Positions 1-64,000 of a stretch of 64,000 nucleotides of DNA are shown one piece after another. A program made the translations under genes and the position numbers. Positions within the stretch are counted from its first letter, which is position 1, and each line of letters starts with the position of its first letter. The stretch lies in IMG/VR virus record IMGVR_UViG_2706795428_000001, positions 46,838 through 110,837 of that record; one strand, 5' to 3'. Source of the stretch: a virus. The notes under the pieces are model-generated. The model had not been told where the DNA came from, ran no database searches, and saw only the letters and a program-made list of their open reading frames with translations.

Positions 1-461
1 TCTGAAATGTTATCAGTTGTTCCTGCAATTTTCAAATAGTTTGAATAGACTGGAAGTTCACATCCTCGAATGTTATCCATATGTTGATCGAGATATGGTC
101 TAATTTGTCCAAAGAAATTTGCATAGATTGGAGTAGGATTTCCGTAATACTTTGGATCATTCAGAGTATATTTTTCACACATCTCATGAAGAACAGTTCC
201 TCTTCGAGAAGATTGAGACGTGATTTTGTTTGCTTCTTCAATACCAATTCTTTCTCGCCATTCATCAAGAAAGCTTTTGTCGGCAGTTGCTCCTAGAACT
301 GTAGTAACAGACGGGAAACTTGTTTTACCATCTTCTGAAAGGTATCTTCGACCATCTGGTGAATCAACTCTTTCAAGATTCATTTTCTTGAAAAGTTTGT
401 GTTGAAATTGTTTTGGAGGACCTAGAGGATCTTTGATTGCGAATTTGTCTTTAAAACTCAT
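1..461 (-). CDS. PD-(D/E)xK (YqaJ/Cas4-like) phage exonuclease, runs off the window start
   Basis: Hand-translated from ATG at 461 (ATGA overlap with the upstream ORF): MSFKDKF...GRRYLSEDGKTSFPSVTTVLG...EWRERIG...RRGTVLHEMCEKY...IAGTTD; no stop inside the window, so absent from the ORF track. Confidence 0.8.
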   Translation of the reverse strand, partial: MSFKDKFAIKDPLGPPKQFQHKLFKKMNLERVDSPDGRRYLSEDGKTSFPSVTTVLGATADKSFLDEWRERIGIEEANKITSQSSRRGTVLHEMCEKYTLNDPKYYGNPTPIYANFFGQIRPYLDQHMDNIRGCELPVYSNYLKIAGTTDNIS

Positions 462-712
462 ATCATGAAATCCTGATCTTCGTCAAACCATTGAGCATAT
501 TCGCAGCAAGGTAATAGTCTTCCTTGTTCGTCTGTATACTGTGGCGTATTTGGATCTGGATCATCCAAATCAATCACATTACATGAACATCCGCGCTCAA
601 TATGATCTTCACAAAAGTAACGGTCTTTTTCTTGAATATGTTCAGATGCTGGAGCATACATCCACGAAGCAAGATTAGAACATTTAGAACAATTTGGCCT
701 ATTATTCGACAA
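458..712 (-). CDS. small Cys-rich hypothetical protein
   Basis: ORF with CxxC and CxC/CC motifs, coupled to its neighbours. Confidence 0.6.
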   Translation of the reverse strand: MSNNRPNCSKCSNLASWMYAPASEHIQEKDRYFCEDHIERGCSCNVIDLDDPDPNTPQYTDEQGRLLPCCEYAQWFDEDQDFMI

Positions 713-953
713 TTTCTTTTTCCCAAAGAATGTTGATTGTAAATCCTAGATTCTTACAGAAAATTCTTTCCCAATCATCTGAAATTCTTTTGATTTTCCA
801 ACCAAGAAATCCCATTCCGTTGAGATGATTTCTAAAATCATGCTCAGTAGAGTCACAATCTTTGTAATATTGTTCTGCAAAATACTCGTATCGTTTATCG
901 GTCAAAGTGACGTTCTCTTTCCATACGACGAAGACAATGTAATGGAGATTCAT
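702..953 (-). CDS. hypothetical protein
   Basis: ORF in the minus-strand operon. Confidence 0.5.
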   Translation of the reverse strand: MNLHYIVFVVWKENVTLTDKRYEYFAEQYYKDCDSTEHDFRNHLNGMGFLGWKIKRISDDWERIFCKNLGFTINILWEKEIVE

Positions 954-1695
954 CTTGTTTCATGATATATCCACAACCAATCGTTCCACCTTTCCAAGAT
1001 CCTTTACGTGAACCCATTTCTTGATCAAATTCAACATCGATATTGTCTTGACGACGAACACCAAAGAATTGAATCTTTCGAAGAAAATCGCTTACTGGTG
1101 ACTTATGAGTTCCGAACCATGTCCATTTGATTTCATGACGAGTGCGAGTTACTGTTGCTTTGGCAGTTTGCAGTTCTTTCAAGCCATGTGAATAGTAAGC
1201 ATAATCATGAACTTCGGTATATCGCGGAATTTGATTACTATCAAATGGGAGAATTGAATACCAATTACCATCTTCACCAAGATACTCATACTTGGTTGTA
1301 TGATCAGCCCATGGCATTGGAGTAATTTTTGTTTTACGATTCCAATGCCAATGAATTCCTCCGAGATCATTATCCCATCTCCAAGAAAATCCATAGGTTG
1401 GTGATTCTACATGATCATAGTAATCACGAGGCTTGAATTTCAGAAATGGAAGATAGATAAACCAATGACCATAGATTGCTTGAAAATGAAGCATTGCTCC
1501 ATCATGCTCGTCAGCATATCGAAATTTACTGAAATCGAAAGTCAATCCCCATCCAGAACTCCATTCGAAATACTTTGATCTAATAAGATCTTTCTCGACA
1601 GACCAAATTCCGAGAAATTTACGGAATGGTGTGACTTTTCGTCGATCTTGTTGTTTCCATGAAGGAGAATAGGCTGTGGTTGGAGTATATTGCAT
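895..1695 (-). CDS. hypothetical phage protein (Trp-rich)
   Basis: 266-aa ORF in the operon. Confidence 0.6.
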   Translation of the reverse strand: MQYTPTTAYSPSWKQQDRRKVTPFRKFLGIWSVEKDLIRSKYFEWSSGWGLTFDFSKFRYADEHDGAMLHFQAIYGHWFIYLPFLKFKPRDYYDHVESPTYGFSWRWDNDLGGIHWHWNRKTKITPMPWADHTTKYEYLGEDGNWYSILPFDSNQIPRYTEVHDYAYYSHGLKELQTAKATVTRTRHEIKWTWFGTHKSPVSDFLRKIQFFGVRRQDNIDVEFDQEMGSRKGSWKGGTIGCGYIMKQDESPLHCLRRMERERHFDR

Positions 1696-1725
1696 TATGG
1701 CATTACCTTGTAATGATAAAATTTG

Positions 1726-2691
1726 TTAACAACCACATACTTCTTTCCTGTAGATATCCAAAAGCATAGCTTCAATGAATTGATGATCTGGTTGTTCTGG
1801 AAGTGATGAAGCTTTACCTGCTTTTTCAACTTCGATTAAGAGATCATCGATCATAACACTGATCTCTTTGAAATCTCTTTTACCAAGCTTAATTTCTAAT
1901 AGTTCTTGAGCATAAAGTAAAGGAAATTGTAGTTTGTTGCCAGAGAAATATTCGATTGCTTGTCTACCAACTCTTACAGCATGACTCATTGCTTTCCAGT
2001 CAATATTTTCATTGTTCTCCGCTTGGAGAGCACGTTGACCATATTCATCAAAGAGTTTCTGATAGACATTGATTGCTTCTTTGACTTTTGTCCCGAAAGG
2101 AACTTTCCTCCCACAGCAAGAAATATGCCAAATGATATCACCATTAGCAAGAGGAATTTTTTCGATTTCAGTATGCTCAACAAACCCGAATGTTTCCCAC
2201 TCAAGTTCTTTGAGTTTTGCGTTTGATGAATATTTCTTTTCTTGTTCTTTGAACCAATTCAGAGTGTATCGAACCGCAGCAACTCGAGACCCTTTGATGC
2301 CATATTTGTTTGCCTGTTGTTTACAGTATCCAAGATAAGGAATAATATTCTTCGAAAGATATTTGTCTCTATGTTCTCTGATGTAATCCCATAAAGGATC
2401 TTTATAGAGAAGCATTTCATCAGGAGCATCAAGAACTTCAATTGCCATGGGTTGACCTTCAGCAAGAAGTTTGAAATAGTGATGAAGACTTAGACTTTCA
2501 TAATCAGTATCTTCAGCAGTATTCTTTTGTCGATTATCTTCTTTGGTTACATTTTTGATTGCTCGTGCAGTGCACCCAAGAAGAATTTCGTTTGCATCTG
2601 GAATATGAACAGCTTTGATATCTGTATCACTATTTGGCGTGGCCGTGCCATAAAGCTGACTGCCGAATTTTAGTTCAACAAGTTTTCTCAT
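1726..2691 (-). CDS. DNA polymerase beta-superfamily nucleotidyltransferase (RlaP/YcgL-like)
   Basis: N-terminal GSQLYGTATPNSDTD motif (GS...DxD). Confidence 0.8.
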   Translation of the reverse strand: MRKLVELKFGSQLYGTATPNSDTDIKAVHIPDANEILLGCTARAIKNVTKEDNRQKNTAEDTDYESLSLHHYFKLLAEGQPMAIEVLDAPDEMLLYKDPLWDYIREHRDKYLSKNIIPYLGYCKQQANKYGIKGSRVAAVRYTLNWFKEQEKKYSSNAKLKELEWETFGFVEHTEIEKIPLANGDIIWHISCCGRKVPFGTKVKEAINVYQKLFDEYGQRALQAENNENIDWKAMSHAVRVGRQAIEYFSGNKLQFPLLYAQELLEIKLGKRDFKEISVMIDDLLIEVEKAGKASSLPEQPDHQFIEAMLLDIYRKEVCGC

Positions 2692-3059
2692 GGAACGGCG
2701 CCATCAATTAGATCCATCAATTCTTCTGGATTCTTGTTATAGTATTCGAGTTCTTCTCGAACTCTTTGATCGACATAATCATTGAATTCTCGAATCACAT
2801 CTTCTGCATAGTAATTCGGTTTCGACATTTTTCCGCCAGTAACTTCGTTGTAAACTACTGGAACTTGTCTCAAAACAAAATGATAATCTTTCAGTTCATT
2901 TGCAATTTGCTCTTTGGTAAGAGGTTTATCATCATAAACACCTTCCCACCATTGAATATTTTCAAGTTGATCAATAGCAGATTTTAGAGCAACTTTCAGA
3001 GTAACATAATCGTAATTGAAAATGTTCTCGTGAATTTCTTTCAATTCTTCAATATCCAT
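2688..3059 (-). CDS. hypothetical protein
   Basis: Likely start MDIEELKE at 3059, coupled to the upstream gene. Confidence 0.55.
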   Translation of the reverse strand: MDIEELKEIHENIFNYDYVTLKVALKSAIDQLENIQWWEGVYDDKPLTKEQIANELKDYHFVLRQVPVVYNEVTGGKMSKPNYYAEDVIREFNDYVDQRVREELEYYNKNPEELMDLIDGAVP

Positions 3060-4068
3060 TTGAGCACAGTTCCTTGTAAGTGTTATAATCCTCAAGAAGT
3101 TCTTGATCGTGAACCAATCTAAAGATGCGATCGTAATTCCAGGTAGTATCTCTGAATACTCGACCATCAATACCATTTTCTGCTGAATTAAGACATTCTT
3201 GAATATCGATGCAGATATCATGGTCTTCTTTTGTAACTACTTCAAAACCATCTAATCCTGTTTCAGCAAGATCGTATCCATCACTCCAATCAAGACGATT
3301 TGCTTGAAGATAATGTGCAAGACGAAGGTATTTGTTAGATGAAAGAATTTTTTCAAAAATATCACGTTCATGAGTATCAAAAGGAAGTTTATACTTCACT
3401 TTCATTGTAGAGACAAACAATTCTTTTTTGTTTTGTTTCTCTGCATCGGCCTTTATTTTAGCCTCTTCTGCAATTCGCTTTCGTTCTTGTTCAACATAAG
3501 CAGTAATTGCTTTCTTTCGAGATTCAATATTCTTTACAATTGAATCATAAGAGAAATCTGTAGTCTTGATATTACGATTGATATCTTCGAGATATCCAGC
3601 ATTCTTTGATTGAACTTTTGGATTTCTTGCTCGAGAATTAGGATCTCTCCAAGAATAGGAAGCAGGAAATCCAATAGCAGTCATGAAAGCTTTCACATGT
3701 TGAATAACCTTTTGGTTATGTGAAATGATTTTAAGATTCTTTACGCGAACATCGGCCAGAGACTTAACATATTCATCAAGCTTGGTAATGAATTCATCGC
3801 GTTGTTTTTCAAGAGCTTCAACTGAACCATAGGTTCTTCCGTAATCATAATAGGAAACTGAACTACGACCACTAGGATATTTGAAAAGTTCTTCAATACG
3901 CCAATTTCCAAGACCATTCTGCATGTCTGGATAAGCAATCAAAGGCTTGTATGGCGAATTATCCGTTTCCGCTTTCAACCTCATTGAATTGTAAAGTTCT
4001 TCTACTTCGAAAAGATAATACTTGATCTTTTCTTCAGCTTTGAATTGATTATACGGATTCTTCGTCAT
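3049..4068 (-). CDS. hypothetical phage protein with coiled coil
   Basis: 339-aa ORF. Confidence 0.65.
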   Translation of the reverse strand: MTKNPYNQFKAEEKIKYYLFEVEELYNSMRLKAETDNSPYKPLIAYPDMQNGLGNWRIEELFKYPSGRSSVSYYDYGRTYGSVEALEKQRDEFITKLDEYVKSLADVRVKNLKIISHNQKVIQHVKAFMTAIGFPASYSWRDPNSRARNPKVQSKNAGYLEDINRNIKTTDFSYDSIVKNIESRKKAITAYVEQERKRIAEEAKIKADAEKQNKKELFVSTMKVKYKLPFDTHERDIFEKILSSNKYLRLAHYLQANRLDWSDGYDLAETGLDGFEVVTKEDHDICIDIQECLNSAENGIDGRVFRDTTWNYDRIFRLVHDQELLEDYNTYKELCSNGY

Positions 4069-4087
4069 TACAATTATTCCTTTGTTT

Positions 4088-4276
4088 TCAAATACCGATT
4101 CTTGATCGTTCTTCAGGACTCATTTTTTCGTAAACCTGAACATCAGTTGTTCCGAGTAAATATTTCACAAATTCATCATGAAGTAGTTCAGCAAGTTCAT
4201 AATCAGGAACATTACATTTTGCATCAATAGAATGATAATTTAAACTATGAGTCAAAGCTTCTTTAAAAACTGACAT
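4088..4276 (-). CDS. hypothetical protein
   Basis: Small ORF with SD (AAGGAA). Confidence 0.5.
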   Translation of the reverse strand: MSVFKEALTHSLNYHSIDAKCNVPDYELAELLHDEFVKYLLGTTDVQVYEKMSPEERSRIGI

Positions 4277-4280
4277 CGAT

Positions 4281-4700
4281 TTATTCCTTTGTTTTCAAAA
4301 CACTATTGATCTTATCATTAATCTTTTTGATTTCATTACGGTAGATCAACCAAATTACAGTAGGATCAACAGAAAGAGTTCCTGGAGATAATCCACGAGT
4401 CTTTTCGACTAGATCGTCGAGAGTGCTGCCGCAAATAATTTGAGATTTCAAAACGTTCGCGAAATGAGTGTATTTGCTCGGGAGAAATGCTTTACCACCA
4501 TTTTCCATCATGTTCTGAACAGTTCGTTTCGTTCGACCCGTTTGGCGTTTTGAATTTTCAAGGGCATCCAAAGTCAAATCAAGGTTTTTGAAAATTTGAT
4601 CATTGTAATCTTCTGCTTCAGAAGATTTACGTTCCCAAATGACTTTACCGCCCATAAGGATTTCATCTACACCTTCTGGAACAATATAAGAATTTTTCAT
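4281..4700 (-). CDS. hypothetical protein
   Basis: ORF, ATGA-coupled. Confidence 0.55.
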   Translation of the reverse strand: MKNSYIVPEGVDEILMGGKVIWERKSSEAEDYNDQIFKNLDLTLDALENSKRQTGRTKRTVQNMMENGGKAFLPSKYTHFANVLKSQIICGSTLDDLVEKTRGLSPGTLSVDPTVIWLIYRNEIKKINDKINSVLKTKE

Positions 4701-4954
4701 TTCGATACCTCATACAATTCTTCATTAACAATTTTCACAACTCTTCCAGAGTAATTTAATTTACCTTCTCTCGAAGAATATCCATCTGGAGCAAGGTAAA
4801 CATCTTTTCCGTCAATTCTTGAAACTGTTCGAACTTCGATGTAAGGAGCTCTTCCGCTCATTGCTGCTCGAAAGACTTTATCACCAGGAGCAAGTGTTCG
4901 TCGGAAAAGATCTTTACCATCATTGGCTTGATTTCGTTTCCAATCTCCACTCAT
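4697..4954 (-). CDS. hypothetical protein (SH3-like beta barrel possible)
   Basis: ORF, coupled to the kinase stop. Confidence 0.5.
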   Translation of the reverse strand: MSGDWKRNQANDGKDLFRRTLAPGDKVFRAAMSGRAPYIEVRTVSRIDGKDVYLAPDGYSSREGKLNYSGRVVKIVNEELYEVSK

Positions 4955-5496
4955 TTCAGTTTACTTCTCATAAGTTCGACAATTTTCTGAGTATCTTCTG
5001 ATGTCTCATGTTCAACTGTTTCAACATAATCCATCAAAACGAAATTTTTGCAAATGCCTGCAATTTTTGTTTCGCGACCATTGAGAAACTGTTCTGATTG
5101 ATCGTCATTACGTTTCTTATGACGAATTGAAATTGTTCTTGGGTCAGCTACTACATTCAGAATTGTAAAATCAGTATCATCAAGTTCAGCAATCCATTCG
5201 AACATGCTCTGATTTCCGATGCGATCTCCTTCAAAGAAGAAATTGACATCAGAAGCTTCTTCGATGAATTCTTTACAATGAGGTTGAGTGTTCAATCCAA
5301 GACGATCTGTCCCCGGGAACACTTCACCATCTTCATACTTGCCAATAATAACAGCATTCAACTTCTTGGAATAATGATGAGCAACATTCTTTCGAGGAAC
5401 AAGTTCCCAATCATCAGTAAGTTTCATGAACTCTTTAAAGATGGTTGATTTCCCGACAGCAGGAAGGCCGATCATTGCTACGATTGCTCTACTCAT
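4951..5496 (-). CDS. P-loop kinase of the type found in phage thymidine-hypermodification loci
   Basis: Walker A GLPAVGKST, GTDRL and FFEGDR motifs; likely start MSRAIV at 5496 (ATGA overlap). Confidence 0.75.
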   Translation of the reverse strand: MSRAIVAMIGLPAVGKSTIFKEFMKLTDDWELVPRKNVAHHYSKKLNAVIIGKYEDGEVFPGTDRLGLNTQPHCKEFIEEASDVNFFFEGDRIGNQSMFEWIAELDDTDFTILNVVADPRTISIRHKKRNDDQSEQFLNGRETKIAGICKNFVLMDYVETVEHETSEDTQKIVELMRSKLK

Positions 5497-5885
5497 AGTG
5501 CACCATATTGTGAACGTGTAGAAGGTCGAATATTTTTCAATTGAACAACAGTATGTTTCTGGGAAGTTGCAAGATTTACACCATCCCATTCAACAAGAGC
5601 CTTTTCTTCTCCTTGGAGAATGAATAGAATTTTGCCACGTTTTCCTGGAGTTGTCAGAGAATCGACGATATTATTGACTTTGAAATCATACTTGATTTCT
5701 TTTACTGGAATATTATTGTCGAAGAAAGCAACATCAGAAATACCTGCGAATTGAACGTAAGTTCGAGTTGGACCAGTAGAATACTTGCCACTTTTCTCAA
5801 TTCGAACAACTTTTGCTTCGACAACTACGATGTCACCTTCTTTTGCATCACCAACTGTGAGCTGTTTCAGACCTTGAATTGCCAT
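5493..5885 (-). CDS. hypothetical protein
   Basis: ORF in the operon. Confidence 0.55.
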   Translation of the reverse strand: MAIQGLKQLTVGDAKEGDIVVVEAKVVRIEKSGKYSTGPTRTYVQFAGISDVAFFDNNIPVKEIKYDFKVNNIVDSLTTPGKRGKILFILQGEEKALVEWDGVNLATSQKHTVVQLKNIRPSTRSQYGAL

Positions 5886-6070
5886 TACCGAATAGTCTCC
5901 AAAATTTGAAGTGTTTTTAGAATTTCTTTTTGTTCCTCTTGAAGATATTCAAGAGATAGAAGAGCATTCTCATATTGTCGTTTTAAGGTATCGATTGACA
6001 TCTTTGTATCAGTAATAACCTTTCGATTACATTCAAGTCGACCATGAAGAACTTTGGCTACTTTATCCAT
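5885..6070 (-). CDS. small coiled-coil hypothetical protein
   Basis: TAATG-coupled ORF. Confidence 0.5.
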   Translation of the reverse strand: MDKVAKVLHGRLECNRKVITDTKMSIDTLKRQYENALLSLEYLQEEQKEILKTLQILETIR

Positions 6071-6315
6071 TACCGAAATTTCTCCATAGCAGTTTCAAAT
6101 TCAACTCGTTGAGCACGAGCTTTCGCAACATCTTCAAGAAGTCCCGCAAGTTCTTTATTTTTCTTGACGAGTTCGTTGCGAAGTTCTACTTCAACTTCAT
6201 TGAGATTTCGAAGACAGTCTTCGAGGTATTGTTTAATTTTCTTTGGAAATACTCGATATTGACCAATTGTTGTAAGATTTTCTTGCATAATACTATCGTT
6301 CTCCTTGTCGAACAT
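6070..6315 (-). CDS. small coiled-coil hypothetical protein
   Basis: TAATG-coupled ORF. Confidence 0.5.
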   Translation of the reverse strand: MFDKENDSIMQENLTTIGQYRVFPKKIKQYLEDCLRNLNEVEVELRNELVKKNKELAGLLEDVAKARAQRVEFETAMEKFR

Positions 6316-6682
6316 TTTCTAATTCGATTTCATTTTTGTGATTGATTCGAATGACTTTGATTTCAGGAACCATCTTTTCGATGATCTCTTCCTGAATTGG
6401 ATCGTCTTCGAAGTGATACACTACGTCATATCCATTTCGAAGTAAATAGATAATTGTATTTGCCTTATGAATTCCTGAAGATTCTCGAGTCTTTTTGTGA
6501 AATGGAATAGGATTGAAAAATACTCGATTATGAATGCCTCTTTCATGAAGCATTTCAAGAGTTTCATCTGCTTCTTCGAAAGATCTTCCAGTGATGATGA
6601 AGTCATTTGGTCTTGGTGTGCATCCTGGTAGATCTTCTCCAAGGAAAATCACACCATCGATATCCCATGTTGCGATTTTCAT
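6293..6682 (-). CDS. capless HAD-superfamily phosphatase
   Basis: Motif I WDIDGV, motif II IITGR, motif III K, motif IV FEDD. Confidence 0.8.
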   Translation of the reverse strand: MKIATWDIDGVIFLGEDLPGCTPRPNDFIITGRSFEEADETLEMLHERGIHNRVFFNPIPFHKKTRESSGIHKANTIIYLLRNGYDVVYHFEDDPIQEEIIEKMVPEIKVIRINHKNEIELENVRQGER

Positions 6683-6799
6683 TCTGTATCTTCTTCCGAT
6701 TCAGGGTATTCTTCAATCATCTTTTCGACAATTTCACGAGGATACCAATCTCCTTTGAACCATCGGTAGTCCTCATATTCTTTTACTGGTTTGGACATT

Positions 6800-7267
6800 T
6801 TATGAACTCCAGCTGTATTCGTTTTCACCGTCTTTACTGATTCCTACATCTGGAGAAAGAAATGGAATTTTCTTGAAATTTGAAAAGACGTGTGAGAATT
6901 TTTCACCGAATGGAGTAAATCTAAACTGTTCTCCACCAGCAACCCATACATCTTCAAAAAGAACTACCCAAAGAGAATCATAAAAATTTTGCCACCAATT
7001 ATCATCTGGTTGTTCAGAAGGATCTTTACTCCATTCATAGTTATCGAAATAATCCGATTTGAAAACGATATATGCAGTCAACCCAGATTCGTTTTCAATG
7101 TAGACTCTTGTAACATTTTGGCTACAGAATCCCACGTTGAATTCATGATCAAATGTTAGAATATCATCAATTTCTGGATGATGCCAATGATGATGAATAT
7201 TATCGAACCAATAATCAATCAGTAATGGTTCGATATCGATGTTAATAAAACCTTCTGGAAATTTCAA
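6800..7267 (-). CDS. hypothetical protein (Trp/Asp/His-rich)
   Basis: ORF with SD GGAG upstream of a TTG start. Confidence 0.5.
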   Translation of the reverse strand: MKFPEGFINIDIEPLLIDYWFDNIHHHWHHPEIDDILTFDHEFNVGFCSQNVTRVYIENESGLTAYIVFKSDYFDNYEWSKDPSEQPDDNWWQNFYDSLWVVLFEDVWVAGGEQFRFTPFGEKFSHVFSNFKKIPFLSPDVGISKDGENEYSWSS

Positions 7268-7286
7268 AATTATCTCCTAATAGAGG

Positions 7287-7329
7287 GTTTCTGGTCTGTT
7301 TGCGGAAAATATGGAAACAGACCAGAAAC
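7287..7329. repeat. perfect 15-bp inverted repeat downstream of the INO1 gene
   Basis: GTTTCTGGTCTGTTT-N13-AAACAGACCAGAAAC; no U-tract on either side. Confidence 0.85.
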
Positions 7330-7370
7330 GATGCGATTCAAATCACAAAGAATTAAAGTTGTTACTAAAC

Positions 7371-8552
7371 TCAGAGAATGAATGTAGAAACAAATTTACC
7401 ATCTTCGCGTCGAACATAATCGTGAGGAATTTCACGTCGGGCTAGAATTTCACATTCTGTTCGAGCATCCTTTGTGAACATATCAACCGGAGGAGTTTTT
7501 TTCGTTGCAGCGCTGGGACCAACAATAGGACCAACAATACCAATTTCTTGAGCAACTTTCAAGAAACGGATAGCATCAATGGCGACCCCCGCAGAATTGG
7601 GACTATCAATACATGAAAGATCGGCAGTAAATTCAAAAGGCGCTCTACCAAAGATCGTCCCTTTGATAAGCCAATGAGCTCGTTTATTATCCTTTAGTGC
7701 TGGGAAATATTTTGCTGGACCTGCAGCAATTGTATTTGGTTTGGTTTCTTTACCAACCAAATCATTCTGTTTACGAATTACATTTTCTTTTGAAATTTTC
7801 TTCGAAGCTAGCCTATCAGGATTTTGCATTTGCTTGAAATCCATGTTGCCTCCAACATTATCCTGATAATGGACATCAATATCTGCTCCTCTTGCTAGGA
7901 AACATTCTTGTAGAACAGCAGAAATAATACTTGCTCCAATTGTTGAACGGACATCATCTCCAATAATAGTAACATTATTATCGGCAAATTTCTTTGCCCA
8001 TACCTTATCGGAAGCAATGAAACATGGAATACAGTTTACAACGTTTACATTTGCATTTAGACAAACATTCATCCAAAATTCTGTAGCATCTTGAGAGCCG
8101 ACAGGAAGATAGTTCATTAAAATATCGACTTGATTGTCTCGTAGATATTGAGCAAAATATTCAACATTCGCATCAACATCTTGTTCTACTGGAACAAACA
8201 TTTCTGAATCATTTACATCTGTCCCCCAAACTGGTGTATCTACACCATCAAGACGAGGACCTTGTTGAACAATAGGAAATTGTTTTTCAAGCTTAGAAAT
8301 ATTGTAAAGATCAATTGTATTATTCGGGAGTGAATGTAGAGCGACATTTAGAGGTTTACCAACTTTTCGTTGATCAACATCAAAGGCTGCAACAAATTCA
8401 ACGTTTTCAGGAGTATATCCTCCGATATTATCCATCATCAAATTCATTGTATCAAAATCAAATGCTCCTGCTTTAAATCCTTCGATACCTTGAACAAGAG
8501 CCGATGCACAATTTCCACACCCCACTAGAGCTACGCGAATTTTCTTAACCAT
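7371..8552 (-). CDS. ino1: L-myo-inositol-1-phosphate synthase (bacterial/archaeal type)
   Basis: Rossmann motif VGCGNCAS, FVAAFDVD..KVG, NYLPVGSQ.A, IIGDDVRSTIGA, GGNMDF, SKKISK, DSPNSAG. Confidence 0.9.
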   Translation of the reverse strand: MVKKIRVALVGCGNCASALVQGIEGFKAGAFDFDTMNLMMDNIGGYTPENVEFVAAFDVDQRKVGKPLNVALHSLPNNTIDLYNISKLEKQFPIVQQGPRLDGVDTPVWGTDVNDSEMFVPVEQDVDANVEYFAQYLRDNQVDILMNYLPVGSQDATEFWMNVCLNANVNVVNCIPCFIASDKVWAKKFADNNVTIIGDDVRSTIGASIISAVLQECFLARGADIDVHYQDNVGGNMDFKQMQNPDRLASKKISKENVIRKQNDLVGKETKPNTIAAGPAKYFPALKDNKRAHWLIKGTIFGRAPFEFTADLSCIDSPNSAGVAIDAIRFLKVAQEIGIVGPIVGPSAATKKTPPVDMFTKDARTECEILARREIPHDYVRREDGKFVSTFIL

Positions 8553-8645
8553 TACCTTAAAGTTCCTTTGTTATTTCAGTTGTTTCGGGAAACATTTCCC
8601 AGGCAGATTGATCCGGAATTGGAAGTAGCTGCCGAAAGAAGAAAA

Positions 8646-8674
8646 GAGTTTACCTCAAAGATTGAAGAAAGTAA
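8646..8674 (-). promoter_or_regulatory. early-type sigma70-like promoter for ino1
   Basis: Minus strand TTTACT-N17-TAAACT, followed by an ~85-nt leader with GGCAG/CTGCC and GGGAA/TTCCC stems. Confidence 0.6.
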
Positions 8675-8680
8675 ACTCTC

Positions 8681-9592
8681 CTAGAACAATTTAGAAAGAT
8701 CAGAAATCGGATCTTCAATATCTGGATGTTCCTGAAAATATTCTTTCCAAGAAACACGATCAAATGGTCGAATCTTTGAAATCGAAGTGATAGATTTCAA
8801 TTTGACTTCAGTCATTCCAGTATGCTTGACAAGTTTCGGTTCAGAGCAATACTTTCGAACGAGCTCGTCTTTTGCATAGACTTCTTCAGCAACATTCATC
8901 ATGAAAGCATTTCGATCATCTCCACCACGATCACCAGAAGATTGCATTCCTCCTGGATTCATTCCAGTGGAAGTTTTGAATCCTCCCCAATGATAGATAA
9001 CAATTCCTCCAGCTTTGTCGATGTAACGGCAAGTTCTCACAATGTCGTCCAAATGAGCAGTATAGATCTTGACAAAGTCAGGATCGTTTCTTGCACCCCA
9101 TGATCCACCAGGGAGATTGTATGGTCTGAATTCTTTCCAAGGTTTTCCTTGAAGATAGAAATCATTTTTGTAATAAGAGAATGAAAATGCTGTATTCAAT
9201 CCGAGTTCGTCAAGAGTCTTGAATCCGTCTTGAATGTATGCTTCAAGATTTGTAGATTTTGCGATGAAATTTGTTTTTGATGGAGTAGGATTGAACTCAA
9301 AAAATTCTTCAAGATCATCATCTAAAAAGAAAATTTTCTGATTGATTGGAAAGAAATCAGAAATGAAATGAACGATTTCTTTCCCGCCTTTTACTCCAAC
9401 AACAATCTCTTTATATGGATTGTCCCCCAGTGATTCTCGATATTCTTTCTTTTCTTCTTCATTCGCAACAAAGATGTAAAGCTTTTCAGAAAGATCGATA
9501 TGTTGTTTCGAGAGCATTGTGTAAGTTTTATCTCGAAACTGCATAGCTCGTTGATAAGATCTTACGGCAATAACATAATCATCAATATTCAT
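8681..9592 (-). CDS. TET/JBP-associated glycosyltransferase (TAGT/GREB1-like, GT-A fold)
   Basis: IAVRSYQRA N-terminus, FFLDDDL (DxD), C-terminal GGMQS..R; ATGA-coupled to the upstream aGPT-PPlase. Confidence 0.75.
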   Translation of the reverse strand: MNIDDYVIAVRSYQRAMQFRDKTYTMLSKQHIDLSEKLYIFVANEEEKKEYRESLGDNPYKEIVVGVKGGKEIVHFISDFFPINQKIFFLDDDLEEFFEFNPTPSKTNFIAKSTNLEAYIQDGFKTLDELGLNTAFSFSYYKNDFYLQGKPWKEFRPYNLPGGSWGARNDPDFVKIYTAHLDDIVRTCRYIDKAGGIVIYHWGGFKTSTGMNPGGMQSSGDRGGDDRNAFMMNVAEEVYAKDELVRKYCSEPKLVKHTGMTEVKLKSITSISKIRPFDRVSWKEYFQEHPDIEDPISDLSKLF

Positions 9593-10818
9593 AATACTTT
9601 GAACCATTTGTCTGTTTCTTGAAGTTCTTTTTGGAAATCAGATGATGTCGGAACAACCAATCCATCATCTTCCCAAATCTCTTTCACTTTATAATCAAAA
9701 GGATTCTCAAGTAAAGTCTCGAAACCATTTGGCATGTCTGGAAAAAGTTCATGCATATTCATAAGTTCGCCAGTGACCCCAAAGACTGAATCATACCACG
9801 AAGGAAAAACTGCACCTTTGATCAATCCTGGTTGATTTCTCAAAGCGCTTCTAAACGGCTTCCAGTCAATTTCGGGCCAATGTTCACGATAGTAAAGATA
9901 TCTTGATGTAGCATCACTCGAAGCATGCCCAGGCATTTCTCCTGAAGACCCATCAGGGGCAAACATTCGTTTGTACTGACAATAGATCGATTCTTTTCTG
10001 AATGAATCAATTCTGAAACCGGAGAATTCTTCTGCGATTGAAGTATATTCTAAAAGAGCGTCTTTAGCCCATTCAACATCTTTCTGAACAACTTGATAAT
10101 CTCCATACTTTCCAATCATCTTTTCAGGTTGATTTGTAAGAGCACAAAGACCATTCCAAATTGATCCAAGAGATGAATCGTTATTTGGAGAATATCCATC
10201 CAACATAATATCTTCTGGATCGATTGGAAGTTCAAGCAAATCATGAAGACATTGCATTAGAAGCCATCCAGTCATTCGACCGAATTTATGAAGTGTCTGA
10301 ATTTCTCTATAAAGAAGCCAGAAATTTTCTCTTTGACTTGACCCCACAAGGATTGAATCGAATTTATCTTTGAAAGAACTTTTTCCAAGCCAATTCTTGA
10401 CACTCTGAACTTGGCTAACCCAATGACCTTTGTTGTATCGAGCATCTGTTCCGTAAGTTGTTCTTTTCCAATTATTCGCATGCCATTTTTCCAATTCATT
10501 CATATTGATTGCATGAAAGTCTGGAAAGGTTTCAGTATATGCAAAAGCTTGAGGAGTTCTGTAAGTCATTCCAAAACAGAATGCAAACCATGCCTTTTGT
10601 TCAAAGTCATAATCTTTACAGAGATACTTGTAGTAATGAATATGATCCAGGTCATGCGTCAGGACTCTCCAATTGAAATATCGATTGAAAAGTTCTTGAC
10701 GTTTGCCTGGAGATTTCCATTCTTGAGTTGATTCTTCAATTCCAAAGAATCGTTTGTCCGCCTCTTGACTTGCTTTGTATTGCAGAAGCTTTTCAGAAAG
10801 TTTTGATTGTTTGGCCAT
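9589..10818 (-). CDS. aGPT-PPlase clade-2-like (amino acid:DNA transferase family) hypermodification enzyme
   Basis: AWFAFCFGMTYR, FGRMTGWLLMQCL (HhH-like) and ESIYCQYKRMF motifs. Confidence 0.75.
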   Translation of the reverse strand: MAKQSKLSEKLLQYKASQEADKRFFGIEESTQEWKSPGKRQELFNRYFNWRVLTHDLDHIHYYKYLCKDYDFEQKAWFAFCFGMTYRTPQAFAYTETFPDFHAINMNELEKWHANNWKRTTYGTDARYNKGHWVSQVQSVKNWLGKSSFKDKFDSILVGSSQRENFWLLYREIQTLHKFGRMTGWLLMQCLHDLLELPIDPEDIMLDGYSPNNDSSLGSIWNGLCALTNQPEKMIGKYGDYQVVQKDVEWAKDALLEYTSIAEEFSGFRIDSFRKESIYCQYKRMFAPDGSSGEMPGHASSDATSRYLYYREHWPEIDWKPFRSALRNQPGLIKGAVFPSWYDSVFGVTGELMNMHELFPDMPNGFETLLENPFDYKVKEIWEDDGLVVPTSSDFQKELQETDKWFKVL

Positions 10819-11125
10819 TCATTTCTCCATCAAAGTAATGCAAATACTTTTTACCTTTTGAAGATATATGCCAAGTTGTAGTATAACAATGAAAAGTTTG
10901 CCGCATTCTTTTAGAATAGAAAGTCTTTCCAGTGTAATGTTTCTTCTGGTATACATATGGTTTCATAAATCCGAGATATCCGGCAACCGAATTACGAGGA
11001 ACATTCCACCAACCAAGAAGATCTTCTAATACTTGCGAAATCTGTTTAGAAGAAAGATTTACATTTAAATGTTTAGCCGCAAGTAGAACTCTTAGAATTT
11101 GTCTTTGATTGTTATTCATTGTCAA
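10793..11125 (-). CDS. small basic protein, possible winged HTH
   Basis: Helical pattern LSSKQISQVLEDLL...RNSVAGYL then beta hairpin. Confidence 0.4.
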   Translation of the reverse strand: MTMNNNQRQILRVLLAAKHLNVNLSSKQISQVLEDLLGWWNVPRNSVAGYLGFMKPYVYQKKHYTGKTFYSKRMRQTFHCYTTTWHISSKGKKYLHYFDGEMNGQTIKTF

Positions 11126-11649
11126 TCAATTGCAGGAATTGGAGAAACAATCTTTTTAGCAGAATACTCAACTGGAACAGTGAATTGCTTTTCAAGAATT
11201 TGATATTTCGGCATTTGAGGATCTTGCCACATTGCAACAGTTGTTTTTGGAATTTTTGGGCGATCATCTTTACCAATACCACGAATTGCGTAAGTAAAAA
11301 GAACGAATGCATTCCATGCAACAGCAATCATGTGATGTGAACCGGTCTCGACATCATAGTCCTCGCCAGATTTCCATGCCTGAAGATGTCGTTCTAGAGA
11401 AGCACAACATTTTCCCCAGTCCATCCCTCTTTCCCAGTTACGGTCGGCATACTTTTTGGCGCCAATTTCGAAATGTCTACCGAGAGCCAACATTGCTTCT
11501 GGAGGAATGAGGTCCATTCGCGGTTTACCTTCATTATAACGAAGGGCTCCGTTATCTACTACAGTAGCGTTCTGATTCCTAGACATAATCACTTTATCTT
11601 CAATATCAACATCTTTTTCTTCATCATCGTAATATTTGTATGCGCTCAT
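11122..11649 (-). CDS. dATP/dGTP diphosphohydrolase domain protein (DUF5664)
   Basis: RYNEGKPRMDLIP...GAKKYADRNWERG...ASLERHL...HHMIAVAWNA. Confidence 0.85.
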   Translation of the reverse strand: MSAYKYYDDEEKDVDIEDKVIMSRNQNATVVDNGALRYNEGKPRMDLIPPEAMLALGRHFEIGAKKYADRNWERGMDWGKCCASLERHLQAWKSGEDYDVETGSHHMIAVAWNAFVLFTYAIRGIGKDDRPKIPKTTVAMWQDPQMPKYQILEKQFTVPVEYSAKKIVSPIPAID

Positions 11650-11827
11650 TTCTACCTCGTATATTTGATCATATCGTTAATTGCGATTTCCATTGAAGAT
11701 TCAGAGGATAGTGGTGAAATCCAGAAAGAGTTATCATCATTTAGACCAAAGTCATGAATGATCTTATCTCCTCTCATTCTATCAAGGAAATCCCAAGCAT
11801 CATCCAGAAATTGTTTTTCTACGATGA

Positions 11828-12070
11828 TCATGAAATAATTTCTCGTACAGTCAATTCTTTGCTGAAAAACTTTTTACGAGAGACTTTCATATAATACGTA
11901 GCATATGTATTCGCAGAATGAATTAATTCGGAATCATATACCCAAAATCGTTTTGAATGCTTCCATTTTAATTTACCTGCTGCTAATTTGACAGCATTTT
12001 CTTTTGTTTCTGCTTCAAATGTTAATGTAGCTTCCGGATAATAATCAGGAAATACTTTAAACTGCTTCAT
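11828..12070 (-). CDS. hypothetical protein
   Basis: Coupled ORF. Confidence 0.5.
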   Translation of the reverse strand: MKQFKVFPDYYPEATLTFEAETKENAVKLAAGKLKWKHSKRFWVYDSELIHSANTYATYYMKVSRKKFFSKELTVREIIS

Positions 12071-12516
12071 TCACCACACCCATTTTGTTTATCAAATTGC
12101 CCCCAATGAACAAATCCTTGAGGGCAAGCAAAACCCCATTCTCGAATTCTTGGTCCAGTCACGAAAATGGTTGTGCAAGGTTCTCGATCAGGGTATCCGA
12201 CCATTGAACCATCATTTTGTTTGACCCACTTCGTGAGAAGTTGAACACGATGCCAAGCTTCTCCGAAACGGAAATAACAATTTCCTCGTTTTCGAATGAA
12301 TTTTCCTTTTGGGGTATGTTCAATATAATTGCCTTTGATTAGAATAGAAAGGCAAAACAACCACGGATGACTATGAAGCGCTCTATCTTCATCTGAACGC
12401 AGAAACTTATGAAGATAGATGTTAAAGAAAGGATTTCGGGGAATGACCCACCACCTTAACAGGTACGGGTCTTCATTTCCTCCAATGACTACATCTGGTT
12501 TTCGTTTGAATACCAT
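12067..12516 (-). CDS. cupin-fold (cysteine-dioxygenase-like) protein
   Basis: LHSHPW...GNYIE...WHRV metal-binding pattern, TIFVTGP..REWGF; TGATG-coupled to the TET/JBP gene. Confidence 0.7.
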   Translation of the reverse strand: MVFKRKPDVVIGGNEDPYLLRWWVIPRNPFFNIYLHKFLRSDEDRALHSHPWLFCLSILIKGNYIEHTPKGKFIRKRGNCYFRFGEAWHRVQLLTKWVKQNDGSMVGYPDREPCTTIFVTGPRIREWGFACPQGFVHWGQFDKQNGCGE

Positions 12517-13844
12517 CAGAACAACGTAGCTCCTGTTTGAGGGTATGCTTCTGGATGATATTGAAGAACGACATCTTTTCCAAGTTTTGATTCTAGGTAA
12601 TCATACCATGCTTGTTCAGTAAACATTCCTGGCGTGACGCCATTGAACAAATTTCGCCCTTCCGAAAGAATTGGATCTTTCTTTCGTTCTTCTACATACT
12701 GAAATTTTACTTGATTGTATTCGTAAGAACCGGTTCCAATCAAATCTTCACGGAAATACGCAACAACACTACAACGATTTCCAATGATTGGAGTATTTCC
12801 GTGAATGATATTATGATTTGCAATCAGAAGAAGATCACCAGGACGAATATTAACGCATGCTCGATATTCTGGAAATACTAGATATCCGCCTTCAAAATCT
12901 GATTCACCATCAGTCAGTACTGAAAGATTGGAAAATCCTGCTTCCAGATCACCATCATCCAAATGGTATCCAGTGCGGAAATTTTTGTTCACAGTAATTG
13001 TGCTGAATACTGTTCCGGGAACAACGAATTCAGGAGCAACTTTCTTACATGCTTCATTTTGATTATTCCATCGTTTTGGAAGGAACTCTTTGAAAGCATT
13101 AGAAAGTTTCTGAAGATACGGAAAAGCTTGTTCAAACTCTTCAGGGTTATTTCGATTGAATGCTGCAAGACGAGCATAAGGGTATCGTGGATAAGGTGGT
13201 TGCGAACCGGCAACTCCAGAGTTCACAGGAGAAGCATAAGTCGAGATTGAAATATATTTTTTCTCTACAAATTCTGCTTCTTTCTTGCGTTCTTCTACAG
13301 AAAGTTTCCGTACTCTTTCCAACCATTCAGAGAATTTGAAATTATCATTTCGAGTTGCATGATACAGCCACATGCATCCTCTTGAACTGTTTTTGTCGCC
13401 ATCTTTGTATTTCTCAAAGATTTCTTCGATTGGATCAAATCCTGGAAGAGGTTGAGCACCTTTTTTGAATAGATTGATAATATCCCATTCTTTTGCAGTA
13501 ACCCAATCTCTATTGCCGACTTTTTCGACTTTTGGTCCTGCAGCCAAGCCACGATTATTTGAAGGGACATCGGCTGCGCGATTTAATCCTCGATATGCGC
13601 CAAGTTGTTCTTCTTTTGTGAAGTAATTTTTCCTGAAAACCAAACCAATTCTTGCTTCATCAATCGCTTGGGGACATGACGCACAATCTTGATTACATTC
13701 AAGCATATCTGAAACAAAGCAATCAGGCTTCGTATAGAAATTGGTATCAGAATCAATAATCACATCATAATGCGAATCTTCCGCAAACTGCCCCAGAAGA
13801 TGCTGACAATCAATCTTTTCTTTAGCAACAATAACATTAACCAT
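12516..13844 (-). CDS. TET/JBP-family 2OG-Fe(II) dioxygenase
   Basis: TITVNKNFRTGYHLD (HxD), GGYLVFPEY, IHGNTPI (distal His), RCSVVAYFRE (2OG-binding Arg). Confidence 0.85.
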   Translation of the reverse strand: MVNVIVAKEKIDCQHLLGQFAEDSHYDVIIDSDTNFYTKPDCFVSDMLECNQDCASCPQAIDEARIGLVFRKNYFTKEEQLGAYRGLNRAADVPSNNRGLAAGPKVEKVGNRDWVTAKEWDIINLFKKGAQPLPGFDPIEEIFEKYKDGDKNSSRGCMWLYHATRNDNFKFSEWLERVRKLSVEERKKEAEFVEKKYISISTYASPVNSGVAGSQPPYPRYPYARLAAFNRNNPEEFEQAFPYLQKLSNAFKEFLPKRWNNQNEACKKVAPEFVVPGTVFSTITVNKNFRTGYHLDDGDLEAGFSNLSVLTDGESDFEGGYLVFPEYRACVNIRPGDLLLIANHNIIHGNTPIIGNRCSVVAYFREDLIGTGSYEYNQVKFQYVEERKKDPILSEGRNLFNGVTPGMFTEQAWYDYLESKLGKDVVLQYHPEAYPQTGATLF

Positions 13845-14067
13845 TCATTATTTCCTTTTGCTTACTGATTAAATCCTAACAGTAAGTAGCAATTTCATTT
13901 TTCGGTGATTACAATCCAGAGAAACAAAGGCCAAAGAAGCCCCATGAAAAGAATTGGGCCGAATCGAGGATAATTCAAACCTTGTTGACGAAAATTCACT
14001 GAAAGATGAATCAACATCAGAGAAAGAATATACCAACCTACAAAGTATACTGTCAGGGTCGCACCAA

Positions 14068-14298
14068 TCACGATTTAATCATCCATTCATTGATGCGATC
14101 TTGGAGTTCATAGAGTTTAATTTCGAAGAACTTCAGAGTAAAATATACTACTCCAAAAGGAGTTTGGAGTAAAGTGAAAAATCCAATCAATACTGTGAAA
14201 ATTGTGAAAGAACATGCAGCAAAGAAAGTCTTTATTGCAAGATTCGTTTCCTTTTCAGAATATGTTTCAATCGACATTATAATCTCTTGTAAATTCAA
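14068..14298 (-). CDS. small membrane protein
   Basis: Hydrophobic central segment. Confidence 0.4.
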   Translation of the reverse strand: MNLQEIIMSIETYSEKETNLAIKTFFAACSFTIFTVLIGFFTLLQTPFGVVYFTLKFFEIKLYELQDRINEWMIKS

Positions 14299-14608
14299 TG
14301 TTGACGCTAGTATTTTGGTTTAGATGCAAAATTTCTCGTAATCTTTTTTCAAGAAACTCATATTCATTTCGTTCAGAGCAATATGAATAAAGAGCAAAAG
14401 CCCATGGATCTTTTTCGAACATTTTCTCAAGACTTTCACGGGTATGTTTCTCGTTTTTCTTAAACCAGTAATCAGTTTTGTTTCTACCAATATTCAGTTT
14501 AATGTTTTCTTCTTGCCTTTTCTTTCGCCATTTTTCAATTTGGTCTAGTCTTTTAGAAATAAGATCGGCGGCGAAAGAGCACGGAAGATTATACCAAACT
14601 CTTGTCAT
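14267..14608 (-). CDS. hypothetical protein
   Basis: ATGA-coupled ORF. Confidence 0.5.
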   Translation of the reverse strand: MTRVWYNLPCSFAADLISKRLDQIEKWRKKRQEENIKLNIGRNKTDYWFKKNEKHTRESLEKMFEKDPWAFALYSYCSERNEYEFLEKRLREILHLNQNTSVNIEFTRDYNVD

Positions 14609-15075
14609 GAAATTGGATCCTGGGTCACCAAAACCATTTCAATATCAGGCTTGAAGTAATTTGGCCCTTTCAGAACTTTGCCATCTTCACGATATACTGG
14701 TTTACCATCTTCACCAAGTTTGCTCATGTTCGAAGAGTGAACTTCTGAAAACACTGAATCAAGATTGATACCATATTCTACAGCAGTACCATGGTTGAAA
14801 TATTCAATATCTGCTAGAGCATCAGCGATTTCAACAATATCTGGAGCACGAACACGATCTAGGATTGATGCGACTTTCCATGCAGCCTGAATTAAATGAA
14901 TACCGGCAGGATTGTAACCCTGAGCATCTAAAAGTTCACAGAACTCTTCGATAATGAAACCATTGCGAAGATTTTCTCGTTGTACTGAAAGATTGTTTGG
15001 ATTAGGAATAGTTCCGATTGGTTGATTGTAAGTCTGATGAAACTGAAGAACTTTTTCAAAATTTGTCTTTGCCAT
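14605..15075 (-). CDS. MazG-like (all-alpha) NTP pyrophosphohydrolase
   Basis: IEEFCEL...EIADALADIEY...VHSSNMSK...GKVLKGPNY; likely start MAKTN at 15075. Confidence 0.85.
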   Translation of the reverse strand: MAKTNFEKVLQFHQTYNQPIGTIPNPNNLSVQRENLRNGFIIEEFCELLDAQGYNPAGIHLIQAAWKVASILDRVRAPDIVEIADALADIEYFNHGTAVEYGINLDSVFSEVHSSNMSKLGEDGKPVYREDGKVLKGPNYFKPDIEMVLVTQDPIS

Positions 15076-15076
15076 T

Positions 15077-15496
15077 TTAATTCTTTCCCACAACATATTT
15101 GTGAATAATTTGGAATTCTTTTTTCTCTTTCGAGGGGACAACCTTGATTGAAGAAATTGGAGCAAGGTCTTTGAATACTTCTGTATTCTTGACAGTGACA
15201 AGACCCCATTCATTTAGAAGCCATGCAATTGTATTTCGACGTTTACGATCTTCTTCACTGAAAGAAGTCGGTTTGCGGTCAAGCATGAAACATTCTTTAA
15301 AATGGAGTAGCCAATAACGACCACGCTTGAAAAGAATAACACATGAAGGATAAAGAGTCTTTGGGGTTGTTTTTGAAGAACTAATTCCAATTCGTTCAAG
15401 CGTTTCCTTGACGATTAGGAAATCTTCGGGTTTAGAGAGTTCAATTTCGATAAATGATTCTAATAGTTCTTCAACTGATTTATTTTGATTTGTCAT
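15077..15496 (-). CDS. regA: translational repressor RegA
   Basis: DFLIVKETLERIGI...LYPSCVILFKRGRYWLLHFKE; T4 synteny after gp62. Confidence 0.92.
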   Translation of the reverse strand: MTNQNKSVEELLESFIEIELSKPEDFLIVKETLERIGISSSKTTPKTLYPSCVILFKRGRYWLLHFKECFMLDRKPTSFSEEDRKRRNTIAWLLNEWGLVTVKNTEVFKDLAPISSIKVVPSKEKKEFQIIHKYVVGKN

Positions 15497-15507
15497 GGTA
15501 TACTTTC

Positions 15508-15936
15508 TTAAACTCCACCTTGATCAAGGTTTACTTCATTACGCAACTGTTGCATTTGTTCTTCTGTAAGAACATTCAAAAGAGCTGCTGCTTTCTCATT
15601 TGAATATTTGAAAACTTTCTTGATAATTTCAATATCAGGATTTTCCATTCCCTTCCACCATTTACTCCATCGTTTCCTTGGGCGAATTGAAAGTCTCAAG
15701 AAATCAAATTGAGCATTCTTTGGAAGGTTTGGATATTGATTTACTTCATTAGCATAGAGCACCGTATCAGAGAAATAACTCAAACCTCTATTGATTATGA
15801 ATGGTGCATATGCTTTCTCGACTTCTTCTTTCGACGGATAAGTCTTGAAAAGATTTTCTTTCTCTACACTATTAATTGCTGAAATGAAAGAGAAAGGATC
15901 AAGTTTCTTTTGTTTGGTTGGAGCATCTTCACTCAA
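15508..15936 (-). CDS. 62: clamp loader small subunit (T4 gp62)
   Basis: PFIINRGLSYFSDTVLYANEVN...QFDFL...RKRWSKW; TTG start inferred. Confidence 0.88.
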   Translation of the reverse strand: MSEDAPTKQKKLDPFSFISAINSVEKENLFKTYPSKEEVEKAYAPFIINRGLSYFSDTVLYANEVNQYPNLPKNAQFDFLRLSIRPRKRWSKWWKGMENPDIEIIKKVFKYSNEKAAALLNVLTEEQMQQLRNEVNLDQGGV

Positions 15937-15940
15937 ACCA

Positions 15941-16915
15941 TTACTCCTTGAACTGGCAATCCGCAAGAACTTCAACTAGAAAACTTGCGCGATTTATCTG
16001 AGTATCAGCAACTCGAGTTTCCATATCCTGATATTTTCCAAGGAATAGAATCATCTGGGGAACAGATGAAGGCACAAGATAATCGTTGACAGTATCATAG
16101 AATTTACGATAAAAGTCTACAGAAGTAATATCTTCGTTTTCACCAATCCAACGGCGAATTGCATTGAATTGTTTCGGACCTTCGCGGAGTAGTTTGATAA
16201 GATCCTTGAAACGTTCTTCACCAAAGTCGACAAGAATTCCCGAATCGATTTGGCCAGTTTTGGAATATGCTTGAAGAGTATTCAGAGTCTTTCGAAAGTC
16301 TGGATAACATTTTGCAATGATGGCCATGACTGCTTCCTTTTGATAAGGAATAGATTCTTCTTCAAGAATTGCATAGACTCGTTTTGCAAATTTCATTCCA
16401 AGATCAGCAAGTTCTTTCTTGGTGAAATTGAACTCAATTGCTTGACCAAATCGCGATTGAAGTGGTTCAATGACTTTTGATTTGTAGTTACATGTAGCAA
16501 CGAAGCCGCAGTTTGCCGCGTAAGCTTCCATGAAGTTGCGAAGAGATTTCTGAGCCATTTCTGACATACCATCAATCTCATCGATAAGAACCATCTTTCG
16601 ATGGCCTTCACTCATCAGAGAAACAGTCGAAGCGAAATTTTGAATCTCTGTTCGAACAGTATCAATATTTCTATCAAGACTTGCGTTAATTTCAAGAAAA
16701 TCGATATTCAGCTGATTGAAAAGAGCCTTGAGAATTGTGGTTTTACCCACACCAGCCGTACCCGAAATCAGAATGTTACTGTCGATTTTACCATCAATAA
16801 CATATGCCTGAAAGATTTTCTTGAAACGCTCGGGTAGAATACAAGACTCTACAGTATTTGGTCTATATTTTTCAACAAAGGCCACATGTCTTGGATCACT
16901 CACAAGTGATGTCAT
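15941..16915 (-). CDS. 44: clamp loader large subunit (T4 gp44)
   Basis: VEKYRP, GTAGVGKTT, IDEID, PLQSR. Confidence 0.95.
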   Translation of the reverse strand: MTSLVSDPRHVAFVEKYRPNTVESCILPERFKKIFQAYVIDGKIDSNILISGTAGVGKTTILKALFNQLNIDFLEINASLDRNIDTVRTEIQNFASTVSLMSEGHRKMVLIDEIDGMSEMAQKSLRNFMEAYAANCGFVATCNYKSKVIEPLQSRFGQAIEFNFTKKELADLGMKFAKRVYAILEEESIPYQKEAVMAIIAKCYPDFRKTLNTLQAYSKTGQIDSGILVDFGEERFKDLIKLLREGPKQFNAIRRWIGENEDITSVDFYRKFYDTVNDYLVPSSVPQMILFLGKYQDMETRVADTQINRASFLVEVLADCQFKE

Positions 16916-16984
16916 ACTTTACTCCAATATTTTAGAAAGACACTTAGAATACTTTAAAGAGGAAAGAAAGTAAAGCCTCAACTG

Positions 16985-17287
16985 CTATTCAGTAAGCAGT
17001 TGAGGACCAGACTTAAGTTCTGCAAGTTCAGTTTCAAGACATTGAATTTTTTTGCGAAGTTCAATTTCTTTTTCGAGTTGTTCTACTCGTTGTTCTAGAT
17101 CGGTTCGCCATTGTTCATTTTCATCGGAAATACAATCGGGCTGAGATTTTTCCCGATCGAGTTCTTTTGCAATACGAATCATGTCGACGATTTTACGAGC
17201 AGCGGGATAATCGGATTCTGGAATAGTCCAAGGAACCGGCCAAAGATTATCACGACCGTACCCTGTAACTGCTGAAACGATACACAT
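16985..17287 (-). CDS. hypothetical protein inserted between gp45 and gp44
   Basis: ORF coupled to the gp45 stop. Confidence 0.55.
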   Translation of the reverse strand: MCIVSAVTGYGRDNLWPVPWTIPESDYPAARKIVDMIRIAKELDREKSQPDCISDENEQWRTDLEQRVEQLEKEIELRKKIQCLETELAELKSGPQLLTE

Positions 17288-17952
17288 TATGAAATAACCG
17301 AATTAGCCTCGACGGCGATGAGATAGTAAGCACGATCAGAAACCCAACGCGAAAGAGCGAGTTCACCCTTTTTACCAATTGAGACGGTATAATCGTCTGC
17401 CAGAACTTTCAGATTTTCAGTCTTGAAAATGACTTTGAAATTTAGATCAGTTTCACCAACATCAAATTGATAGTTGTTACCATCAGTTTCCTTCGTCGAA
17501 AGAGCACGAGCAGTGATTTTACCATTTTCGCCAACGATAGCAACTTCTGGAACACCCAGAACACTACCGGCTTTTTGAATTTTCGCAAGAACAGCTGAAG
17601 TGATTGTGACTTCAACATCGACTTTCGGGAATTCAATTTCTTTCTTCGGGGGAGCAATAATCAGTTTTGAATCGCCATAGCGATAATTGACTCGTTCTTC
17701 TTTCGAAGAAACAGTGACGTAAGAATCATTGAAAGTCAGTTCAGGTTCATCCATGAGAGAAAGAACATTCAGGAACTGGCCAAGATCATAGATTGCAAAT
17801 TCACGATCGAAGTCATCTTGAACATCGACCTTTGCAATGATAGTCTTTTGAGGTGAAACTGTTTCCAGCTTCTTACCTTCTTTGAAAATAATGCCGTTGT
17901 TGATTGAGGCAAAGCTCTTAAGAACAGCAATAGTATCAGCGCTAATTTTCAT
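17287..17952 (-). CDS. 45: sliding clamp (T4 gp45)
   Basis: MKISADTIAVLKSFASINNGI...FAIYDLGQFL. Confidence 0.95.
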   Translation of the reverse strand: MKISADTIAVLKSFASINNGIIFKEGKKLETVSPQKTIIAKVDVQDDFDREFAIYDLGQFLNVLSLMDEPELTFNDSYVTVSSKEERVNYRYGDSKLIIAPPKKEIEFPKVDVEVTITSAVLAKIQKAGSVLGVPEVAIVGENGKITARALSTKETDGNNYQFDVGETDLNFKVIFKTENLKVLADDYTVSIGKKGELALSRWVSDRAYYLIAVEANSVIS

Positions 17953-18176
17953 TTTGATTTCTTCTTTCGTTTACGTTTAGATTTTGATTTGGTTGAAGTA
18001 TCTATAGAAGTTTCTTGAAAGTTGTTCAAAAAGAACTTACGAATTCTGTTTCGCTTTGCTTCAAGAACTTGATAGACATCAATGTATACGCCATTTTCAC
18101 CGACAAGTAAAGATTTATTTGGAGGCGTTAGAGTATCGGCGTAACAACTGTAAGCAATATCACTTAGTCGTTTCAA
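17949..18176 (-). CDS. hypothetical protein with basic C-tail
   Basis: Coupled ORF. Confidence 0.5.
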   Translation of the reverse strand: MKRLSDIAYSCYADTLTPPNKSLLVGENGVYIDVYQVLEAKRNRIRKFFLNNFQETSIDTSTKSKSKRKRKKKSK

Positions 18177-18436
18177 ATTTCACCAAGAGCGGTGAGATAT
18201 AAATCCAAAATTGATTCCTCTTCTTGCCGCTTCGCTCGATCCTGTTGGCGAATACGAATCACTTTACGAATGATTTTCGTATCAAAACCATTGCCTTTGG
18301 CTTCATTTAGGACTTCTTTAACTTGTTCTTGAATTTCTTTCTTTTCAATTACAAGTCGTTCAACCCGATCAATGATTGATTTCAGTTGAGATTTCGCAGT
18401 CGTATTAATCACATCTACTGATGCTACTTCAGTCAT
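18173..18436 (-). CDS. GapR/DUF2312 (UPF0335)-family DNA-binding protein
   Basis: QLKSIIDRVERL..EK..I....KEV..EAKGNGFDTKIIRKVIRIR...R.EEE.ILDLY..ALG. Confidence 0.9.
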   Translation of the reverse strand: MTEVASVDVINTTAKSQLKSIIDRVERLVIEKKEIQEQVKEVLNEAKGNGFDTKIIRKVIRIRQQDRAKRQEEESILDLYLTALGEI

Positions 18437-18508
18437 ATTCAGTTTACCTTTGATTTAATTTGACAACCTATGCTTAACTTTTAAGGAGAAAGTTAAACCA
18501 AAACCAAA

Positions 18509-18721
18509 TTATTCTTCATACCAAGTAACAGTGAAAAAACATCCACCATTTTCGGATTCATCTTCCCAAATTTCAGAAGGATTTAGATCTTTCGAAATCA
18601 ACAAATCTCGAAAATCTGATGCCGCATACCACCCAGTGAATCGTTGAACATGCTTTTTCATTTTCCGATAATCACCTTTCGAAGAGTCAACCATAAAATG
18701 CTTAGTTCTCCATTCCACCAT
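18509..18721 (-). CDS. hypothetical protein
   Basis: Small ORF. Confidence 0.45.
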   Translation of the reverse strand: MVEWRTKHFMVDSSKGDYRKMKKHVQRFTGWYAASDFRDLLISKDLNPSEIWEDESENGGCFFTVTWYEE

Positions 18722-18799
18722 TCAATTCCAATGAAAATAGGCTGGAAGCCAGAAGTTCCTAGAATGAGTGGTCCAAACTTATGAAGTTTTAGGATAAGA

Positions 18800-18961
18800 T
18801 TAGAGTTCACCAAGTTCCTTGATTCCGGGATAGAGCGTTTCAGCGACAAAAACGGCATCATCGCGATTGCTGAAAAAACGATCGTGGTCGATCAGTTGAC
18901 CCTCGAAATTGTAGACATTGAACATAAAGAAACCATCTTCACGTTGAATTTCGTAAGCCAT
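18800..18961 (-). CDS. small early hypothetical protein (53 aa)
   Basis: Hand-translated MAYEIQRED...GEL; preceded by TTTACT-N17-CATAAT and AAGGAGAAAT. Confidence 0.6.
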   Translation of the reverse strand: MAYEIQREDGFFMFNVYNFEGQLIDHDRFFSNRDDAVFVAETLYPGIKELGEL

Positions 18962-19033
18962 TTTGATTTCTCCTTTGATGATTAACCAACCTTGAAATCA
19001 TTATGGCTTACGATTCAAAAGAAGTAAAGTGAT

Positions 19034-19882
19034 TTATTTCTTATTTTTGAGTAGTTCTGGTTCAGCGGTAGGATTTGATCCGAGTCTTGCCTGACCTTCA
19101 AGTCCGCCGATGCCAAACAGATAACTTCCAAAATGCTGAATTTTGAACCACGGACATAGCCAGCATTTCAGACCGATTTTACGAGCAGCTTGTGTAAAAT
19201 GATAATCTTCTGAAAGGTATCTACGTGATACAGGATCGATAGGACAATCAAAGAACGCATAAATTTCACGAGAACCGTCAAAGTTTGCTGTTCGAACGTG
19301 ATCCGGTAGATATGCCTTTTCAGGATAGGCTTCGATCATTTTCTCAAACACTTTTCGTTTGATCATCATAAAACCAGTACCGAGTTCGGCGACTTCAGCA
19401 GGTTCTGAAAGTTTAATTTCAGTTGTACCTTCGATGGGATTGAATACGAAATCACCAACAAACTTTTCAAGTTCATTTGGATCTTCGTCTGCGTGACCTT
19501 TATCTACTGCTAGTTTGATCTTTTCCCAAGTAATGCATTTCTTGGCATAGGGTCCACCAACAATATCATATTCTGAATCATCGCCCATAAGAGCAAGCAT
19601 TGTTAGAACATCGTTTGCATCAAATGCGATATCGGCATCAATGAAAAGCATATGACTACAATCACTACGAAGGAATTCATCGGCACAATAATTTCTTGCT
19701 CGCTGAACAAGACTTTCGTTCATGAGAAAATGAGTCTTGAAAGGAATTCCGTAAGCAGTCATAGTGCTACAAAGTTCACCAAAAGATTTGGTGAACACTG
19801 CTGCTGTATTGCCACCATAACATGGGAGCGCGAGAAAGATAGATCTTTCTCGCAGTTTTGAAATTTCAATATTAATTTCCAT
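19034..19882 (-). CDS. GT-A fold (GT2-like) glycosyltransferase
   Basis: LALPCYGG, SLVQRARN, HMLFIDAD (DxD), GTGFMMI, LSEDYHF. Confidence 0.8.
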   Translation of the reverse strand: MEINIEISKLRERSIFLALPCYGGNTAAVFTKSFGELCSTMTAYGIPFKTHFLMNESLVQRARNYCADEFLRSDCSHMLFIDADIAFDANDVLTMLALMGDDSEYDIVGGPYAKKCITWEKIKLAVDKGHADEDPNELEKFVGDFVFNPIEGTTEIKLSEPAEVAELGTGFMMIKRKVFEKMIEAYPEKAYLPDHVRTANFDGSREIYAFFDCPIDPVSRRYLSEDYHFTQAARKIGLKCWLCPWFKIQHFGSYLFGIGGLEGQARLGSNPTAEPELLKNKK

Positions 19883-20102
19883 TTTCAACCGTTTCTGTTT
19901 GTTCTTTTGAAAGAGTTTCTGCGATGTCATCAAATAAATTTCTGATCATTTGATTGATTTCTATGAAACCATTCAGAATTGAATTGAATCGTTCTCTGGC
20001 TTGATCATCATCAGGAGTTCCGATGAAATTTAGATACTCTGAATTGATCGAATTGAACTTGATCAGAATATTCTCTGTTTTCTTTGTAAGAGTTTCACTC
20101 AT
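19872..20102 (-). CDS. hypothetical protein
   Basis: Small ORF; likely start MSETL. Confidence 0.45.
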   Translation of the reverse strand: MSETLTKKTENILIKFNSINSEYLNFIGTPDDDQARERFNSILNGFIEINQMIRNLFDDIAETLSKEQTETVENGN

Positions 20103-20284
20103 TTGTTGAACTCTTCTTTTGTAGCACAAAGAAACCTTTGTTTTCAGAAACAGTCTTCATCTTGAAATTCACTTGGACTTGTTGAGTTGAATATTGAACA
20201 GTAGTCATTCTATTATTTCCTTTTACTTCATTCATTCGGTTTACAACTTTAATCATACTCAACAAATCACTAATAAGCTTTACA

Positions 20285-20797
20285 TTACTTCATTCTTTTC
20301 TTAACCTTCGCGATACGTTTCTTGAGTAATTGACCTTTAAGGCCAGTAGTTTTATCGATCATTGTAATACCATTCAAATGATCAATTTCATGTTGAATAA
20401 CTCTTGCAGTAAAATCTTCAAATTTCTTTGTAACGACATTACCATTTGGTTCGGTATAACGAACTTTAATTCGTCGAGGTCTTTCAACTTCTGTGAAAAT
20501 TCCCGGAAAACTTACACAACCTTCTTCCAATGTAATCAGAGTTTCATAAGATGCATCAATGATTTTTGGATTGAACATGACAATGACAGGATTAGATTGA
20601 ATCGCAATGACTTGAAGATTAATACCAATTTGAGGAGCAGCTAATCCAATTGCCTTCTCAGTAATCATCTTTGCTGAAAGAAATCGAGCAAATTCGATTG
20701 GATCACAAGGTGAATTATGAAAATCAAATTTTTGAGAAGGAGTATGAATTGACTCTGGATCGAATTCTACTTTGTCCAGAAGAGTTTTACCAAACAT
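20285..20797 (-). CDS. def: peptide deformylase
   Basis: GLAAPQIG, EGCVS and QHEIDHL signature motifs. Confidence 0.93.
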   Translation of the reverse strand: MFGKTLLDKVEFDPESIHTPSQKFDFHNSPCDPIEFARFLSAKMITEKAIGLAAPQIGINLQVIAIQSNPVIVMFNPKIIDASYETLITLEEGCVSFPGIFTEVERPRRIKVRYTEPNGNVVTKKFEDFTARVIQHEIDHLNGITMIDKTTGLKGQLLKKRIAKVKKRMK

Positions 20798-20799
20798 AT

Positions 20800-21342
20800 T
20801 TATTTTCCGTAGAGTTTTCTGATTGCTTCTTCACCTGCTGGAGTCACTTTTCGTGATCCAATTCCAGTATAAATTCCTTGAGGTTTAGGGACGTCATTAC
20901 AAACAATCCAAGAATTCATATATCGAGTATACCACTTTTCAGTATGCATATCAAATACATATAGTGATGGTTCAATATCATCTTGGAAATCTTCGAACAT
21001 TTGAACTGCCCAAGCCGTTCCTCCTTCAATGTTCGAAGATTTCCAGTCAATGTAAGTGACTGCGTAAACAGATTTAGTATCATTTACTTGAAAATAATTT
21101 CTTCTAAGAAGATTATCGTTGTATTGGCTTCTGGTTGGAAATTTTCTTTGAAGTTTCAGATTTGCTCTACGAAGATATTGATCTGCTTCGAGTAGTTGAC
21201 TTATGGAAAGAATTGAATGATCTGGTAAATTTTTCTTTGAGTAATCAAAATGATAATGAATTACTCCATGACCAGAAAGACGAGCATACTTTCCGAAAAG
21301 AGTATCTGCTCCTATAGCTCCTCCAGATTTACAAAGATTCAT
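20800..21342 (-). CDS. SLOG-like (YspA/DprA-related) phage protein
   Basis: SGGAIGAD N-terminal motif, GGTAWAV, GIGSR. Confidence 0.55.
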   Translation of the reverse strand: MNLCKSGGAIGADTLFGKYARLSGHGVIHYHFDYSKKNLPDHSILSISQLLEADQYLRRANLKLQRKFPTRSQYNDNLLRRNYFQVNDTKSVYAVTYIDWKSSNIEGGTAWAVQMFEDFQDDIEPSLYVFDMHTEKWYTRYMNSWIVCNDVPKPQGIYTGIGSRKVTPAGEEAIRKLYGK

Positions 21343-23052
21343 TTATTCTTCCGCGAATCTCGAAAAGTTTTTGACTTTTTCGATTTTTATGGTATGTTCA
21401 AATTTGTCCATCATAGATTCTCTATGGGAAATAACAAAGACGTGAGTTTTTTCAAGTGAATGAAGAATCTTTACAAGATCATCAATTCCTTCATTATCAA
21501 CTCCACCATCTGCAACTTCATCCAAAATGAGAAGATTTGTTGCAGAAGAATTTCTCATCGTTGCAACATATCGCCAAGCAAAGATAAGAGCCATGTTGAT
21601 TCTAGCTTTCTCTCCTTCTGAGAAAGACTCATAAGAAAAATTTTCTCTGAAACGGCTTTTCAAGGTTTCCTTGAATGTTTCGTCGATTTCAAATTGAACA
21701 TTGAGATCGAGAATATTCAGATATTTGTTGATTGCTCCATTAATAATTGGAATGTATTGCTTGATGATCTTGGATTTAATCCCACCATCTTTGAGAAGAA
21801 CTGAAGCAACATCGTAAGTTGCTTTTTGATTTACGAGTTCTTCTCTACGTTTATCTAGTAGTTCTTTGGAGGAATAAAGTTCTTCTAATTTACTTTGTTC
21901 TACTTCTTCTGTAAAGGACTTTGTTTCAGAATTCAATTCTTTTTCAAGTTGAACAATAAACTTTTGAAACCCATTTATTGTCGAATTGTAGTCTGAAATT
22001 GTTCTAGTCAATCCATTAATTTCAGCCAAAATATTTTGAATTTCTAGAGAACGATTTGAAAGAACTGTCAGATCTTCAGAAAGTTTCTCGAGACCATTTT
22101 CGATTTCTTGAATTTTCTTTTCTTTTTTCGAAACAGAATCACATTTGAAAGTTTCATCAATATCTTGTTTACATGTTGGACAATGATCATAATCATGAAA
22201 GAATTTCAATTCTTTCTTTAGTTTTGATTTTCTTTCTCTTAGTTGTGCTTCGACTGTAGAATATTGTTTGATTTTCTTTGAAACGGTCGATTGGTCTTGA
22301 ATTGAATTCTGAAGATTGTCAATTTGTTTTTGAGTTGTTTGAATTTTCTTTTGAAATTCTTCAATTGAAAGAGACGTTTCTTCAATTTTTTCTCGAATTG
22401 AATCTTTTTCGACTTTAGCAGCGTTCTTGGAATTTTGAATGAATTGTTTCTGAAGACGAATCTTTTCTTCAATCAAATCAGATTCATAGCGAATTTCTGA
22501 AAGAGCATTTTTATTTTCGTCGACACGATCTCGAAGAAGTCGATTCATTTTCGAAAATACTTGAAGATCAAGCAAATCTTCAATAATTTCTCTTCGTCCT
22601 CCTGAACCAAGTTTCATGAAAGGAACAAAAGTCGCTGTCCCAATGATGACAATCTGACAAAATGATTTGTGATTCATTCGAAGAATTCGCTTCTCCAAAT
22701 GTTCTTGATACTCAAACGTTCCAGGATTTTTAAGTAGGACACCATTTTCCCAAATCTCAAAGATTTCGGGTGCCATGCCTCGACGAACAAGATATTCGTT
22801 TTTACCAATCGAAAATGTTACTTCAACTTTACAATCTTTTTTGTTAATTGAATTGATCAACTGACCTTTGTTGATATTTCGAAATGGTTTCTTATACAAC
22901 ACAAATGAAAGAGGATCTAATAGACCACCAGATTTGTTTGAACCATTTCTACCATGAATAAGAGTAGTCGCGTGAGCATCAAGTTGATAGCGCATTGATT
23001 TTTCACCAATGCTCATGAAATTCCATGTTTCTAACGTCTTGAATACAATCAT
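21343..23052 (-). CDS. 46: recombination endonuclease ATPase subunit (T4 gp46, SbcC/Rad50-like)
   Basis: GRNGSNKS, coiled coil with CPTC zinc hook, FSEGE, LILDE, ISH. Confidence 0.95.
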   Translation of the reverse strand: MIVFKTLETWNFMSIGEKSMRYQLDAHATTLIHGRNGSNKSGGLLDPLSFVLYKKPFRNINKGQLINSINKKDCKVEVTFSIGKNEYLVRRGMAPEIFEIWENGVLLKNPGTFEYQEHLEKRILRMNHKSFCQIVIIGTATFVPFMKLGSGGRREIIEDLLDLQVFSKMNRLLRDRVDENKNALSEIRYESDLIEEKIRLQKQFIQNSKNAAKVEKDSIREKIEETSLSIEEFQKKIQTTQKQIDNLQNSIQDQSTVSKKIKQYSTVEAQLRERKSKLKKELKFFHDYDHCPTCKQDIDETFKCDSVSKKEKKIQEIENGLEKLSEDLTVLSNRSLEIQNILAEINGLTRTISDYNSTINGFQKFIVQLEKELNSETKSFTEEVEQSKLEELYSSKELLDKRREELVNQKATYDVASVLLKDGGIKSKIIKQYIPIINGAINKYLNILDLNVQFEIDETFKETLKSRFRENFSYESFSEGEKARINMALIFAWRYVATMRNSSATNLLILDEVADGGVDNEGIDDLVKILHSLEKTHVFVISHRESMMDKFEHTIKIEKVKNFSRFAEE

Positions 23053-24138
23053 GCTTGTTCGACTACTCTTACTGCTTCTTCGTATAATGATTTCATAAGA
23101 TTAACGACTGGTTCTTTTTGAATATCAATATCCAATCCGTCAACATACTTGTCCAGAATAGTCAAAGTATCCTCGACAGTTCCTTGAGTTTCTTCAAATT
23201 CTGAATAAAGGTTTAAAGACTCATCTACAATTTGTAAATTGACTACATCACTCTTTTCAAGTTTATCGAATACTCGATCAAACCAGAAAGGTTTTGTTTT
23301 ATTCACCACCACAAGTTTTACGTATCCACCAGCAATACTTGAAGTATCAATAGAATTTAGGAGGTCATCAAGAGTATTATATTTCAAATCATCATAATAT
23401 ACTTTATGAAACATCTTGAATGGATTGTGAATGAATTCAAGTTTTCGAGTATCTGTATCTAGAATATGAAATCCTTTTTGGTCTCCATAATCTGCCCAAG
23501 TAATTTCATATTGAGTGCCGAGGTAATGAATGTTATCTCTAGAACTCTTATGATGATAATGTCCAGATAGAACCATATCAAATTTTTGGAACAGTTTTTC
23601 GTCCATTCCATGTTCCATGAAATTACCGCGATACATCTCATACCCAGACAATTCAAGATGCGATACAAGAATTGATGCTCGAGATTTATCCACTACTTTC
23701 ATAAAATCTGCATAATGACTTGATGCAATCCAAGGCAGCAGAAGAATTTTTGTTCCATCAATTTCAATTTCTTTTGGTTCTGTATCAACAATCATCATAC
23801 CCTTTGTTTGACGACCAGAAGAATAAAGAGCCTGAATTGAATTAATTTCATTGGAACGGAAAAATGTGGAATCATGATTCCCAATTATAGCATAGGTAGA
23901 AACTCCAAGATTTTCGAGTTCTTTGAAAAATCTTTCATGGGCTTCTTGAGCAATACGTAATTCGACATACTTTCTGATGTCAAAAATATCGCCAGCCAAA
24001 ATCACATGTTTGATATTATGTTCTTTTAGATATGGAAAGAAAATTTGTTCATGAAATTTATAGAAGTATTCATGAAATACTCTAGAACCAGATCTTGTTC
24101 CGAAAATGAATATCGTTCAGGATAGCAACTTTAGCCAT
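23049..24138 (-). CDS. 47: recombination endonuclease nuclease subunit (T4 gp47, Mre11-like); +1 frameshift near the 5' end
   Basis: SD AAGGAG then ATG at 24138 gives MAKVAILNDIH; frame broken at the A-run 24103-24106; continues FGTRSG...LAGDIFD, GNHD, SHLEL, SGHYH. Confidence 0.9.
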
Positions 24139-24155
24139 CTAACGAGTCTCCTTTC

Positions 24156-24380
24156 TTACTTGTTCTTAAACCTTGCAACAGCAACAAAATATTTTCCAAT
24201 AATGAATACAAATATGTTGACTTTTAAATTTTCAACAATTCGTTTCTCTGAAATCAAATCGAAATATTTACGAGGCTTTTCTTGATATTCCCACCAAGAA
24301 CCATCACCTTTTAATTCAGATTCATACAAACTAATAGCAATATCATTAGTCAAAGCAAAATTAAGAAGCTTCTTTGACAT
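24156..24380 (-). CDS. hypothetical protein
   Basis: Likely start MSKKLL at 24380. Confidence 0.45.
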   Translation of the reverse strand: MSKKLLNFALTNDIAISLYESELKGDGSWWEYQEKPRKYFDLISEKRIVENLKVNIFVFIIGKYFVAVARFKNK

Positions 24381-24951
24381 TTTCAATCTCCTCATCTTCT
24401 TCAACCAAAACTTCAAGTCCGATTTTTTTCTTTTCAGGTTTTGGTTTTTCGAAAAGATCTCGGAGTTTGTTATGATGTTCTGTCGTCAAATCAACCATTG
24501 ATTCAACATTCGAAAGTTCTTGACCCGAAGTTAATGTTCCTGAAAGAATCATATTCTCTGTCAATTTCGATCGAACATATTCTTCTTTCTTTTCACGAGT
24601 AATTCGATGAATGAAAGCATGATAGATGATTTTTGTGAAATAAGAGAAAGGATTAGGTTTACCGGATCTTGTCACAGCGTTAGGATTGAAATGATGAGCA
24701 TTTGAAAGACATGTTTCAATTGCATCTGAAACCATTTCTTGTCGATAAGAGTATCCGATGAAATTTGGTCGGTGTGAAAAATTCTCTGCAATTAATACGA
24801 TTGCTTGACCAACATAAGGTGTTACTGGAACTCTTGGTGATTCTCCACGAGCTTTTGCTTCTTCAACTCGTTTTCGATGTTCACACATCGCTTCAAACAA
24901 TTTATGATTGTCTACGTAATCATGCTTACGTCTTAGAGCCATCTCGCCCAT
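24361..24951 (-). CDS. 55: late-transcription sigma factor (T4 gp55)
   Basis: YVDNHKLF...RPNFIGYSYRQEMVSDAIE...NPFSYFTKIIY.AF..RI.REKK. Confidence 0.93.
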   Translation of the reverse strand: MGEMALRRKHDYVDNHKLFEAMCEHRKRVEEAKARGESPRVPVTPYVGQAIVLIAENFSHRPNFIGYSYRQEMVSDAIETCLSNAHHFNPNAVTRSGKPNPFSYFTKIIYHAFIHRITREKKEEYVRSKLTENMILSGTLTSGQELSNVESMVDLTTEHHNKLRDLFEKPKPEKKKIGLEVLVEEDEEIENVKEAS

Positions 24952-25085
24952 GACCTTTCTTTTCGGAAATATTTGAAGATTTGAATTATACTTCGTTTTC
25001 AGTAGAAGTAAAGCAAAACATCATTAAAACTGTTTTAATCTCAAACGTTATTAGAGTTTTATCACTTCTTACTTAGAATGGTTTT

Positions 25086-25934
25086 ATGGATCAATATTCT
25101 GTGAAAGGGATCAATAGAATGCTAACTTTTCATGAAGCTGCAATTTCTTATGTTGAACATGGAGGAGAAGAACGATACCTTCGAAAACTCATCGAACATT
25201 TTGGAAATCAAGATGTTTCAAAGATCACTCCAATGGCTGTCAGGAATTCAGTGAAAATCATCTTTCCGAATTCTTCTCCGGCAACTCACAATCGTCAAGT
25301 CATCACTCCAATGAGAGCAGTCTTGTATCATGCCCATGAAATGGGTTGGAGAATGCCTGCAAAAATCAAATCATTCTACGCTCCGAAAACCAAATTGACA
25401 ATTCCTGCAAATCGAAAATGGTTAGAAACTTTCATTGATCAATGCGACAAAGATGAATTACCTCATTTGGCAGCTTGCGTTCTTTTCATGAATCTTACCG
25501 GAGCAAGAGTTTCAGAGGCTGTTAATTTTCTTGGAAAGCATATCAACTTAAGAGAACGTAAAGCAATTCTTATTAAAACAAAAACCGATTTCAATAGTAT
25601 TCGGTATCTCCCTGATCACTTGGTCGAACGATTAAGAGATTTGAACATTGGCCCCGAGGATCGTGCTTTCAAATACAAATGTCGTTTCAGCGTCAATGAA
25701 AGAATTGGAGCAGTTTGTAATCGGGCCGGAATTCAATACAAATCATCTCATACTGTTGGAAGACATTCTTTCGCGACAAATGCTTTGAATGCTGGAGTCA
25801 GTGTTCGAGTCGCAATGGATGCCGGTGGTTGGAAATCTTCTTCAATCTTTCTTGAAACATATTCGCATAGTATGGATGCTGGTAAAAGAGTCGCAGATAT
25901 TTTCAATCTTATTCATCAAAAAGATCAAGAATGA
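25086..25934 (+). CDS. tyrosine recombinase (XerC-like, no arm-binding domain)
   Basis: TGARVSE (R), KTK (K), HTVGRH (HxxR-type), GGWKS (W), TYSH (Y). Confidence 0.92.
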   Translation: MDQYSVKGINRMLTFHEAAISYVEHGGEERYLRKLIEHFGNQDVSKITPMAVRNSVKIIFPNSSPATHNRQVITPMRAVLYHAHEMGWRMPAKIKSFYAPKTKLTIPANRKWLETFIDQCDKDELPHLAACVLFMNLTGARVSEAVNFLGKHINLRERKAILIKTKTDFNSIRYLPDHLVERLRDLNIGPEDRAFKYKCRFSVNERIGAVCNRAGIQYKSSHTVGRHSFATNALNAGVSVRVAMDAGGWKSSSIFLETYSHSMDAGKRVADIFNLIHQKDQE

Positions 25935-25983
25935 GGAGAGAGTTTTTTGTTTACCCTCCCCTCACTTGATGTGGGGTGGAGGA

Positions 25984-27504
25984 TCACCAGGTCGAGACGT
26001 TACCCATACGCGCCCCGCGATCCGGCCAGCAGTCGCGCAGGTAAATCGCCGAGCCAGAACCGGATGTCATGTAGGCGTAGGAGCCAGGTGACATTTGCGG
26101 CGTCCGCACACGGAAGAGGAAGAACTGTGCGTCGTCGTCAGCCCGAAACGCGGTCGGGGGCGTCGTCCCTGCAAACCGGCGGTCACCTCGGTCGTGCGCC
26201 ATCGTGCCTGCGAAAATGCCCTTGGACGAGTCGATCGAGCGCACGCAGCCGCCACCCGAATCTCGATAGTCGCCCGCATAGTCGGCGGTGATGACGTCCT
26301 CATGACCAGTGTGGGCGTTGGCCGAGAGGGGGTTGGAAAGGCCAGCAGCGTTCACCGTGACGCCGTTTTTTCGGCCGACGCAATTCACGAACAGCGCGCG
26401 AGTTTTGACGCCCAGTCCGAGCTGCCAGCGCTGATTATGGATGTTCTGGTGGTCCGTTTTGGACCTGCCGAAAAAGCAATCTTCAAACCACGCGAGGCCG
26501 TGAAGCGCATCAACAGTGACCGCTCGGCCCGTCCCCGTGGTCAAAAAGCCGTATCCATGGAACCGAACACCCCTCACCGCCACGCAACGCGGCGTCACGT
26601 TTGTATCACTGGTCGGGACCACATAATCAAAAGGCCCGTTGCCGCCCCCGCCGCCCTCCAAGATCATCACGTCGCCAGAGGTGGCTGGCCCCATACCGAT
26701 CGAGATGTTCTTGCCGGCGTGGAAGTTCCGAACACGCTGGATTACGCGCGTGTTTGCGATAGTGACCGCAGAATTGTCGGCGCGACGCACGAGGGTGGTG
26801 GTTCCGTCCGTCGTCCAGCACCCAGGCGGGATGTCACCGCTGGCAACCCACGGGACATACTGGAACGGCGTCAACATGCCGTCCTCATCCACGTTGAGGC
26901 GGTCGAGGGCGTTGTCTGCCGTTGTCACCGCGCAAGCGTAAGTAAAGCTTGCGCCAGTGTGTAGCGACGGGGTTGAGAAATCAACGTGAGAGCCGACGAT
27001 CAGCAGCCCGCCATAGAACTCAAACCATATATCGACCGTGGGGTCGTAGGTCGTGCTCGATGAGCCGTTCGCGAAGTTCTTGCTCTTAGGTAGCTCGATG
27101 CTCGCGCCCTGTCCACCCTTGATGCGGATTTTTGCGGGCTGACCTGTCGCGTTGGCGGCCAGGATCGCCTTCCCGATGGTCTGCCAAGCCGTGCCCTCGG
27201 TCAGCCCGTTGCCCGTCGTGTCGTTTCCACTGGTCGGATCAACCACGAACGTGTTGACAGGAGCCGAGCGGGCTGTAGAGAATAGATCGAAAATCTGCTC
27301 GGCCGTGTAGTTGCAATGGGCATAAGCTCGACTGTCAGACCCCTTGTCTTCCAGTCTGCCCAAGAAATCATTCGGCAGAAAAAACTCAGAGCGTGGAATT
27401 GAACTCGGAAAAGGGATGTCGATCAGCGCTTGCCCTGGTGTAGCCAGGCCATTGACGGCATCGCGAAGTTCGCCGCCGTTGTAGGTTGTGCCGAGCAGGG
27501 TCAT
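25984..27504 (-). CDS. GC-rich, horizontally acquired right-handed beta-helix (pectin-lyase-like, tailspike/depolymerase-like) protein
   Basis: FVVDPTSGNDTTGNGLT...AWQTIGKAI N-terminal motif and beta-helix-like repeats; GC ~60% by eye against an AT-rich background. Confidence 0.6.
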   Translation of the reverse strand: MTLLGTTYNGGELRDAVNGLATPGQALIDIPFPSSIPRSEFFLPNDFLGRLEDKGSDSRAYAHCNYTAEQIFDLFSTARSAPVNTFVVDPTSGNDTTGNGLTEGTAWQTIGKAILAANATGQPAKIRIKGGQGASIELPKSKNFANGSSSTTYDPTVDIWFEFYGGLLIVGSHVDFSTPSLHTGASFTYACAVTTADNALDRLNVDEDGMLTPFQYVPWVASGDIPPGCWTTDGTTTLVRRADNSAVTIANTRVIQRVRNFHAGKNISIGMGPATSGDVMILEGGGGGNGPFDYVVPTSDTNVTPRCVAVRGVRFHGYGFLTTGTGRAVTVDALHGLAWFEDCFFGRSKTDHQNIHNQRWQLGLGVKTRALFVNCVGRKNGVTVNAAGLSNPLSANAHTGHEDVITADYAGDYRDSGGGCVRSIDSSKGIFAGTMAHDRGDRRFAGTTPPTAFRADDDAQFFLFRVRTPQMSPGSYAYMTSGSGSAIYLRDCWPDRGARMGNVSTW

Positions 27505-27704
27505 GCGGCCCTCGTGTCGATGAATTGCGTGGTGGAACCGATGACGCGGGTCAGGGCGATGACCGTGAAGTCGTAGATGACCCCCTCACCCTTAATAAGG
27601 GTGAGGGGATAACCCAAAGATTTCAGCGAAGCTGGAGACCCAACAAGACCCAGAGATTTTGGTAAAGCAAGCATTAAAACTCCCAAAAGAAATTTGTAAA
27701 ACAT
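27501..27704 (-). CDS. chimeric small ORF spanning the AT/GC junction
   Basis: AT-rich hydrophobic N-half joined to a GC-rich C-half; stop overlaps the ATG of the beta-helix gene. Confidence 0.5.
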   Translation of the reverse strand: MFYKFLLGVLMLALPKSLGLVGSPASLKSLGYPLTLIKGEGVIYDFTVIALTRVIGSTTQFIDTRAA

Positions 27705-27714
27705 TCATCAAAAA

Positions 27715-27722
27715 TATTTATA
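27715..27722 (-). promoter_or_regulatory. T4-type late promoter TATAAATA
   Basis: Exact TATAAATA on the minus strand just upstream of the chimeric ORF. Confidence 0.65.
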
Positions 27723-27879
27723 ACGTATTAATTCTTCACGTTTTATCAAAATATGACTTTATTCTTTAAAGAATTGAAGGTCTTATTTTATTAAATTTCA
27801 TGAATTTCTTCAAAATGACGATTAGCTCATAAACCCTTACTCAAACATATTTATTTGTCCGAAAAATCACGTTTAGGGA

Positions 27880-27908
27880 TTTACTTTCATATTAGATCGT
27901 TTTAAAGT
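27880..27908 (+). promoter_or_regulatory. early promoter
   Basis: TTTACT-N17-TAAAGT followed by the shared leader and AAGGAGAAAT. Confidence 0.7.
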
Positions 27909-27945
27909 TCATCATAAGGTTTGAACGAAGCAAGGAGAAATTCAA

Positions 27946-28153
27946 ATGTCTGCCAAGCAAATCAATTTCATTCGCTTGACATCCCCCTACTGGTGAACAA
28001 ACTTCTTGGATCCCTTTCGAATGGGATGGCAATCTTTCGCTTTATTTCGTATATGGTCGAAAGAATTGGACGACGGAAGTTATCGACTGGTTCGATGATG
28101 CGGTCAATGTTCATCGTTATCTTGAAAAGAACCACCCTGAAGTAGAATTTTAA
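27946..28153 (+). CDS. small early protein, interrupted by a +1 C in a homopolymer
   Basis: MSAKQINFIRLTS then PTGEQTSW...EVEF in the +1 frame after CCCCC 27983-27987. Confidence 0.5.
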
Positions 28154-28566
28154 ATTGAAGAACGGTTTGTAGAACTTCCAGATTAAGGAGGAGTGGTACA
28201 TGTTTACTCAAAAAGAATGGGAAGAATATCAATTTCTAAAGATGGCAATTCAACATGTTATTGAGGAAGGTTCTGGAACTAAACGGTATTCTTCAGGCAA
28301 TGATTATGTGATTGTTGGTAGAGAACGTTTTATGGAATTGATTATTCTAGAAGAAAAAATTAAAAACATTTAATATAATTTTTGTAACTTTCTGCTTTAC
28401 AAAAAATCTGAAGTCTGTATAATAGAGCGTAGCGATTTCGCCTTTCAAAAGGCTTCAGACTTTTGAAAGCCTTTACTTACTTTCAAGTCTTTTCTTACAA
28501 AGTTGTAATGGCTTTCTTCAGTCACTTCGTTCCTTCAGAAAGTGTTGCTTTCCAAAGCATCAAACT

Positions 28567-29112
28567 TTAATGTTTGGTTATTGTTTCATTTGGAGTAGAA
28601 AGTAAAGCAATCAATTCGGTAACGCTTTTGGCTCGATTTTGAATGGTTTTCTTTACAACTTCTTTCTCAATTTCTGGATCATCCTCTAGAAGAAATTTAG
28701 CAATGTTATTTTCTTGTTCCATTTCTTCGTAGTTATATTCATCATTTGGATAGAGTTCTTCAATACGATCAAAGAACATTTCATCAAAATCGTAGTCTGT
28801 ATCAGACATCATCGAAATTGCTTGACGATGAATTTTGACAGTTCCTTCAAATGATCCTTGAGCATATCTTAGAAGAATTGTTCGCATACCTTCTGCAAGG
28901 ATATCTCCATTGTCGTCTGCAATCTGAACAGGATTGTAAAGAACCATCATTGGAAATTTCACTCGAATTGCTTCTGGATCAATTTCAGGAACATCATAAA
29001 CTAATCCTGTAATGATCTTTCCAGAATTCAATTCGATGATTTTCACACAAGGTTCGAATTCCTCATCGAAAAGAAATTCGTTTTCGTCATCGGAGAAAGT
29101 TTCGTCTGACAT
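28567..29112 (-). CDS. acidic hypothetical protein, late-expressed
   Basis: Start MSDETF with SD; CTAAGTA late-type box at 29140-29146. Confidence 0.6.
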   Translation of the reverse strand: MSDETFSDDENEFLFDEEFEPCVKIIELNSGKIITGLVYDVPEIDPEAIRVKFPMMVLYNPVQIADDNGDILAEGMRTILLRYAQGSFEGTVKIHRQAISMMSDTDYDFDEMFFDRIEELYPNDEYNYEEMEQENNIAKFLLEDDPEIEKEVVKKTIQNRAKSVTELIALLSTPNETITKH

Positions 29113-29152
29113 TTTGCTACTCCTTGTATGATACAAATTTACTTAGATTGGC

Positions 29153-29181
29153 TTTACTTTCTTTTCAGAACGTTTTAGAGT
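29153..29181 (+). promoter_or_regulatory. early promoter
   Basis: TTTACT-N17-TAGAGT plus shared leader. Confidence 0.75.
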
Positions 29182-29214
29182 TCATTATAAGGTTTGAAAC
29201 GAAGGAGAAATTAA

Positions 29215-29496
29215 ATGACTATCAAGACTTTTGGTAAATTGACTGTCAAGAATCCTCAACGTCCCGAACAAGGACCGACGGTTCTAACCTTTGTCAACGA
29301 TTGTGAACAATATGATACAATGGTAGCTCTTCGTAATAAGGGTTATGAAATCGTCGACAATTTCTTTGGATATAAGATTTTCCGTAATAGTAAGGATGCC
29401 ATTGATACTGCTGAAGCTTTCCTTGGTGAAATTAAGAAGGGGGGTGATCATGACAAAGCTTACCGATCAAGAAGATATTGCTTTTCTGGGCCCTGA
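29215..29496 (+). CDS. early hypothetical protein
   Basis: Strong SD. Confidence 0.6.
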   Translation: MTIKTFGKLTVKNPQRPEQGPTVLTFVNDCEQYDTMVALRNKGYEIVDNFFGYKIFRNSKDAIDTAEAFLGEIKKGGDHDKAYRSRRYCFSGP

Positions 29497-29704
29497 ACAG
29501 ATGGAAGCAGATATCAAAGCTTCTGAGATTGAATGTATCTGGAAGCCTCTTGCCGAAAAGAACGGTTGGGTTTATTCTGAATCCCATAAGGGATTCATCA
29601 GACAACCTGAATATTATGTAGAAGGTCGAACGGCCGAAGAAGCGTGCTATATTTCAGGATATTCCGATATTTTAGAAGCAATTGAGGCATTGTATAATGA
29701 ATGA
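29450..29704 (+). CDS. early hypothetical protein
   Basis: Start MTKLTDQE. Confidence 0.55.
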   Translation: MTKLTDQEDIAFLGPEQMEADIKASEIECIWKPLAEKNGWVYSESHKGFIRQPEYYVEGRTAEEACYISGYSDILEAIEALYNE

Positions 29705-29948
29705 AAAACTTAGAGTTTATGCAGTAACGGAAACCCTTCCAAAACAAAAGGGTTATCTTGATAACGAAAAGATTCGTAAACAGTATCTCCAAAAGAAAGG
29801 TTTATTTGGTTGGATTACCATTGATGAAGAAACTGTTCCGGATTGGGCAGTGATTAGTCTTGGATGTTTCGGTGATACTGGTGGATGGGTTTCGAAATTT
29901 GCAAAGTATGGTTCTTTTGGTAGAGACGGACTGATTACTTCAAAGTAA
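29697..29948 (+). CDS. early hypothetical protein
   Basis: Coupled ORF. Confidence 0.55.
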   Translation: MNEKLRVYAVTETLPKQKGYLDNEKIRKQYLQKKGLFGWITIDEETVPDWAVISLGCFGDTGGWVSKFAKYGSFGRDGLITSK

Positions 29949-31401
29949 TTCTATACATCTTGTAATTGAATTTCTCTTCGATGTAGATTTTGATTCTTTC
30001 AATGAGATGGTTCAGAGTATGATTCTTTGAACCTTTCCATGAAAGATCGTCTGCAATGTCAAAGAAAGTCGATGAAGTCTTTCCGGAAGCCAATCGAAGA
30101 GCTCGACCAATCGATTGAAGATTGATGATCTTTCCTTTGTTTGGATGAGCCGAAATAAGATTGTGGAGTTTCTTTGTATTCGATCCCGTCGACATTGTCC
30201 CTTTCGACCCGACAATGATTGCATCATCTTCTTCTTCGATGATCTTTCGAATGTACTCACGATCCTCTTTCTCAGTTCCTCCATTAACGAAGTAAACGTT
30301 TCGCCCTTCTTTCACAGAAGATTTGAGTTGCTCATAGAGATATTTCCCATGATCATTGATTCTGAAAAGGATTAGAGAGTTTCCTTGAAGAGACAATCCA
30401 AGATTGACAATGAATTTGTTTCTTGATGGAGAATTGATAAGAAACTTGATTTCATCTTGATAGGTTTTTTTGTGAAGAGCTTTCCTTGATTCTTCAGGAT
30501 GTTCGAGGACAAGGCATTTGATTTTTAAATCAGCGACAAATCCCTGATCCATTAACTCGGCAGTCGTGATGACTTTGTGAATCTTTCCGAACATTCCTGT
30601 CAGGGCCATTTCGGAAGTTTTGGAATCTGTCAAAGTGCCAGTCAAACCAAAACGATTTGGAGCTTCAAGGCATTTGTCCATGGTTGAAGTGATTGATTTC
30701 GCTTCTCCAAGATGAACTTCATCAACCATGACAAGCTGATATTGATCGAAGTAATACTTGTCTTGTTTCACTAGAGAATGATACGTCGAAATTGTGATAT
30801 CGACTTCGGCAGATTTCGCAACTCCTGAAGTGATTTGATGAATTCTTTCCTTGTATCCATAGTCTCTGAAATCTCCAGACATCTGAGCGACCAGAGCAAT
30901 GGTTGGAACAATGACAAGACATTTTGAACCCATTACATCGATGTAATAGCGACAAATCAAATATTGTAGAAGACTTTTGCCCGAACTTGTTGGGGCAAGT
31001 TGAATAGATCTTCCTTCGCGAATACATGTCACAAAAGCTTTGATTTGATAATCTCTTGGAGTATATTTCTCAGGAATGTTTAGAGTCTTGATGAAATCTT
31101 CTGCTTCTTTTACAGAAAATTCTGTATATCCAAAAGAACCATCTTGAGAGATTGAATAATCTCTATTCTTTGCAAATTTCAGAACTTCATGAATAAGTCC
31201 TGCTCGAATTGTATGATCCTTGAGCCGAAATTCGTAAAGTTTACCATTCCATCCACGATATTTGTATGCAGGACTCCAAGCATAGTTGGGAGCAAAATAT
31301 GAGAAATGTTCATGGAGTTCTTGAGCAATTCCTTGATCACAATCAATGATTGCATGAACATTATTGAGTTTGCGAATATGAATATCAGATGTTTGCGGCA
31401 T
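29935..31401 (-). CDS. uvsW: UvsW SF2 DNA helicase
   Basis: PRDYQ, APTSSGKS, VDEVH, GLTGT, QSIGRALR. Confidence 0.95.
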   Translation of the reverse strand: MPQTSDIHIRKLNNVHAIIDCDQGIAQELHEHFSYFAPNYAWSPAYKYRGWNGKLYEFRLKDHTIRAGLIHEVLKFAKNRDYSISQDGSFGYTEFSVKEAEDFIKTLNIPEKYTPRDYQIKAFVTCIREGRSIQLAPTSSGKSLLQYLICRYYIDVMGSKCLVIVPTIALVAQMSGDFRDYGYKERIHQITSGVAKSAEVDITISTYHSLVKQDKYYFDQYQLVMVDEVHLGEAKSITSTMDKCLEAPNRFGLTGTLTDSKTSEMALTGMFGKIHKVITTAELMDQGFVADLKIKCLVLEHPEESRKALHKKTYQDEIKFLINSPSRNKFIVNLGLSLQGNSLILFRINDHGKYLYEQLKSSVKEGRNVYFVNGGTEKEDREYIRKIIEEEDDAIIVGSKGTMSTGSNTKKLHNLISAHPNKGKIINLQSIGRALRLASGKTSSTFFDIADDLSWKGSKNHTLNHLIERIKIYIEEKFNYKMYRITLK

Positions 31402-31437
31402 GTTTCAAAATATTTTCGTCGTATGATTGTTTTCTCC

Positions 31438-31466
31438 TTTACTTAATGAGCTGTTGAGGTTAGAGT
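31438..31466 (+). promoter_or_regulatory. early promoter
   Basis: TTTACT-N17-TAGAGT. Confidence 0.75.
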
Positions 31467-31520
31467 TCATTATAACAAGTGAAACGAGCTCACTAAGGTT
31501 TGAAGTGAAGGAGAAATCAA

Positions 31521-31754
31521 ATGGTTCGCAAAAATAAGAATCTGGTTACGGAAACTGAATTTGCTCGTCTGATCTCTGGTAATATCGTTCGGATCTATTC
31601 CATGAATGGTAAGTGTAAGATGGAATATGATCGCTCGAATCGTCAAATTGTTATGGAGAACATCAGTTCCGTATCCAAAGATATGGCGATTCTCTCGTAT
31701 GATCATACGAATCTTGATCGCCTGAATGCTCACTGGATCGGCTTTATCGGTTAA
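31521..31754 (+). CDS. early hypothetical protein
   Basis: Strong SD. Confidence 0.6.
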   Translation: MVRKNKNLVTETEFARLISGNIVRIYSMNGKCKMEYDRSNRQIVMENISSVSKDMAILSYDHTNLDRLNAHWIGFIG

Positions 31755-31768
31755 AAGGAGAATTAATC

Positions 31769-31966
31769 ATGAAAGATTACAGCCAATATAGCAATGATCC
31801 TATGGATCTCGATAATCGTTTCTTCAATGAAGGATATGATGCCGAACTTCGAGGTGATCCTGACCGTCAATGTCCTTATCCTTCAACTTCTGATCAAGGA
31901 AAGGAATGGTATCGAGGATATCTAGAGGCAAATTGGGATCGCGAACAACATCGCGATGAATATTGA
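31769..31966 (+). CDS. small protein with a ribosome modulation factor-like motif
   Basis: FNEGYDA..RG....QCPY......EWYRGY.EA. Confidence 0.45.
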   Translation: MKDYSQYSNDPMDLDNRFFNEGYDAELRGDPDRQCPYPSTSDQGKEWYRGYLEANWDREQHRDEY

Positions 31967-31972
31967 GGAGAA

Positions 31973-32362
31973 TTGAATATGGTACAACGCATTATCAGAG
32001 AAATTGAAATTTTTCAAACTTCAGATGGTAAAGAATTCAATAACAGTAAGGATGCTATTACACATCAAGTTGAAATCGACAAAACTCCTGAACAACGGGC
32101 TATTGACGATTTCCTTAATTCATATTGTTACAAAGGTCTGAAACAACAAGGATATGATCTCCAAACTTTTGGTATTTGGGAAGTTCGAGGAGAAGATTCC
32201 AATGCTGATTTCGGTGGTTGTCATCACGAACCTTATCTTGGAACTGTTCAAGGAACCATGTCTCAGGCTCTTAAATGGGGTATGAAACAAAAGAAGTGGT
32301 TTTCTTATGGTTCTGGTGGTTCGCTAAGGAAAATCGAAATCATTTCATTGAAAAATGAATAA
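31973..32362 (+). CDS. early hypothetical protein
   Basis: SD GAGGAG. Confidence 0.6.
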   Translation: MNMVQRIIREIEIFQTSDGKEFNNSKDAITHQVEIDKTPEQRAIDDFLNSYCYKGLKQQGYDLQTFGIWEVRGEDSNADFGGCHHEPYLGTVQGTMSQALKWGMKQKKWFSYGSGGSLRKIEIISLKNE

Positions 32363-32365
32363 AAC

Positions 32366-32394
32366 AAAAAGGCTCCCAATTTGGGAGCCTTTTT
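32366..32394. terminator. bidirectional intrinsic terminator
   Basis: AAAAAGGCTCCC-AATTT-GGGAGCCTTTTT between convergent genes. Confidence 0.85.
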
Positions 32395-32840
32395 CATGAG
32401 CCGTTTGTAAATCTCAAGAAGTCGATTGCATTTCGTATCGTATTACTTCGATACTTGATTGTATCGATGATTGACTCACAGAAAAGAACTTTCTCTTTCT
32501 GATAAGCAATCTCGAGCATTTTTTTATTCAAGTATTTGTCTGATTCAAGATAACGATTGACGTCTCCTTTTAGGACTTTCTTTCCAAAGTCTCGCCACTC
32601 TTGAGTCCATCCCATTTTTTCAATGGTTTCATCATCTAAGGATGCTGTGTAAAATTCATATCGAAGAGCAGACAATTCCTTAAGATCGATCTCCATCTTT
32701 CTGAGAAGTAATCGTTCTCTGCTGAAAATTGCGAAATACTTTGAGTGAAGTTTTGGAATTTTCGTCGATTCTGTCGCGAGATTATGTTCGTCGATTTCAG
32801 AATCTTCATTCCATTTTTGTTGAATTTCTTCTAATTTCAT
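32394..32840 (-). CDS. uvsY: recombination mediator UvsY
   Basis: MKLEEIQQKW.EDSEID...LATES.KIPKLHSKY...IRNAIDF.RF..G. Confidence 0.9.
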   Translation of the reverse strand: MKLEEIQQKWNEDSEIDEHNLATESTKIPKLHSKYFAIFSRERLLLRKMEIDLKELSALRYEFYTASLDDETIEKMGWTQEWRDFGKKVLKGDVNRYLESDKYLNKKMLEIAYQKEKVLFCESIIDTIKYRSNTIRNAIDFLRFTNGS

Positions 32841-32842
32841 GC

Positions 32843-32872
32843 TTTACTTCTATTATGATAAAAGGTTAGAGT
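32843..32872 (+). promoter_or_regulatory. early promoter
   Basis: TTTACT-N18-TAGAGT plus shared leader. Confidence 0.7.
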
Positions 32873-32932
32873 TCATTATTGGGTTGGTTGAAACGAGTTC
32901 ACTAAGGTTTAGTTGAACGAAGGAGAAATAAA

Positions 32933-33100
32933 ATGGAAAAGATTTCTTATGAAGTTTCTCAATCGAAGTATTGCTCAACCTATTCTTGGGTTGTTCTTGC
33001 TCCTGTTGGATATCTCAATCGTTGTAAAGGACGTTATGCTACTAAAGCCGAAGCTCATCGCAGAGCACGATATCTGACGAATAAAAATAATCACTCCTGA
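32933..33100 (+). CDS. small early hypothetical protein (55 aa)
   Basis: Hand-translated MEKISYEV...; strong SD. Confidence 0.55.
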   Translation: MEKISYEVSQSKYCSTYSWVVLAPVGYLNRCKGRYATKAEAHRRARYLTNKNNHS

Positions 33101-33579
33101 TTTCGTTCGAAACGAAACTTAGTGAACTTCATTGTCAGGAGACAATCGAGATACTGAACTCCAGCAGCATCAGTATTCATCTGAAATCCTGAAAGACCAA
33201 CAGGAACAAGATCTTCAAAGAAGAATGTGCATGTTTTCGAGAATTGAGCATTCAAGAAAGCAAGCGAACCATTCCCTTTCAAGGTCTTGTTCTTTTCTTG
33301 GAAAGCTTTCCTTTGATCATATGAATCCGGGAATGTCGCTGCTTCAATCCACCGAAATGCTTCTTCGTAGTTTCTGAGTTCTTTGTCGATTTTGAACCGA
33401 ACTGAGATTCCATCGAAATCGACATGATCAGACGTCTGAGAGAGTGTTACAAATGGTGTTGGAGTGTTAGTCCAGCCAATTGACATTCCAGGAACATTGA
33501 CCTGTTGGACAAAGTCTGAGACTGTTGGAAGAAGATCACATTGGAATTGAAAACCAAGTGGCGAAAGAAAATCTGTCAT
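33091..33579 (-). CDS. 3: tail completion / sheath stabilizer (T4 gp3-like)
   Basis: FLSPLGFQF...VQQVNVPG...ISVRFKIDKELRNYEE...WI. Confidence 0.8.
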   Translation of the reverse strand: MTDFLSPLGFQFQCDLLPTVSDFVQQVNVPGMSIGWTNTPTPFVTLSQTSDHVDFDGISVRFKIDKELRNYEEAFRWIEAATFPDSYDQRKAFQEKNKTLKGNGSLAFLNAQFSKTCTFFFEDLVPVGLSGFQMNTDAAGVQYLDCLLTMKFTKFRFERNQE

Positions 33580-33836
33580 TCAGTAGCTTCTTTGTTGATG
33601 AATGCTTCGATTGACTTATATCGTTTGCCATCAAGAGTATGAACAGAAGCATCACGATTCATTCCGAAAGCTTTCCAGTATGCTTGAGAGGATTCTGAAT
33701 GATTTGTCAGGACTTCGAAAGATGCTACCTCATAAGGTGCTACTTTTCTTCCATTTGAAAGCTTGTAGGATCCTCTTGTAAAATAGTTTCCTTCATGTTC
33801 TTGCCAGTAGGTTTCTGAAATTGCTTGTTCGTCCAT
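33576..33836 (-). CDS. hypothetical protein
   Basis: Coupled ORF. Confidence 0.5.
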   Translation of the reverse strand: MDEQAISETYWQEHEGNYFTRGSYKLSNGRKVAPYEVASFEVLTNHSESSQAYWKAFGMNRDASVHTLDGKRYKSIEAFINKEATE

Positions 33837-33915
33837 TTGGAACGATCCTTTTGATTTGTTTGAGAAGAATTCTTTATACCTTAGAATTTATCGAAAAGAA
33901 AGTTCAAAGATTCGC

Positions 33916-33944
33916 TTTACTTTCATTATTGTTCAGGGTATATT
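33916..33944 (+). promoter_or_regulatory. early promoter
   Basis: TTTACT-N17-TATATT plus GAAACGAAGGAGAAAT leader. Confidence 0.7.
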
Positions 33945-33977
33945 TCATTATAGCGAGTGAAACGAAGGAGAAATCAA

Positions 33978-34250
33978 ATGGCTCTCAAGATTACGAAAAT
34001 TTATGATGTTCGTAATACTAACAGGAATCTTGATTATTCGGTCGATGAATTCGTTTCGGAAATGGTTCAAGAGGCCGCTTATGAATATTCGGACGATGCT
34101 CTTGCACGAGCACATGATCGTATCGAATTTCTTTCGAAGACTTTGGGTAAATTGGTTGATATTCTCCCGATCGATGATGATAAGAAAATCGCTTTCCTGG
34201 AGGAAATGATACCTTATCGTGTGACTGGTTTTAAGATCGAAAAGGAATAA
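33978..34250 (+). CDS. early hypothetical protein
   Basis: Start MALKITK after SD. Confidence 0.6.
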   Translation: MALKITKIYDVRNTNRNLDYSVDEFVSEMVQEAAYEYSDDALARAHDRIEFLSKTLGKLVDILPIDDDKKIAFLEEMIPYRVTGFKIEKE

Positions 34251-34296
34251 AGAACTTTACTTCCTATCGAAATAAGGTAAAGTGAAATTCTATTGT

Positions 34297-34455
34297 GATC
34301 CAATGGCGGAATTGGTAGACGCGACAGACGGGAACAAGTGAAGGTTGATATCTTCATAGATCAGATTAATTTCTGAGAGTGCAAATCTCAAAGTTCCAAA
34401 AATCAAAATCTGTTGTCCTAGTGACGTGTCGGTTCGAGTCCGACTTGGATTACCA
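34297..34455 (+). tRNA. tRNA-Leu(CAA), type II, with a 73-nt insertion in the anticodon loop
   Basis: Acceptor GATCCAA/TTGGATT, A73, CCA; D-arm GCGGAATTGGTAGACGC; anticodon stem ACAGA/TCTGT; variable stem GTC/GAC; T-arm GTCGG-TTCGAGT-CCGAC. Confidence 0.85.
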
Positions 34456-34481
34456 CTACTTTAAGTTTAGGAGAAATCATT

Positions 34482-34694
34482 ATGAAATTTGCAATTGGTC
34501 AACGAGTTCGTATCACGAAACTTTATCCTGACTATGCTTTTCGTGGAGTAACTGGCACTGTCACAGGAGTCGATGAAACTTCGACGTATCCTTACATGAT
34601 GTCTCTCGACGAAACTGTTCGGAATTTCCAACTTGGTTTTGATTACCTCCAACATGTCAAGGAAGAAGAGCTGGAAGCAATCGATGAAAAGTAA
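34482..34694 (+). CDS. small KOW/SH3-like hypothetical protein
   Basis: FAIGQRVRI...G.TGTV; SD AGGAG. Confidence 0.55.
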
Positions 34695-34872
34695 ACAAAC
34701 ACTCTATTGTTCGTTTTGTGGAAAGAGTCATCGTGAGGTTGAAACTTTGATTGCTTCTGTTAATGCTTTTATTTGTTCTGAATGTGTTGATCTTTGTATG
34801 GAAATTGTTCAAGAACGTCGAAAGAATCTTGATCCATATCGTTGGTATGATCCAATCTCTGGAGAATTTTAA
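34684..34872 (+). CDS. stand-alone ClpX C4-type zinc-binding domain protein
   Basis: [18 protein letters not shown]...[15 protein letters not shown]. Confidence 0.9.
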
Positions 34873-35079
34873 TGAATCGTATGAATGAAACCAACACGCC
34901 GTATGTCGATTATGAGAAATTTCAAGAAATTAATCGCCTTCTTGCACAAGCTGGTAAACTTGCAGATCAACTCACTCAAAATGGTTATACATTAAAGATG
35001 AGTCTTTGGGGGCGAACCTTCTCAAACAATTGAAGGTCGTTTGCAGGGTAATGTTTCTAAAGTATTTCTTTACAAATAA
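34872..35079 (+). CDS. small hypothetical protein with probable +1 G in a homopolymer
   Basis: Frame continues to TAA at 35077-35079 if GGGGG (35008-35012) is read as GGGG. Confidence 0.4.
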
Positions 35080-35120
35080 AGTTTACTTTCGAAACTTCTT
35101 AATTTAAAAATGTTTCAAAC

Positions 35121-35197
35121 GGTCGCATAGCTCAACTGGAGAGAGCACAAGCCTTCTAAGCTTGGGGTTGTAGGTTCGAGTCCTACTGCGATCGCCA
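35121..35197 (+). tRNA. tRNA-Arg(TCT)
   Basis: GGTCGCA/TGCGATC acceptor, anticodon arm CAAGC-CTTCTAA-GCTTG, GTTCGAGT T-loop, CCA. Confidence 0.95.
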
Positions 35198-35397
35198 AAT
35201 TTCATAGAAAGAATTTGATTGTCGAATAAAGTTTACATTGTTTCTAAAACGACAGAGAAAACCAAAGAATTTCATTCTTCTCATGATTGCATTGATTTTG
35301 CGATGCAAGAATGTTCTAAAATGAACTGGATAACTCCTGGTCCTCAAACAACTCGACCAGTTTATACGATTGATGTAATCGAAAAGGAATAGTCAAA

Positions 35398-36027
35398 ATG
35401 CCTACAGGATATACTGCTTCAGTTCAAGATGGAACGGTAACTGATTTCAGAGAATTTGCTTTCAAATGTCTTCGAGGTCTTGGTGTAACAATCACGATGC
35501 GAGACGAACCTTGGAATGCTGAAATTCCAGAACAGTTCGAGCCATCTGATCATCATTTGAAAGAACTCGCTAAAGCAAAGAAAAATCTTACAGAATTTCT
35601 TTCGAAAACTATTCAAGAACTCCAAGAACAACAAAAGACTGAATATGAAAATTCAGTCAAAGCTTATCAAAAAACTTTAGAGACGCAAGAACTTTACCGA
35701 AATCGTTATCAAACAATGCTTGCGAAAGTCGAAGCATGGCAAGTTCCTGAAACTTCTGAAATTCAAGGCGCAAAGAAATTTATGCGAGAACAACTACAAT
35801 CTTCGATCGATTTCGATTGCGGATACTCAGATTACGGGAACCCTCAAGAAGAACTATCTTTTTCAGATTGGATTGAGTCGAAACGAAAATCTCTTGAGTG
35901 GCGAGTTCAATATCATGAGAAAGAATATGCCAATGAAATTGAACGAACCAATGCTCGTAATGCTTTTCTGAAAGAGTTTCGAGAACTCATTGATGCTTCT
36001 GAAGAATATTGGAAGAGTCAAGAATAA
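35398..36027 (+). CDS. conserved phage hypothetical protein (MPTGYT family), coiled coil
   Basis: MPTGYTASVQDG...FREFAFKC.RG.G..I.MRDEP. Confidence 0.7.
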   Translation: MPTGYTASVQDGTVTDFREFAFKCLRGLGVTITMRDEPWNAEIPEQFEPSDHHLKELAKAKKNLTEFLSKTIQELQEQQKTEYENSVKAYQKTLETQELYRNRYQTMLAKVEAWQVPETSEIQGAKKFMREQLQSSIDFDCGYSDYGNPQEELSFSDWIESKRKSLEWRVQYHEKEYANEIERTNARNAFLKEFRELIDASEEYWKSQE

Positions 36028-36227
36028 TGGCATATAATCGACCTCCTCCGGGATCAATGTGTTACTGGAGGTATAATAACTCCAAAGAATGGAAATTTGG
36101 ATATTGTACCTATGTTTCTGGATACGATATGATTCGTCTTGGAAGATGGAATGGTGATGATATTGGAGGACCAGTCGTGAGTATTTCGGATATTGAGTGG
36201 AAAGAATATAAGGATCATTTACGATAA
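36009..36227 (+). CDS. hypothetical protein
   Basis: Coupled ORF. Confidence 0.5.
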   Translation: MEESRIMAYNRPPPGSMCYWRYNNSKEWKFGYCTYVSGYDMIRLGRWNGDDIGGPVVSISDIEWKEYKDHLR

Positions 36228-36421
36228 TGCCATTTGTTCTCAAAGATAATGAAACTGGAAAATATTGGGCCTGTGCTAAAACATATGGTTCATGGAAACT
36301 TGTAGACGATCTTGACAAAGCCAGAATTTACGGGCGTCGTTGTGATGTGAGTAATTCAATTACGTATTCACAAACACCAGATAATGTTGAAATTGTCGAA
36401 GTGAAATTGGTAGAAGTGTGA
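36227..36421 (+). CDS. hypothetical protein
   Basis: TAATG-coupled. Confidence 0.5.
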   Translation: MPFVLKDNETGKYWACAKTYGSWKLVDDLDKARIYGRRCDVSNSITYSQTPDNVEIVEVKLVEV

Positions 36422-36439
36422 ACAAGAGGTAGAATCATA

Positions 36440-36835
36440 ATGCAAAATTTCCAAACAATCAAAACTCTTCTGAGTTATGCAAAAACTCTTGAAAACTTTC
36501 ATAAAAAATATCAGGAAACGTATCTTTCAGATTCTCATTGTGATAAGAAAGATGCATCGTTTGGAAATAATCCAAACTACTGGTGTTTCAAAATCGATAC
36601 CCAGTATTATGCTTATGCAGGATACTATGGTAATTCCAGTGTTGGGAGTATTCTGAGTTTTTATGACAAAGAAAGTGTTCAGAAAGCATTTGTCAAAGCG
36701 ATGAACATTCATCAGAAAGAACTTTTCCAAACTGCTGCGAAAATCCTTCGAGAAGCAGGCGAGAAGCTTAAAACGAAAGCTTTAGATGAACTTGAAGCTG
36801 CTCAGAATCTTTTGAAAGAAATTGAGAATGTTTGA
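36440..36835 (+). CDS. hypothetical protein
   Basis: SD GAGG. Confidence 0.55.
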   Translation: MQNFQTIKTLLSYAKTLENFHKKYQETYLSDSHCDKKDASFGNNPNYWCFKIDTQYYAYAGYYGNSSVGSILSFYDKESVQKAFVKAMNIHQKELFQTAAKILREAGEKLKTKALDELEAAQNLLKEIENV

Positions 36836-37088
36836 GTTCATTGCAATTCTTTCGTTTTTGTTATTCATATTTCTCTGTTTGAGTCATAATATCAAACTCG
36901 GAAAATATAGAATTCGTCAACTCAATGATTCATTCTATCCTCAGTATTTTACAATTGTTGGATGGAGAGATTTTATCGATTGTTATGGAAGAGTTAATTA
37001 CAGTTCTTTAGAGGCTGCTCGAAAATTTCTGGATGACAAGCTTGTTCGAGATCCTCCTGTTGTCGAAACAATCCACGATTATCCATGA
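36822..37088 (+). CDS. small membrane-anchored hypothetical protein
   Basis: N-terminal hydrophobic helix. Confidence 0.5.
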   Translation: MRMFEFIAILSFLLFIFLCLSHNIKLGKYRIRQLNDSFYPQYFTIVGWRDFIDCYGRVNYSSLEAARKFLDDKLVRDPPVVETIHDYP

Positions 37089-37345
37089 TGTCTAGACAAT
37101 ATACCGTTACAAATGAACAACTCATTGATGTTCAAATGAGACGACTTGAAAGGCTTGTTCGAAATCTTCTGATTGACAATAAGAATTTCAAGATCTCTAA
37201 AAATGATCAGATAGGATATTACTTTCGAGAATATCCTTCATCTTTCAGTTATGTTCGTGGTCCACTGAAAGATCATGCTGAATTCATTTTAAATGAAATT
37301 GAGAAAACTCGTGAGTTTTTTATAGAAGTGTTAGTTGAAAATTGA
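37085..37345 (+). CDS. hypothetical protein
   Basis: ATGA-coupled. Confidence 0.5.
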   Translation: MMSRQYTVTNEQLIDVQMRRLERLVRNLLIDNKNFKISKNDQIGYYFREYPSSFSYVRGPLKDHAEFILNEIEKTREFFIEVLVEN

Positions 37346-37426
37346 GTTACTTTGAGTTTACTTTCAGTATGTTTCGGAGTGGATTAAATTATTTAAATTA
37401 TTGATATTCACTAAAAGGATTCGTGT

Positions 37427-39106
37427 TTGTCGAGTAAACTGCAGAAACCTTCACAAGACCAATTGTGTCACAGCAATTGGTGGAGTTCGACGTTCTTCAA
37501 AGAGAATGGTGAAGTAAATGCTCGAATGTTCCAGAATAGAACTCTGGAACATTTGGGCGTTTTGTCGTTTCTGAGTTCTTTTGAATCAGATATCAATGAT
37601 AATCGCGGGAAAATTTTTGTTCTTGCTGGTAAAGCGTCTGTGTCAGTTTGCAAACATCCTGATTGCTCGAATCGTTTCATCGGCGACGCTCAATTTTGTA
37701 GTATTTCGTGTCGAAACAAAGATCCAGAAATTAGAAAGACAATTACAATTGCTGCTGAAAATCGTTCTGAAGAACGTAAAACGGAGATTGATCTAAAGAG
37801 AAAAGAGTCATACAAGAAAAATTATGGCGTAGAGCATCCTCATCGTAGACCAGGCAGAGCAAAAGAAGCTCGCGTAAAAGCCGAAATCACTATGGTTGAA
37901 CGGTATGGCGAAAACCATTATAAGGATCGATTTGAAACATTAAAAGATGCTAATGGTGGCAATCATCCTATGAATACTGGTCGTCGTAGATCAGAAGCTG
38001 AAAACGAAATTGCCGAATTCTTAATTGCGAATGGTATCAAAGAATCAGATACTTTGGCAGATTGGGTATCGATTGAACCAATGTCGATTGATATAATGGT
38101 TCAATCGAAGAAAATTGGTATTGAACATAATGGTTCTTATTGGCATGCATCAAATGTGGGCAATAAACTGTTTCCAAGTTATCATAGATACAAATATGAA
38201 AGAGCAAAGGGAGTAGGAATTCGCCTAATTCAATTTTGGTGTTTCGAATGGATCAACCGCCGAGAACAATGCCAGAATTTTCTTTTATCTGCTCTCGGTC
38301 TTAATAAGACTGTCGTTTTTGCCAGAAAAACAGAAGTTCGAGAAGTTTCAAAAGATGATGCAGTTGAATTTGTAAACAAATATCATATTCAGGAAATCCA
38401 TAAAAATCGAATCAATTATGCAGTTGGTTTGTATTATGATAATGAATTGATTTCGATTATGACATTCGGCTCACATCAAAGAAAGCAGACAAAATCAATT
38501 CCTGTTCTTAATCGTTATTGCACGAAAGCTGGTATTAATGTTACAGGTGGTGCAAGTAAACTTCTAACATTTGCTGTAAAAGAAAAGAATTATCAAAATC
38601 TTGTGACATGGTCTGATAATAGATTTTCAGATGGAGGTCTTTATGAGAAACTCGGTTTCGTGAAAGATGCAGATATCAAACAAGATCGTTTCTATGTTTC
38701 AAGTAAAACCGGAGAAGTTAGATCAAAACAAAGTGCAACCAAAAAGAAACTTGGAATTGAAAATCTAGAAATTACTGAAACGGAATACATGCATCAACAA
38801 GGATATTGGATTCTTTATGATGCCGGTAAAGTTCGATGGATTTTCAATAAGACGGAAGAAATTTCAGTCGATCCAGAGTATATGGACATTCAACCAAAGA
38901 AATCCATGAAAGATCATTGGACTGAAGGGAAATATGAAACTCGTCGAGAAAATCAAAAGAAAACATATAAAGTCACAAGCCCTGAAGGTGATGTATACAT
39001 CATAAAAGGTCTTAGAGAATTCTGTAGGACACATAATCTTACAGAACAATGTATGTCTCAAAAAGGTAAAAATAAAGGATGGCTTTGTGAGAAAATTTGT
39101 GAATAA
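37427..39106 (+). CDS. Hef-like free-standing homing endonuclease (Vsr/DUF559-like nuclease, GNAT-like region, NUMOD-like tail)
   Basis: CKHPDC/FCSISC zinc motif; SEAENEI...IDI...IGIEHNGSYWH; FARKTEVREV, GGASKLL, SDNRFSDG.LYEKLGF. Confidence 0.75.
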   Translation: MSSKLQKPSQDQLCHSNWWSSTFFKENGEVNARMFQNRTLEHLGVLSFLSSFESDINDNRGKIFVLAGKASVSVCKHPDCSNRFIGDAQFCSISCRNKDPEIRKTITIAAENRSEERKTEIDLKRKESYKKNYGVEHPHRRPGRAKEARVKAEITMVERYGENHYKDRFETLKDANGGNHPMNTGRRRSEAENEIAEFLIANGIKESDTLADWVSIEPMSIDIMVQSKKIGIEHNGSYWHASNVGNKLFPSYHRYKYERAKGVGIRLIQFWCFEWINRREQCQNFLLSALGLNKTVVFARKTEVREVSKDDAVEFVNKYHIQEIHKNRINYAVGLYYDNELISIMTFGSHQRKQTKSIPVLNRYCTKAGINVTGGASKLLTFAVKEKNYQNLVTWSDNRFSDGGLYEKLGFVKDADIKQDRFYVSSKTGEVRSKQSATKKKLGIENLEITETEYMHQQGYWILYDAGKVRWIFNKTEEISVDPEYMDIQPKKSMKDHWTEGKYETRRENQKKTYKVTSPEGDVYIIKGLREFCRTHNLTEQCMSQKGKNKGWLCEKICE

Positions 39107-39110
39107 TTCC

Positions 39111-39136
39111 AAAAGAAAAGGGACCCGAAGGTCCCT
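39111..39136 (-). terminator. intrinsic terminator after the major capsid gene
   Basis: AGGGACC-TTCG-GGTCCCT on the minus strand (UUCG loop) followed by a U-tract. Confidence 0.85.
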
Positions 39137-39161
39137 GATCTAGTTGATAGTCAATTTTATT

Positions 39162-40508
39162 TTAGAAGATGTTAGAGACGGCGATTCTACGATAGAACAC
39201 GTTAGTATTCTGAACGAGCGTGCCATCAGAGTTAGTAGCACCATTTGATAGCGGGTTGGCAACAATTCCGTAGCGCGTTTTGAAACCGATTGCTGGTTGG
39301 AAGCTATCTGGATTGACAGCACGAACCATCTGTAGAGGAATATAAGGAGTCCAGAAAATACCCGAATCGTAGTTATTTGGGCCTTTGTAACCAACGACGA
39401 AATATTCGCTCGAAGCATAAGGATCGATAAAGACCTTAATGCGACCATTTAGAACGCCGACGAAAGTATTACCAGTATCGTCAACATTCAGGCCATTGTT
39501 AGCATTCAGAGCAGGAGCATAATCCAGAACGCCTGCCATCATCAGAGCCGAAGCAACGTTCGATGAACAGATTAGGATGTTACCCTTACCACGACGAGTA
39601 GCTTTGGCGACGGCGTTACATTCCATTTCGATTTGGAACAGAAGACCTTTGAACTTTTCAACTGACCAACGACCGTTGGCGTCGACGTCAAGGTCAAAAG
39701 TGCCGGCAGTAGTAGTATTTGCAGCACCAGTTGTAGCAGTGACGTAAATAGTACGAACCATTTCACGGTTCATTTCAGCAAGAATTTCAGTAGTCAGAAT
39801 GCTTGAAAGTTCAGTTTCAGCATCCAGGCCATGAACAGCTTTTAGATCCTGAGCAAGCTCTTGAGAATACAGAGCCTTCAGAGCACGGCTTTTAGCGGTG
39901 ACTGAGACTTTCTCGATGCTGAATGACATTTCACGGAAATCAGCGTTACCACTTGAACCGAGAGCTTCAGCCTGAGCAGTTGACATACCACCAGCAAAGT
40001 TATAGTTCGAGCTGTTACCTGAAGGGGTGGTACCGACGTTGTTGGCAGCTTGACCGATTGTGGTGTTACCGGCAGTAATGGTAGAATGACCGGTATTAGG
40101 TTCATTGAACCAAGCGATAGAACCAGTTTGGTTGGTATAACGAGGAGTAATCGCGAAGATTAGACCAGTTGGGCCATTCATTGGCTGGACGCCAGCAATG
40201 TCATAAGCCATCAGGTTCGGAGTCGTGCGGCGGATCAATGAAATTAGAACAGGGTCATAATTCTGAACACCAGCAACGCCAGTTGTTGGAGCAGCACCTG
40301 AAGCTTCGAAAATCTGAGTCATGTTCAGGGCTTCTGGATCACCACCAGTTGAACCAAATTTCTCAGTATTTTCTAGAAGGCGAGCAGTGATATTGGCCTT
40401 GGCGCCAGTTAGCGCAGGACCAAGACCTAGCGAATCACCATCGGCATCGACGCCTTCAAGAATTGGTTTCCACTTGTTGCGGACTTCTTCATTTAGATTG
40501 GTTGACAT
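39162..40508 (-). CDS. 23: major capsid protein (T4 gp23)
   Basis: YDPVLISLIRR..PNL.AYDIAGVQPM.GPTGLIFA; FSIEKVSVTAKSRALKA.YS.ELAQDLKAVHG. Confidence 0.98.
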   Translation of the reverse strand: MSTNLNEEVRNKWKPILEGVDADGDSLGLGPALTGAKANITARLLENTEKFGSTGGDPEALNMTQIFEASGAAPTTGVAGVQNYDPVLISLIRRTTPNLMAYDIAGVQPMNGPTGLIFAITPRYTNQTGSIAWFNEPNTGHSTITAGNTTIGQAANNVGTTPSGNSSNYNFAGGMSTAQAEALGSSGNADFREMSFSIEKVSVTAKSRALKALYSQELAQDLKAVHGLDAETELSSILTTEILAEMNREMVRTIYVTATTGAANTTTAGTFDLDVDANGRWSVEKFKGLLFQIEMECNAVAKATRRGKGNILICSSNVASALMMAGVLDYAPALNANNGLNVDDTGNTFVGVLNGRIKVFIDPYASSEYFVVGYKGPNNYDSGIFWTPYIPLQMVRAVNPDSFQPAIGFKTRYGIVANPLSNGATNSDGTLVQNTNVFYRRIAVSNIF

Positions 40509-40541
40509 TACTGGATTAATCTCCTTGAGAAAACTTGAAAT

Positions 40542-40548
40542 TATTTAG
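40542..40548 (-). promoter_or_regulatory. late promoter box CTAAATA
   Basis: Same [CA]TAA[AG]TA box precedes gp22 (41560-41566), gp67 (43482-43488), gp20 (45170-45176), gp18 (47850-47856), 54413-54419 and gp13 (56861-56867). Confidence 0.7.
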
Positions 40549-40562
40549 GTTGATTCGATTTT

Positions 40563-41531
40563 TCATGAAGATTTTCTTTTCTTCATGTGACCAACATAAG
40601 CATTGACAGACTCATTGATAGCTTCGTTTTCATTGATCTCGACAACTTCTTCAGTAATTACTGGAGGAGTTTTCTTTTTATCGCTGAAAGCTTCAAGAAC
40701 AACTGAGAATTTCTTAGTGAATTCTTCAGGAGTCTTGTACTCGATGCCTTCGGCTAGTTCGCGAAGACGTTCGATTTGAGTCAAAGCAAGACCTTCGGTC
40801 AATTCATTGAAAGTTTCTGAAACAGCGTTTTCAAGAACGCTTTCCGAGAGAGTTGCAATTTGTTCTTGAGCAGCAGCAAGTTGCTCTTGAAGATCGGCAT
40901 TACGGTTAGTAAGATCTTCAACAACTTCTACATTTTCTGGAAGCGTAAATGAATTCTCGATAACAAGATCGCGAACTGAAGTAATCATGTTCTCAGCAAT
41001 CTGAACTTTAAGGGCAGATTCTAGAGGAACTTCATTTTCTTGCAACCAAGTTTCAGCAGCTTCAGTAATGTATTTGTCGACAGCTTCGGTCAATTCTTGA
41101 CGAATTTCAAGAACAGCTTCAGTCAGCTTTGCCTCGAATGATTCTTCCAGAGCAACTTTCTCGACCATCAGACGAGCATTAACAGAAGCTTCGAAAATGG
41201 TTTTCAGAGTTTCTTGAACTTCTTCTGAAAGTTCAGTTCCTGAGAAAAGAGTTTCAAGATCTTCTTTTGCAAGGGTTGCAGCAGATTGACCATTGTCTTG
41301 ATCAAGAGGGCGTTTGTTCTTGGATTTATCAAGACCTTTGGTGAAATCTGAAATCTCAGCAGCAGAATATTGAATCAGTTGAGCAACAGCTGCTTGAATG
41401 GCTTGAGATTTTTGACCATTGTCTTGATCAAGATCACGTTTATCGTGACCATTTTTGTCGATTGGAGTAGGGATGTCAGATTGGCCATCTGATCCGTAAA
41501 CTTCATCGATTTTTTCGGTTTTCTTTACCAT
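40563..41531 (-). CDS. 22: prohead core scaffold protein (T4 gp22)
   Basis: LFSGTELSEE...TIFEASVN; synteny gp21-gp22-gp23. Confidence 0.9.
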   Translation of the reverse strand: MVKKTEKIDEVYGSDGQSDIPTPIDKNGHDKRDLDQDNGQKSQAIQAAVAQLIQYSAAEISDFTKGLDKSKNKRPLDQDNGQSAATLAKEDLETLFSGTELSEEVQETLKTIFEASVNARLMVEKVALEESFEAKLTEAVLEIRQELTEAVDKYITEAAETWLQENEVPLESALKVQIAENMITSVRDLVIENSFTLPENVEVVEDLTNRNADLQEQLAAAQEQIATLSESVLENAVSETFNELTEGLALTQIERLRELAEGIEYKTPEEFTKKFSVVLEAFSDKKKTPPVITEEVVEINENEAINESVNAYVGHMKKRKSS

Positions 41532-41571
41532 TTAAAGCGATTCCTTGAATGAGTTGAAATATTTAGGATGT

Positions 41572-42255
41572 TCAATATTTTGACGAAGTTGTGATGAGTT
41601 TATCACAGTAAGCTTGGAATGCTTGAGTGAATTTTTCAGAAAGTTCAGATTTCGAAGTATTTCGAACATCCTTCTGAATGTTTTCGACAAGTTCTCGCAT
41701 TTCCCAATTGCCTGTGATCGGATCAAGAATCCATTCAGCATTTTCCATCATTGCATTGACAAACGCCCCTGGCCCTGAAGGATCTGAAACAAGATCACCT
41801 GCAACACGAAGATTGAAATCATCTTGAACTTCGTTAATACCTTGACGATTCTTTCGAAGAGTTCCGAGGCCTCTTGAAGAAGTTCCGAGTTTACCACCAC
41901 TTTTGATCAAACCGAGAGCAATTTTACCCATCGCTGTATCTTCTGTGATGATAGATTTACCGATCCAATTGTTACCTTCACGATTCAACGAAAGCGTTCT
42001 ATGTGAAACATTTTTCAGAGAAATTTGAGGCGAAGGCGGATGATCCAATTCTCCCCATGCTCTATTTTCATTGATATGTGAAGTTGTGTATTTCTCGACT
42101 TCACGTTCCATTAGATGTGGGGGATAAATTCTGCCATTTTTGTTTGGAACACCAGCGACAAGATAAATGCCTTCGATGTAATGTTTCTTTTCGTCGCCTG
42201 TACCTTCTGAAAGATATTCTACTGGGCAATCATAGAGTTCTGTAATGAGTTTCAT
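41572..42255 (-). CDS. 21: prohead protease (T4 gp21)
   Basis: YIEGIY...NKNGRIYP, GELDHP, GTSSRGLG, DLVSDPS. Confidence 0.95.
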   Translation of the reverse strand: MKLITELYDCPVEYLSEGTGDEKKHYIEGIYLVAGVPNKNGRIYPPHLMEREVEKYTTSHINENRAWGELDHPPSPQISLKNVSHRTLSLNREGNNWIGKSIITEDTAMGKIALGLIKSGGKLGTSSRGLGTLRKNRQGINEVQDDFNLRVAGDLVSDPSGPGAFVNAMMENAEWILDPITGNWEMRELVENIQKDVRNTSKSELSEKFTQAFQAYCDKLITTSSKY

Positions 42256-43280
42256 TTCTTAAGAACTCCTTTGACAAGATTTGAAATTGCTTCTTGAACG
42301 CCAGTTGGAGGATTTGGTGAATCTTTCGGAAGTTGGCCGGCAGGAGTATCTTGAGAAGAATTTCCTGGAGCATCTTTTTCTTGATCTTCATCATTTTCTT
42401 CTGCTTTTTCAAGAGCGCTCTTAACTTTTCCAAGAGCTTCTAGAGCATTATCAAGTTCAGCTTTCGCTTGATCGCTGAATGATTGTTTGTCATCGACTTC
42501 AGCGTAAAGTTCAGCAGCTTGAAGAGCAAGTTGTTCAAGTGATTGCTTGAGTTCTGAACCATCGACAGAACCTCCAGCAGGATTTACTGGAGCAGGAATT
42601 GAATCCTTTTCTTGATTCTCATTTTCTTCAGAATCATCATCTTTCTCTTGATCTTCTGAATCTTTATCTTTCAATTTCTTTTCGACATTGTCATCGGCAT
42701 CGTCGTAATCGCCGTCTCCATCATCGTCTTGATGTTTATCAGGCTTTCCATCATGATTCTTATCACCATCTTTGTGATCATATTCTTTTTTCTTGTCTGA
42801 TTTCTTTTTCAGCCAAGGAGGAGCAGCTTCGTCTAAAGATTCTTTTAAAGCGTGATCTTTTTCAATGTGGGCTTTAAGATCTTCATAGCTGTTAAAAGTA
42901 TGTTGTTTTCCTTGTTTATCTTGGTAAACAGAATGATGGTGTTGGGTATTTTTAATTTGCGCGAAGGTTCCGTGGGGTCCTTCGAAATGCGTATAATGAT
43001 GAAGGCCCTGGACATGTTTCTTTTTAAACTGCCCGATGACACTTTCAGAAAGTTCAAGAGACTCACGAATTCCTGAAAGAGCTTTCACAACAGCATTCAG
43101 ATATGCTGGAGGCTGAGTTCCTACAAAAGTTGGATTGTCTGCACGTCGAGCAGGAGCTTTGGATGTACCTCCATCAAACTGAACCTCTTTTGTATTTGGG
43201 TCAGTGTATCGCTTGACAACTGAAAGAGCCCAAATTGGTTGATCGGCAGGTGAAATGAAATTCGAACCGTAATCTGCCAT
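42252..43280 (-). CDS. prohead core protein, gp68-position, expanded with His-rich and Asp-rich segments
   Basis: Synteny between gp67-like and gp21; L/I-x-E cleavage-like motifs. Confidence 0.55.
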   Translation of the reverse strand: MADYGSNFISPADQPIWALSVVKRYTDPNTKEVQFDGGTSKAPARRADNPTFVGTQPPAYLNAVVKALSGIRESLELSESVIGQFKKKHVQGLHHYTHFEGPHGTFAQIKNTQHHHSVYQDKQGKQHTFNSYEDLKAHIEKDHALKESLDEAAPPWLKKKSDKKKEYDHKDGDKNHDGKPDKHQDDDGDGDYDDADDNVEKKLKDKDSEDQEKDDDSEENENQEKDSIPAPVNPAGGSVDGSELKQSLEQLALQAAELYAEVDDKQSFSDQAKAELDNALEALGKVKSALEKAEENDEDQEKDAPGNSSQDTPAGQLPKDSPNPPTGVQEAISNLVKGVLKK

Positions 43281-43447
43281 TACTCAGCACCTTTCATGTT
43301 TTTGCCATTGAACGATGCAATAACTTTTTCGCGAGTTGCATCAACCTTTGGTCCGATCTTAAGATCCATAAGAGCATTGAAAGCATTGTCAAGCTTATCA
43401 AACTCTCGTGAAAGGACACCATCGACAATATCGGCAGCTGTTGGCAT
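43280..43447 (-). CDS. small prohead core protein, gp67-position (55 aa)
   Basis: Hand-translated MPTAADIVDGVLSREF...; lies between portal and gp68. Confidence 0.6.
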   Translation of the reverse strand: MPTAADIVDGVLSREFDKLDNAFNALMDLKIGPKVDATREKVIASFNGKNMKGAE

Positions 43448-43484
43448 TTGGTTTATCAATCCTTAGGAGAAACTTTAGAAATAC

Positions 43485-45134
43485 TTATTGTTGAGGAACT
43501 TGAATGACGTTGGCTTGTGGATAAGGATTCGGAGAATCTCCTGAAACATAGTCTTGATATGTTGGAGTATCAAAATCTCCTTGAGAACCATCATCCGACG
43601 GTTGATCTTGTCCAGGATACATAGGAGGTTCAGCCCCATCAGAATCTCGATCATCTTCTTTTTCGGATTCCATTTCAGCTTTCATTTTAGCAATTGCTTG
43701 ATCATCCATTTTCAGAACATTTCTCCAAATCCATTCTTTAGAGAAATACTTTCCTTGAAGATTATCGACTTCTGAAACAAGAGTGAGACGTTCTTGAAGA
43801 ATCTCAGCATCTTTCAATTCAGCATAGTAATTGTCTCTTGCGAAATCATAATCAATCTTATTTTGGAATTCTAGCCAATCTTCGTCTGTGATAATTCCTT
43901 TTAGAATCAATTGTTTTGAAAGGATTTGATCAAAGATTTGAGAGAATCTTGTACGAAGACGATCGATGAATTTCTGGAATTCGAGTTCATCTCGTGAAAT
44001 TTCAGACGAATGGCCGAGATTGAAAGTGTTGCTAGAATCATCAAGGCGGCTTCGAGGAACATTAAGAGAATCATAAAGTTTCTCTTTCATGTAGTTTACG
44101 TCATCGAGAGCAGTTCCTCCTGAAAGCCCTGGAAGAGTATCGATACGTGTCCCACGGTCTCCTCCGCGAGTAGGCATCCAAATATCTTCGTAAAGCGTCT
44201 GATACTTTCTTGCGTCTGAAACTGCACCAGTTCCTGGATCATAGATGACTTTATTTTTATGTTTCACCATCATCTGTTTCAGATACTCTTCCGCCTTTGC
44301 TTTCGGAAGATTGCCGACATCGACATACCAAATTCGACGTTCAGCTGCTCTTGAAACACGATTGATAATCATTGCATCTTCAAGTTGTCGAAGCATATTC
44401 AGAGGGCGAATTGCCTGATGAAGATACCCGAGAACCATGGTATTGTTCTCGTTGACCAGCCCTGAAGTCACTTGAACGATGTTGTCGGCGTCAATTTTGA
44501 TACCTGACATTTGCCCCGGAACACCGGAGCTCGATGAAACTTTCTTTGAATCAAACCCTTTATCATTATAAAGATAAAATTCACGATCGTCAGAAAGAGT
44601 TACAACTCTACCATTCTTTTTGGCTTTGGTTGTTCTTACTTTTCGAAGTTTCCTTGGATCAAGATATCTTGTTTCTTGAATTCCTTCGCGTGGATTATTG
44701 AAATCAATAATAGTTTGATAATTAATTCTTCCGTCAACATACCAACGAAGGAAAATGTTGTAACCTTCGTTATTGATATTCAAAAGTTCGGTAACTTTGA
44801 TAAATTCTTTTCTGATTGCATCTTTGACTTTATCAGAAACTTTTAGGCGATCAAGATTAATTGTGCAGACAGGTTTATCATCTTGTTTAACGATTGCTTC
44901 ATTGATGATTTTATCTACAGCGCGTTTACATTCTGGCTGATTATACATCGTTCGATATTTTGAAATAAGATCTGCATCAGTTTTTGCAGATCCTTCAAGA
45001 TCGAGAAAAACGCCAAAAGAACCGCCTGGTGCCACAACCAGCGCGCCATCATCATGTTCTGGAGGAGCAAGAGCCCTGAGGTCTTTTACTTCCTCAGAGC
45101 CCTTCTTTGAAATAGAGAAACCAAATAGTTCCAT
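43485..45134 (-). CDS. 20: portal protein (T4 gp20)
   Basis: LRWYVDGRI, YLHQAIRPLN.LRQLEDAM.I.R.SRA.ERR.WYVDVGNLP. Confidence 0.97.
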   Translation of the reverse strand: MELFGFSISKKGSEEVKDLRALAPPEHDDGALVVAPGGSFGVFLDLEGSAKTDADLISKYRTMYNQPECKRAVDKIINEAIVKQDDKPVCTINLDRLKVSDKVKDAIRKEFIKVTELLNINNEGYNIFLRWYVDGRINYQTIIDFNNPREGIQETRYLDPRKLRKVRTTKAKKNGRVVTLSDDREFYLYNDKGFDSKKVSSSSGVPGQMSGIKIDADNIVQVTSGLVNENNTMVLGYLHQAIRPLNMLRQLEDAMIINRVSRAAERRIWYVDVGNLPKAKAEEYLKQMMVKHKNKVIYDPGTGAVSDARKYQTLYEDIWMPTRGGDRGTRIDTLPGLSGGTALDDVNYMKEKLYDSLNVPRSRLDDSSNTFNLGHSSEISRDELEFQKFIDRLRTRFSQIFDQILSKQLILKGIITDEDWLEFQNKIDYDFARDNYYAELKDAEILQERLTLVSEVDNLQGKYFSKEWIWRNVLKMDDQAIAKMKAEMESEKEDDRDSDGAEPPMYPGQDQPSDDGSQGDFDTPTYQDYVSGDSPNPYPQANVIQVPQQ

Positions 45135-45190
45135 GAATTACTCGTCAATTCGATCTAAGAAAGGTCTTTTACTTAGACCAAATCTAAGGA

Positions 45191-45721
45191 TTAAATTGGA
45201 CCCCCAACGCCATCTAGAGGAATCCATTCATCTACCGAGAACGTTACTGAGAAACGTTCGATTTGGTTTTGTGCTGACCAAGCCAGCGCGATATCTGAGA
45301 TGTTAACAGGGAAAATGCCTTGGAAACGATAACGGCGAATGATATCACCAGTTTTCGAAAGTTGAGAAACAATCGCAGACGATTTGTAAGTTAGGCCAGG
45401 TTCTCTGCGAATGTTTCCTTCTGGGCTATTGATTGACGATGCCCATTCTTCCATTGCATTTCGAAGAATGAAATCTTCATCGTTGATAATTTGTACACCC
45501 CAATCATCGTATGTTGAATCGCCACCAAACTTAATTTCACGACCAAAGTAAAATGCCGAGGCTCTCCCAAGATTACGTCCTGGAATTGAAGTGGCTTCTA
45601 CAAGAAATGGAGTTTTGAGAGTTGCAGAAGAATTGAATGGGTTTTGAATCTCTACGATGAACTGTGACGGTCTAGCGCCATCGAGAGAAAGATTAGCTCG
45701 TAGCTCGTTAATATTGAACAT
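45191..45721 (-). CDS. 19: tail tube protein (T4 gp19)
   Basis: DGARPSQF, FGREIKFGGD.TYDDW.V.IINDEDF. Confidence 0.95.
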   Translation of the reverse strand: MFNINELRANLSLDGARPSQFIVEIQNPFNSSATLKTPFLVEATSIPGRNLGRASAFYFGREIKFGGDSTYDDWGVQIINDEDFILRNAMEEWASSINSPEGNIRREPGLTYKSSAIVSQLSKTGDIIRRYRFQGIFPVNISDIALAWSAQNQIERFSVTFSVDEWIPLDGVGGPI

Positions 45722-45732
45722 TCTATTTCTCC

Positions 45733-47799
45733 TTAATTCGAGCCGACGACTTCAGAAAACTGAACGCCAGAATTCACAATAGTCATATTGAGTTGGATGT
45801 AATTGATTGATTTACTTGGTTTGAGGAAAATGTCTCCAACGAAACCGTTAGAATCAATTACTTGAGAAGTGTTATTTGTTTCATCGCATACAACTTTGTA
45901 ATCATAAAGCCCGCGACGACCTTTAACATCTCTCAGGAAAGGTTCAACGATATTGATGAAACGATTTCGAGTGAAAGTGTCATTGAATTCGAACAGTAGT
46001 CCTGCTGCAGCAGTCGAGATTGCTTTTTCAAGAACAATCAAGAGGCGACGAACATTGATTCGATCGAATGCTGAAGGCCGGCCAATACCAGTCTTATCAC
46101 CATAAAGAACAGTTCCCTGACCTTTCAGTGTGATAATAGGATTGATATACGCTTTATACAGAATGTCACGTTCTGCTTTGTTTGGATTCCAAGCAAGCTT
46201 GATAACATTCTTGATTTGTCCTCGTTCAACGCCAGCAGGAGAATACCAAGGATCTCTTGTCTGATCAGTTCGAACCATAGTGCCGGCCACGTCGCCATTC
46301 ATCGGAACCCAGCGATAAACATCATTGTATTTGTCTAGAATGTATTTGTAACCAGAATCGCCGACAAAGTAACTCGAACCGATATTCATGTTGGTGAAAT
46401 ATTGAGTGACATTGGTCGCCCGATCACCGACAAGTGAGTCGACTTTCGCAGGAGAAATTGTCGCAATACAATCTTTGCGATATTCACAGATATTTGAAAC
46501 AATGTAGTTTGCAAGAGTCGAGTATGTCACCGAGTTCGAAGAAACTGCTGATTCTGAATCGGGTGAAGATCCACGAGCTTTACCTTGAAGAATAATCGAA
46601 ACATCGACGTCTTCAGCATTCTTGTAAAGATCATAACCTGCCGCAAGTTTACCGAGAGAAATTGTATTTTCAGAGGCGCCATCCGCACCATTGATCAGTG
46701 AAGCAGTATAAGCTACTCCATTGGTTGAATTGGCTAGAGAGCCAGAAACTGCTGAAGTTGCATTCGCTCGATCTTTAGCGATGTAGACATATTCTGAATT
46801 GGTGTTGATAACGTTACGATAATAGTTTGATTGACCATTCTCGGTTGTTGCGTCAGTTGCACGCGACAGGCGTGGCCATGTTTCAAGAACGCTGTTTGGA
46901 ACACCAGTAAACAATCCATCTTCATCGACGATTGCGATATGAACTTCGTCGACTGTCGAAGCATTGGTTGAATTGGCTTGGAAAGCCGAAACGCCAGGAG
47001 CCCTGTCGAATAGTGAAGCAAATTCCCATGAACGATTGAGAGTATTTGAAGTAAATGAAGAAGCGTAAGTAAATGGTGCTGCAAGAGCGATGTTTGCAGT
47101 AGCCGTATTACCCGATGTTACGGGGACCCCAATTGAAGTGACTTTCAGTTGAGTTTTACCGATTGAACTGTTACCAGCTTCGATAAAATCACCAACATTC
47201 AGTTTGCTCAGGAAAGTGTTTGCAGCAGTATTTGCAACAGAAGCAGAGTTCGCGGCAACACTCAGTTGAGCAACATTTGAACCAGGAGTGAACGTAATTG
47301 CAGTTCCCGTCACTCCAGCATCAGTGATTGTCAGAGTTGAACCGAAAGCGTTTGCTGAATCACACTGAGAAACTTTCAGTGAAGAACCCATAGCTCCTGG
47401 ATATTTTGCAACATAGAATAGAGCTGAATCTAGAACGCTTGTTTCGAAATCAGAATAATTCTTTACTGCAGGGGCAACTGTTACGTTGGCAGTATTTGAA
47501 TATGCCGAAACAACATTCAGTGAAGTGTTAGCATTAGTTGTTTCGGCAGTTCGAACAACATGTAGTGCATTTCCATAAGCAAGGAATTGAGCACCAGTGA
47601 AAAATGTTTCTGGATTGAGATTGGTTGGTTTACCGAAAATGCGAACAAGATCTGCTTCCGAAGAAACAAGAGTTCTTTGTTCGATTGGACCCCAACGAAA
47701 AACACCAGCGTAGCCTGCTTCAGTTGTCGAAACTGCGGCAACAACACCTGTTGCATCAATTTCTGAAACTGTGACCGACGGCGAAACGGAAAATGCCAT
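45733..47799 (-). CDS. 18: tail sheath protein (T4 gp18)
   Basis: SPSVTVSEID, FRWGP, PWYSPAG..RG, FDRINVRRL. Confidence 0.97.
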   Translation of the reverse strand: MAFSVSPSVTVSEIDATGVVAAVSTTEAGYAGVFRWGPIEQRTLVSSEADLVRIFGKPTNLNPETFFTGAQFLAYGNALHVVRTAETTNANTSLNVVSAYSNTANVTVAPAVKNYSDFETSVLDSALFYVAKYPGAMGSSLKVSQCDSANAFGSTLTITDAGVTGTAITFTPGSNVAQLSVAANSASVANTAANTFLSKLNVGDFIEAGNSSIGKTQLKVTSIGVPVTSGNTATANIALAAPFTYASSFTSNTLNRSWEFASLFDRAPGVSAFQANSTNASTVDEVHIAIVDEDGLFTGVPNSVLETWPRLSRATDATTENGQSNYYRNVINTNSEYVYIAKDRANATSAVSGSLANSTNGVAYTASLINGADGASENTISLGKLAAGYDLYKNAEDVDVSIILQGKARGSSPDSESAVSSNSVTYSTLANYIVSNICEYRKDCIATISPAKVDSLVGDRATNVTQYFTNMNIGSSYFVGDSGYKYILDKYNDVYRWVPMNGDVAGTMVRTDQTRDPWYSPAGVERGQIKNVIKLAWNPNKAERDILYKAYINPIITLKGQGTVLYGDKTGIGRPSAFDRINVRRLLIVLEKAISTAAAGLLFEFNDTFTRNRFINIVEPFLRDVKGRRGLYDYKVVCDETNNTSQVIDSNGFVGDIFLKPSKSINYIQLNMTIVNSGVQFSEVVGSN

Positions 47800-47882
47800 C
47801 TGTTCCTCTTCCTTTTGTTTGTTTGAAAGTATTCGAAATGTTCAGAGAATATTTAGGAAGGAGAGGAATTTATCTCTCAGTC

Positions 47883-48110
47883 TCAGTATTCACCGATGAT
47901 ATTGTTTGCAGTTGTCCCTGTCGCAAGAACTTTTTGAGCTTTCATTTCTATTGTTCCACCTGCAGGGACAACATAAACAACGTTTGCCCCAGAAAGAGGT
48001 TGGATTGCAACGTTTCCTGCAACACCGACCTTAAATCTTAGAATTGATGGTGAAACATTTGCTGAATCACTTGGTGTAATCGGAACGGGATATTTGAAAA
48101 TTCTGTCCAT
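47883..48110 (-). CDS. RcGTA spike-base (Rcc01079-like) head decoration protein
   Basis: ITPSDS...VGVAGNV...VPAG...KVLATGTTA; TAAATA box upstream. Confidence 0.6.
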   Translation of the reverse strand: MDRIFKYPVPITPSDSANVSPSILRFKVGVAGNVAIQPLSGANVVYVVPAGGTIEMKAQKVLATGTTANNIIGEY

Positions 48111-48148
48111 AAGATTTCTCTTTTGCTAGCATTCTCATTATTTAACGC

Positions 48149-48177
48149 TTTACTTCTGTTTCAACGAGTTTTAGAGT
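48149..48177 (+). promoter_or_regulatory. early promoter
   Basis: TTTACT-N17-TAGAGT plus shared leader. Confidence 0.75.
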
Positions 48178-48215
48178 TCATCATAAGGTTTGGTTGAAAC
48201 GAAGGAGAAAGTGAA

Positions 48216-48416
48216 ATGGCGAAGCGCACTTTTAATGAAGATGGTACTTTCAGCAAAGAAGCTGATGATGCAGTTCGCATGGTTAATTCCAAGCTTCGTG
48301 AAATTTTCGATGTTCTGGAAACCGAAGGTTTCAATGGCCGCGAAGCGTGTCACTTGATTCAGATGGAAATTATGGCGATTTCCCTGGCGAAAGTCATTTG
48401 TCAACGAAAGAAGTAA
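48216..48416 (+). CDS. early hypothetical protein
   Basis: Strong SD. Confidence 0.6.
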   Translation: MAKRTFNEDGTFSKEADDAVRMVNSKLREIFDVLETEGFNGREACHLIQMEIMAISLAKVICQRKK

Positions 48417-48420
48417 TTTC

Positions 48421-48627
48421 ATGAAAAATCATGTTTATGTTATTCGAGATTATGACGGTGTATGTGGCGGTGAATGTTTGATTTCATTTTCATATGTCCC
48501 ATCTAAAGGTGAATTGAAAAAACATGCCAAGAAATATAAGAAGAAATTTCATATTAATGGTGATACGACTCTTCATCGTTTAATCGATGAAAATCACTAT
48601 GAAGCCACAGCAATCATAAAGGTTTAA
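48421..48627 (+). CDS. early hypothetical protein
   Basis: ORF in the island. Confidence 0.5.
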   Translation: MKNHVYVIRDYDGVCGGECLISFSYVPSKGELKKHAKKYKKKFHINGDTTLHRLIDENHYEATAIIKV

Positions 48628-48628
48628 A

Positions 48629-49030
48629 ATGTCTTACATTGATGATGCATACAAGAAAGAAATCTCTGATTTTCTTTCAGATGTCGTTGGAGTAGTCGAA
48701 TGTGACTCATATGGTCGTATGATGCTTTGGAAAGAAAACCATGAACGATATAAGTGGGAAGAATCCCGCCACGGTTATGGTCCGACAGTCGGATACCTTG
48801 CAGATATGCCAGTCTGTATAAGCATTAGGAAAGTCGTGGTCGATGGGCTACCAATTCTTAAGATTGATGCAACGAGTACTGTTGTAGATTGGAGACTGAT
48901 CGACAAATGGCTGAATGATAATCTTCCTAAGACCGCTTTCAAGAGTAATGGGTATCTTAACAAAAAAGATGCTCAAAATTTTCATAATGTTCTCTTTGAT
49001 GCTCAAGAAAGGGTGAAGAACAATGCTTGA
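48629..49030 (+). CDS. early hypothetical protein
   Basis: ORF in the island. Confidence 0.55.
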   Translation: MSYIDDAYKKEISDFLSDVVGVVECDSYGRMMLWKENHERYKWEESRHGYGPTVGYLADMPVCISIRKVVVDGLPILKIDATSTVVDWRLIDKWLNDNLPKTAFKSNGYLNKKDAQNFHNVLFDAQERVKNNA

Positions 49031-49355
49031 AGTTGGAAAGAAGTATCGATATAGTTTCGATGGTGATATTTTGGAATTTGAAGTAACATACATTCAAGAT
49101 ACTGTTATTGTTTTCAAATATACGAAAAACACTGTCAATCAGGATCGTCTAGGATTTTCAGATACATGTTCAAGTGAAAGTCATATGGCAGAAAACAGTG
49201 TCGAAATTGTAGATACAAGTAAAATTGTCAAGACTGAACAAGATTTGACAATCACTCGTGAGCCTGATGAATTCATTGATTATGGTCGATCATTACAGTT
49301 GTCTGTCCGAGAAATTGTTCCCGATGATATTTCAGAAGCAGTGAAATTCGCCTGA
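49023..49355 (+). CDS. early hypothetical protein
   Basis: Coupled ORF. Confidence 0.5.
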   Translation: MLEVGKKYRYSFDGDILEFEVTYIQDTVIVFKYTKNTVNQDRLGFSDTCSSESHMAENSVEIVDTSKIVKTEQDLTITREPDEFIDYGRSLQLSVREIVPDDISEAVKFA

Positions 49356-49457
49356 GTTACTATCATAAAGGTGGAGCAATTACAAAAACCGAATTCAATC
49401 TTTCTCAAGAAGAACGATTTGCAATTGTAAATTTTCTAGAGGATCACAAATACTGAT

Positions 49458-51107
49458 TTACCATTCTCCGAACATTGAATCATGATTATTGAATGAAATT
49501 GTCGCAGGCATCTCCAATTCATCTTCATCAAATTCCGAACCATTGGAAATGAATCCGAAAGGTAACATTGAATCGCTGATCAACTTTTCATTGTCTTTGG
49601 AAAGAATTGCTCGAATGTCTGCATCTGCGATTTCTTTGAAGTACTCCTGATTGACAAGCCATGCGAATAATACGCAACACATTACGAGATCATCATGTGA
49701 TCCTTCTTCTGCTGCGTAAGAATTCTTCGATTGGACGAAGTGTTTCAATTCATCGATAATATCTTCGTCAGTCACGATGAGCTTCTGACCTTCCATCATT
49801 GATTTCAGGTTTGCACAACCAATTCTTTTGACTGGTGTTGTTGTACGAACACCAAAAACTGGTTGAGTTCCTCCGTATCCTCCGCCGATTTGCTGTCCTT
49901 TTTGTCCCTTTGCTTGTACGAGAAGCATATTCTCGTATTCGAAATCATTGAAAAGAATATCAGAAACAACTTGACCAATATCGTTGATTTCGACTAGAAC
50001 AAAAGCGTCATTATAAGATTTTGCAAATTGATAGATGTATTGCGGAAAGATAAGGTGTGATACCGTATTATCTTTGTATTTTGCGACAACTTTATAAGGA
50101 TATTCAGTAATATCGAATACCACGAATGCTGAAAAGTCATTGCCCACTCCACGAGCAACATCAGCAACGATGACGTAATTCCCGTTCGGTTTGGGTCTGT
50201 CATAGACATATACTTGTTCAGAGCGTTCTAAAGGATCAACAGAACTCAATCGACCAAGACATGCACCAGAAATGAGTGTATATGATGAACCTAAGAACTC
50301 ACATTCAAATTCACCCATGAATTGAATGAGTGAAGTGTTCCTGATTGTTTCTTCTTTCCATTTTTCATCCCGGCCGGGAACTTGACTCCAATGAACAAAG
50401 TGTAATACGTAATCATTTTTACCTTGTTCAGAATCACTCCAGATCTTTTGGAAAAGATCATACCCCTTTGGAGTAGTAGTAAGGATGATTTTCGAATCTT
50501 TACCCGAAGAAATCACAGGATAAACTGAAGTGAAAAAATCTTCTTGAATATTTCTAGGGACATGCGAAAACTCGTCAAGGTAGAGTAAAGAAATAGATCT
50601 ACCTCTGATAGCGGAACCAGAAGTTGCAGATGTAATAATTGTAGAACCGTTTTCTAGTTCAATCGATCCTTTGTTCCAAGAAATTACGCCTTGCTGTAAC
50701 CATTTTGGAATATGTTCATATGCTAATTGAAGACGAGAAAGAATTTCAATAGATTGTGATGCTTTGTTAGCAAGAATTGCAATTGAATAATGTTCTTGAA
50801 AAAGAATGCACCATAACATAAAACATGCTACAGTAGTGCTTTTTGCACTTTGGCGAGATTGCATACATGCAACTCGTCGATTATTCTGCATCTTTCGAAT
50901 GAATTCGATTTGATAATCACGAAGTTTGATTTGCACTAGACCATGATCTAGTGTGATGATCTTTACATAATTGTTAATGAAATAAATTGGATCTGCTGCA
51001 CATTTTGCATATTCTTGCAATTGATGTGGAGTATATTCAATTTCAGTGTATGGCGATTTAAGATTCGGGTTGCCATTATATGAAGTAACAGTCATGAAAA
51101 ATCCCAA
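49458..51107 (-). CDS. 17: terminase large subunit (T4 gp17)
   Basis: YNGNPNLK, SRQSAKST, LYLDEF, TTPKG, ADVARGVG.D.SA, HDDLVM; start may be 51095. Confidence 0.97.
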   Translation of the reverse strand: MGFFMTVTSYNGNPNLKSPYTEIEYTPHQLQEYAKCAADPIYFINNYVKIITLDHGLVQIKLRDYQIEFIRKMQNNRRVACMQSRQSAKSTTVACFMLWCILFQEHYSIAILANKASQSIEILSRLQLAYEHIPKWLQQGVISWNKGSIELENGSTIITSATSGSAIRGRSISLLYLDEFSHVPRNIQEDFFTSVYPVISSGKDSKIILTTTPKGYDLFQKIWSDSEQGKNDYVLHFVHWSQVPGRDEKWKEETIRNTSLIQFMGEFECEFLGSSYTLISGACLGRLSSVDPLERSEQVYVYDRPKPNGNYVIVADVARGVGNDFSAFVVFDITEYPYKVVAKYKDNTVSHLIFPQYIYQFAKSYNDAFVLVEINDIGQVVSDILFNDFEYENMLLVQAKGQKGQQIGGGYGGTQPVFGVRTTTPVKRIGCANLKSMMEGQKLIVTDEDIIDELKHFVQSKNSYAAEEGSHDDLVMCCVLFAWLVNQEYFKEIADADIRAILSKDNEKLISDSMLPFGFISNGSEFDEDELEMPATISFNNHDSMFGEW

Positions 51108-51153
51108 GGGTTTGAACTCTTGGGATTAATTAGTATTACAAATTTAAATTTGT

Positions 51154-52176
51154 TTATGATCTTAGAAAAAGAATAGAGTCGTCAATAGTTTGATACTGTT
51201 TACCCCTCTTCATATCAGAATGCCAAACAATTTTGACGCCAAATCCTTTGGATTTTGCGTAATCTATTTTCATTGAATCGGTTTTCCATGTATCTGCAGC
51301 AATCGTACCATTAACACGATTAACAGTATTGGCTGAATAGATTTGCGGATTCATGTGCCAGAAATCTCCATTAAATTCGATGATCTTATTTTTATATCGA
51401 ATATCATAAACATACCTTTTGTTTAATTCTTCATTATACAAAGAGAATTGAACGTCAACTTCTTGTCCTAATTTTTCTTCAAGTTTAATTCTGAAATTTT
51501 GTTCAGCTTTTGAAGTTGGTCCCGATGCATTTTTAGATTTGTTAATTCGATTAATTTCTTCTTGAGGTTTTTCGTAAAGAGAAGTTTGCCATCTATTCTG
51601 CCGGTTTTCCCAAATTTTTCTACCTTCCTCTTCTCCATACTTTTCTATACATTTTTGAAGAGAAAATGTTGATTGTCTTTCTGAAAGCAATCGTTCAGCT
51701 TCTGCGACATTACCATCAGTTTTCTTGAGCCAATATTCTATCGTTGTAGAATTATTTCCGTTGTCTGCTCTTGTTTTAGAAACACGATCATGAATTTTCG
51801 GATCATAATCTCCAACAAATTTTGGAGAAAATGGAGATAATTTTCCACCATGTTGATATCCAGGATTTTTATCACCAAGTAATCGTTCTACTTGTTTTGA
51901 TCCTTTAAGGTTTTTAAGATTATATTTCTTAAGATATTCGTCGCGAGTAATTTCATCACCATGAACTTTCTTTAGATGCCAACCCAAATCGTCGCTTCTG
52001 AATCCGCATAATCTACATTCATGATAATCAATTCCTTCAACAAATTTATCTTCAGACCATTTTGCATAATTTTGAGAAGTCTTATAATTTTTCTTACATT
52101 GTGGTGTACAAAATTTTGCATTATAAGATTTCGCTCGAAATTCTTTATCACAAAATAAACAATTTTTAATTGACAT
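51154..52176 (-). CDS. free-standing Vsr/DUF559-like homing endonuclease with N-terminal zinc fingers
   Basis: CLFC...FC...C, CRLC...HL...H; SKAEQ...YDI...IIEFNGDFWH...D..K...A...GF...IVW. Confidence 0.75.
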   Translation of the reverse strand: MSIKNCLFCDKEFRAKSYNAKFCTPQCKKNYKTSQNYAKWSEDKFVEGIDYHECRLCGFRSDDLGWHLKKVHGDEITRDEYLKKYNLKNLKGSKQVERLLGDKNPGYQHGGKLSPFSPKFVGDYDPKIHDRVSKTRADNGNNSTTIEYWLKKTDGNVAEAERLLSERQSTFSLQKCIEKYGEEEGRKIWENRQNRWQTSLYEKPQEEINRINKSKNASGPTSKAEQNFRIKLEEKLGQEVDVQFSLYNEELNKRYVYDIRYKNKIIEFNGDFWHMNPQIYSANTVNRVNGTIAADTWKTDSMKIDYAKSKGFGVKIVWHSDMKRGKQYQTIDDSILFLRS

Positions 52177-52284
52177 TACTAATACTCCTTAGATACAAGT
52201 ATTCATTAGATCCTTTCACACGATTCATATTATAGGATCTAATATTATACTACAACATAGAATAAAGTAAAGTGATTTATTTGC

Positions 52285-52313
52285 TTTACAGAATTATCAA
52301 GAAAGGTTAGAGT
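52285..52313 (+). promoter_or_regulatory. early promoter
   Basis: TTTACA-N17-TAGAGT. Confidence 0.7.
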
Positions 52314-52338
52314 TCATTATCATCCTCAATAAGGAGAA

Positions 52339-52665
52339 TTGATCATGGATATGTCATCTGCTTGTTTTCCTGCTCGTGCTGGACGTTATACAGCTGAAGA
52401 TGAAAAGCATCCGTTGTTTCCGAAATATCGTGAGTATCGTTACAACATGCAGCGACTCATGGTAAACAGTTCGGATTTCAAGGATTGGCTTCGTCAAACT
52501 CTACAACAGCAAAAGGATGACGAACTGGCTGCTCATCCTCGTTTCAAAGAATGGCAGAATTGGTTTCGTGACAATCGAAAGGGTTACGATAAAACTCTGC
52601 CGAATGGTCAACCTGGTTATTGGAGAACCAATTTCCTTTACTGGCTCGAGAACGGACCTTACTGA
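52339..52665 (+). CDS. early hypothetical protein
   Basis: SD AAGGAG. Confidence 0.55.
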   Translation: MIMDMSSACFPARAGRYTAEDEKHPLFPKYREYRYNMQRLMVNSSDFKDWLRQTLQQQKDDELAAHPRFKEWQNWFRDNRKGYDKTLPNGQPGYWRTNFLYWLENGPY

Positions 52666-52934
52666 TGGTCACCAAATCAGCATACACGAGATACAATTCG
52701 TCTGAATATGGTGTCAAGTATTATGCTGACACCTGGGATGAAATGATTGAAAAAATTTACAAAATCCGCCCCGACATGTATATCGAAGGAAGTGTTGGAT
52801 TTTATAGATCTATCATGAGTAAAACAACTCGAAATCTTATCGGAATTGCAAAATGTCCTCCAAGAAATGGAAGATATTGGTTTCGAGTTGTGCCTGAAGG
52901 ATATATTGAAGAAATCTATTCTGAAACTTCTTGA
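52620..52934 (+). CDS. early hypothetical protein
   Basis: ORF in the island; true start probably downstream. Confidence 0.5.
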   Translation: MENQFPLLARERTLLMVTKSAYTRYNSSEYGVKYYADTWDEMIEKIYKIRPDMYIEGSVGFYRSIMSKTTRNLIGIAKCPPRNGRYWFRVVPEGYIEEIYSETS

Positions 52935-53341
52935 TTTCCTTTCAGAAGTTTCAGAACATCTGCAGTTGTCATGACAAGGTTATTGTTGATAGTCGTTGGA
53001 GCATTTGGATCTTTTTCATCGACTTTCATGATTTCTTTTTTCTTTTTGTGAAGATCAAGAAGTGTTTCAGAAGATTTTGTGATATGAGCAAGCATTCCTC
53101 CAAGAACCTCATAAGCTCTTGGATGTTCTGAAGCTTTGGCGAGATTTACCATATCATCTAATGCAGCCGCAGCCTTTTCGATTGCTTTTCTGATTTGTTC
53201 TTGAGCAAATTCGAAATCAGTTTCAGAAGATTGAGGTTTCTCGTCTTGCAATTGAATCACAGGAAGAGTTTCAGGTTCGTCTTGTTGAATTTCGTGAAGA
53301 GGAGTTACTCCAAATGCTTCTGCTAAAGAATCTTTGATCAT
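52916..53341 (-). CDS. 16: terminase small subunit (T4 gp16)
   Basis: DFEFAQEQI...ASEHPRAYEV...LLDLHKKKK...TINNNLVMTTADVLKLL. Confidence 0.92.
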   Translation of the reverse strand: MIKDSLAEAFGVTPLHEIQQDEPETLPVIQLQDEKPQSSETDFEFAQEQIRKAIEKAAAALDDMVNLAKASEHPRAYEVLGGMLAHITKSSETLLDLHKKKKEIMKVDEKDPNAPTTINNNLVMTTADVLKLLKGNQEVSE

Positions 53342-53380
53342 GTTACTGCTTTATGAAAACTGTTTCTTTAACTTATTCAA

Positions 53381-53416
53381 AAGAAAAAGCTCTGAGAAAT
53401 CTCAGAGCTTTTTCTT
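53381..53416. terminator. bidirectional intrinsic terminator
   Basis: AAGAAAAAGCTCTGAG-AAAT-CTCAGAGCTTTTTCTT. Confidence 0.85.
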
Positions 53417-53434
53417 CGTTAAAAATTGAATGTA

Positions 53435-54019
53435 TTATCGAACCTTGAAAGGTGTAAATCGAGCAATAGTATTGGATGTTGCAATAGCAGTAATTGCGAC
53501 GTTACCAGTTACTGGGACAACTTCTGGAGTATTTCCAAAAATTTTCATAGTTCCATTCGCAGTAGTTGAAGCAGCATTCGCATCAGTTCGAATAAAAATA
53601 TCAGAATCGGCAGTAACTCGAACATATTTCGTGGAAATTGATGGAGTGAAAACAACAGTACTGGTAGCGTTCACTGAAGCAGTAATCGATAGAGCGCAAT
53701 CAAGAACAGGATCTTGATCAGTGGACGGTGAAGCAACAACGCTGTTATTCGCTAGAGCAACGGTATTGTTTGCCAGAGAAAATGTCGAATTCGAAAGACT
53801 TACTGGAATAGCATTAGCATTTTTAATAAGAACTGAAACGTTCGCGGTAATAGTATTTGCAATTGTCTGTAAAGATGCTACAGTATTTGCAATGAGATTT
53901 GTCAAAACAAGACGTTGAGCATCATCTTCGTGATGCACTGTTGCGACAGTGTTTGATCCGAGATCAGTTGTTCCGAGAGACAGAATTGTATTGTCTGCGG
54001 TAACTACATTAAGTGTCAT
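53435..54019 (-). CDS. putative virion protein (N/T/A-rich)
   Basis: Composition and position in the late module. Confidence 0.5.
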   Translation of the reverse strand: MTLNVVTADNTILSLGTTDLGSNTVATVHHEDDAQRLVLTNLIANTVASLQTIANTITANVSVLIKNANAIPVSLSNSTFSLANNTVALANNSVVASPSTDQDPVLDCALSITASVNATSTVVFTPSISTKYVRVTADSDIFIRTDANAASTTANGTMKIFGNTPEVVPVTGNVAITAIATSNTIARFTPFKVR

Positions 54020-54022
54020 TTC

Positions 54023-54385
54023 TTATAAGGCTCCAATTAATGCATTACCTGGAACAAATAGATTCATTGAACCAGAGTATGCGGATTGATTTGTTTTATT
54101 CCACGCGGTTTCCATAATCTTTTTGTTATTTAAGAATGTGTAATTCTTGATTCTGTTTACTAAAGTTGTCGGATCAGTTGCAAGATCTGAAGTGATATTA
54201 CCCGAAGCGTCATATGAATATCGATGCACACAACTGTGAGGATCAAAAAGATCGCCATCAGAATCATAAACCATATTGATTTGGATCGGTGTATAGATAT
54301 CATTGACACCACCCAAGGGTTTTTTGAGAGCATTGAAATTTAGTTTTTGGTTCAGACCATCTCGAATGATGAATTGATCGACCAT
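54023..54385 (-). CDS. putative virion protein
   Basis: ATAAGTA late box upstream. Confidence 0.5.
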   Translation of the reverse strand: MVDQFIIRDGLNQKLNFNALKKPLGGVNDIYTPIQINMVYDSDGDLFDPHSCVHRYSYDASGNITSDLATDPTTLVNRIKNYTFLNNKKIMETAWNKTNQSAYSGSMNLFVPGNALIGAL

Positions 54386-54421
54386 TTCTACTCTCTTATA
54401 GTTTGTTTGAAATACTTATGA

Positions 54422-55309
54422 TCAAGTGATGACTGGCATATAATTTGAATTACCATTTTCATCGAATTCTAGATTACCATATTCAATGCTTGGAGTATCA
54501 TCGCGGTTGATTCCGAAATATTCAAAGATGAATCCATAATCATCATCTTTGTTAATTAATCCTTCGTCGATTGAAAGAAGAGGATCATTTGTCGGTAAAC
54601 CATCTTCTGTAAGACCAGGGCGAATATGAATTCTTTGCAGGAAATCTTTCTTTGAAATGTCGCCATAAAACGAAAGATCGATATGTTTAATGACTTTCGA
54701 TTTCCCAATCGGGCCATAGTAGAATGCTTTGATGATGAAATCCAGATTCCAAACAATGACTCGTTCGTCGGTTTTCAGAAATCCTTCGTAAGTATCTTCG
54801 ACTTCAACATTTCCAAGAACAATCGGAATATCTCTGGTTTCATTCATTTCCGGAATGAGTTTCATTGGAATTGTCAATTCTGGAGTGAATCTTGGAAGAA
54901 TTTGTTCAATAATTCGCATTCCATCATCGGCATTTCGAACAAGAATACTCAAACGAATATGAAGATCGTAAGGAACAGGTGTCGACATTTTCGTCAAAGT
55001 TCCACCGAATTCATTCGGCTTCTTTTGAAGATTTGTTGTATTCAGTTTTCGTTCTTCGGCATAACGAAATGAAACAAGATTAAAAGCCATTCTTGGAACG
55101 ACTCTTGAAATAACTTTTGCTAGATCAGGATTATCTTTGAGTCGAGCAAGATACCATTCTTTTGGTCCATAACTCAACGGGACTTTGATTGTTTTCTGAG
55201 TATTACCTTCGGCGTCGACACGATCAATATAGATGTCGTTGAAAAGAGATCCAAAAACCGTGATATACTTTCGATTTAATCCATGATAGTATTGATCAGC
55301 CATTTTCAA
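54422..55309 (-). CDS. 15: tail sheath stabilizer/terminator (T4 gp15)
   Basis: FGSLFNDIYI.R, VPLSYGPK, PVPYDL...L, EQILPRF.P. Confidence 0.92.
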   Translation of the reverse strand: MKMADQYYHGLNRKYITVFGSLFNDIYIDRVDAEGNTQKTIKVPLSYGPKEWYLARLKDNPDLAKVISRVVPRMAFNLVSFRYAEERKLNTTNLQKKPNEFGGTLTKMSTPVPYDLHIRLSILVRNADDGMRIIEQILPRFTPELTIPMKLIPEMNETRDIPIVLGNVEVEDTYEGFLKTDERVIVWNLDFIIKAFYYGPIGKSKVIKHIDLSFYGDISKKDFLQRIHIRPGLTEDGLPTNDPLLSIDEGLINKDDDYGFIFEYFGINRDDTPSIEYGNLEFDENGNSNYMPVIT

Positions 55310-56091
55310 TATCTTCCGTATGGATTGTCTTCAGTGAAATCGATGATATCTTCAGATGAATCTTGAAACAATTGATTCTGAGAAAGTTTTTTAGGAGATG
55401 CTTTATCTTCTTTCATTTCTTGATGATTTTCTGATTCAAGTGAAGTTCCATTTTCAAGATCAATTTCAAGAGACGACAATCCAAGATTTTCTTCTTGGAT
55501 TGTCGCGCCATCTTCAGTCTGAAGAAGTTCTCCTCCAGAAATTTGAACAGTGAAAGGATCTGTATCGAAAGAAAATTGATTTTCAATTCTATCCAAAGCA
55601 TCAATTCCTGTATCAAAGTCTTCATTCGAGTAAGTGAATCGTTCACATTCGAGATCATAGTAATAGAGTTTTCCTTGTTGATAGAAAGCATCTTCGTGTT
55701 CAACATATTTGATTTCGAAAACAGCCTTAGTCATAGGAATATAGACAAGATCTCCTTCAAGAGGCCTTGTAAGTCCTGGAAATTCCTCTTGCCAGCGTTT
55801 GATAGCAACTGTAAGAGTGAGTTTGTCGTTGGTTGAAATGTCTCCAAATTTCGAGAACATATCGCTCATACCACCATATCCGTAGTATGATTTGATTTGC
55901 ATTTCGATTTCTTTTGTGTTCTCGAAACGACTCAAAGGATCTTCAAGAAACAGCGGATCAATGTTGATATGAGAACGCTGAACATAGATTACATTAATAC
56001 CATAGATTTGAATTGCTTCAATCGAAAGTTCTTCGAGTAGATTTTGTTCGGATGTGAAATCGTAATTGTTGAAAAATGGGTTGGTAGACAA
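55306..56091 (-). CDS. 14: neck protein (T4 gp14)
   Basis: EQNLLEEL..EAIQIYG..V.YV.R, RPLEGDLVY.P...FEIKYVEHE. Confidence 0.92.
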   Translation of the reverse strand: MSTNPFFNNYDFTSEQNLLEELSIEAIQIYGINVIYVQRSHINIDPLFLEDPLSRFENTKEIEMQIKSYYGYGGMSDMFSKFGDISTNDKLTLTVAIKRWQEEFPGLTRPLEGDLVYIPMTKAVFEIKYVEHEDAFYQQGKLYYYDLECERFTYSNEDFDTGIDALDRIENQFSFDTDPFTVQISGGELLQTEDGATIQEENLGLSSLEIDLENGTSLESENHQEMKEDKASPKKLSQNQLFQDSSEDIIDFTEDNPYGRY

Positions 56092-56096
56092 TCACT

Positions 56097-56840
56097 TCAT
56101 CCTTCATAGAAATCGAGTTGCGGTCCGATGCTTTCTGGAGCCTTTGCTTCAAGTTCTTCGATTTCTTTTATTGCATCATTAAGAATTCGTTCACCATTGA
56201 ATTCGCCGCCGCCAGGAAGTTTTTGTCCGATAAATTTGGTAAGATTTTCACCCCATTGACGTTTGATTAATGCTGTTGCATATTTTTTGAGCCAACGATC
56301 ATTCCAAACATCATCGTATTCATCTGGATCAATTACTTGTTGGCATTCAAAGACGACATATTCACCTTCATCAATTCTATCCCAATTCATATCAATGTAT
56401 ACACGATTCATGTGACGATTGTAACGAAGTGGTTGTTCACCAACAAGAATTTGTTGAATCAATTCAAGATATTGCAATGTTATGAAATATGGAGCAAGAC
56501 TCACCGAAGTCAAATCATACAAATCATTTAACGCAATCTGATAACGAATATCAAAGAAATTGGTAGTTGAAACATATTGACCAATGGGAAAAATTCTTAC
56601 AACGCCTACAATGTTTTCTGGTAATGTAATATACCCATTGTTTCTATCTTGAGTTGTCACTTGATATTTGTAATACTGTTTGATAGATCCGTCGTAATGA
56701 TGGTCGGCGTAATATTGAAGAGCATCAGTGATTCTATCATCGACCTGATCTTCAGAAACGTTGATCTTGATGACAGGGAAACCGAGTCGACGAAGACAAT
56801 ACTGCTTGAAAGTTTCTCGACTGTTTGGATTCTGAGCCAT
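56097..56840 (-). CDS. 13: neck protein (T4 gp13)
   Basis: YCLRRLGFPVI.INV..DQVDDRI, WLKKYATALIKRQWG.NL.KF. Confidence 0.93.
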   Translation of the reverse strand: MAQNPNSRETFKQYCLRRLGFPVIKINVSEDQVDDRITDALQYYADHHYDGSIKQYYKYQVTTQDRNNGYITLPENIVGVVRIFPIGQYVSTTNFFDIRYQIALNDLYDLTSVSLAPYFITLQYLELIQQILVGEQPLRYNRHMNRVYIDMNWDRIDEGEYVVFECQQVIDPDEYDDVWNDRWLKKYATALIKRQWGENLTKFIGQKLPGGGEFNGERILNDAIKEIEELEAKAPESIGPQLDFYEG

Positions 56841-56859
56841 TGTTCATCCTTCTTTTCAA

Positions 56860-57825
56860 TTACTTAGAAGGAATTGGTCTACCGGATTGTTCTGGATGAA
56901 CTGGGACCATTTGAAGATTGTATGCTTCAAAGATAGAAGGCTTATGAAATTCTCTTAATTCCATTGCTTTCTTGAAATACTTTTGGATTTTCTCATCAAC
57001 ATTCGGATCAGATGGAATAAAAAATCCAGAGTATGGAGAAGCTAGAAGATGTTTCAAAGTTCTTTGAGCTACTTCGATAGGTTTATCTGCAACAAATTTG
57101 AAAACAGGATAGAATGCACCTTTATGTTCTGTAAAGAAATTTCCAACATTTTTCAGAGGAATTCCAAAAAGAACTGCATAAAGGCCCATTTCAGATGCAG
57201 AAGTGCTCCAGACTTCTTTGGCATTTTTTAGGTAATGCCAACCAGATTCGTTTCCATCGATGAAACGATCATATCCAAAATCTGCACAAATTGCTCTAAT
57301 TGTCCCTTCATTCGTGAAAGGATGAAATTTGGCGAGCACGTCCGGATTTTCCCAAAGAAGTCTTGCAAGAATTTCTTTTGAAACCATTTCTGGAAAGAGG
57401 TTTGATCCAGGAAGAAAAACGATTCTATCGACTGAATTGAATGATGGTGATTTCTTCAGAGAATATTTGTCAAGAGAACCTTGAGAGTCTAATCGATCTT
57501 GAAGAAATTTTTCAAGATGTTCGAAATCATTTACTGGAACAGATTGATTCAAACCAAATTCTGAAAGTTGAACGGCAATTTCAGATGATGCAGGAGAAAC
57601 CAGAATTCCACCAAACATTTCAGTATATGAAAACTCTTTGAAATATGGCCTCGAAAATCTTACCACATCATACGTACAATAATCGAGTGGACAATAATCT
57701 CTGATCTTTTGCTCAAGATCTTTTAAATCCTGAAGATGAGGATTTCTCAGATGTTGTTTGTCGCCAATCTTTTTTTCATGAACTTTCTTGTCAACAAGCC
57801 GTTCGTCGTGAAGAGGTAAACGCAT
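56860..57825 (-). CDS. KpsS/KpsC-like (GT-B fold) capsule-biosynthesis-type glycosyltransferase homolog
   Basis: LAKFHPF (KxHP), VWSTSASEMGLYAVLFGIP pattern. Confidence 0.55.
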   Translation of the reverse strand: MRLPLHDERLVDKKVHEKKIGDKQHLRNPHLQDLKDLEQKIRDYCPLDYCTYDVVRFSRPYFKEFSYTEMFGGILVSPASSEIAVQLSEFGLNQSVPVNDFEHLEKFLQDRLDSQGSLDKYSLKKSPSFNSVDRIVFLPGSNLFPEMVSKEILARLLWENPDVLAKFHPFTNEGTIRAICADFGYDRFIDGNESGWHYLKNAKEVWSTSASEMGLYAVLFGIPLKNVGNFFTEHKGAFYPVFKFVADKPIEVAQRTLKHLLASPYSGFFIPSDPNVDEKIQKYFKKAMELREFHKPSIFEAYNLQMVPVHPEQSGRPIPSK

Positions 57826-57828
57826 TAA

Positions 57829-58179
57829 TCACCATGTTGTATATTTTTGAACAGTGTAGTATGTATAATCATCATAATAATATGGATCGTATGTAGTTAG
57901 AATTTGAGTATAGGATTGATATGCTGTGATAAATTCTTTAGGCCCATAAGAGTAATAATATGTTGCTCTAAAATTTGTATTATACAGAGTTCCACCAGAT
58001 CCTACTATAACATCCCAAGTAACTCTAGACGTATACCATATATCATATACAGTTGTCGGTCGCTGAACATTTACCGTATATGATGTATAATACGAACCGC
58101 CAGGATCGTATTTTGTAGTAAGACGTGAAGTCAGGTATGTTGTAAGACGCAATCCTGCAGTAAGAAGTTTTTTACTCAT
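57829..58179 (-). CDS. Thr/Tyr-rich low-complexity protein
   Basis: Quasi-repeats such as TTYLTSRLTT, YYTSYT, WYTSRVT. Confidence 0.55.
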   Translation of the reverse strand: MSKKLLTAGLRLTTYLTSRLTTKYDPGGSYYTSYTVNVQRPTTVYDIWYTSRVTWDVIVGSGGTLYNTNFRATYYYSYGPKEFITAYQSYTQILTTYDPYYYDDYTYYTVQKYTTW

Positions 58180-59126
58180 CAGGTCGATCCTGAGAAAAAC
58201 GCCGAGATGACTCCAGAAGTATTTGCTGCGTCAGTTGTTTGGAAAGTGCAGGTGCTAATTGTATTAGCTGCGTAAGTGAATGTTGGTGGTAGACCTCCAG
58301 CCCATTTATGGGTTGATGGCCATGTGATCGGATAGACGGTATTCGAAGTCGTCTTGAAACGAATTTGCCATGTGACAAGTTCTCCAGAAATGGGTCGATT
58401 GTTCAAAATAATCGAAGTGATCGGAGAATTAAGCGTAACTTCAAATACACCAGAAGAAGCAAGATCAAGAGTAAGAGTGTTTGAAGAAATTGTTGGAGTA
58501 GCAACAGTTTCTCTTATAGTCTTGAAAGTAAAGTTGTAAGCGGCATTCAAAGTATTACCTGAAGTGCTCCAAGAAAGAATATTTGCTCCAGTATTCGAAA
58601 CCAATGCCCAGGTTCCATTAGAACCGATAACAGTTCTAAAAGTATTGGCTGTTTCAGTAATAGTTGTCTGAAGTGTATTAGAAGAAACGTTTACAGCTGG
58701 AGTAGTTGTATTTGCAACTCTACCCAAAACACCAACTGAACTATTTGCTGTTACAAAGCCGTTACCTACTGTAAGTGTTCCTGTATTTTCAGTAGTAATT
58801 GTAGCAACATTGATTACAGCATTAGAAATGTTTGATGTGTTGAAAGTTGCAACGTTTGCGGTAACGTTTGCAGCCATTGCAACGTTTGTAGAAATATTAA
58901 GAGTGTTCGAAGTAGTTGTATTACCACCCCGAAGAGTTCCAACAATGATAGCAGTTTGACTTTGAAATGAACCATTAATCAGAACATCACCAGTATTAAT
59001 ATCTGGTGAAAATGTTACAACGGCATTACCCAAATCGGACGAAACTGCGTTGAGTCTATCCAACATATTAGCAAACGTCGTAGTATTAGGAACCAGATTG
59101 GCGCCAACATAAACCGATTTTGCCAT
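58179..59126 (-). CDS. fibre/whisker-like virion protein
   Basis: N/T-rich repeats; C-terminal TLDL....F..TL...ITWP...WAGG..PT fibre-tip-like domain. Confidence 0.6.
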   Translation of the reverse strand: MAKSVYVGANLVPNTTTFANMLDRLNAVSSDLGNAVVTFSPDINTGDVLINGSFQSQTAIIVGTLRGGNTTTSNTLNISTNVAMAANVTANVATFNTSNISNAVINVATITTENTGTLTVGNGFVTANSSVGVLGRVANTTTPAVNVSSNTLQTTITETANTFRTVIGSNGTWALVSNTGANILSWSTSGNTLNAAYNFTFKTIRETVATPTISSNTLTLDLASSGVFEVTLNSPITSIILNNRPISGELVTWQIRFKTTSNTVYPITWPSTHKWAGGLPPTFTYAANTISTCTFQTTDAANTSGVISAFFSGST

Positions 59127-59327
59127 CTATTCCAAGACTCCAAATTTATTTTCAATGAACTTTTTGAGAAACGAAACTTCTTGTTCAAGTTTCTCAATTC
59201 GTTCTGAAATCATTTCCTGTTCTTTGAGCTTAGCTCTGAACTTTTTACGCCGTTCTAAAGCTCCGTCATCAATACTTATAAGAGCCTTTGACTTCTTATC
59301 TCGGGTAAAGGCATCACTCTTAAACAC
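59127..59327 (-). CDS. small coiled-coil protein conserved in T4-like baseplate regions
   Basis: RD..SKALI..D...R.K...I..L..EV..LK. Confidence 0.55.
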   Translation of the reverse strand: MFKSDAFTRDKKSKALISIDDGALERRKKFRAKLKEQEMISERIEKLEQEVSFLKKFIENKFGVLE

Positions 59328-61683
59328 TTAGAGCAATACCTTGAACACTATCGACAATAGGAACAATATTTGTAGTATTTGCAGTTAGAACAATTTTCAA
59401 AGCAAACGTTTTGAAAGTATCATAGTAACCAGAATTTGCAGTGAAATAACGAATTACTCCAGAGTTGTTATTGTTCTTGAATGCTGTATAAGGAGTACTC
59501 AATGGAGCAATTGTGGCAGTAGAAGAGTTTGAAAAAGCATTGCTTGTCAAAGTCATGGAAGTATTTGAAGTGATCGTATTGATTCTTACGATATCGAATG
59601 TATTCAGACCAGTGCTTAGTTTAACAATTTGCCCGTTTGAGAATGATGTTTGGAACGTTGTATTAACACCTACAACGTTCGCAGTATTTGATGCGATTGT
59701 AACAACTCCAGGAGCAGTATTTCCAGTAGGAGGGCTTGTTGGTACAGAATATTCAAGAGTGACATAGTTTGTCATATTCTGAAGATCTGAATACTGTGCA
59801 TTACTAGAAATATTAAGTTTTGTCCATTGTGCATCATTAATAGCAGTTGTATCTGCACTGTTCAACACTTTAGCATAAACTGAAATATCTGTTCCGACGG
59901 GTCTCCATGCCTGAACATATACTTTCAAATCTTCTGCGTCTGTATTCAGAGTAGAAACTGGTGACGGCCATTTTGCGAGAGCATTGCCAGATTTCAGATT
60001 TTCATTGGTCTCATCATTATTGATAGTATATCCGTAAATCGCCAATCCAGAATTCAAAATTTTGAATTCTGGAGTCGCAACAGAATTTGCTGAAACAAAA
60101 TTAAGAGTCATTGTCAAACTCTTATTGCCCGAATTGTAAAGCAATTCGTTCGATTTTGACGCAACGACAACTGGAGCTTCAAGAATATCGTTTGCTGAAT
60201 CTAGATCAAATTCTTTGGTGATATATCCAGAGAAATCTGATTTTAAAATTGATCCAGTAAAAACAACATCAGTTTCATTCAGAAGAGTATGATCAATAAC
60301 AGAACTGAATCGATTGACAGTTTGGTTATCTACCGAAACAATTTTAGCAGTTGCCCCCGAATCTGCTCCAACGATTGTAGTGTTAGAAACAAAATAAAAC
60401 GAAGTGTTTGATGCAGTAGAATCTTCAAGATGAAGCTTTTTACTCAGTACATCTTTGAAAGCGACAGTTCCTGACGGAACTTTTTGATATACAGCAACAG
60501 TATTCGAGAACATTGGAAGATCTTGAACAGTAAGTTGTGTATTGTTCGCAATGGAATTGATTTTCAGAACATCAATATCAGTATTAGAATTGATAAGTGT
60601 AATGAAATCGCCATTCGAAAACGAAGTCGTGAAAGTTGTATTTGTTCCTACAAGAATATTAGAATTTGATGAAAGAGAAATCGTTCCATTAGAATTGTTT
60701 GCAGAAAGTTGAGCAACTTTTTCACCAACAATGAATTCTGTTGTAGTAGTATTTGCAAGAGTCAAATACTCATAATCTTTATTTGTAAGAGTTACAGATC
60801 CACTCGAAGCAAATGTCGCAGTATACAGATTGAATTTAATTGTTTCTCCAGGAATAGGAGTCCAATTACTTGAATTTGTAGGAAGAAATAGGTTACCTTT
60901 ACCCCAAGAATCAGAATATGGTTTTAGAGTTGATACATCTACCCCTGAACTTTCTGCAGCCCAGATCGAATAATTCACTGAACCGCTATCAGGAATAATA
61001 GAAATTGAATAGTACGATCCTGCTTTGACGTAAAGAGGGGCAGCGAATGAAAAGATAGTAGAAGTTTGACCGTCAGTAGACGTATTGATTTCAGCAGAAG
61101 TCTTATGACATTTACTTGAAAGATACGATGTTCTTGTTGGCGTTGAATTTGTTACTGTTCTAATTTCTACAGCAAGACCAAGATTGGCATCTTTATCTGA
61201 AAAGAAAGTTTCAAATTTCGTAATATAGATTCCATCTTTACCTTTACACATTTCAGGAGAAACGTAAAAAGTTTGCGAAAATGGATCAGTTTGAGAAGTG
61301 TTATCACTATTCGCGATAGGCGTTAAATCTCTACCCGAATACGAAGTCGATGAAGTTGTAGACGTATCTTTATATGAAGTATAAATCAATTCTGCTCGAG
61401 AAGTATAATCATCCCCAAGACCATCTTGAATTGCAAGAATTTTTGTGCCTGTTAGAAAAGTGCTTGGTGGAACAAAAAATCTACCATAAATTTCACCGCG
61501 TGAATTGGATACCAATTGGTCCCCGCGCCGCCCAGAAATTGAATTAGCATCACTTTTTGGTTTGATATATTCGTCTACAAGAGTTCCCGAAAAATAGACG
61601 TGCATATTCGCATTGGGGCGAAGGCCATATGCGAAGAAATCAATCTTTTGTCCTCGCATAAATGGAACGATACTGTCTACCAT
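59320..61683 (-). CDS. baseplate/tail structural protein (VrlC C-terminal-like)
   Basis: IVPFMR...GLRPN, DPFSQTFYV...GIYITKFETFFS.KD, PIV. Confidence 0.75.
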   Translation of the reverse strand: MVDSIVPFMRGQKIDFFAYGLRPNANMHVYFSGTLVDEYIKPKSDANSISGRRGDQLVSNSRGEIYGRFFVPPSTFLTGTKILAIQDGLGDDYTSRAELIYTSYKDTSTTSSTSYSGRDLTPIANSDNTSQTDPFSQTFYVSPEMCKGKDGIYITKFETFFSDKDANLGLAVEIRTVTNSTPTRTSYLSSKCHKTSAEINTSTDGQTSTIFSFAAPLYVKAGSYYSISIIPDSGSVNYSIWAAESSGVDVSTLKPYSDSWGKGNLFLPTNSSNWTPIPGETIKFNLYTATFASSGSVTLTNKDYEYLTLANTTTTEFIVGEKVAQLSANNSNGTISLSSNSNILVGTNTTFTTSFSNGDFITLINSNTDIDVLKINSIANNTQLTVQDLPMFSNTVAVYQKVPSGTVAFKDVLSKKLHLEDSTASNTSFYFVSNTTIVGADSGATAKIVSVDNQTVNRFSSVIDHTLLNETDVVFTGSILKSDFSGYITKEFDLDSANDILEAPVVVASKSNELLYNSGNKSLTMTLNFVSANSVATPEFKILNSGLAIYGYTINNDETNENLKSGNALAKWPSPVSTLNTDAEDLKVYVQAWRPVGTDISVYAKVLNSADTTAINDAQWTKLNISSNAQYSDLQNMTNYVTLEYSVPTSPPTGNTAPGVVTIASNTANVVGVNTTFQTSFSNGQIVKLSTGLNTFDIVRINTITSNTSMTLTSNAFSNSSTATIAPLSTPYTAFKNNNNSGVIRYFTANSGYYDTFKTFALKIVLTANTTNIVPIVDSVQGIALSV

Positions 61684-61699
61684 TAGAATTCCTTAAAGA

Positions 61700-64000
61700 T
61701 TACGTTGGAGTATAGTAATTAGATTTTGGTGTTAGGCCATATTGAGCGAAAAACTCGTCGGTAATGACATCATCGAATGCTTTGCCGTCAATTGTAGCAT
61801 TTGGTAATGCTCCAGTAATTGCAGCATCCCACCACGATTTCGCAGCGCTTCTCATTTGATCTTGAGTGACTGAAGTATCGCCGCCGATATATAACGAACC
61901 ATCTGCTTTACTTCCATCATACAGATAGTAAACCCAATCAGGAATTGGGGAAATCGTTGTTGTAGGTGGTGTCGTAATATCAGGATATGGGTCATAGTCT
62001 ACAGGAACAGTAATTACAGGATTGTTCCAGTTCGGTGAAAGTGAAATTTGGCGTTTCTTTGAAGCGATTGGTTGAGAAATTGCAACAGATTCAGTAAACG
62101 CAAGAGTCATCACGTTATTACCAGAAACTGTAACATTAGAAGTATTTGAAACTTGTAGACCGACGAATCCGTTTTGAATTCTTGGTCGAATTGTCGTTTC
62201 ATTCGGATCAAGAGCTACTGAAGTTTCGGAATCTGAGAAATTGATAGCATTAAGACTCGAGAAATCTTCGACGTATACTCCATTTTTGACAAGTTCATAT
62301 CCATTGGAATCAAGGAATACTTTTTCAACTGCCTGTTTTTCTAGGAGACTCAGAGAAACGTAGTATTCGACGTTCTGTAGACGTCGATCAAGTGATTCAA
62401 TATTCTTCATGGTATAACGTTGAATTTGAGTAGAATTCACTGATGAAGAATAAGCAGGATTTCCTCCAAGAGCAATTTCTTTTGCACTTAATGAAGGATA
62501 AGGTGCGACTGAAATTTCACCAAGAGTCATTGAGCCATTGACATCTGATGGTGGAGTAGGAATTGCCGCAGGAACTCCTTCAAGAACTGAAAGATTTCCA
62601 TAGATATCTAGAAGAAGTTTATCAACTCTACCTTGAAAATATTGAAGACTTGAAGAAAACAATTGATTTGGAGCCACTACATACTTTTCAATTGCACCAA
62701 AAGAAGAGTTACTCGAAGGATTGATAGTAGCAGATGCTGCTGTATTTGCATAAACTGCAGTATTCGCAACAACGGGTCTGAAATCGATATAGTTACGAAG
62801 ATTGTAATTTTGATTTGTAGTTGGTGATGTATAGATAGGAATTGTTGCAGTTGTGATCGCAGTGGCATTTGCCGTATTAGCATCATCAATTGGATAAGAA
62901 TCAACAGTAAAGAAACCTTGCCCGATCGACGAAGAAGGCTTGAATGCTGAAAGTTTTACCAAAAGATTATCAGTATTTGAAAGAACTAATCCAGAGCCAG
63001 GTTTAATCTTAAGATAGCTTAGATCATAATAAGCGTCCCGTTGACCTGTATCGAAAACAAATTTGTCCGAGATATTTGTTGTATTCGATTCTACATAGGT
63101 ATTCGAACGATAAACACCTTCAATTTTGAAAACATCAGGAATACCCAAAGACCATGGACCTAGAGTGTTCGCAACGTTATTTGAGCAACTGATTTTCACA
63201 TAATGAGATTTCTTGACTTCTTTAGCAATTTCTGTTGCAGGAGTTTTCTTGATATCAAAAAGAACAGCGCAGTCAAGGTTTGCTGAAAGAGTTTCAGTGG
63301 AGTTTCCTGAAGTCAACAGATTGATTGTCATACTTGTCGTATTTGATAACACGATCGTTGAATTTCTATTGACAATCGGTATAGGAACATTCGGAGGAAA
63401 ATATCGAAAATGATCATTCGCAGAAACATCAGAACCGATACCAGCTCGAACGACCATTGAAGTATTATTTGAAATCGATAGAATTTCTCGGGCCGTATTT
63501 CCAGAATTGATATAGTCACCAACTTGATATTGACTCAAGAATGAAGTTGAAGAACCTGTAACAAGACCCGATGATGCGTTAATTGAAACAGTACCACTTT
63601 TTATCACTGAACTGTTTGCACCATTCGATGGAACGATAATTACAGAAGCTTCTTGGGTTTCGTTTAGAGTTCCGATACCATATGGAAATGATTCATCTCC
63701 AGTAAGAGTAATTGGGCCAAGAATGCCATTTGTTAAAATTTTACTGGTTGTATTTGATCCACGATAAATGTACTGATTGTTATTATTCGCACCTTCACGA
63801 AGACTTTTGATGGCATTTTGCCCAAGACTAAAAAGGAGAGTCGAAAAATCAGTCTCTTTTAGAACCGCCTTGGAATTTTCTAAAACAGCATTACCGATAC
63901 CAGTAATAGTTGAACTGAATGATGCTAATGAACGAACATTAGAAAATGATTGCCCGGAATTCATTTGAATATCAGTCAAATATAGACGATAAACTGCTGC
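61700..64000 (-). CDS. large baseplate/tail protein (VrlC/DUF4815-like), continues beyond the window end
   Basis: FDTGQRDAYYD, LRNYIDFRP, RYTMKNI..LD.RL.NVEYY.SLSLLE; frame open past 64000. Confidence 0.75.
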   Translation of the reverse strand, partial: AAVYRLYLTDIQMNSGQSFSNVRSLASFSSTITGIGNAVLENSKAVLKETDFSTLLFSLGQNAIKSLREGANNNNQYIYRGSNTTSKILTNGILGPITLTGDESFPYGIGTLNETQEASVIIVPSNGANSSVIKSGTVSINASSGLVTGSSTSFLSQYQVGDYINSGNTAREILSISNNTSMVVRAGIGSDVSANDHFRYFPPNVPIPIVNRNSTIVLSNTTSMTINLLTSGNSTETLSANLDCAVLFDIKKTPATEIAKEVKKSHYVKISCSNNVANTLGPWSLGIPDVFKIEGVYRSNTYVESNTTNISDKFVFDTGQRDAYYDLSYLKIKPGSGLVLSNTDNLLVKLSAFKPSSSIGQGFFTVDSYPIDDANTANATAITTATIPIYTSPTTNQNYNLRNYIDFRPVVANTAVYANTAASATINPSSNSSFGAIEKYVVAPNQLFSSSLQYFQGRVDKLLLDIYGNLSVLEGVPAAIPTPPSDVNGSMTLGEISVAPYPSLSAKEIALGGNPAYSSSVNSTQIQRYTMKNIESLDRRLQNVEYYVSLSLLEKQAVEKVFLDSNGYELVKNGVYVEDFSSLNAINFSDSETSVALDPNETTIRPRIQNGFVGLQVSNTSNVTVSGNNVMTLAFTESVAISQPIASKKRQISLSPNWNNPVITVPVDYDPYPDITTPPTTTISPIPDWVYYLYDGSKADGSLYIGGDTSVTQDQMRSAAKSWWDAAITGALPNATIDGKAFDDVITDEFFAQYGLTPKSNYYTPT

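Follow-up and report, generated by a model that had tools for sequence, protein, structure and literature searches.

The genome described here is that of an uncultivated, T4-like phage, and is 155,997 bp long. A 64,000-nucleotide stretch of it is termed ‘the window’ throughout. The window carries a cassette on its minus strand, at positions 4951–13844, the core of which comprises a TET/JBP dioxygenase (TET), an amino-acid:DNA transferase (AADT; = aGPT-Pplase2), a GT-A sugar transferase (GT) and a P-loop kinase. An earlier note on this DNA had reported these four gene families in one region, and all four are found there (Table 1).

Table 1. Genes of the cassette and of the nearby sliding-clamp region (window positions)
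Feature	Position	Strand	Size	Basis or remark
TET/JBP-family 5-methylpyrimidine dioxygenase	12516..13844	(-)	442 aa	PF12851; invariant catalytic residues; AF2/Foldseek
Cupin-fold protein	12067..12516	(-)	149 aa	phrog_4786 (E 3e-55); Atlas structure search
All-alpha NTP pyrophosphohydrolase, MazZ-like family dGTP_diPhyd_N	11122..11649	(-)	175 aa	PF18909 (116.6 bits); phrog_801
AADT/aGPT-Pplase2 homolog, long subfamily	9589..10818	(-)	409 aa	PF18724 (179.3 bits)
GT-A fold glycosyltransferase, divergent TAGT relative	8681..9607	(-)	308 aa	phrog_842; AF2 model; DDD
Inositol-3-phosphate synthase (MIPS) homolog	7371..8552	(-)	393 aa	PF01658; TIGR03450; 1GR0 alignment
His-rich protein	6800..7267	(-)	155 aa	phrog_25544, sole match
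Small HAD-type phosphatase	6293..6682	(-)	129 aa	Invariant HAD motifs; phrog_415
P-loop kinase, candidate 5-hmdU DNA kinase	4951..5589	(-)		phrog_800 (E 8.6e-25); Walker A
gp45-type sliding clamp	17287..17952	(-)		PF09116 and PF02916 matches
Clamp loader genes	15508-16915			Near the gp45-type sliding clamp

The dioxygenase belongs to a family with at least 1537 homologs, and scores 74.3 bits on PF12851 (cut-off 34.9). A conserved N-terminal domain of ~220 residues, with a four-Cys cluster, is followed by the catalytic domain (approximately residues 219–366) and by a disordered C-terminal tail that ends ...GATLF. The catalytic motifs are intact, as the earlier note had it: H294-x-D296, H348 and R357 are invariant across 37 homologs. 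Human TET2, NgTET1, CcTet and CMD1 are the best Foldseek matches of its AF2 model (pLDDT 87.5). The gene for the cupin-fold protein overlaps the TET stop codon by one base; the structural matches of this protein in the Atlas are cupin-fold clusters from phages only, and homologs lie near TET in two related loci (L004 and L023). A pyrophosphohydrolase of the dGTP_diPhyd_N family is present in the same cluster in both of these.

The AADT homolog scores 179.3 bits on PF18724, far above the cut-off (26.2) and above the validated enzyme M6 gp51 on the same model (159.6 bits). It is 72% identical to its L004 homolog, and 25–30% identical to the AADTs of the GATase-type clusters of L005 and L006, and of L007. 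The kinase has the Walker A motif GLPAVGKST, and aligns with the part of phrog_800 that M6 gp54, a validated 5-hmdU DNA kinase, also aligns with (E 2e-39 for M6 gp54). It has no match to PF18748, and so lies outside the Pfam family of the validated kinase; homologs at 40–49% identity carry PF18751, on which the window kinase itself scores only 13.6 bits. Its true start is probably M32, which would make it a protein of ~181 aa encoded at ~4951–5496. HMM searches bear out the TET/JBP dioxygenase, the aGPT-PPlase-2-like gene and the P-loop kinase of the earlier note, PF12851 and PF18724 passing their cut-offs and the kinase being placed by phrog_800.

The GT had been called a TAGT, and this stands only in part. 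Its AF2 model (pLDDT 88.6) has the GT-A enzymes POMGnT1, RmlT, TarP and TarS as best folds, its DDD motif (residues 96–98) is invariant, and phrog_842 matches it with E 5e-8. Proteins encoded beside TET in other loci share 28–33% identity with it, and the only one of them put to the TAGT model, that of L039, scores above the cut-off. The GT's own score on the TAGT Pfam model, however, is 19.7 bits, below the cut-off of 27.5, and it is best termed a divergent relative. The GT gene overlaps the AADT stop codon by 19 nt, and the family adjoins TET in 12 of the 14 loci examined, a probable eukaryotic-virus contig among them.

The MIPS homolog scores 75.5 bits on PF01658 and 291 bits on TIGR03450, for which the equivalog cut-off is 638. 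It aligns over its full length with Mycobacterium tuberculosis Ino1 (1GR0; E 1.6e-76), NAD and catalytic motifs included; the family also contains 6K96, a five-membered cyclitol-phosphate synthase. The HAD protein is a probable inositol-phosphate phosphatase. Four homologs retain its motifs DIDGV, ITGRS, K and EDD unchanged, and homologs directly follow MIPS in L004, L022 and L023. It also matches the polynucleotide-kinase family phrog_415 (profile positions 84–175 of 218; E 1e-14). The His-rich protein has neither a Pfam match nor a usable Atlas match.

Related loci put these genes in context. Their clustering is far beyond chance: 31 of the loci extend 5 kb or more downstream of TET, and both an AADT and a kinase are present there in 25 of these. 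The module AADT-GT-MIPS-HAD-kinase is conserved with TET in L004, L022 and L023. The GT keeps the same order beside AADT in five loci, and in four of the five MIPS and the HAD phosphatase are there too. The TETs of L004, L023 and the window form one clade (support 100/97), outside of which lies that of L022, on a long branch. Sister TETs are variously paired with TAGT only, with GT-B only, or with AADT and kinase. It might be argued that GT, MIPS and HAD take no part in DNA modification and have only been lodged between AADT and kinase, where they would serve auxiliary metabolism or the cell surface by making inositol or glycoconjugates. MIPS and phosphatase make up a complete route to free inositol, most GT-A enzymes use non-DNA acceptors, and we found no cyclitol-bearing DNA base in the published literature searched. 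We consider this improbable nonetheless: the GT family adjoins TET in most of the loci examined, the GT has a polymerase-like tail in common with TET (discussed below), and in each of four independent contigs these genes lie between AADT and kinase.

The substrate of the dioxygenase, judged from gene content, is most likely thymine. The earlier note had seen neither a hydroxymethylase nor a C5-methyltransferase in the window, and a search of the rest of the genome extends this to the whole. All 155,997 bp contain no match to PF00145 (C5-cytosine methylase) at E<=1, no match to ThyX, and a single PF00303 gene, outside the window at genome coordinates 23015–23953. Five related records have no PF00145 match at E<=0.01, and three relatives from the same TET clade, all >=96% complete, have neither a TS-family gene nor a C5-methylase. 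Conceivably, 5hmU could be made before replication by a TS-like dUMP hydroxymethylase elsewhere in the genome, TET having some other role, and the PF00303 gene would be the candidate. This gene is a full-length, canonical ThyA, however: it scores 372.9 bits, and passes NF002497 (358 versus 327) and TIGR03284. T4 td scores 214.6+83.3 bits as a control, and four known hydroxymethylases 54–78 bits (SPO1 gp29, 77.6; T4 gp42, 58.3; that of a ViI-like phage, 54; M6 gp58, 66). With no further TS-family gene in the genome, a hydroxymethylase source is largely refuted and hardly credible. Action on 5-methylcytosine, provided by the host or by an unrecognised methylase, with kinase and AADT then acting on 5hmC, seems to us very improbable as well. 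Characterised clade A/B phage TETs do oxidise 5mC, and kinase action on 5hmC has been suggested for some contigs (PMC8256090); but PF00145 is absent at the thresholds given, AADT and 5-HMUDK are known on thymine derivatives only (PMC8989533), and a C5-methylase co-occurs in only ~6% of mined 5mYOX pathways (PMC13229309). Since the genome lacks a C5-methylase, and its TS gene is a ThyA rather than a hydroxymethylase, post-replicative oxidation of thymine, as the earlier note proposed, is the best source of 5hmU.

Thymine oxidation in company with TET, kinase and AADT is already published, and the combination is not, as had been supposed, a new mixture of two separate paradigms. Metavirome contigs with TET_JBP, 5-HMUDK and AADT but no hydroxymethylase were reported by Lee et al. 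(NAR 2021/22, Fig. 2, sequences 22–25; PMC8989533). In these, as here, TET_JBP takes the place of the dUMP hydroxymethylase beside kinase and AADT, and the authors infer an in situ oxidation of thymine that supplies the enzymes of hypermodification. Neither ‘glycosyltransferase’ nor ‘inositol’ occurs in that paper, whereas here GT-A, MIPS and HAD lie between AADT and kinase. O'Toole et al. (PNAS 2026; PMC13229309) showed experimentally that phage T-dioxygenases (5mYOX) oxidise T in DNA, the same post-replicative reaction. Their enzymes fall into clades C1 (ParB-dependent; linked to GATases, P-loop kinases and AADTs) and C2 (ParB-independent; linked to GTs), and a subset of ParB-less C1 enzymes was inactive in Escherichia coli. 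A C-terminal extension is required for activity, a further likeness. This genome, in contrast, has no match to ParB_N, which, with that inactivity, counts against the thymine pathway; its TET has 442 aa, a Cys-containing N-terminal domain of ~220 residues and a polymerase-like tail; and neither the replicative sliding clamp nor inositol is discussed in that study. The C5-MT+TET+GT cytosine pathway of Burke et al. (PNAS 2021; PMC8256090) resembles the present one in that phage GTs use a TET-made hydroxymethyl group on DNA, and in the P-loop kinases of some contigs. It differs in needing a neighbouring C5-methylase and in targeting GpC cytosines.

Phages ViI (5-NeOmdU) and M6 (5-NedU) likewise act on 5hmU in DNA with a kinase and next with an AADT, and the AADT and kinase here belong to the Pfam family of M6 gp51 and the PHROG of M6 gp54. 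In those phages, 5hmdU is made before replication by a TS-like hydroxymethylase (54–66 bits on PF00303), and PLP or radical-SAM tailoring enzymes, absent here, are used. In base J synthesis, by kinetoplastid JBP1/2 and JGT, thymine in DNA receives a hydroxyl from a TET/JBP enzyme before a glycosyltransferase acts on it; loci with only TET and TAGT in the clade of the window TET look like its direct phage analogue. Base J synthesis is not known to involve a kinase step, an AADT step or cyclitol genes. JBPs bind base J through a domain of their own, and are not known to carry a clamp-type tail.

Such tails resemble the C-terminus of the replicative polymerase: T4 gp43 ends in ASLDFLFG, the DNA polymerase of this phage in ADLSSLFD, and its GT in SDLSKLF. 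A polymerase-like tail is present on 109 of the 120 TET homologs listed. In related loci it occurs on polymerase, TET, TAGT, GT-B and GNAT-like proteins, and was not found on kinase, GATase, gp44 or gp45. GATLF, the tail of the window TET, is a weak form of the motif. The TET and GT tails are both predicted to be disordered in the AF2 models, and we propose the gp45-type sliding clamp as their docking partner. A recent preprint failed to reproduce an interaction claimed between T4 alpha-GT and gp45. We found neither polymerase-like clamp tails on TET and glycosyltransferases, nor an inositol module tied to a TET cassette, in the literature searched on such pathways.

Taken as a whole, the cassette probably encodes a TET-started, post-replicative pathway of thymine hypermodification. 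The earlier note pictured a mosaic of two hypermodified thymines, some 5hmU being glycosylated by the GT-A enzyme, as in base J, and some being processed by kinase and AADT. True TAGT or GT-B stands alone after closely related TETs, where the acceptor, with no kinase or AADT at hand, is presumably 5hmU-DNA; modules have been exchanged between sister TETs; loci of mixed type are seen again in other lineages (L047/L059, and L105, which has two TET paralogs); and engineered phages are viable with mixed thymidine modifications (PMC8989533). These points speak in favour of parallel branches, which we nevertheless consider less likely than not for this locus. The GT gene overlaps AADT and travels with it; the GT is a diverged subfamily, longer than the stand-alone TAGTs and 28–33% identical to them; and its companions MIPS and HAD are hard to explain if it merely glucosylates 5hmU. 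A single, sequential pathway fits this linkage at least as well, and the position of the GT inside a conserved module suggests, tentatively, one composite product from the whole.

The order of steps that we infer for this single pathway is as follows. Canonical ThyA would supply ordinary dTTP, and the genome would be replicated with T. The TET/JBP enzyme would then turn thymine into 5-hydroxymethyluracil within the DNA polymer by oxidation, the P-loop kinase would phosphorylate the new hydroxyl, and a nucleophile would replace the phosphate by way of the AADT homolog. MIPS homolog and HAD phosphatase would together produce a cyclitol in the infected cell, either myo-inositol or a compound close to it, and this may be the appended group or part of one. 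The GT-A enzyme would put a sugar on the DNA, onto the appended group or straight onto 5hmU. TET and GT probably ride the gp45 clamp by means of short C-terminal tails that copy that of the DNA polymerase. Pathways of this type are known already; in this phage, a sugar transferase, genes for making inositol and clamp tails that resemble that of the polymerase come in addition.

The TET/JBP dioxygenase of the cassette (442 aa) matches PF12851 over residues 219–366 at 74.3 bits (cut-off 34.9). The iron triad H294-x-D296...H348 and the 2-oxoglutarate-binding Arg357 are invariant in an alignment of 37 homologs, which bears out the intact catalytic motifs reported in the earlier note. Its AlphaFold model (pLDDT 87.5) has a double-stranded beta-helix fold closest to those of DNA-base dioxygenases, and the best Foldseek matches in the PDB are human TET2, Naegleria TET1 (NgTET1), CcTet and CMD1 (E 4e-10 to 1e-7). 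Full-length homologs number at least 1537 and occur mostly on T4-like contigs of 160–200 kb. Members of the family also possess an N-terminal domain of ~220 residues (1–218 in the window protein) in which four cysteines (C42, C50, C54 and C57) are nearly invariant and an NRG..GP motif is invariant; the cysteine segment is missing in two homologs. Human TET2, which aligns with the whole of the window protein, likewise carries a Cys-rich domain ahead of the catalytic fold.

The window comprises bases 46838–110837 of a single 155,997-bp IMG/VR virus record (37.8% G+C; CheckV completeness 97%). The source virus is a T4-like phage, with clamp and clamp-loader genes just upstream of the cassette and T4-type baseplate genes elsewhere in the genome. 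Megablast found no match to the cassette region among cultured phages. The genes of the cassette all lie on the minus strand and are tightly packed, with several stop/start overlaps. Scans for the T4 late-promoter motif, sigma-70 promoters and terminators gave nothing above chance, and so we claim no operon structure. One 155-aa ORF of the cassette yielded no lead from Pfam, Atlas or fold searches. Two different all-alpha NTP pyrophosphohydrolases flank TET, one of which, the dGTP_diPhyd_N type, is kept inside the cassette in the related loci L004 and L023. In L004, the closest relative, the gene directly upstream of TET encodes an Nmad5 protein (nucleotide-modification-associated domain 5); at the equivalent position the window has only small ORFs without assignment. 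G+C content rises to 54.6% in one bin of the window, against ~36% elsewhere; this bin holds a 506-aa ORF, with a 282-aa ORF just upstream.

Positions of the features discussed, in the window unless another sequence is named
Feature	Sequence	Position	Strand
P-loop kinase	window	4951-5589	minus
HAD phosphatase, 129 aa	window	6293-6682	minus
MIPS (inositol-3-phosphate synthase) homolog	window	7371-8552	minus
GT-A glycosyltransferase (GT)	window	8681-9607	minus
AADT (amino-acid:DNA transferase)	window	9589-10818	minus
Pyrophosphohydrolase, MazZ-like dGTP_diPhyd_N type	window	11122-11649	minus
TET/JBP dioxygenase	window	12516-13844	minus
Small ORFs at the Nmad5-equivalent position	window	13895-14608	
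Pyrophosphohydrolase, PRA-PH/MazG type	window	14605-15213	
gp44/gp62 clamp-loader and gp45 sliding-clamp genes	window	15508-17952	
282-aa ORF	window	25086-25934	plus
506-aa ORF	window	25984-27504	minus
G+C-rich bin	window	26001-28000	
Thymidylate-synthase-family gene	whole genome	23015-23953	
Nmad5 gene	L004	3406-3981	
GT-B after TET	L040	4325-5656	
GT-B after TET	L073	11297-12625	
Two-TET mixed cassette	L105	2271-12522	
TET and distant GT homolog	L108	8001-9716	

Alternative origins of 5hmU and 5mC were sought beyond the window. Across the whole genome, PF00145 finds no C5-cytosine methylase at E≤1, and there is no ThyX. Thymidylate-synthase (TS)-family genes number exactly one; it scores 372.9 bits across the full PF00303 model and passes the ThyA equivalogs NF002497 (358 vs. 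327) and TIGR03284. Controls put through the same procedure scored 214.6+83.3 bits (T4 td, intron-split), 77.6 (SPO1 gp29, a dUMP hydroxymethylase), 58.3 (T4 gp42, a dCMP hydroxymethylase), 54 (the ViI-like phage homolog) and 66 (M6 gp58). Judged against these, the gene encodes an ordinary ThyA, with which the phage makes dTTP. A divergent TS-family hydroxymethylase, such as serves the pre-replicative 5hmU route in SPO1, ViI and M6 and scores between 54 and 78 bits in the known cases, was not found in the genome. Three relatives with the same TET clade (161–197 kb, 96–100% complete) have neither a TS-family gene nor a C5-methylase. The earlier note saw no hydroxymethylase or C5-methyltransferase in the window, and this holds for the entire genome; a hydroxymethylase elsewhere, named beforehand as the finding that would speak against post-replicative oxidation, did not appear. 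Because both enzymes are absent, and in view of the gene context, thymine in DNA would be the most plausible substrate of the dioxygenase, as that note proposed, rather than 5mC.

The two enzymes expected to act on 5hmU are assigned with unequal clarity. The AADT matches PF18724 at 179.3 bits (cut-off 26.2), higher than the validated AADT gp51 of phage M6 under the same model (159.6 bits), and the aGPT-PPlase-2-like gene of the earlier note is thus secure. It belongs to a long subfamily (401–412 aa), 25–30% identical to the AADTs of GATase-type clusters and of the related locus L007, and the nucleophile that it would transfer to 5-phosphomethyl-dU in DNA may be something other than a free amino acid. 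The kinase has the Walker A motif GLPAVGKST and matches phrog_800 at E 8.6e-25, in the part of the profile that M6 gp54, a validated 5-hmdU DNA kinase, also covers (E 2e-39). It does not match PF18748 (HMUDK_HMUD1), in which gp54 reaches 65 bits, so the proposed P-loop kinase stands as such but falls outside gp54's Pfam family. It matches PF18751 weakly (13.6 bits), a model that homologs 40–49% identical to it pass at 36–40 bits. Its real start is probably M32. Family models were used for both assignments because pairwise BLAST of the kinase against gp54, and of the AADT against gp51, was not significant. A search of the ViI-like phage, DLP_6 and C48C1 with the kinase protein, run without a positive control, gave no match.

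The premise that TET phages oxidise 5mC, and that kinase/AADT phages obtain 5hmU from nucleotide-level hydroxymethylases, has been overtaken by published work. Lee et al. (PMC8989533) described contigs with TET, kinase and AADT and drew the same inference of thymine oxidation; thymine oxidation by TET89 was found by Burke et al. (PMC8256090); and phage T-dioxygenases have been reconstituted by O'Toole et al. (PMC13229309). The last authors connect GATases, kinases and AADTs with a clade that depends on ParB, and glycosyltransferases with one that does not, and estimate that a C5-methylase occurs in only 6% of the pathways of 5-methylpyrimidine dioxygenases (5mYOX). The window resembles the cassettes of their ParB-dependent clade C1 in linking a P-loop kinase with an AADT, but differs in that the co-located ParB gene, a feature of that clade, was not detected: PF02195 has no match at E≤10 in the whole genome, although 5mYOX-associated ParBs may have diverged beyond the reach of Pfam. 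Nor was a ParB seen in the related loci L004–L007, L022 and L023. We consider it likely that the core pathway has three steps: TET would oxidise thymine in DNA to 5hmU, phosphorylation of the 5hmU would follow, and substitution by AADT would come last. This general route is already published, and the locus opens no new field; its value lies in a conserved inositol/GT module and in polymerase-like tails.

The GT was taken in the earlier note for a TAGT. Its score against PF20691 is below the cut-off (19.7 vs. 27.5 bits; E 8.5e-4; residues 13–134 only). Its model (pLDDT 88.6) places GT-A folds at the head of the Foldseek list (POMGnT1, RmlT, TarP and TarS), and the DDD at 96–98, a DxD motif, is invariant. 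It is 28–33% identical to proteins of 266–269 aa that directly follow TET in other phages; of these, the protein of the related locus L039 was tested (33% identity, E 1e-26), and it passes PF20691 at 43.3 bits. The TAGT label is therefore valid for the GT at the superfamily level only. The fold list also contains CMP-KDO synthetase and IspD, but a nucleotidyltransferase is less likely, since there is no N-terminal glycine-rich loop and the DxD motif follows strand 4. Comparison of a GT-family profile with PDB sequences gave marginal matches only, and the fold search was used instead. The family is rare, with 15 homologs among 5.8 billion proteins. A distant homolog adjoins a 303-aa TET on L108, a contig (JGI 3300032319) that also has RING-finger and papain-like protease genes. 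This contig is possibly from a eukaryotic giant virus, in which case the pairing of TET with GT may reach beyond phages.

How the GT relates to the kinase and AADT can be approached through related loci. None was found with the single TET protein as query; they were obtained with the TET alignment. There are 80 IMG/VR loci of the TET clade, of which 31 extend 5 kb or more beyond TET on its downstream side. GATase, AADT and kinase occur together in 25 of the 31, while in three a TAGT directly follows TET and neither AADT nor kinase is present; still other loci of the clade have a GT-B glycosyltransferase. In L040, L073 and seven similar loci, this GT-B (~442 aa) lies directly after TET, ends in the polymerase-like tail ...TLEDLFG, and is unaccompanied by kinase and AADT. 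Downstream modules swap between sister TETs in a maximum-likelihood tree (L040, with GT-B only, and L077, with TAGT only, are sisters at 100/100), which speaks for a single TET product that can enter either chemistry. Mixed loci that combine a GT-A-like gene with AADT and kinase recur: L047/L059, and L105, which has two TET paralogs. In the window, GT and kinase/AADT chemistry share one TET, which makes this locus a natural case for asking whether the two act in series or in parallel. The earlier note supposed the latter, with two different products drawn from one TET-made 5hmU; since TAGT relatives evidently function with TET as their only partner, this model keeps some probability, although for the window we regard it as rather unlikely. 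L105 is a candidate, and a good one, for true parallel branches. In this richer mixed cassette (Logan SRR32414321 contig), two tandem 446-aa TET paralogs are followed by a window-type GT and a GATase, and then by genes for a low-molecular-weight phosphatase, a true TAGT, an AADT and a kinase-like protein.

The arrangement in the window itself is conserved among its nearest relatives. The window TET groups with those of L004 and L023 at 100/97, and at 100/99 with L007 added. In the window, L004, L022 and L023, TET is followed first by AADT and by GT, which overlaps it, next by a MIPS homolog and then a small phosphatase, and finally by the kinase. The MIPS homolog scores 75.5 bits with PF01658 and aligns at full length (residues 4–368) with Mycobacterium tuberculosis Ino1 (1GR0; E 1.6e-76), with NAD and catalytic motifs kept. 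It falls under the TIGR03450 equivalog cut-off (291 vs. 638 bits), and a five-membered cyclitol-phosphate synthase, 6K96, belongs to the same family. The HAD phosphatase motifs of the 129-aa ORF (DIDGV, ITGRS, K and EDD) are invariant, and the ORF is found directly 3' of MIPS in the three other loci. MIPS and a phosphatase together form a complete path from glucose-6-phosphate to free inositol. No mention of inositol synthesis tied to such clusters was found in the DNA-hypermodification literature searched. AADT, GT-A, MIPS, HAD phosphatase and kinase form a small conserved module that suggests a thymine carrying a cyclitol or sugar, as yet unreported. Within the thymine pathway, we lean, with less than even confidence, towards a single composite product built with both cyclitol and sugar over two parallel ones, because the order AADT-GT-MIPS-HAD is fixed and the GT has diverged from stand-alone TAGTs. 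The co-location described earlier is confirmed and its interpretation partly supported. Under either model, oxidation that is incomplete or sequence-specific would leave modified T mixed with plain T in a mosaic.

The second unusual property of the cassette lies at the C-termini of its proteins. T4 DNA polymerase ends in ...ASLDFLFG, which we take to be its gp45-binding tail. In the window phage, an 840-aa ORF, taken as the polymerase by its size and tail, ends in ...ADLSSLFD, the GT in ...SDLSKLF and TET in ...GATLF; the tails of TET and GT are predicted to be disordered in the models. The tail [ST][LIF][DE]x[FLMW][FLMI] ends 109 of 120 TET homologs among the matches listed, most commonly as SLEEFFG. 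In at least 14 loci, a polymerase-sized ORF of ~830 aa ends in SSLEDFFG and the adjoining TET in NSLEGFF or SLEEFFG; the polymerase-sized ORF of the related locus L006 is confirmed as DNA_pol_B. The tail in its strict form occurs 120 times in 1020 ORFs of related loci: on the polymerase, TET (67/79), a GNAT-like protein (17/23), TAGT and GT-B, and, besides these, on one AADT and one 256-aa GNAT-domain protein. In the same ORFs it is never on the kinase, GATase, gp44 or gp45. Tail-bearing enzymes may be tethered to the clamp; since a claimed interaction of T4 alpha-GT with gp45 failed to reproduce (recent preprint), we infer this from the tails and go no further.

The presence of tails on TET, TAGT, GT-B and GNAT proteins, but not on kinase or GATase, points to a way in which modification after replication is linked to the replication fork. 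The same distribution suggests why some such enzymes show no activity when produced by themselves in Escherichia coli. Whether phages evade restriction and CRISPR nucleases is determined by their DNA hypermodifications, whose enzymes serve as DNA-labelling tools. Taken to its furthest, the analysis would allow a cyclitol-bearing thymine (e.g. 5hmU with an ether-linked inositol or glycosyl-inositol). Its makers would act post-replicatively, docked on the sliding clamp through C-terminal tails that mimic the polymerase's, and gp45 of this T4-like clade would take on the DNA loading that falls to a ParB-like CTPase clamp in the published ParB-dependent T-dioxygenases. We offer this as a speculation that is more probably wrong than right. 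If true, cyclitol-bearing thymine would be a chemical class unreported for DNA.

Follow-up and report, generated by a model that had tools for sequence, protein, structure and literature searches.

Genes that determine phage host range are known to be mosaic, and their exchange is usually ascribed to homologous recombination. The locus described here raises the question of whether a T4-like phage might also use a dedicated site-specific recombinase for this purpose. It lies within a 64,000-nucleotide stretch (the window) of a T4-like phage genome of 156 kb and 38% GC, where a short tyrosine recombinase gene is followed by a GC-rich gene of foreign composition. A preliminary description of the window had proposed that the recombinase acts on hairpin junctions to capture or exchange cassettes, in an integron-like manner, rather than to establish lysogeny. 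The features of the locus are as follows.

25086..25934, plus strand: short tyrosine recombinase, 282 aa, intact ORF (PF00589, PHROG and catalytic residues)
25954..25982, plus strand: recombinase-proximal junction site, consisting of a C-rich arm, a TTGAT-type spacer and a G-rich arm
25984..27504, minus strand: cargo hydrolase, 506 aa, intact, ~60% GC (phrog_16653 and homologs)
27501..27674, minus strand: small ORF, 57 aa, spanning the junction; its stop overlaps the hydrolase ATG
27582..27608, no strand: leader-proximal junction site, a perfect palindrome with arms of 13+13 nt
27582..27694, minus strand: leader, 113 nt, with a GGGAG ribosome-binding site and an ATG
27715..27722, minus strand: TATAAATA, the T4 late-promoter consensus, ~20 nt upstream of the leader

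Both its catalytic set and its catalytic-domain profile place the window protein in the tyrosine recombinase superfamily. It matches PF00589 at 56.7 bits (E 3e-15; cut-off, 27.1 bits) and a PHROG integrase entry at E 4e-30, and residues R141, K166, H222, R226, H227, W249 and Y259 are unchanged across 62 of 62 aligned relatives, which bears out the complete R-K-H-R-W-Y set first described. The histidine is placed four residues ahead of the arginine (HxxxR, compared to the canonical HxxR). The ATG at 25119 is likely the start codon, judging from where the ortholog in L007 begins. L007 is an independent phage contig that carries an orthologous low-GC recombinase, 71% identical, in a different backbone. 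In a phylogenetic tree these two recombinases form a pair (support 99/94) that is sister to 17 GC-rich recombinases linked to cassettes, and a long, well-supported branch of 0.66 parts their clade from those associated with tRNA cores. A further low-GC recombinase is P0017, at 82% identity. The GC content of the window gene is ~39% (~39-41% when the L007 ortholog is included), and it therefore appears to have resided for a long time in low-GC phage DNA.

The cargo gene is of a different composition: it lies within a block of 57-66% GC between flanks of 30-40% GC, and it converges on the recombinase as originally noted. Position 25934 is the last of the recombinase stop codon and the inverted repeat begins at 25954-25955, which confirms the gap of ~20 bp reported earlier; the site itself is placed between the two converging stop codons. 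The encoded protein matches phrog_16653 ('hydrolase', E 3e-199), is 27-36% identical to hydrolase/minor tail proteins of Arthrobacter, Gordonia, Rhodococcus and Bradyrhizobium phages, and has metagenomic homologs of 44-53% identity that align over its full length (P0002-P0005 are the nearest hydrolase homologs). On these similarities it is likely a polysaccharide depolymerase or tail enzyme. In the window and L007 together, cargo is ~60-62% GC and the recombinase ~39-41% GC, which indicates that the pair was not acquired together.

The same architecture occurs twice in this genome. A second GC-rich cassette lies 38 kb away and has the same borders. It is preceded by a second copy of the 113-nt leader (95% identical; genome positions 33622-33734), giving two copies in the entire genome, and leader-to-leader identity ends immediately after the site. 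At the opposite border, the 13-nt string TCCCCTCACTTGA of site 25954..25982 recurs exactly. The second cassette was also searched for a recombinase or a remnant of one; none was found, and this candidate was discarded.

The abrupt jump in composition might suggest that the GC-rich blocks are assembly chimeras. We regard this as scarcely credible: no cargo ORF is interrupted and each is coupled to a leader ORF, the small-ORF reading frame is maintained across the junction in three cassettes, and the arrangement is found both twice here and in independent assemblies. It is also improbable that the locus is a dead relic, namely a temperate-phage fragment (integrase, attP and last tail gene) that was acquired once and is now inactive. 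Temperate phage genomes often end in the convergent order integrase, att, tail enzyme, and relatives of the recombinase are prophage integrases, but a single acquisition fits poorly with a recombinase of ~39% GC beside cargo of ~60% GC, with catalytic residues that remain intact in an old and conserved low-GC lineage, or with a second cassette that has the same borders and lacks a recombinase. Moreover, in L007 the same recombinase lineage is accompanied by a different GC-rich enzyme, an SGNH esterase, between the same junction motifs.

How the borders are built bears on what the recombinase might do. The low-GC leader encodes the N-terminal half of the 57-aa ORF and the GC-rich cargo encodes its C-terminal 27 codons. 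L007 and seven GC-rich loci have homologous small ORFs of 39-51 aa in which the site falls on the same KGxGV/TGVGV codons; the small junction ORFs had no match in PHROG. TATAAATA has just two copies in the 156-kb genome, one ahead of each leader. Because the phage's own upstream-enriched motif is TAAGTA, we treat use of TATAAATA as a promoter here as presumptive, and we rejected it as a general late promoter of this phage.

The junctions had been described as hairpins. Compared to shuffled sequences, this holds for the right palindrome at 27582-27608 (-14.1 kcal/mol, z -6.6), whereas the left site folds more weakly (-8.1 kcal/mol, z -1.9). Strong folding is confined to the two leader-proximal sites of the window and the second cassette; for three of six sites (both of those in L007 and the recombinase-side border of the second cassette) folding is no stronger than in their shuffles, so we rejected hairpin folding as a general property of the sites. 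The stem-loops have no T tail. An Rfam search of the locus returned one sub-threshold chance match, and a tRNA scan found none near it. All asymmetric sites share the same polarity when read along the direction of the recombinase. The spacers differ between the two borders of each cassette. Tyrosine recombinases normally require identical overlap regions, and the unequal spacers thus count against recombinase-mediated exchange; they may reflect drift or misplaced crossover points.

The palindrome at 27582..27608 matches the anticodon arm of tRNA-Thr(GGU) at 18 of 22 positions. Genome-wide, the four best matches to the 22-nt arm (3-6 mismatches) are the two leader-proximal sites, the next best having 7 mismatches. 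In composition-preserving shuffles 0.075 such matches were expected, compared to the 4 observed; significance is limited to this strict 22-mer, as a looser regular expression for the site was not rare (6 observed, 3.3 in shuffles). The same arm is found after integrase genes related to that of the window. In Rhizobium phage phiU (GenBank AB004561), whose Int is 54% identical to the window recombinase over 71% of the query, the anticodon arm starts the annotated 44-nt 'core sequence for lysogenization' ~30 nt after the integrase gene. The arm is retained downstream of the integrase in >26 loci of a clade with 43-53% identity, and ARAGORN assigns tRNA-Thr(GGT) to the motif in a Rhizobium genome. 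The junction sites are similar to the att core of the lineage to which the recombinase belongs.

PhiU-type integrases are 46-54% identical to the window protein, similarly short, and have a site just downstream of the gene whose att core opens with the same arm. They differ in that their attP holds the 44-nt tRNA 3' half, whereas the window copies the anticodon arm alone, and in that the window sites flank foreign cargo within a phage genome. Since its clade sits apart on the 0.66 branch, we consider the window recombinase a relative of the phiU type and not a member.

These comparisons make it very unlikely that the enzyme serves lysogeny or pseudolysogeny by integrating the T4-like phage at a tRNA-Thr (or tRNA-Ile-like) gene of the host. 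Such a role would account for a site that mimics a tRNA anticodon arm and for relatives that integrate into tRNA-Thr. However, the phage site is followed by no T-arm or acceptor similarity, the part with which phiU-type attP restores the tRNA; it departs from the tRNA at two central anticodon positions; and the sites are paired around foreign cargo, twice. Two proviruses of the related GC-rich group (G003 and G004) also carry a second, longer integrase, and their cargo/recombinase site is unrecombined while they are integrated; tRNA scans at the provirus ends failed to reveal where their lysogeny att sites lie. The missing tRNA 3' half and this second integrase favor the original suggestion that the recombinase does not serve lysogeny.

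If the recombinase serves exchange, its relatives should hold different cargo at the same borders, a comparison that had been suggested at the outset. It came out positive. In addition to the esterase of L007, members of the GC-rich sister clade (those with names are from Caulobacter and Brevundimonas) share the order small ORF, site, variable enzyme, site, recombinase. One pair of loci, L011 and L012, has ~91% identical flanks and unrelated cargo between its two sites, with breakpoints exactly at the sites, and so documents cargo replacement. In other pairs, alignment is limited to the site and the recombinase. The cargo-side arms covary, perfectly in L003, L014, L040 and L005; we consider this suggestive at most because it involves three sequence variants and low-complexity arms.

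A protein-based metagenome scan for the recombinase yielded 56 loci, all of them GC-rich, and a genome-contig scan with poor N-terminal patterns recovered only Rhizobiaceae integrases of 31-37% identity. Megablast of the locus against a phage collection gave no match, nor did viral contigs searched for the exact leader and palindrome or metagenomes searched with a recombinase DNA pattern biased toward low GC, and gp55-based and hydrolase-based searches of viral contigs found no relatives. The low-GC examples number three (two cassettes here and one in L007), leaving out the fourth recombinase, P0017.

Cargo replacement could also arise by homologous or microhomology recombination at the leader and the 3' stem-loop, with the recombinase a bystander. 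We judge this unlikely, though it deserves serious consideration. In T4-type phages, PeSL elements have been proposed to mediate module exchange at short conserved regulatory sequences (PMC2839356, PMC4122927), a precedent that favors swapping of this kind. Donor and recipient have ~8-14 nt in common at the borders, and the conserved leader stands isolated, with variable segments on both sides. Mosaicism in the GC-rich clade extends to the tail-fibre-like gene upstream, where no such site is present, indicating that ordinary recombination shuffles the region as well. A third GC-rich island of this genome (8201-9101) has no junction sites; it evidently entered without them and counts against the model proposed below. 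Against homologous swapping, what the borders reproduce is specifically the att core found in the lineage of the neighboring recombinase; recombinase and site stay next to each other even in unrelated backbones that otherwise fail to align; and the flanking homology between the low-GC phage and its GC-rich donors is too short for ordinary homologous exchange. The leader is also present in two copies and does not form a dispersed family.

The likeness to PeSLs lies in a promoter and stem-loop unit that flanks variable genes and marks the breakpoints of insertion or replacement in a T4-like genome (PMC2839356, PMC4122927). PeSLs, however, are early promoter-terminator units that occur in many copies and have no dedicated recombinase (PMC2839356, PMC4122927), whereas in this genome the unit occurs twice, with a late-type promoter motif and a leader that is coding, and in the window a recombinase lies next to it. 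The window leader thus lacks the many dispersed early promoter and terminator units that define PeSLs.

Parts of integrons have been reported in phage genomes (Qi et al. 2023, PMC9892861), yet the locus is not a true integron. The IntI model TIGR02249 scored 20.8 bits for the window protein and 26.3 bits for that of L007 (cut-off, 265 bits), with only the C-terminal 50-60 residues aligning; the attC boxes R''/R' (RYYYAAC ... GTTRRRY) are absent from six of six junction sites; and there is one cassette per locus and no array, with the promoter and leader at the end remote from the recombinase. With no fit to the IntI model, no attC signature and no array, the locus is 'integron-like' by analogy only. 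The analogy is that in both systems a tyrosine recombinase lies beside a site, the cargo is bounded by inverted-repeat sites and exchanged between relatives, and expression appears to depend on a resident promoter and leader, the phage cargo apparently having no promoter of its own. The differences are that the promoter-proximal site is here the one far from the recombinase, that folding is not conserved, and that the phage cargo consists of large enzyme genes (1.2-2.2 kb) carrying the tail of the upstream ORF.

Together, the variable cargo and the att-core-like junction sites support the initial proposal of cassette capture or exchange, and we consider it somewhat more probable than otherwise that the locus is a phage-borne gene-capture socket run by the short tyrosine recombinase. 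This enzyme would have descended from phiU-type integrases targeting tRNA-Thr and would recognize duplex sites like the tRNA anticodon arm (C-rich arm, ~7 bp spacer, G-rich arm), one of which sits within the small leader ORF, which is coupled translationally to the cargo and preceded by a presumptive promoter. Incoming circular or doubly flanked DNA with a similar site could then recombine, so that a hybrid site would remain at either end of the cargo; the catalysis, the exact crossover points and the circular intermediate are all inferred from sequence. The donors are likely to be GC-rich prophages that reside in Caulobacterales-like hosts and bear the same module. The cargo would then be expressed via the leader ORF, with a timing and an effect on host range that we can only predict, and the recombinase may act in trans on the second socket 38 kb away.

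Since relatives hold different enzymes between the same borders, the locus has the character of a plug-in socket for host-range genes, and cargo that is a carbohydrate-active enzyme in every case fits adaptation to the host surface. We extend this tentatively, at slightly less than even confidence, to a broader statement: a virulent T4-like phage and a clade of Caulobacterales phages may own a dedicated second recombinase, acting in trans, that takes depolymerase or esterase genes from other phages or prophages sharing the cell and plugs them into a pre-wired expression socket mimicking a tRNA anticodon arm, independently of integrons and lysogeny. If true, strictly lytic phages would have a defined, programmable route for importing surface-degrading enzymes from prophages, un-ameliorated GC-rich genes in AT-rich phage genomes would be accounted for, and a lysogeny integrase would have been re-used for gene capture; the module could also become a tool to swap receptor-binding enzymes in phages of harmless laboratory hosts, and relatives are found in two laboratory organisms, Caulobacter and Brevundimonas.

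Site-specific recombinases dedicated to varying a host-recognition gene are also found in the Gin and Cin invertible segments of phages Mu and P1 and in the Rci shufflon of plasmid R64, where resident segments are inverted between inverted sites. The window has no inverted sites around resident alternative gene ends: its sites are of the same polarity, and its cargo is compositionally foreign and imported from outside.

The recombinase adjoins a GC-rich cassette with well-defined borders. Its stop codon lies 20 bp from an imperfect inverted repeat (25954-25982), from the far side of which a hydrolase ORF converges on it, within a 57-66% GC block that has sharp edges near 25950 and 27610. All candidate catalytic residues (R141, K166, H222, R226, W249 and Y259) are present and invariant across 62 relatives. 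The preliminary description of a recombinase with its full catalytic set, ending ~20 bp from the left hairpin and convergent with a foreign gene, was thus correct as written.

Features of the two cassettes
25086-25934, plus strand: tyrosine recombinase, 282 aa, phage-integrase family (Pfam PF00589, E 3e-15; PHROG integrase, E 4e-30)
25984-27504, minus strand: cargo hydrolase, 506 aa (phrog_16653 'hydrolase', E 3e-199)
27582-27608: leader-proximal palindrome, perfect 13+13, at the right edge of the GC-rich block
27674-27501, minus strand: small ORF, 57 aa, starting at the leader ATG
Genome 33.7-35.9 kb, lying 38 kb upstream of the recombinase locus: second cassette, with genes for a 303-aa protein without known function and a GH39/GH5-like glycosidase of 394 aa

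T4-type core genes flank the recombinase on both sides. Those upstream encode gp46/gp47-like nucleases and the late sigma factor gp55 (phrog_234, E 3e-49); on the downstream side is an ORF (29935-31401) with helicase-type motifs, UvsW-like by eye. The genome is a single virus record of 155,997 bp and 37.8% GC (the window being positions 46838-110837), and no second recombinase or remnant was found anywhere in it. We regard both a chimeric assembly, despite the abrupt shifts in GC content, and the relic of a temperate phage, despite the prophage integrases among the enzyme's relatives, as less likely explanations of the locus.

The hydrolase resembles hydrolase/minor-tail proteins from phages of actinobacteria and Bradyrhizobium (27-36% identity); its nearest homolog, P0002 (577 aa), has an extra N-terminal extension of ~75 aa that is absent from the window protein. 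The leader carries GGGAG and an ATG, from which the small ORF runs through the palindrome into GC-rich DNA, its stop falling on the start codon of the hydrolase.

Among the further GC-rich islands of the genome, the second cassette repeats the borders of the first. The 113-nt leader upstream of it matches window 27582-27694 at 95% identity and likewise finishes in the palindrome, immediately past which the likeness ceases; the genome contains only these two copies. At the far border the sole common sequence is the 13-nt string TCCCCTCACTTGA. Since the genome holds no second recombinase, the enzyme, if it acts on the second cassette, would do so in trans. A third island (genome 8201-9101, outside the window; L002 ~3200-4100), up to 63% GC, has small ORFs on its minus strand, 136, 66 and ~70 aa long, whose products match no known function. 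Hairpin or att-like borders are absent there, which indicates that foreign GC-rich DNA enters this genome by another route too.

A tblastn search gave the recombinase 54% identity with the integrase from Rhizobium phage phiU, and 36-48% with integrases from Nostoc, Rhizobium and Bradyrhizobium phages. In GenBank, phiU has an annotated 'core sequence for lysogenization', 44 nt long and ~30 nt past the integrase stop. This core begins CCTTGGTAAGGGTGAGG, a string kept ~100 nt downstream of the integrase in >26 metagenomic and viral loci of a clade with 43-53% identity. ARAGORN placed CCTTGGTAAGGGTGAGG within tRNA-Thr(GGT) of one Rhizobium genome, from the anticodon loop onward; tRNA-Ile(GAU) presumably fits the same anticodon arm. 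A genome-wide scan for the 22-nt sequence of anticodon arm and variable loop gave, as its top four matches (3-6 mismatches; next best 7), the two leader-proximal palindromes, compared to 0.075 matches expected from shuffles preserving local composition. The palindromes depart from the tRNA arm only in the central pair of anticodon bases and in the final two positions, with nothing resembling a T-arm or acceptor after them. The sites are therefore arm mimics rather than tRNA fragments or an attP that rebuilds a tRNA. Lysogeny into a tRNA, although lysogenization is the annotated role of the phiU core, is accordingly a less likely reading.

In the recombinase tree, the window protein pairs with that of L007 (support 99/94), with 17 GC-rich sequences as the sister group (100/98 for all 19). 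A long branch of 0.66 sets these 19 apart from the tRNA-Thr-core-linked clades. L007 is a 5.7-kb IMG/VR contig with another backbone (47-50% GC, ribonucleotide reductase and lysis genes). Its 41% GC recombinase gene is followed by a convergent 62% GC cassette whose borders carry the same motifs, with a small ORF of the same kind spanning the upstream border in frame. The cargo differs, being an SGNH/GDSL esterase of 387 aa with matches to PHROG tail proteins. A further relative, P0017, from a 2-kb contig, is 82% identical and has a low-GC-type amino-acid composition.

The GC-rich sister clade, whose named members are Caulobacter sp. X, Brevundimonas subvibrioides and B. bacteroides, has the same module as the window locus, in one order throughout L003, L005, L009, L011, L012, L014 and L040.

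Module of the sister clade, in order
Part 1: tail-fibre-like gene
Part 2: translationally coupled 39-51-aa ORF, with a G-rich site at KGxGV/TGVGV codons
Part 3: variable enzyme gene, often GDSL/SGNH, of differing architectures
Part 4: stop codon, then a C-rich site
Part 5: recombinase

Loci L011 and L012 have nearly identical recombinases and flanks ~91% identical. Their identity ends just past the upstream site and returns at the cargo stop and downstream site; between these breakpoints lie 1258 and 1310 nt of unrelated DNA. In four other pairs, DNA-level alignment was limited to the site plus recombinase. The variable cargo beside the recombinase in relatives, which the preliminary description had proposed as a check, was thus found, both here and in L007. 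Three members are IMG/VR proviruses, and in all three the cargo still adjoins the recombinase, so their chromosomal integration did not use this site; two of the three encode a second, longer tyrosine integrase, in one case at the provirus edge.

Several minor features were also noted in this clade. In L011 (6375-7706), leader peptide and SGNH enzyme share one frame with no stop between, indicating that the small ORF's N-terminus can serve as that of the cargo protein. Seven loci (L003, L010, L014, L034 and L040-L042) have a small, divergently transcribed ribbon-helix-helix-like gene (beginning MGRP..LNVK and containing ..RSDFIR.A) between the 3' site and recombinase; its product could be a regulator or directionality factor, and it has no counterpart at the window locus. 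In L005 (provirus G002, 3675-13077), an HTVC010P-like podovirus, the cassette and recombinase have the terminase gene on one side and the portal gene on the other; integrases are unusual in this position.

The simplest reading covering all of these observations is a cassette-exchange enzyme, and we lean towards the view that a branch of phiU-type integrases took on this role. Its sites would derive from the tRNA-Thr anticodon arm and bracket a swappable enzyme gene placed behind the leader ORF. The low-GC recombinase lineage would have resided in AT-rich phages long enough for its GC bias to vanish; the cargo, unlike the recombinase, is still GC-rich, so it is presumably recent. Each of the three independent cargos at these borders, whether the beta-helix-type hydrolase, the glycosidase pair or the esterase, is carbohydrate-active, consistent with adaptation to the capsule, EPS or LPS of the host. 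The 38% GC, the T4-like core and the Caulobacterales-type relatives of the recombinase would suit Caulobacter phage phiCr30, to which this phage may be close; in C. crescentus, phiCr30 is known to be blocked by capsule (PMC4241560). Neither circles nor empty sites were seen, and recombination by the enzyme is what we infer. Four observations speak against cassette exchange: the spacers differ between the two borders of a cassette, whereas a tyrosine-recombinase overlap should be identical; strong folding occurs at the two leader-proximal sites only, making an integron-style folded single-strand substrate unlikely; the upstream tail-fibre-like gene is mosaic although it lacks such sites; and one GC-rich island lacks them as well. 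For these reasons the main alternative is that the phage's general recombination system exchanges cargo at short conserved sequences, as proposed for PeSL elements in T4-type phages (PMC2839356, PMC4122927), an explanation that we consider possible yet rather unlikely.

The locus had been proposed to be an integron-like site of gene capture. That likeness holds for its way of working, but a true integron is ruled out: the integron-integrase model fails by a wide margin for this recombinase, the sites lack attC boxes and arrays are absent. Classical integron parts have been reported from phage genomes (PMC9892861), but those are IntI/attC elements. The present system has its own enzyme lineage, tRNA-arm-like sites and single large enzyme cassettes. 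A limited literature search returned no description of a recombinase-linked depolymerase socket.

The T4 late-promoter consensus TATAAATA occurs twice in the genome (~13 copies expected per strand), both times just upstream of the two leaders. The motif overrepresented ahead of the structural genes in this phage is TAAGTA. It typically follows A/T/C and T and is found 20-40 nt before many structural-gene starts (13-fold enriched; for example window 54418, 56866, 67382 and 71909, minus strand) and is probably this phage's late-promoter core, replacing TATAAATA of T4. Late expression from the leader promoter is thus plausible, and the whole leader unit may have come into this phage from elsewhere. 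Upstream of the leader, 27705-28566 is ~860 bp of AT-rich DNA with no ORF >77 aa, in which several stretches match sigma-70-like promoters and one hairpin (28442-28469) looks like a terminator.

Follow-up and report, generated by a model that had tools for sequence, protein, structure and literature searches.

To our knowledge, the prevailing view is that every tRNA intron of bacteria and phages is self-splicing, belonging to group I or, rarely, group II, and short tRNA introns spliced by proteins are a hallmark of archaea and eukaryotes. Group I introns of cyanobacterial and plastid tRNA-Leu(UAA) sit at U34/A35. Phage RNA ligases have, as far as we know, so far been seen only as repair enzymes, and we know of no report in which the PrrC/Pnkp/Rnl1 pathway was shown to serve the routine splicing of phage tRNAs. 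The closest description concerns the Lak megaphages, whose tRNAs contain short 'enigmatic' introns that are highly conserved, one of them tRNA-like, and that were given neither an Rfam class nor a mechanism (Devoto et al., 2019; PMC6784885). The same paper defined no family architecture or end rule, and our search of the literature found no description of such introns beyond it and no later explanation of the Lak introns.

The gene described here lies in a 64,000-bp stretch of DNA, the window, which comprises bases 46838–110837 of the 155,997-bp viral record IMGVR_UViG_2706795428_000001 (completeness 97%), and it carries an insert that has relatives in other phage contigs. Like group I introns, these are intervening sequences in the anticodon loop, mostly of tRNA-Leu, in phages, some of whose genomes place homing-endonuclease genes nearby; unlike group I introns, they are 62–75 nt rather than about 200 nt or more in length, the 5' exon offers no guide-sequence pairing, and the insertion site varies from 32/33 to 35/36. 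They resemble the protein-spliced introns of archaea and eukaryotes (EndA/Sen, RtcB or Trl1) in being short, in sitting in the anticodon loop, and in probably needing an endonuclease and an RNA ligase, but they have no bulge-helix-bulge and the cuts appear to track the intron's own helix. With the Lak introns, compared by description only, they share the form of short inserts in phage tRNA genes, although Lak phages are Prevotella megaphages and the carriers here are a T4-like phage and freshwater phages. As in the T4 PrrC/Pnkp/Rnl1 system, there is an Rnl1 with a tRNA-specific C-terminal domain next to a kinase-like gene and there would be an anticodon-loop nick to seal, but the T4 pathway mends damaged host tRNA-Lys. 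Finally, the interrupted gene recalls T4 species 1 RNA (rnaC) and the 'top-half' RNAs, which are likewise oversized tRNA-related RNAs in T4-type tRNA regions; unlike the top-half RNAs, it retains the anticodon stem and the CCA end. We suggest that it is a working tRNA-Leu(CAA) gene with a candidate intron, excised by enzymes that read tRNA-like ends and sealed by Rnl1 or Rnl2, and we give this reading a probability of roughly one half.

The interrupted tRNA-Leu(CAA) gene and its insert

A sequence-only reading of the window had proposed a tRNA-Leu(CAA) interrupted in its anticodon loop, and ARAGORN with introns allowed finds just this gene at 34297–34455 on the plus strand, its exons totaling 86 nt and its insert 73 nt. 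Neither default ARAGORN nor the Rfam tRNA model detects it as it stands; once the insert is deleted in silico, default ARAGORN recognizes an ordinary tRNA-Leu(CAA) that has A73 and CCA in the encoded sequence. The 5' exon (34297–34329, plus strand) consists of the acceptor 5' strand, the D arm, the anticodon-stem 5' strand (34324–34328) and C32 (34329), and the 3' exon (34403–34455, plus strand) of U33 (34403), the anticodon CAA (34404–34406), A37, A38, the anticodon-stem 3' strand, the long variable arm, the T arm, the acceptor 3' strand, A73 and CCA. The insert (34330–34402) thus sits between C32 and U33, and since both of these bases are required, its boundaries are unique. The exons are a consensus phage tRNA-Leu. 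They have every feature of class II tRNA-Leu that we looked for (7-bp acceptor, Leu-type D arm, long variable arm, T arm, A73 and a Leu anticodon in a 7-nt loop), and without the insert the anticodon arm is identical in every base to those of phage tRNA-Leu(CAA) genes that have no interruption. When viral contigs were scanned with the 5' half of this arm, 120 stretches came up; 93 of them are ordinary uninterrupted tRNA-Leu genes, and the D arm and anticodon stem of the window tRNA match these 93.

In the neighborhood of the tRNA site are the T4-type core genes UvsW (window 29935–31401) and UvsY (window 32394–32840). According to ARAGORN, the interrupted gene is the sole tRNA-Leu of the phage, in which UUG makes up 15% of Leu codons, and the five other tRNAs (Arg, Asn, Gly, Met and Pro) are uninterrupted; one of them, a tRNA-Arg(UCU) found by both default ARAGORN and the Rfam tRNA model, lies nearby in this gene block, likewise on the plus strand (35121–35197). 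The promoter of its own that the sequence-only reading had assigned to the tRNA-Leu, at 34256–34283, did not survive, as it fell below the threshold of our promoter scan, and the number of promoter-like sites around the gene is not above that in shuffled sequence. Better sigma-70-like sites lie at 33860–33887 and 33916–33944, upstream of the ORF that precedes the tRNA-Leu, so that the gene is probably co-transcribed with its neighbors.

Close relatives of the phage were found neither among cultured phages nor, as near copies, in viral or metagenome contigs, and the exact junction and exon patterns of its tRNA-Leu are absent from the same viral and metagenome contigs. The nearest relatives of UvsW and UvsY (49–56% identity) have no tRNA-Leu at the syntenic place, one further UvsY relative at 73% identity lies on a contig too short to give context, and the small ORFs that flank the tRNA-Leu yielded no relatives. 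Farther downstream, a 62-aa ORF (window 34684–34872, plus strand) matches PHROG families, one of which is annotated 'protease', and a 559-aa ORF (window 37427–39106, plus strand) shows weak matches to the REase_MTES_1575 restriction-endonuclease-like domain and to a Mom-family domain.

Folded alone with RNAfold, the insert forms the GGAAC/GUUCC closing stem and three hairpins that had been drawn from the letters, at −20.3 kcal/mol (z = −3.1), and none of 200 shuffles folds as well. The description of this four-way junction (34330–34402, plus strand) as a cloverleaf of tRNA length holds for its shape but not for its identity: ARAGORN and Rfam both fail to recognize a tRNA in it. On the same strand, its first base, G (N1), and the 5' strand of the closing stem occupy 34330–34335, GGAAC pairing with 34393–34397, and the 3' strand GUUCC followed by A (N') occupies 34393–34398, as given by both folding and covariation; N1 stands opposite A 34398 as a G·A mismatch. 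Between these strands follow, in order, a junction AA (34336–34337), hairpin 1 (34338–34357; 8 bp with the loop UGAU, the first pair being G·U), a junction AGA (34358–34360), hairpin 2 (34361–34376; U, then CAGA/UCUG with the loop UUAAUU, then A), hairpin 3 (34377–34389; 3 bp, GAG/CUC, with the 7-nt T-loop-like loop UGCAAAU) and a junction AAA (34390–34392), and the insert ends in a single-stranded 4-nt tail, AAAA (34399–34402). Compared with a mature tRNA, the inserts have 5–6 closing pairs instead of 7, a T-like stem of 3 pairs instead of 5, and a tail that is not CCA. The window insert is present in a single copy in the genome.

A family of related inserts in phage tRNA genes

A covariance model built from the window insert alone (R1) matched one insert, in a tRNA-Leu(UAA) of another contig, L098 (34.5 bits), which has a 21-nt block in common with the interrupted tRNA-Leu of a further contig, L021. 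A motif derived from these three inserts, anchored on the downstream T arm and scanned over viral contigs, gave seven matches, all of them true family members. With filters off, R1 scores the window insert at 120.4 bits, L257 at 48.1, L098 at 34.5, L259 at 29.8 and L021 at 23.7; in covariance-model scoring of all five members, the values are 64–98 bits. The scans of the collections required exact motif matches and so missed divergent members. Among the genome-contig matches listed, the only true one is a copy of the L021 insert (L319); the many false positives are ordinary tRNA-Ser(CGA) genes, cobalamin riboswitch-like sequences and others. A second model (R2) run on 50 further phage records and all other collected loci found no additional member, and each member record holds one copy of the insert.

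The family, which is small and apparently undescribed, comprises five distinct inserts of 62–75 nt, hosted by one tRNA-Leu(CAA), three tRNA-Leu(UAA) and one tRNA-Gln(UUG). Besides the 73-nt insert of the window (34330–34402, Leu-CAA, site 32/33), these are L257:854–928 (Gln-UUG, site 33/34, 75 nt), which is the nearest, though not a close, relative of the window insert; L098:8747–8808 (Leu-UAA, site 32/33, 62 nt), identical in L258, L260 and L261; L259:9120–9182 (Leu-UAA, site 35/36 or 34/35, 63 nt); and L021:7861–7931 (Leu-UAA, site 34/35 or 33/34, 71 nt), from a 455-kb phage and with an identical copy in L319. The latter is a 24,983-bp scaffold of a Gammaproteobacteria MAG, identical to the region of the interrupted tRNA-Leu in L021, and probably represents phage DNA that was assigned to the MAG, or else it points to the host. 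Contigs from four freshwater runs show no change in the L098-type insert, the listed differences lying outside the tRNA. In the reads of these four, out of 24 freshwater DNA runs listed for L260, no joint that skips the 62-nt insert was found; the only joint seen belongs to the tRNA-Leu of another organism and spans some 220 other letters, probably those of a group I intron.

A lack of conserved insert structure in relatives had been named as grounds for abandoning the sequence-only reading, and the opposite was found: the five inserts have one architecture, with covariation. As matched by a regular expression, all five follow a common grammar, namely N1, 5 bp, AA, G[H1]U, AGA, N, C[H2]G, A, 3 bp with UGCRAAU, RAA, 5 bp, N' and a 4-nt tail. 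The junctions AA and AGA are invariant, as are the first C-G pair of hairpin 2 and, where aligned, the first G·U pair of hairpin 1, and the third junction is RAA throughout; four members have G·A at N1·N' and the fifth has C-G. Two elements do not vary in length, the closing stem with its 5 bp and one terminal pair and the 3-bp T-loop hairpin, whose loop pattern is also constant; hairpin 1 varies from 4 to 8 bp and hairpin 2 from 3 to 6 bp, and the tails (AAAA, AAGA, CCUA, AGAA and AGCU) are constant in length and variable in sequence.

In an alignment fitted to the model, and leaning towards structure for that reason, 94.9% of cells are paired and both sides have changed in 20 of 26 pairs, including all five pairs of the closing stem, which covary across the family. 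None of 500 shuffled controls reached the observed covariation, and slid controls gave 24–46% pairing. Independently of the model, MAFFT with RNAalifold recovered hairpins 2 and 3 together with the closing stem, and of the 12 pairs involved 9 show compensatory changes.

The ends of the inserts obey a simple rule. In the three members with unambiguous boundaries (window, L257 and L098), the 5-bp stem is preceded by exactly 1 nt of insert and followed by exactly 5, and the ambiguous boundaries of L259 and L021 allow the same; each of the five is an anticodon-loop insert whose first base opens an acceptor-like helix and which ends in a 4-nt 3' tail, as expected of a tRNA-shaped intron. The site within the anticodon loop varies (32/33, 33/34, 34/35 or 35/36), and in every case the anticodon loop has its correct 7 nt once the insert is taken out. 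The five host tRNAs are all intact, with CCA encoded and an anticodon that fits the body (UAA or CAA in tRNA-Leu, UUG in tRNA-Gln). Because the insertion position shifts while the ends track the insert's own helix, the cut sites follow the insert and not the tRNA body, and we infer that the fold of the intron itself would position the cuts. With a helix that begins at its first base and a 3' overhang of 4 nt, the insert would have the end geometry of a mature tRNA. If the junction AA is assumed to face the last two A of RAA, and the single A before hairpin 3 to face the R, then the closing stem and the T-loop hairpin with A·A, A·A and A·R stacked in would, by inspection rather than computation, make about 12 layers, which is the length of the acceptor arm plus T arm of a tRNA.

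Possible routes of removal and rival explanations

Neither group I introns, bulge-helix-bulge introns nor the ribozymes of Rfam fit these inserts. As for group I introns, there is no Intron_gpI match at E ≤ 10 in Rfam over 33500–36000, 73 nt is too short, the inserts end in A, A, A, A and U rather than in the terminal G, and the last bases of the 5' exons are C, U, C, A (or U) and U, which does not give the U·G of a group I 5' splice site; nor does any other Rfam family match that region at E ≤ 10. A bulge-helix-bulge is not formed, the stretches that hold the 5' and 3' sites being 2 and 11 nt long in the folds, and a 4-bp helix between tail and 5' exon that would give a similar form fails because the tail does not pair. 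EndA (PF01974) and RtcB are both absent from the two near-complete carrier genomes, G000 (that of the window) and G001, and in a control PF01974 was found only in archaea. Covariance models of the hammerhead, hairpin, twister, twister-sister, pistol, hatchet and HDV-like ribozymes gave no match at E ≤ 10. The insert is not a canonical tRNA or minihelix, being called by neither ARAGORN nor Rfam and having a 3-bp T-like stem, UGCAAAU and the tail AAAA; it gives no meaningful alignment with T4 rnaC or rnaD, and no repeat or mobile-element copy of it occurs within the genome. Two further ideas were dropped on inspection by eye: a pairing between a hairpin loop and the anticodon is present in the window and some members and absent in L098, and an RNase E-type cut-site consensus fits two of the five.

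The sequence-only reading had left two interpretations side by side, a novel short intron and an unspliced decoy. Judged from the sequences, the intron is favored, because there are five homologous inserts with strong covariation, intact tRNAs, correct 7-nt loops, and ligases in the genome. That the insert is removed is likely, given that diverged inserts all sit in otherwise perfect tRNAs with a matching anticodon. In the route that we propose, RNase P, or another enzyme that reads tRNA-like ends, would cut before the first base of the insert, and a second nuclease would cut after the 4-nt tail. The exons would then be left with a 3'-OH and a 5'-P, and the nicked anticodon loop could be sealed by Rnl2 or by the phage Rnl1-type ligase, the T4 homologue of which mends breaks in anticodon loops. 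The tRNA-like end geometry and the stack of about 12 layers make an RNase P-type 5' cut the most likely route, although recognition by RNase P is conjecture in view of the non-CCA tail, the stem of 5–6 pairs, the T-like stem of 3 pairs and the silence of tRNA finders. For the 3' cut, we know of no bacterial enzyme for which sequence-independent cleavage at exactly 4 nt beyond such a helix is established; leads are E. coli RNase BN/Z, first found via T4 tRNA maturation, and T. maritima RNase Z, which cuts after CCA.

RNA ligases, which the sequence-only reading had suggested looking for, are present in the genome, outside the window. The RNA repair genes form two pairs, all on the minus strand. 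In the first pair (genome 9037–10771), an Rnl1 with a T4_Rnl1_C domain (9524–10771) adjoins a Pnk-like P-loop kinase with Walker A (about 9037–9594); no phosphatase domain was found beside it, making it kinase-only. In the second (13391–15511), an Rnl2-type ligase (13391–14470) stands next to a calcineurin-type metallophosphoesterase (14669–15511). The other complete carrier genome (G001, 100%) encodes Rnl1 and several Rnl2-type genes, and the remaining carriers are fragments. The occurrence of RNA ligases in both complete carriers adds little weight, since T4-like and jumbo phages often encode such enzymes.

A new small ribozyme, whose core would cut both ends of the insert or splice it, leaving a kinase, a phosphoesterase and Rnl1 to heal and seal, seems unlikely. 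The exons would in this case carry a 2',3'-cyclic phosphate and a 5'-OH, for which the genome has the healing kit in the kinase beside Rnl1 and the metallophosphoesterase beside Rnl2, and the core would consist of the junction purines, the G·U pair and the T-loop. Some 25 invariant unpaired or junction bases in a covarying scaffold are typical of ribozyme cores. The insert itself sets the cut sites, at the base of one helix, and its 5' site lies directly before the first structured base, the position at which HDV-like and hatchet ribozymes cut. On the other hand, no Rfam ribozyme family is matched at E ≤ 10, no known self-cleaving class has such a fold, and the helices are without the internal loops typical of hairpin or twister-sister ribozymes; two precise cuts, or full splicing, by an RNA of 62 nt would be unprecedented.

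Alternatively, the insert may be kept, and the 159-nt RNA may serve, for example, as a decoy for anticodon nucleases or as a non-decoding Leu donor that LeuRS can charge, which we consider improbable. Bacterial LeuRS does not read the anticodon, so an unspliced RNA could still be charged; but one of the hosts is a tRNA-Gln, whose synthetase does read it. A parallel is offered by the tRNA-Leu top-half RNAs, numerous in phages, in which unrelated sequence replaces the anticodon arm; the genes described here differ from them, as the top-half RNAs have no anticodon stem and are mostly without a CCA end. No splicing enzyme has been identified, which also agrees with an unspliced RNA, but such an RNA would have no reason to keep seven loop bases, a matching anticodon and an intact stem in five lineages while the insert moves.

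Equally, we think it improbable that the insert is selfish DNA, a cassette spread by homing endonucleases that inactivates a dispensable tRNA and leaves a pseudogene, its fold serving DNA mobility or nothing. Paralogous HNH endonuclease-like ORFs are interspersed with tRNA genes in two carriers (L098:7019–7438, 8270–8782 and 9780–10211; L021:4082–4528 and 7197–7823). Such ORFs lie directly upstream of the interrupted tRNA-Leu in both, one ending at or inside its 5' part, and a second nuclease-like family occurs near the inserts of L257, L259 and L098, all of which would suit spread by homing; no endonuclease gene was recognized beside the tRNA-Leu of the window, whose insert is single copy. 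Different tRNAs and different sites are what mobile elements would give, and phage tRNAs are often dispensable; the spread across two tRNA types and several loop positions also fits a mobile intron. The insertions are not all recent, however, as the inserts are widely diverged, and despite this divergence the five host tRNAs are otherwise perfect and covariation keeps an RNA-type fold, G·U pairs and T-loop included. An assembly artifact or chimera joining a tRNA gene to unrelated sequence, conceivable in a metagenome-assembled viral contig, is scarcely credible when homologous inserts of the same architecture occur in independent assemblies from other samples and the insertion is exact to the base.

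Returning to the candidate intron, it is possible, and we put this forward tentatively, that the family represents a third mode of tRNA splicing, in which RNase P and a 3' nuclease would excise the tRNA-mimicking insert from any position in the anticodon loop and Rnl would reseal the loop, and which would be the first protein- or RNP-dependent one in the bacterial world, or else a new class of small ribozyme. If true, this would mean that RNase P-type processing has been put to a previously unrecognized use, that phage RNA ligases have a constitutive role, or that a new small ribozyme exists, and the insert family would be a compact, portable RNA module. As standard tRNA finders miss the interrupted genes, phage tRNA repertoires and analyses of codon supply have been undercounted.

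Other inserts and tRNA-related RNAs in phages

Other phage tRNA-Leu genes carry inserts outside this family. A 59-nt insert at 32/33 of a tRNA-Leu(UAA) (L252:5787–5845) is a minihelix that resembles a tRNA lacking the anticodon arm: its acceptor stem has 7 bp, its D-like hairpin is small, its T arm is canonical and its tail is ACCA. It matches model R2 weakly (23.4 bits). A 49-nt insert consisting of a 9-bp stem and an ACCA tail lies between C32 and U33 of tRNA-Leu(UAA) in L119, L226, L237, L250, L251, L253, L254 and L256, near-identical in these eight contigs from several assemblies. Like the window insert, both types occupy the 32/33 site of tRNA-Leu, and they share the geometry of the five-member family, the helix starting at the first base and the 3' tail being 4 nt long; they differ from this family in having stems of 7–9 bp, a canonical T arm or none, and true ACCA ends, where the family has a 5-bp stem, a 3-bp T-like hairpin, invariant junctions of its own and non-CCA tails.

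Long inserts after U34 were seen in phage tRNA-Leu(UAA) genes with the same anticodon stem in L140, L148, L170, L171, L173 and L177, and their opening looks like that of the classical tRNA-Leu group I intron. Top-half RNAs were found in L008, L010, L011, L015, L019, L022, L033, L036 (two copies), L043, L066, L073, L074, L079, L081, L083, L093, L099 and others; they have a perfect tRNA-Leu acceptor, D arm and T arm, with 85–115 nt of unrelated sequence in place of the anticodon and variable arms, and mostly end in ACAA or ACTA and not in CCA.

In a 360-kb phage (L071), a tRNA-Leu(UAA) on the minus strand (~946–1073) has a 43-nt insert at 34/35 made up of a 7-bp stem-loop with short tails, and ARAGORN predicts several other interrupted tRNAs at the same locus. 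Lastly, a 55-nt insert after C32 of a tRNA-Leu(UAA) (L255:1491–1545, candidate boundaries) includes a hairpin resembling a T arm, and at its end the 5' strand of the anticodon stem is repeated.
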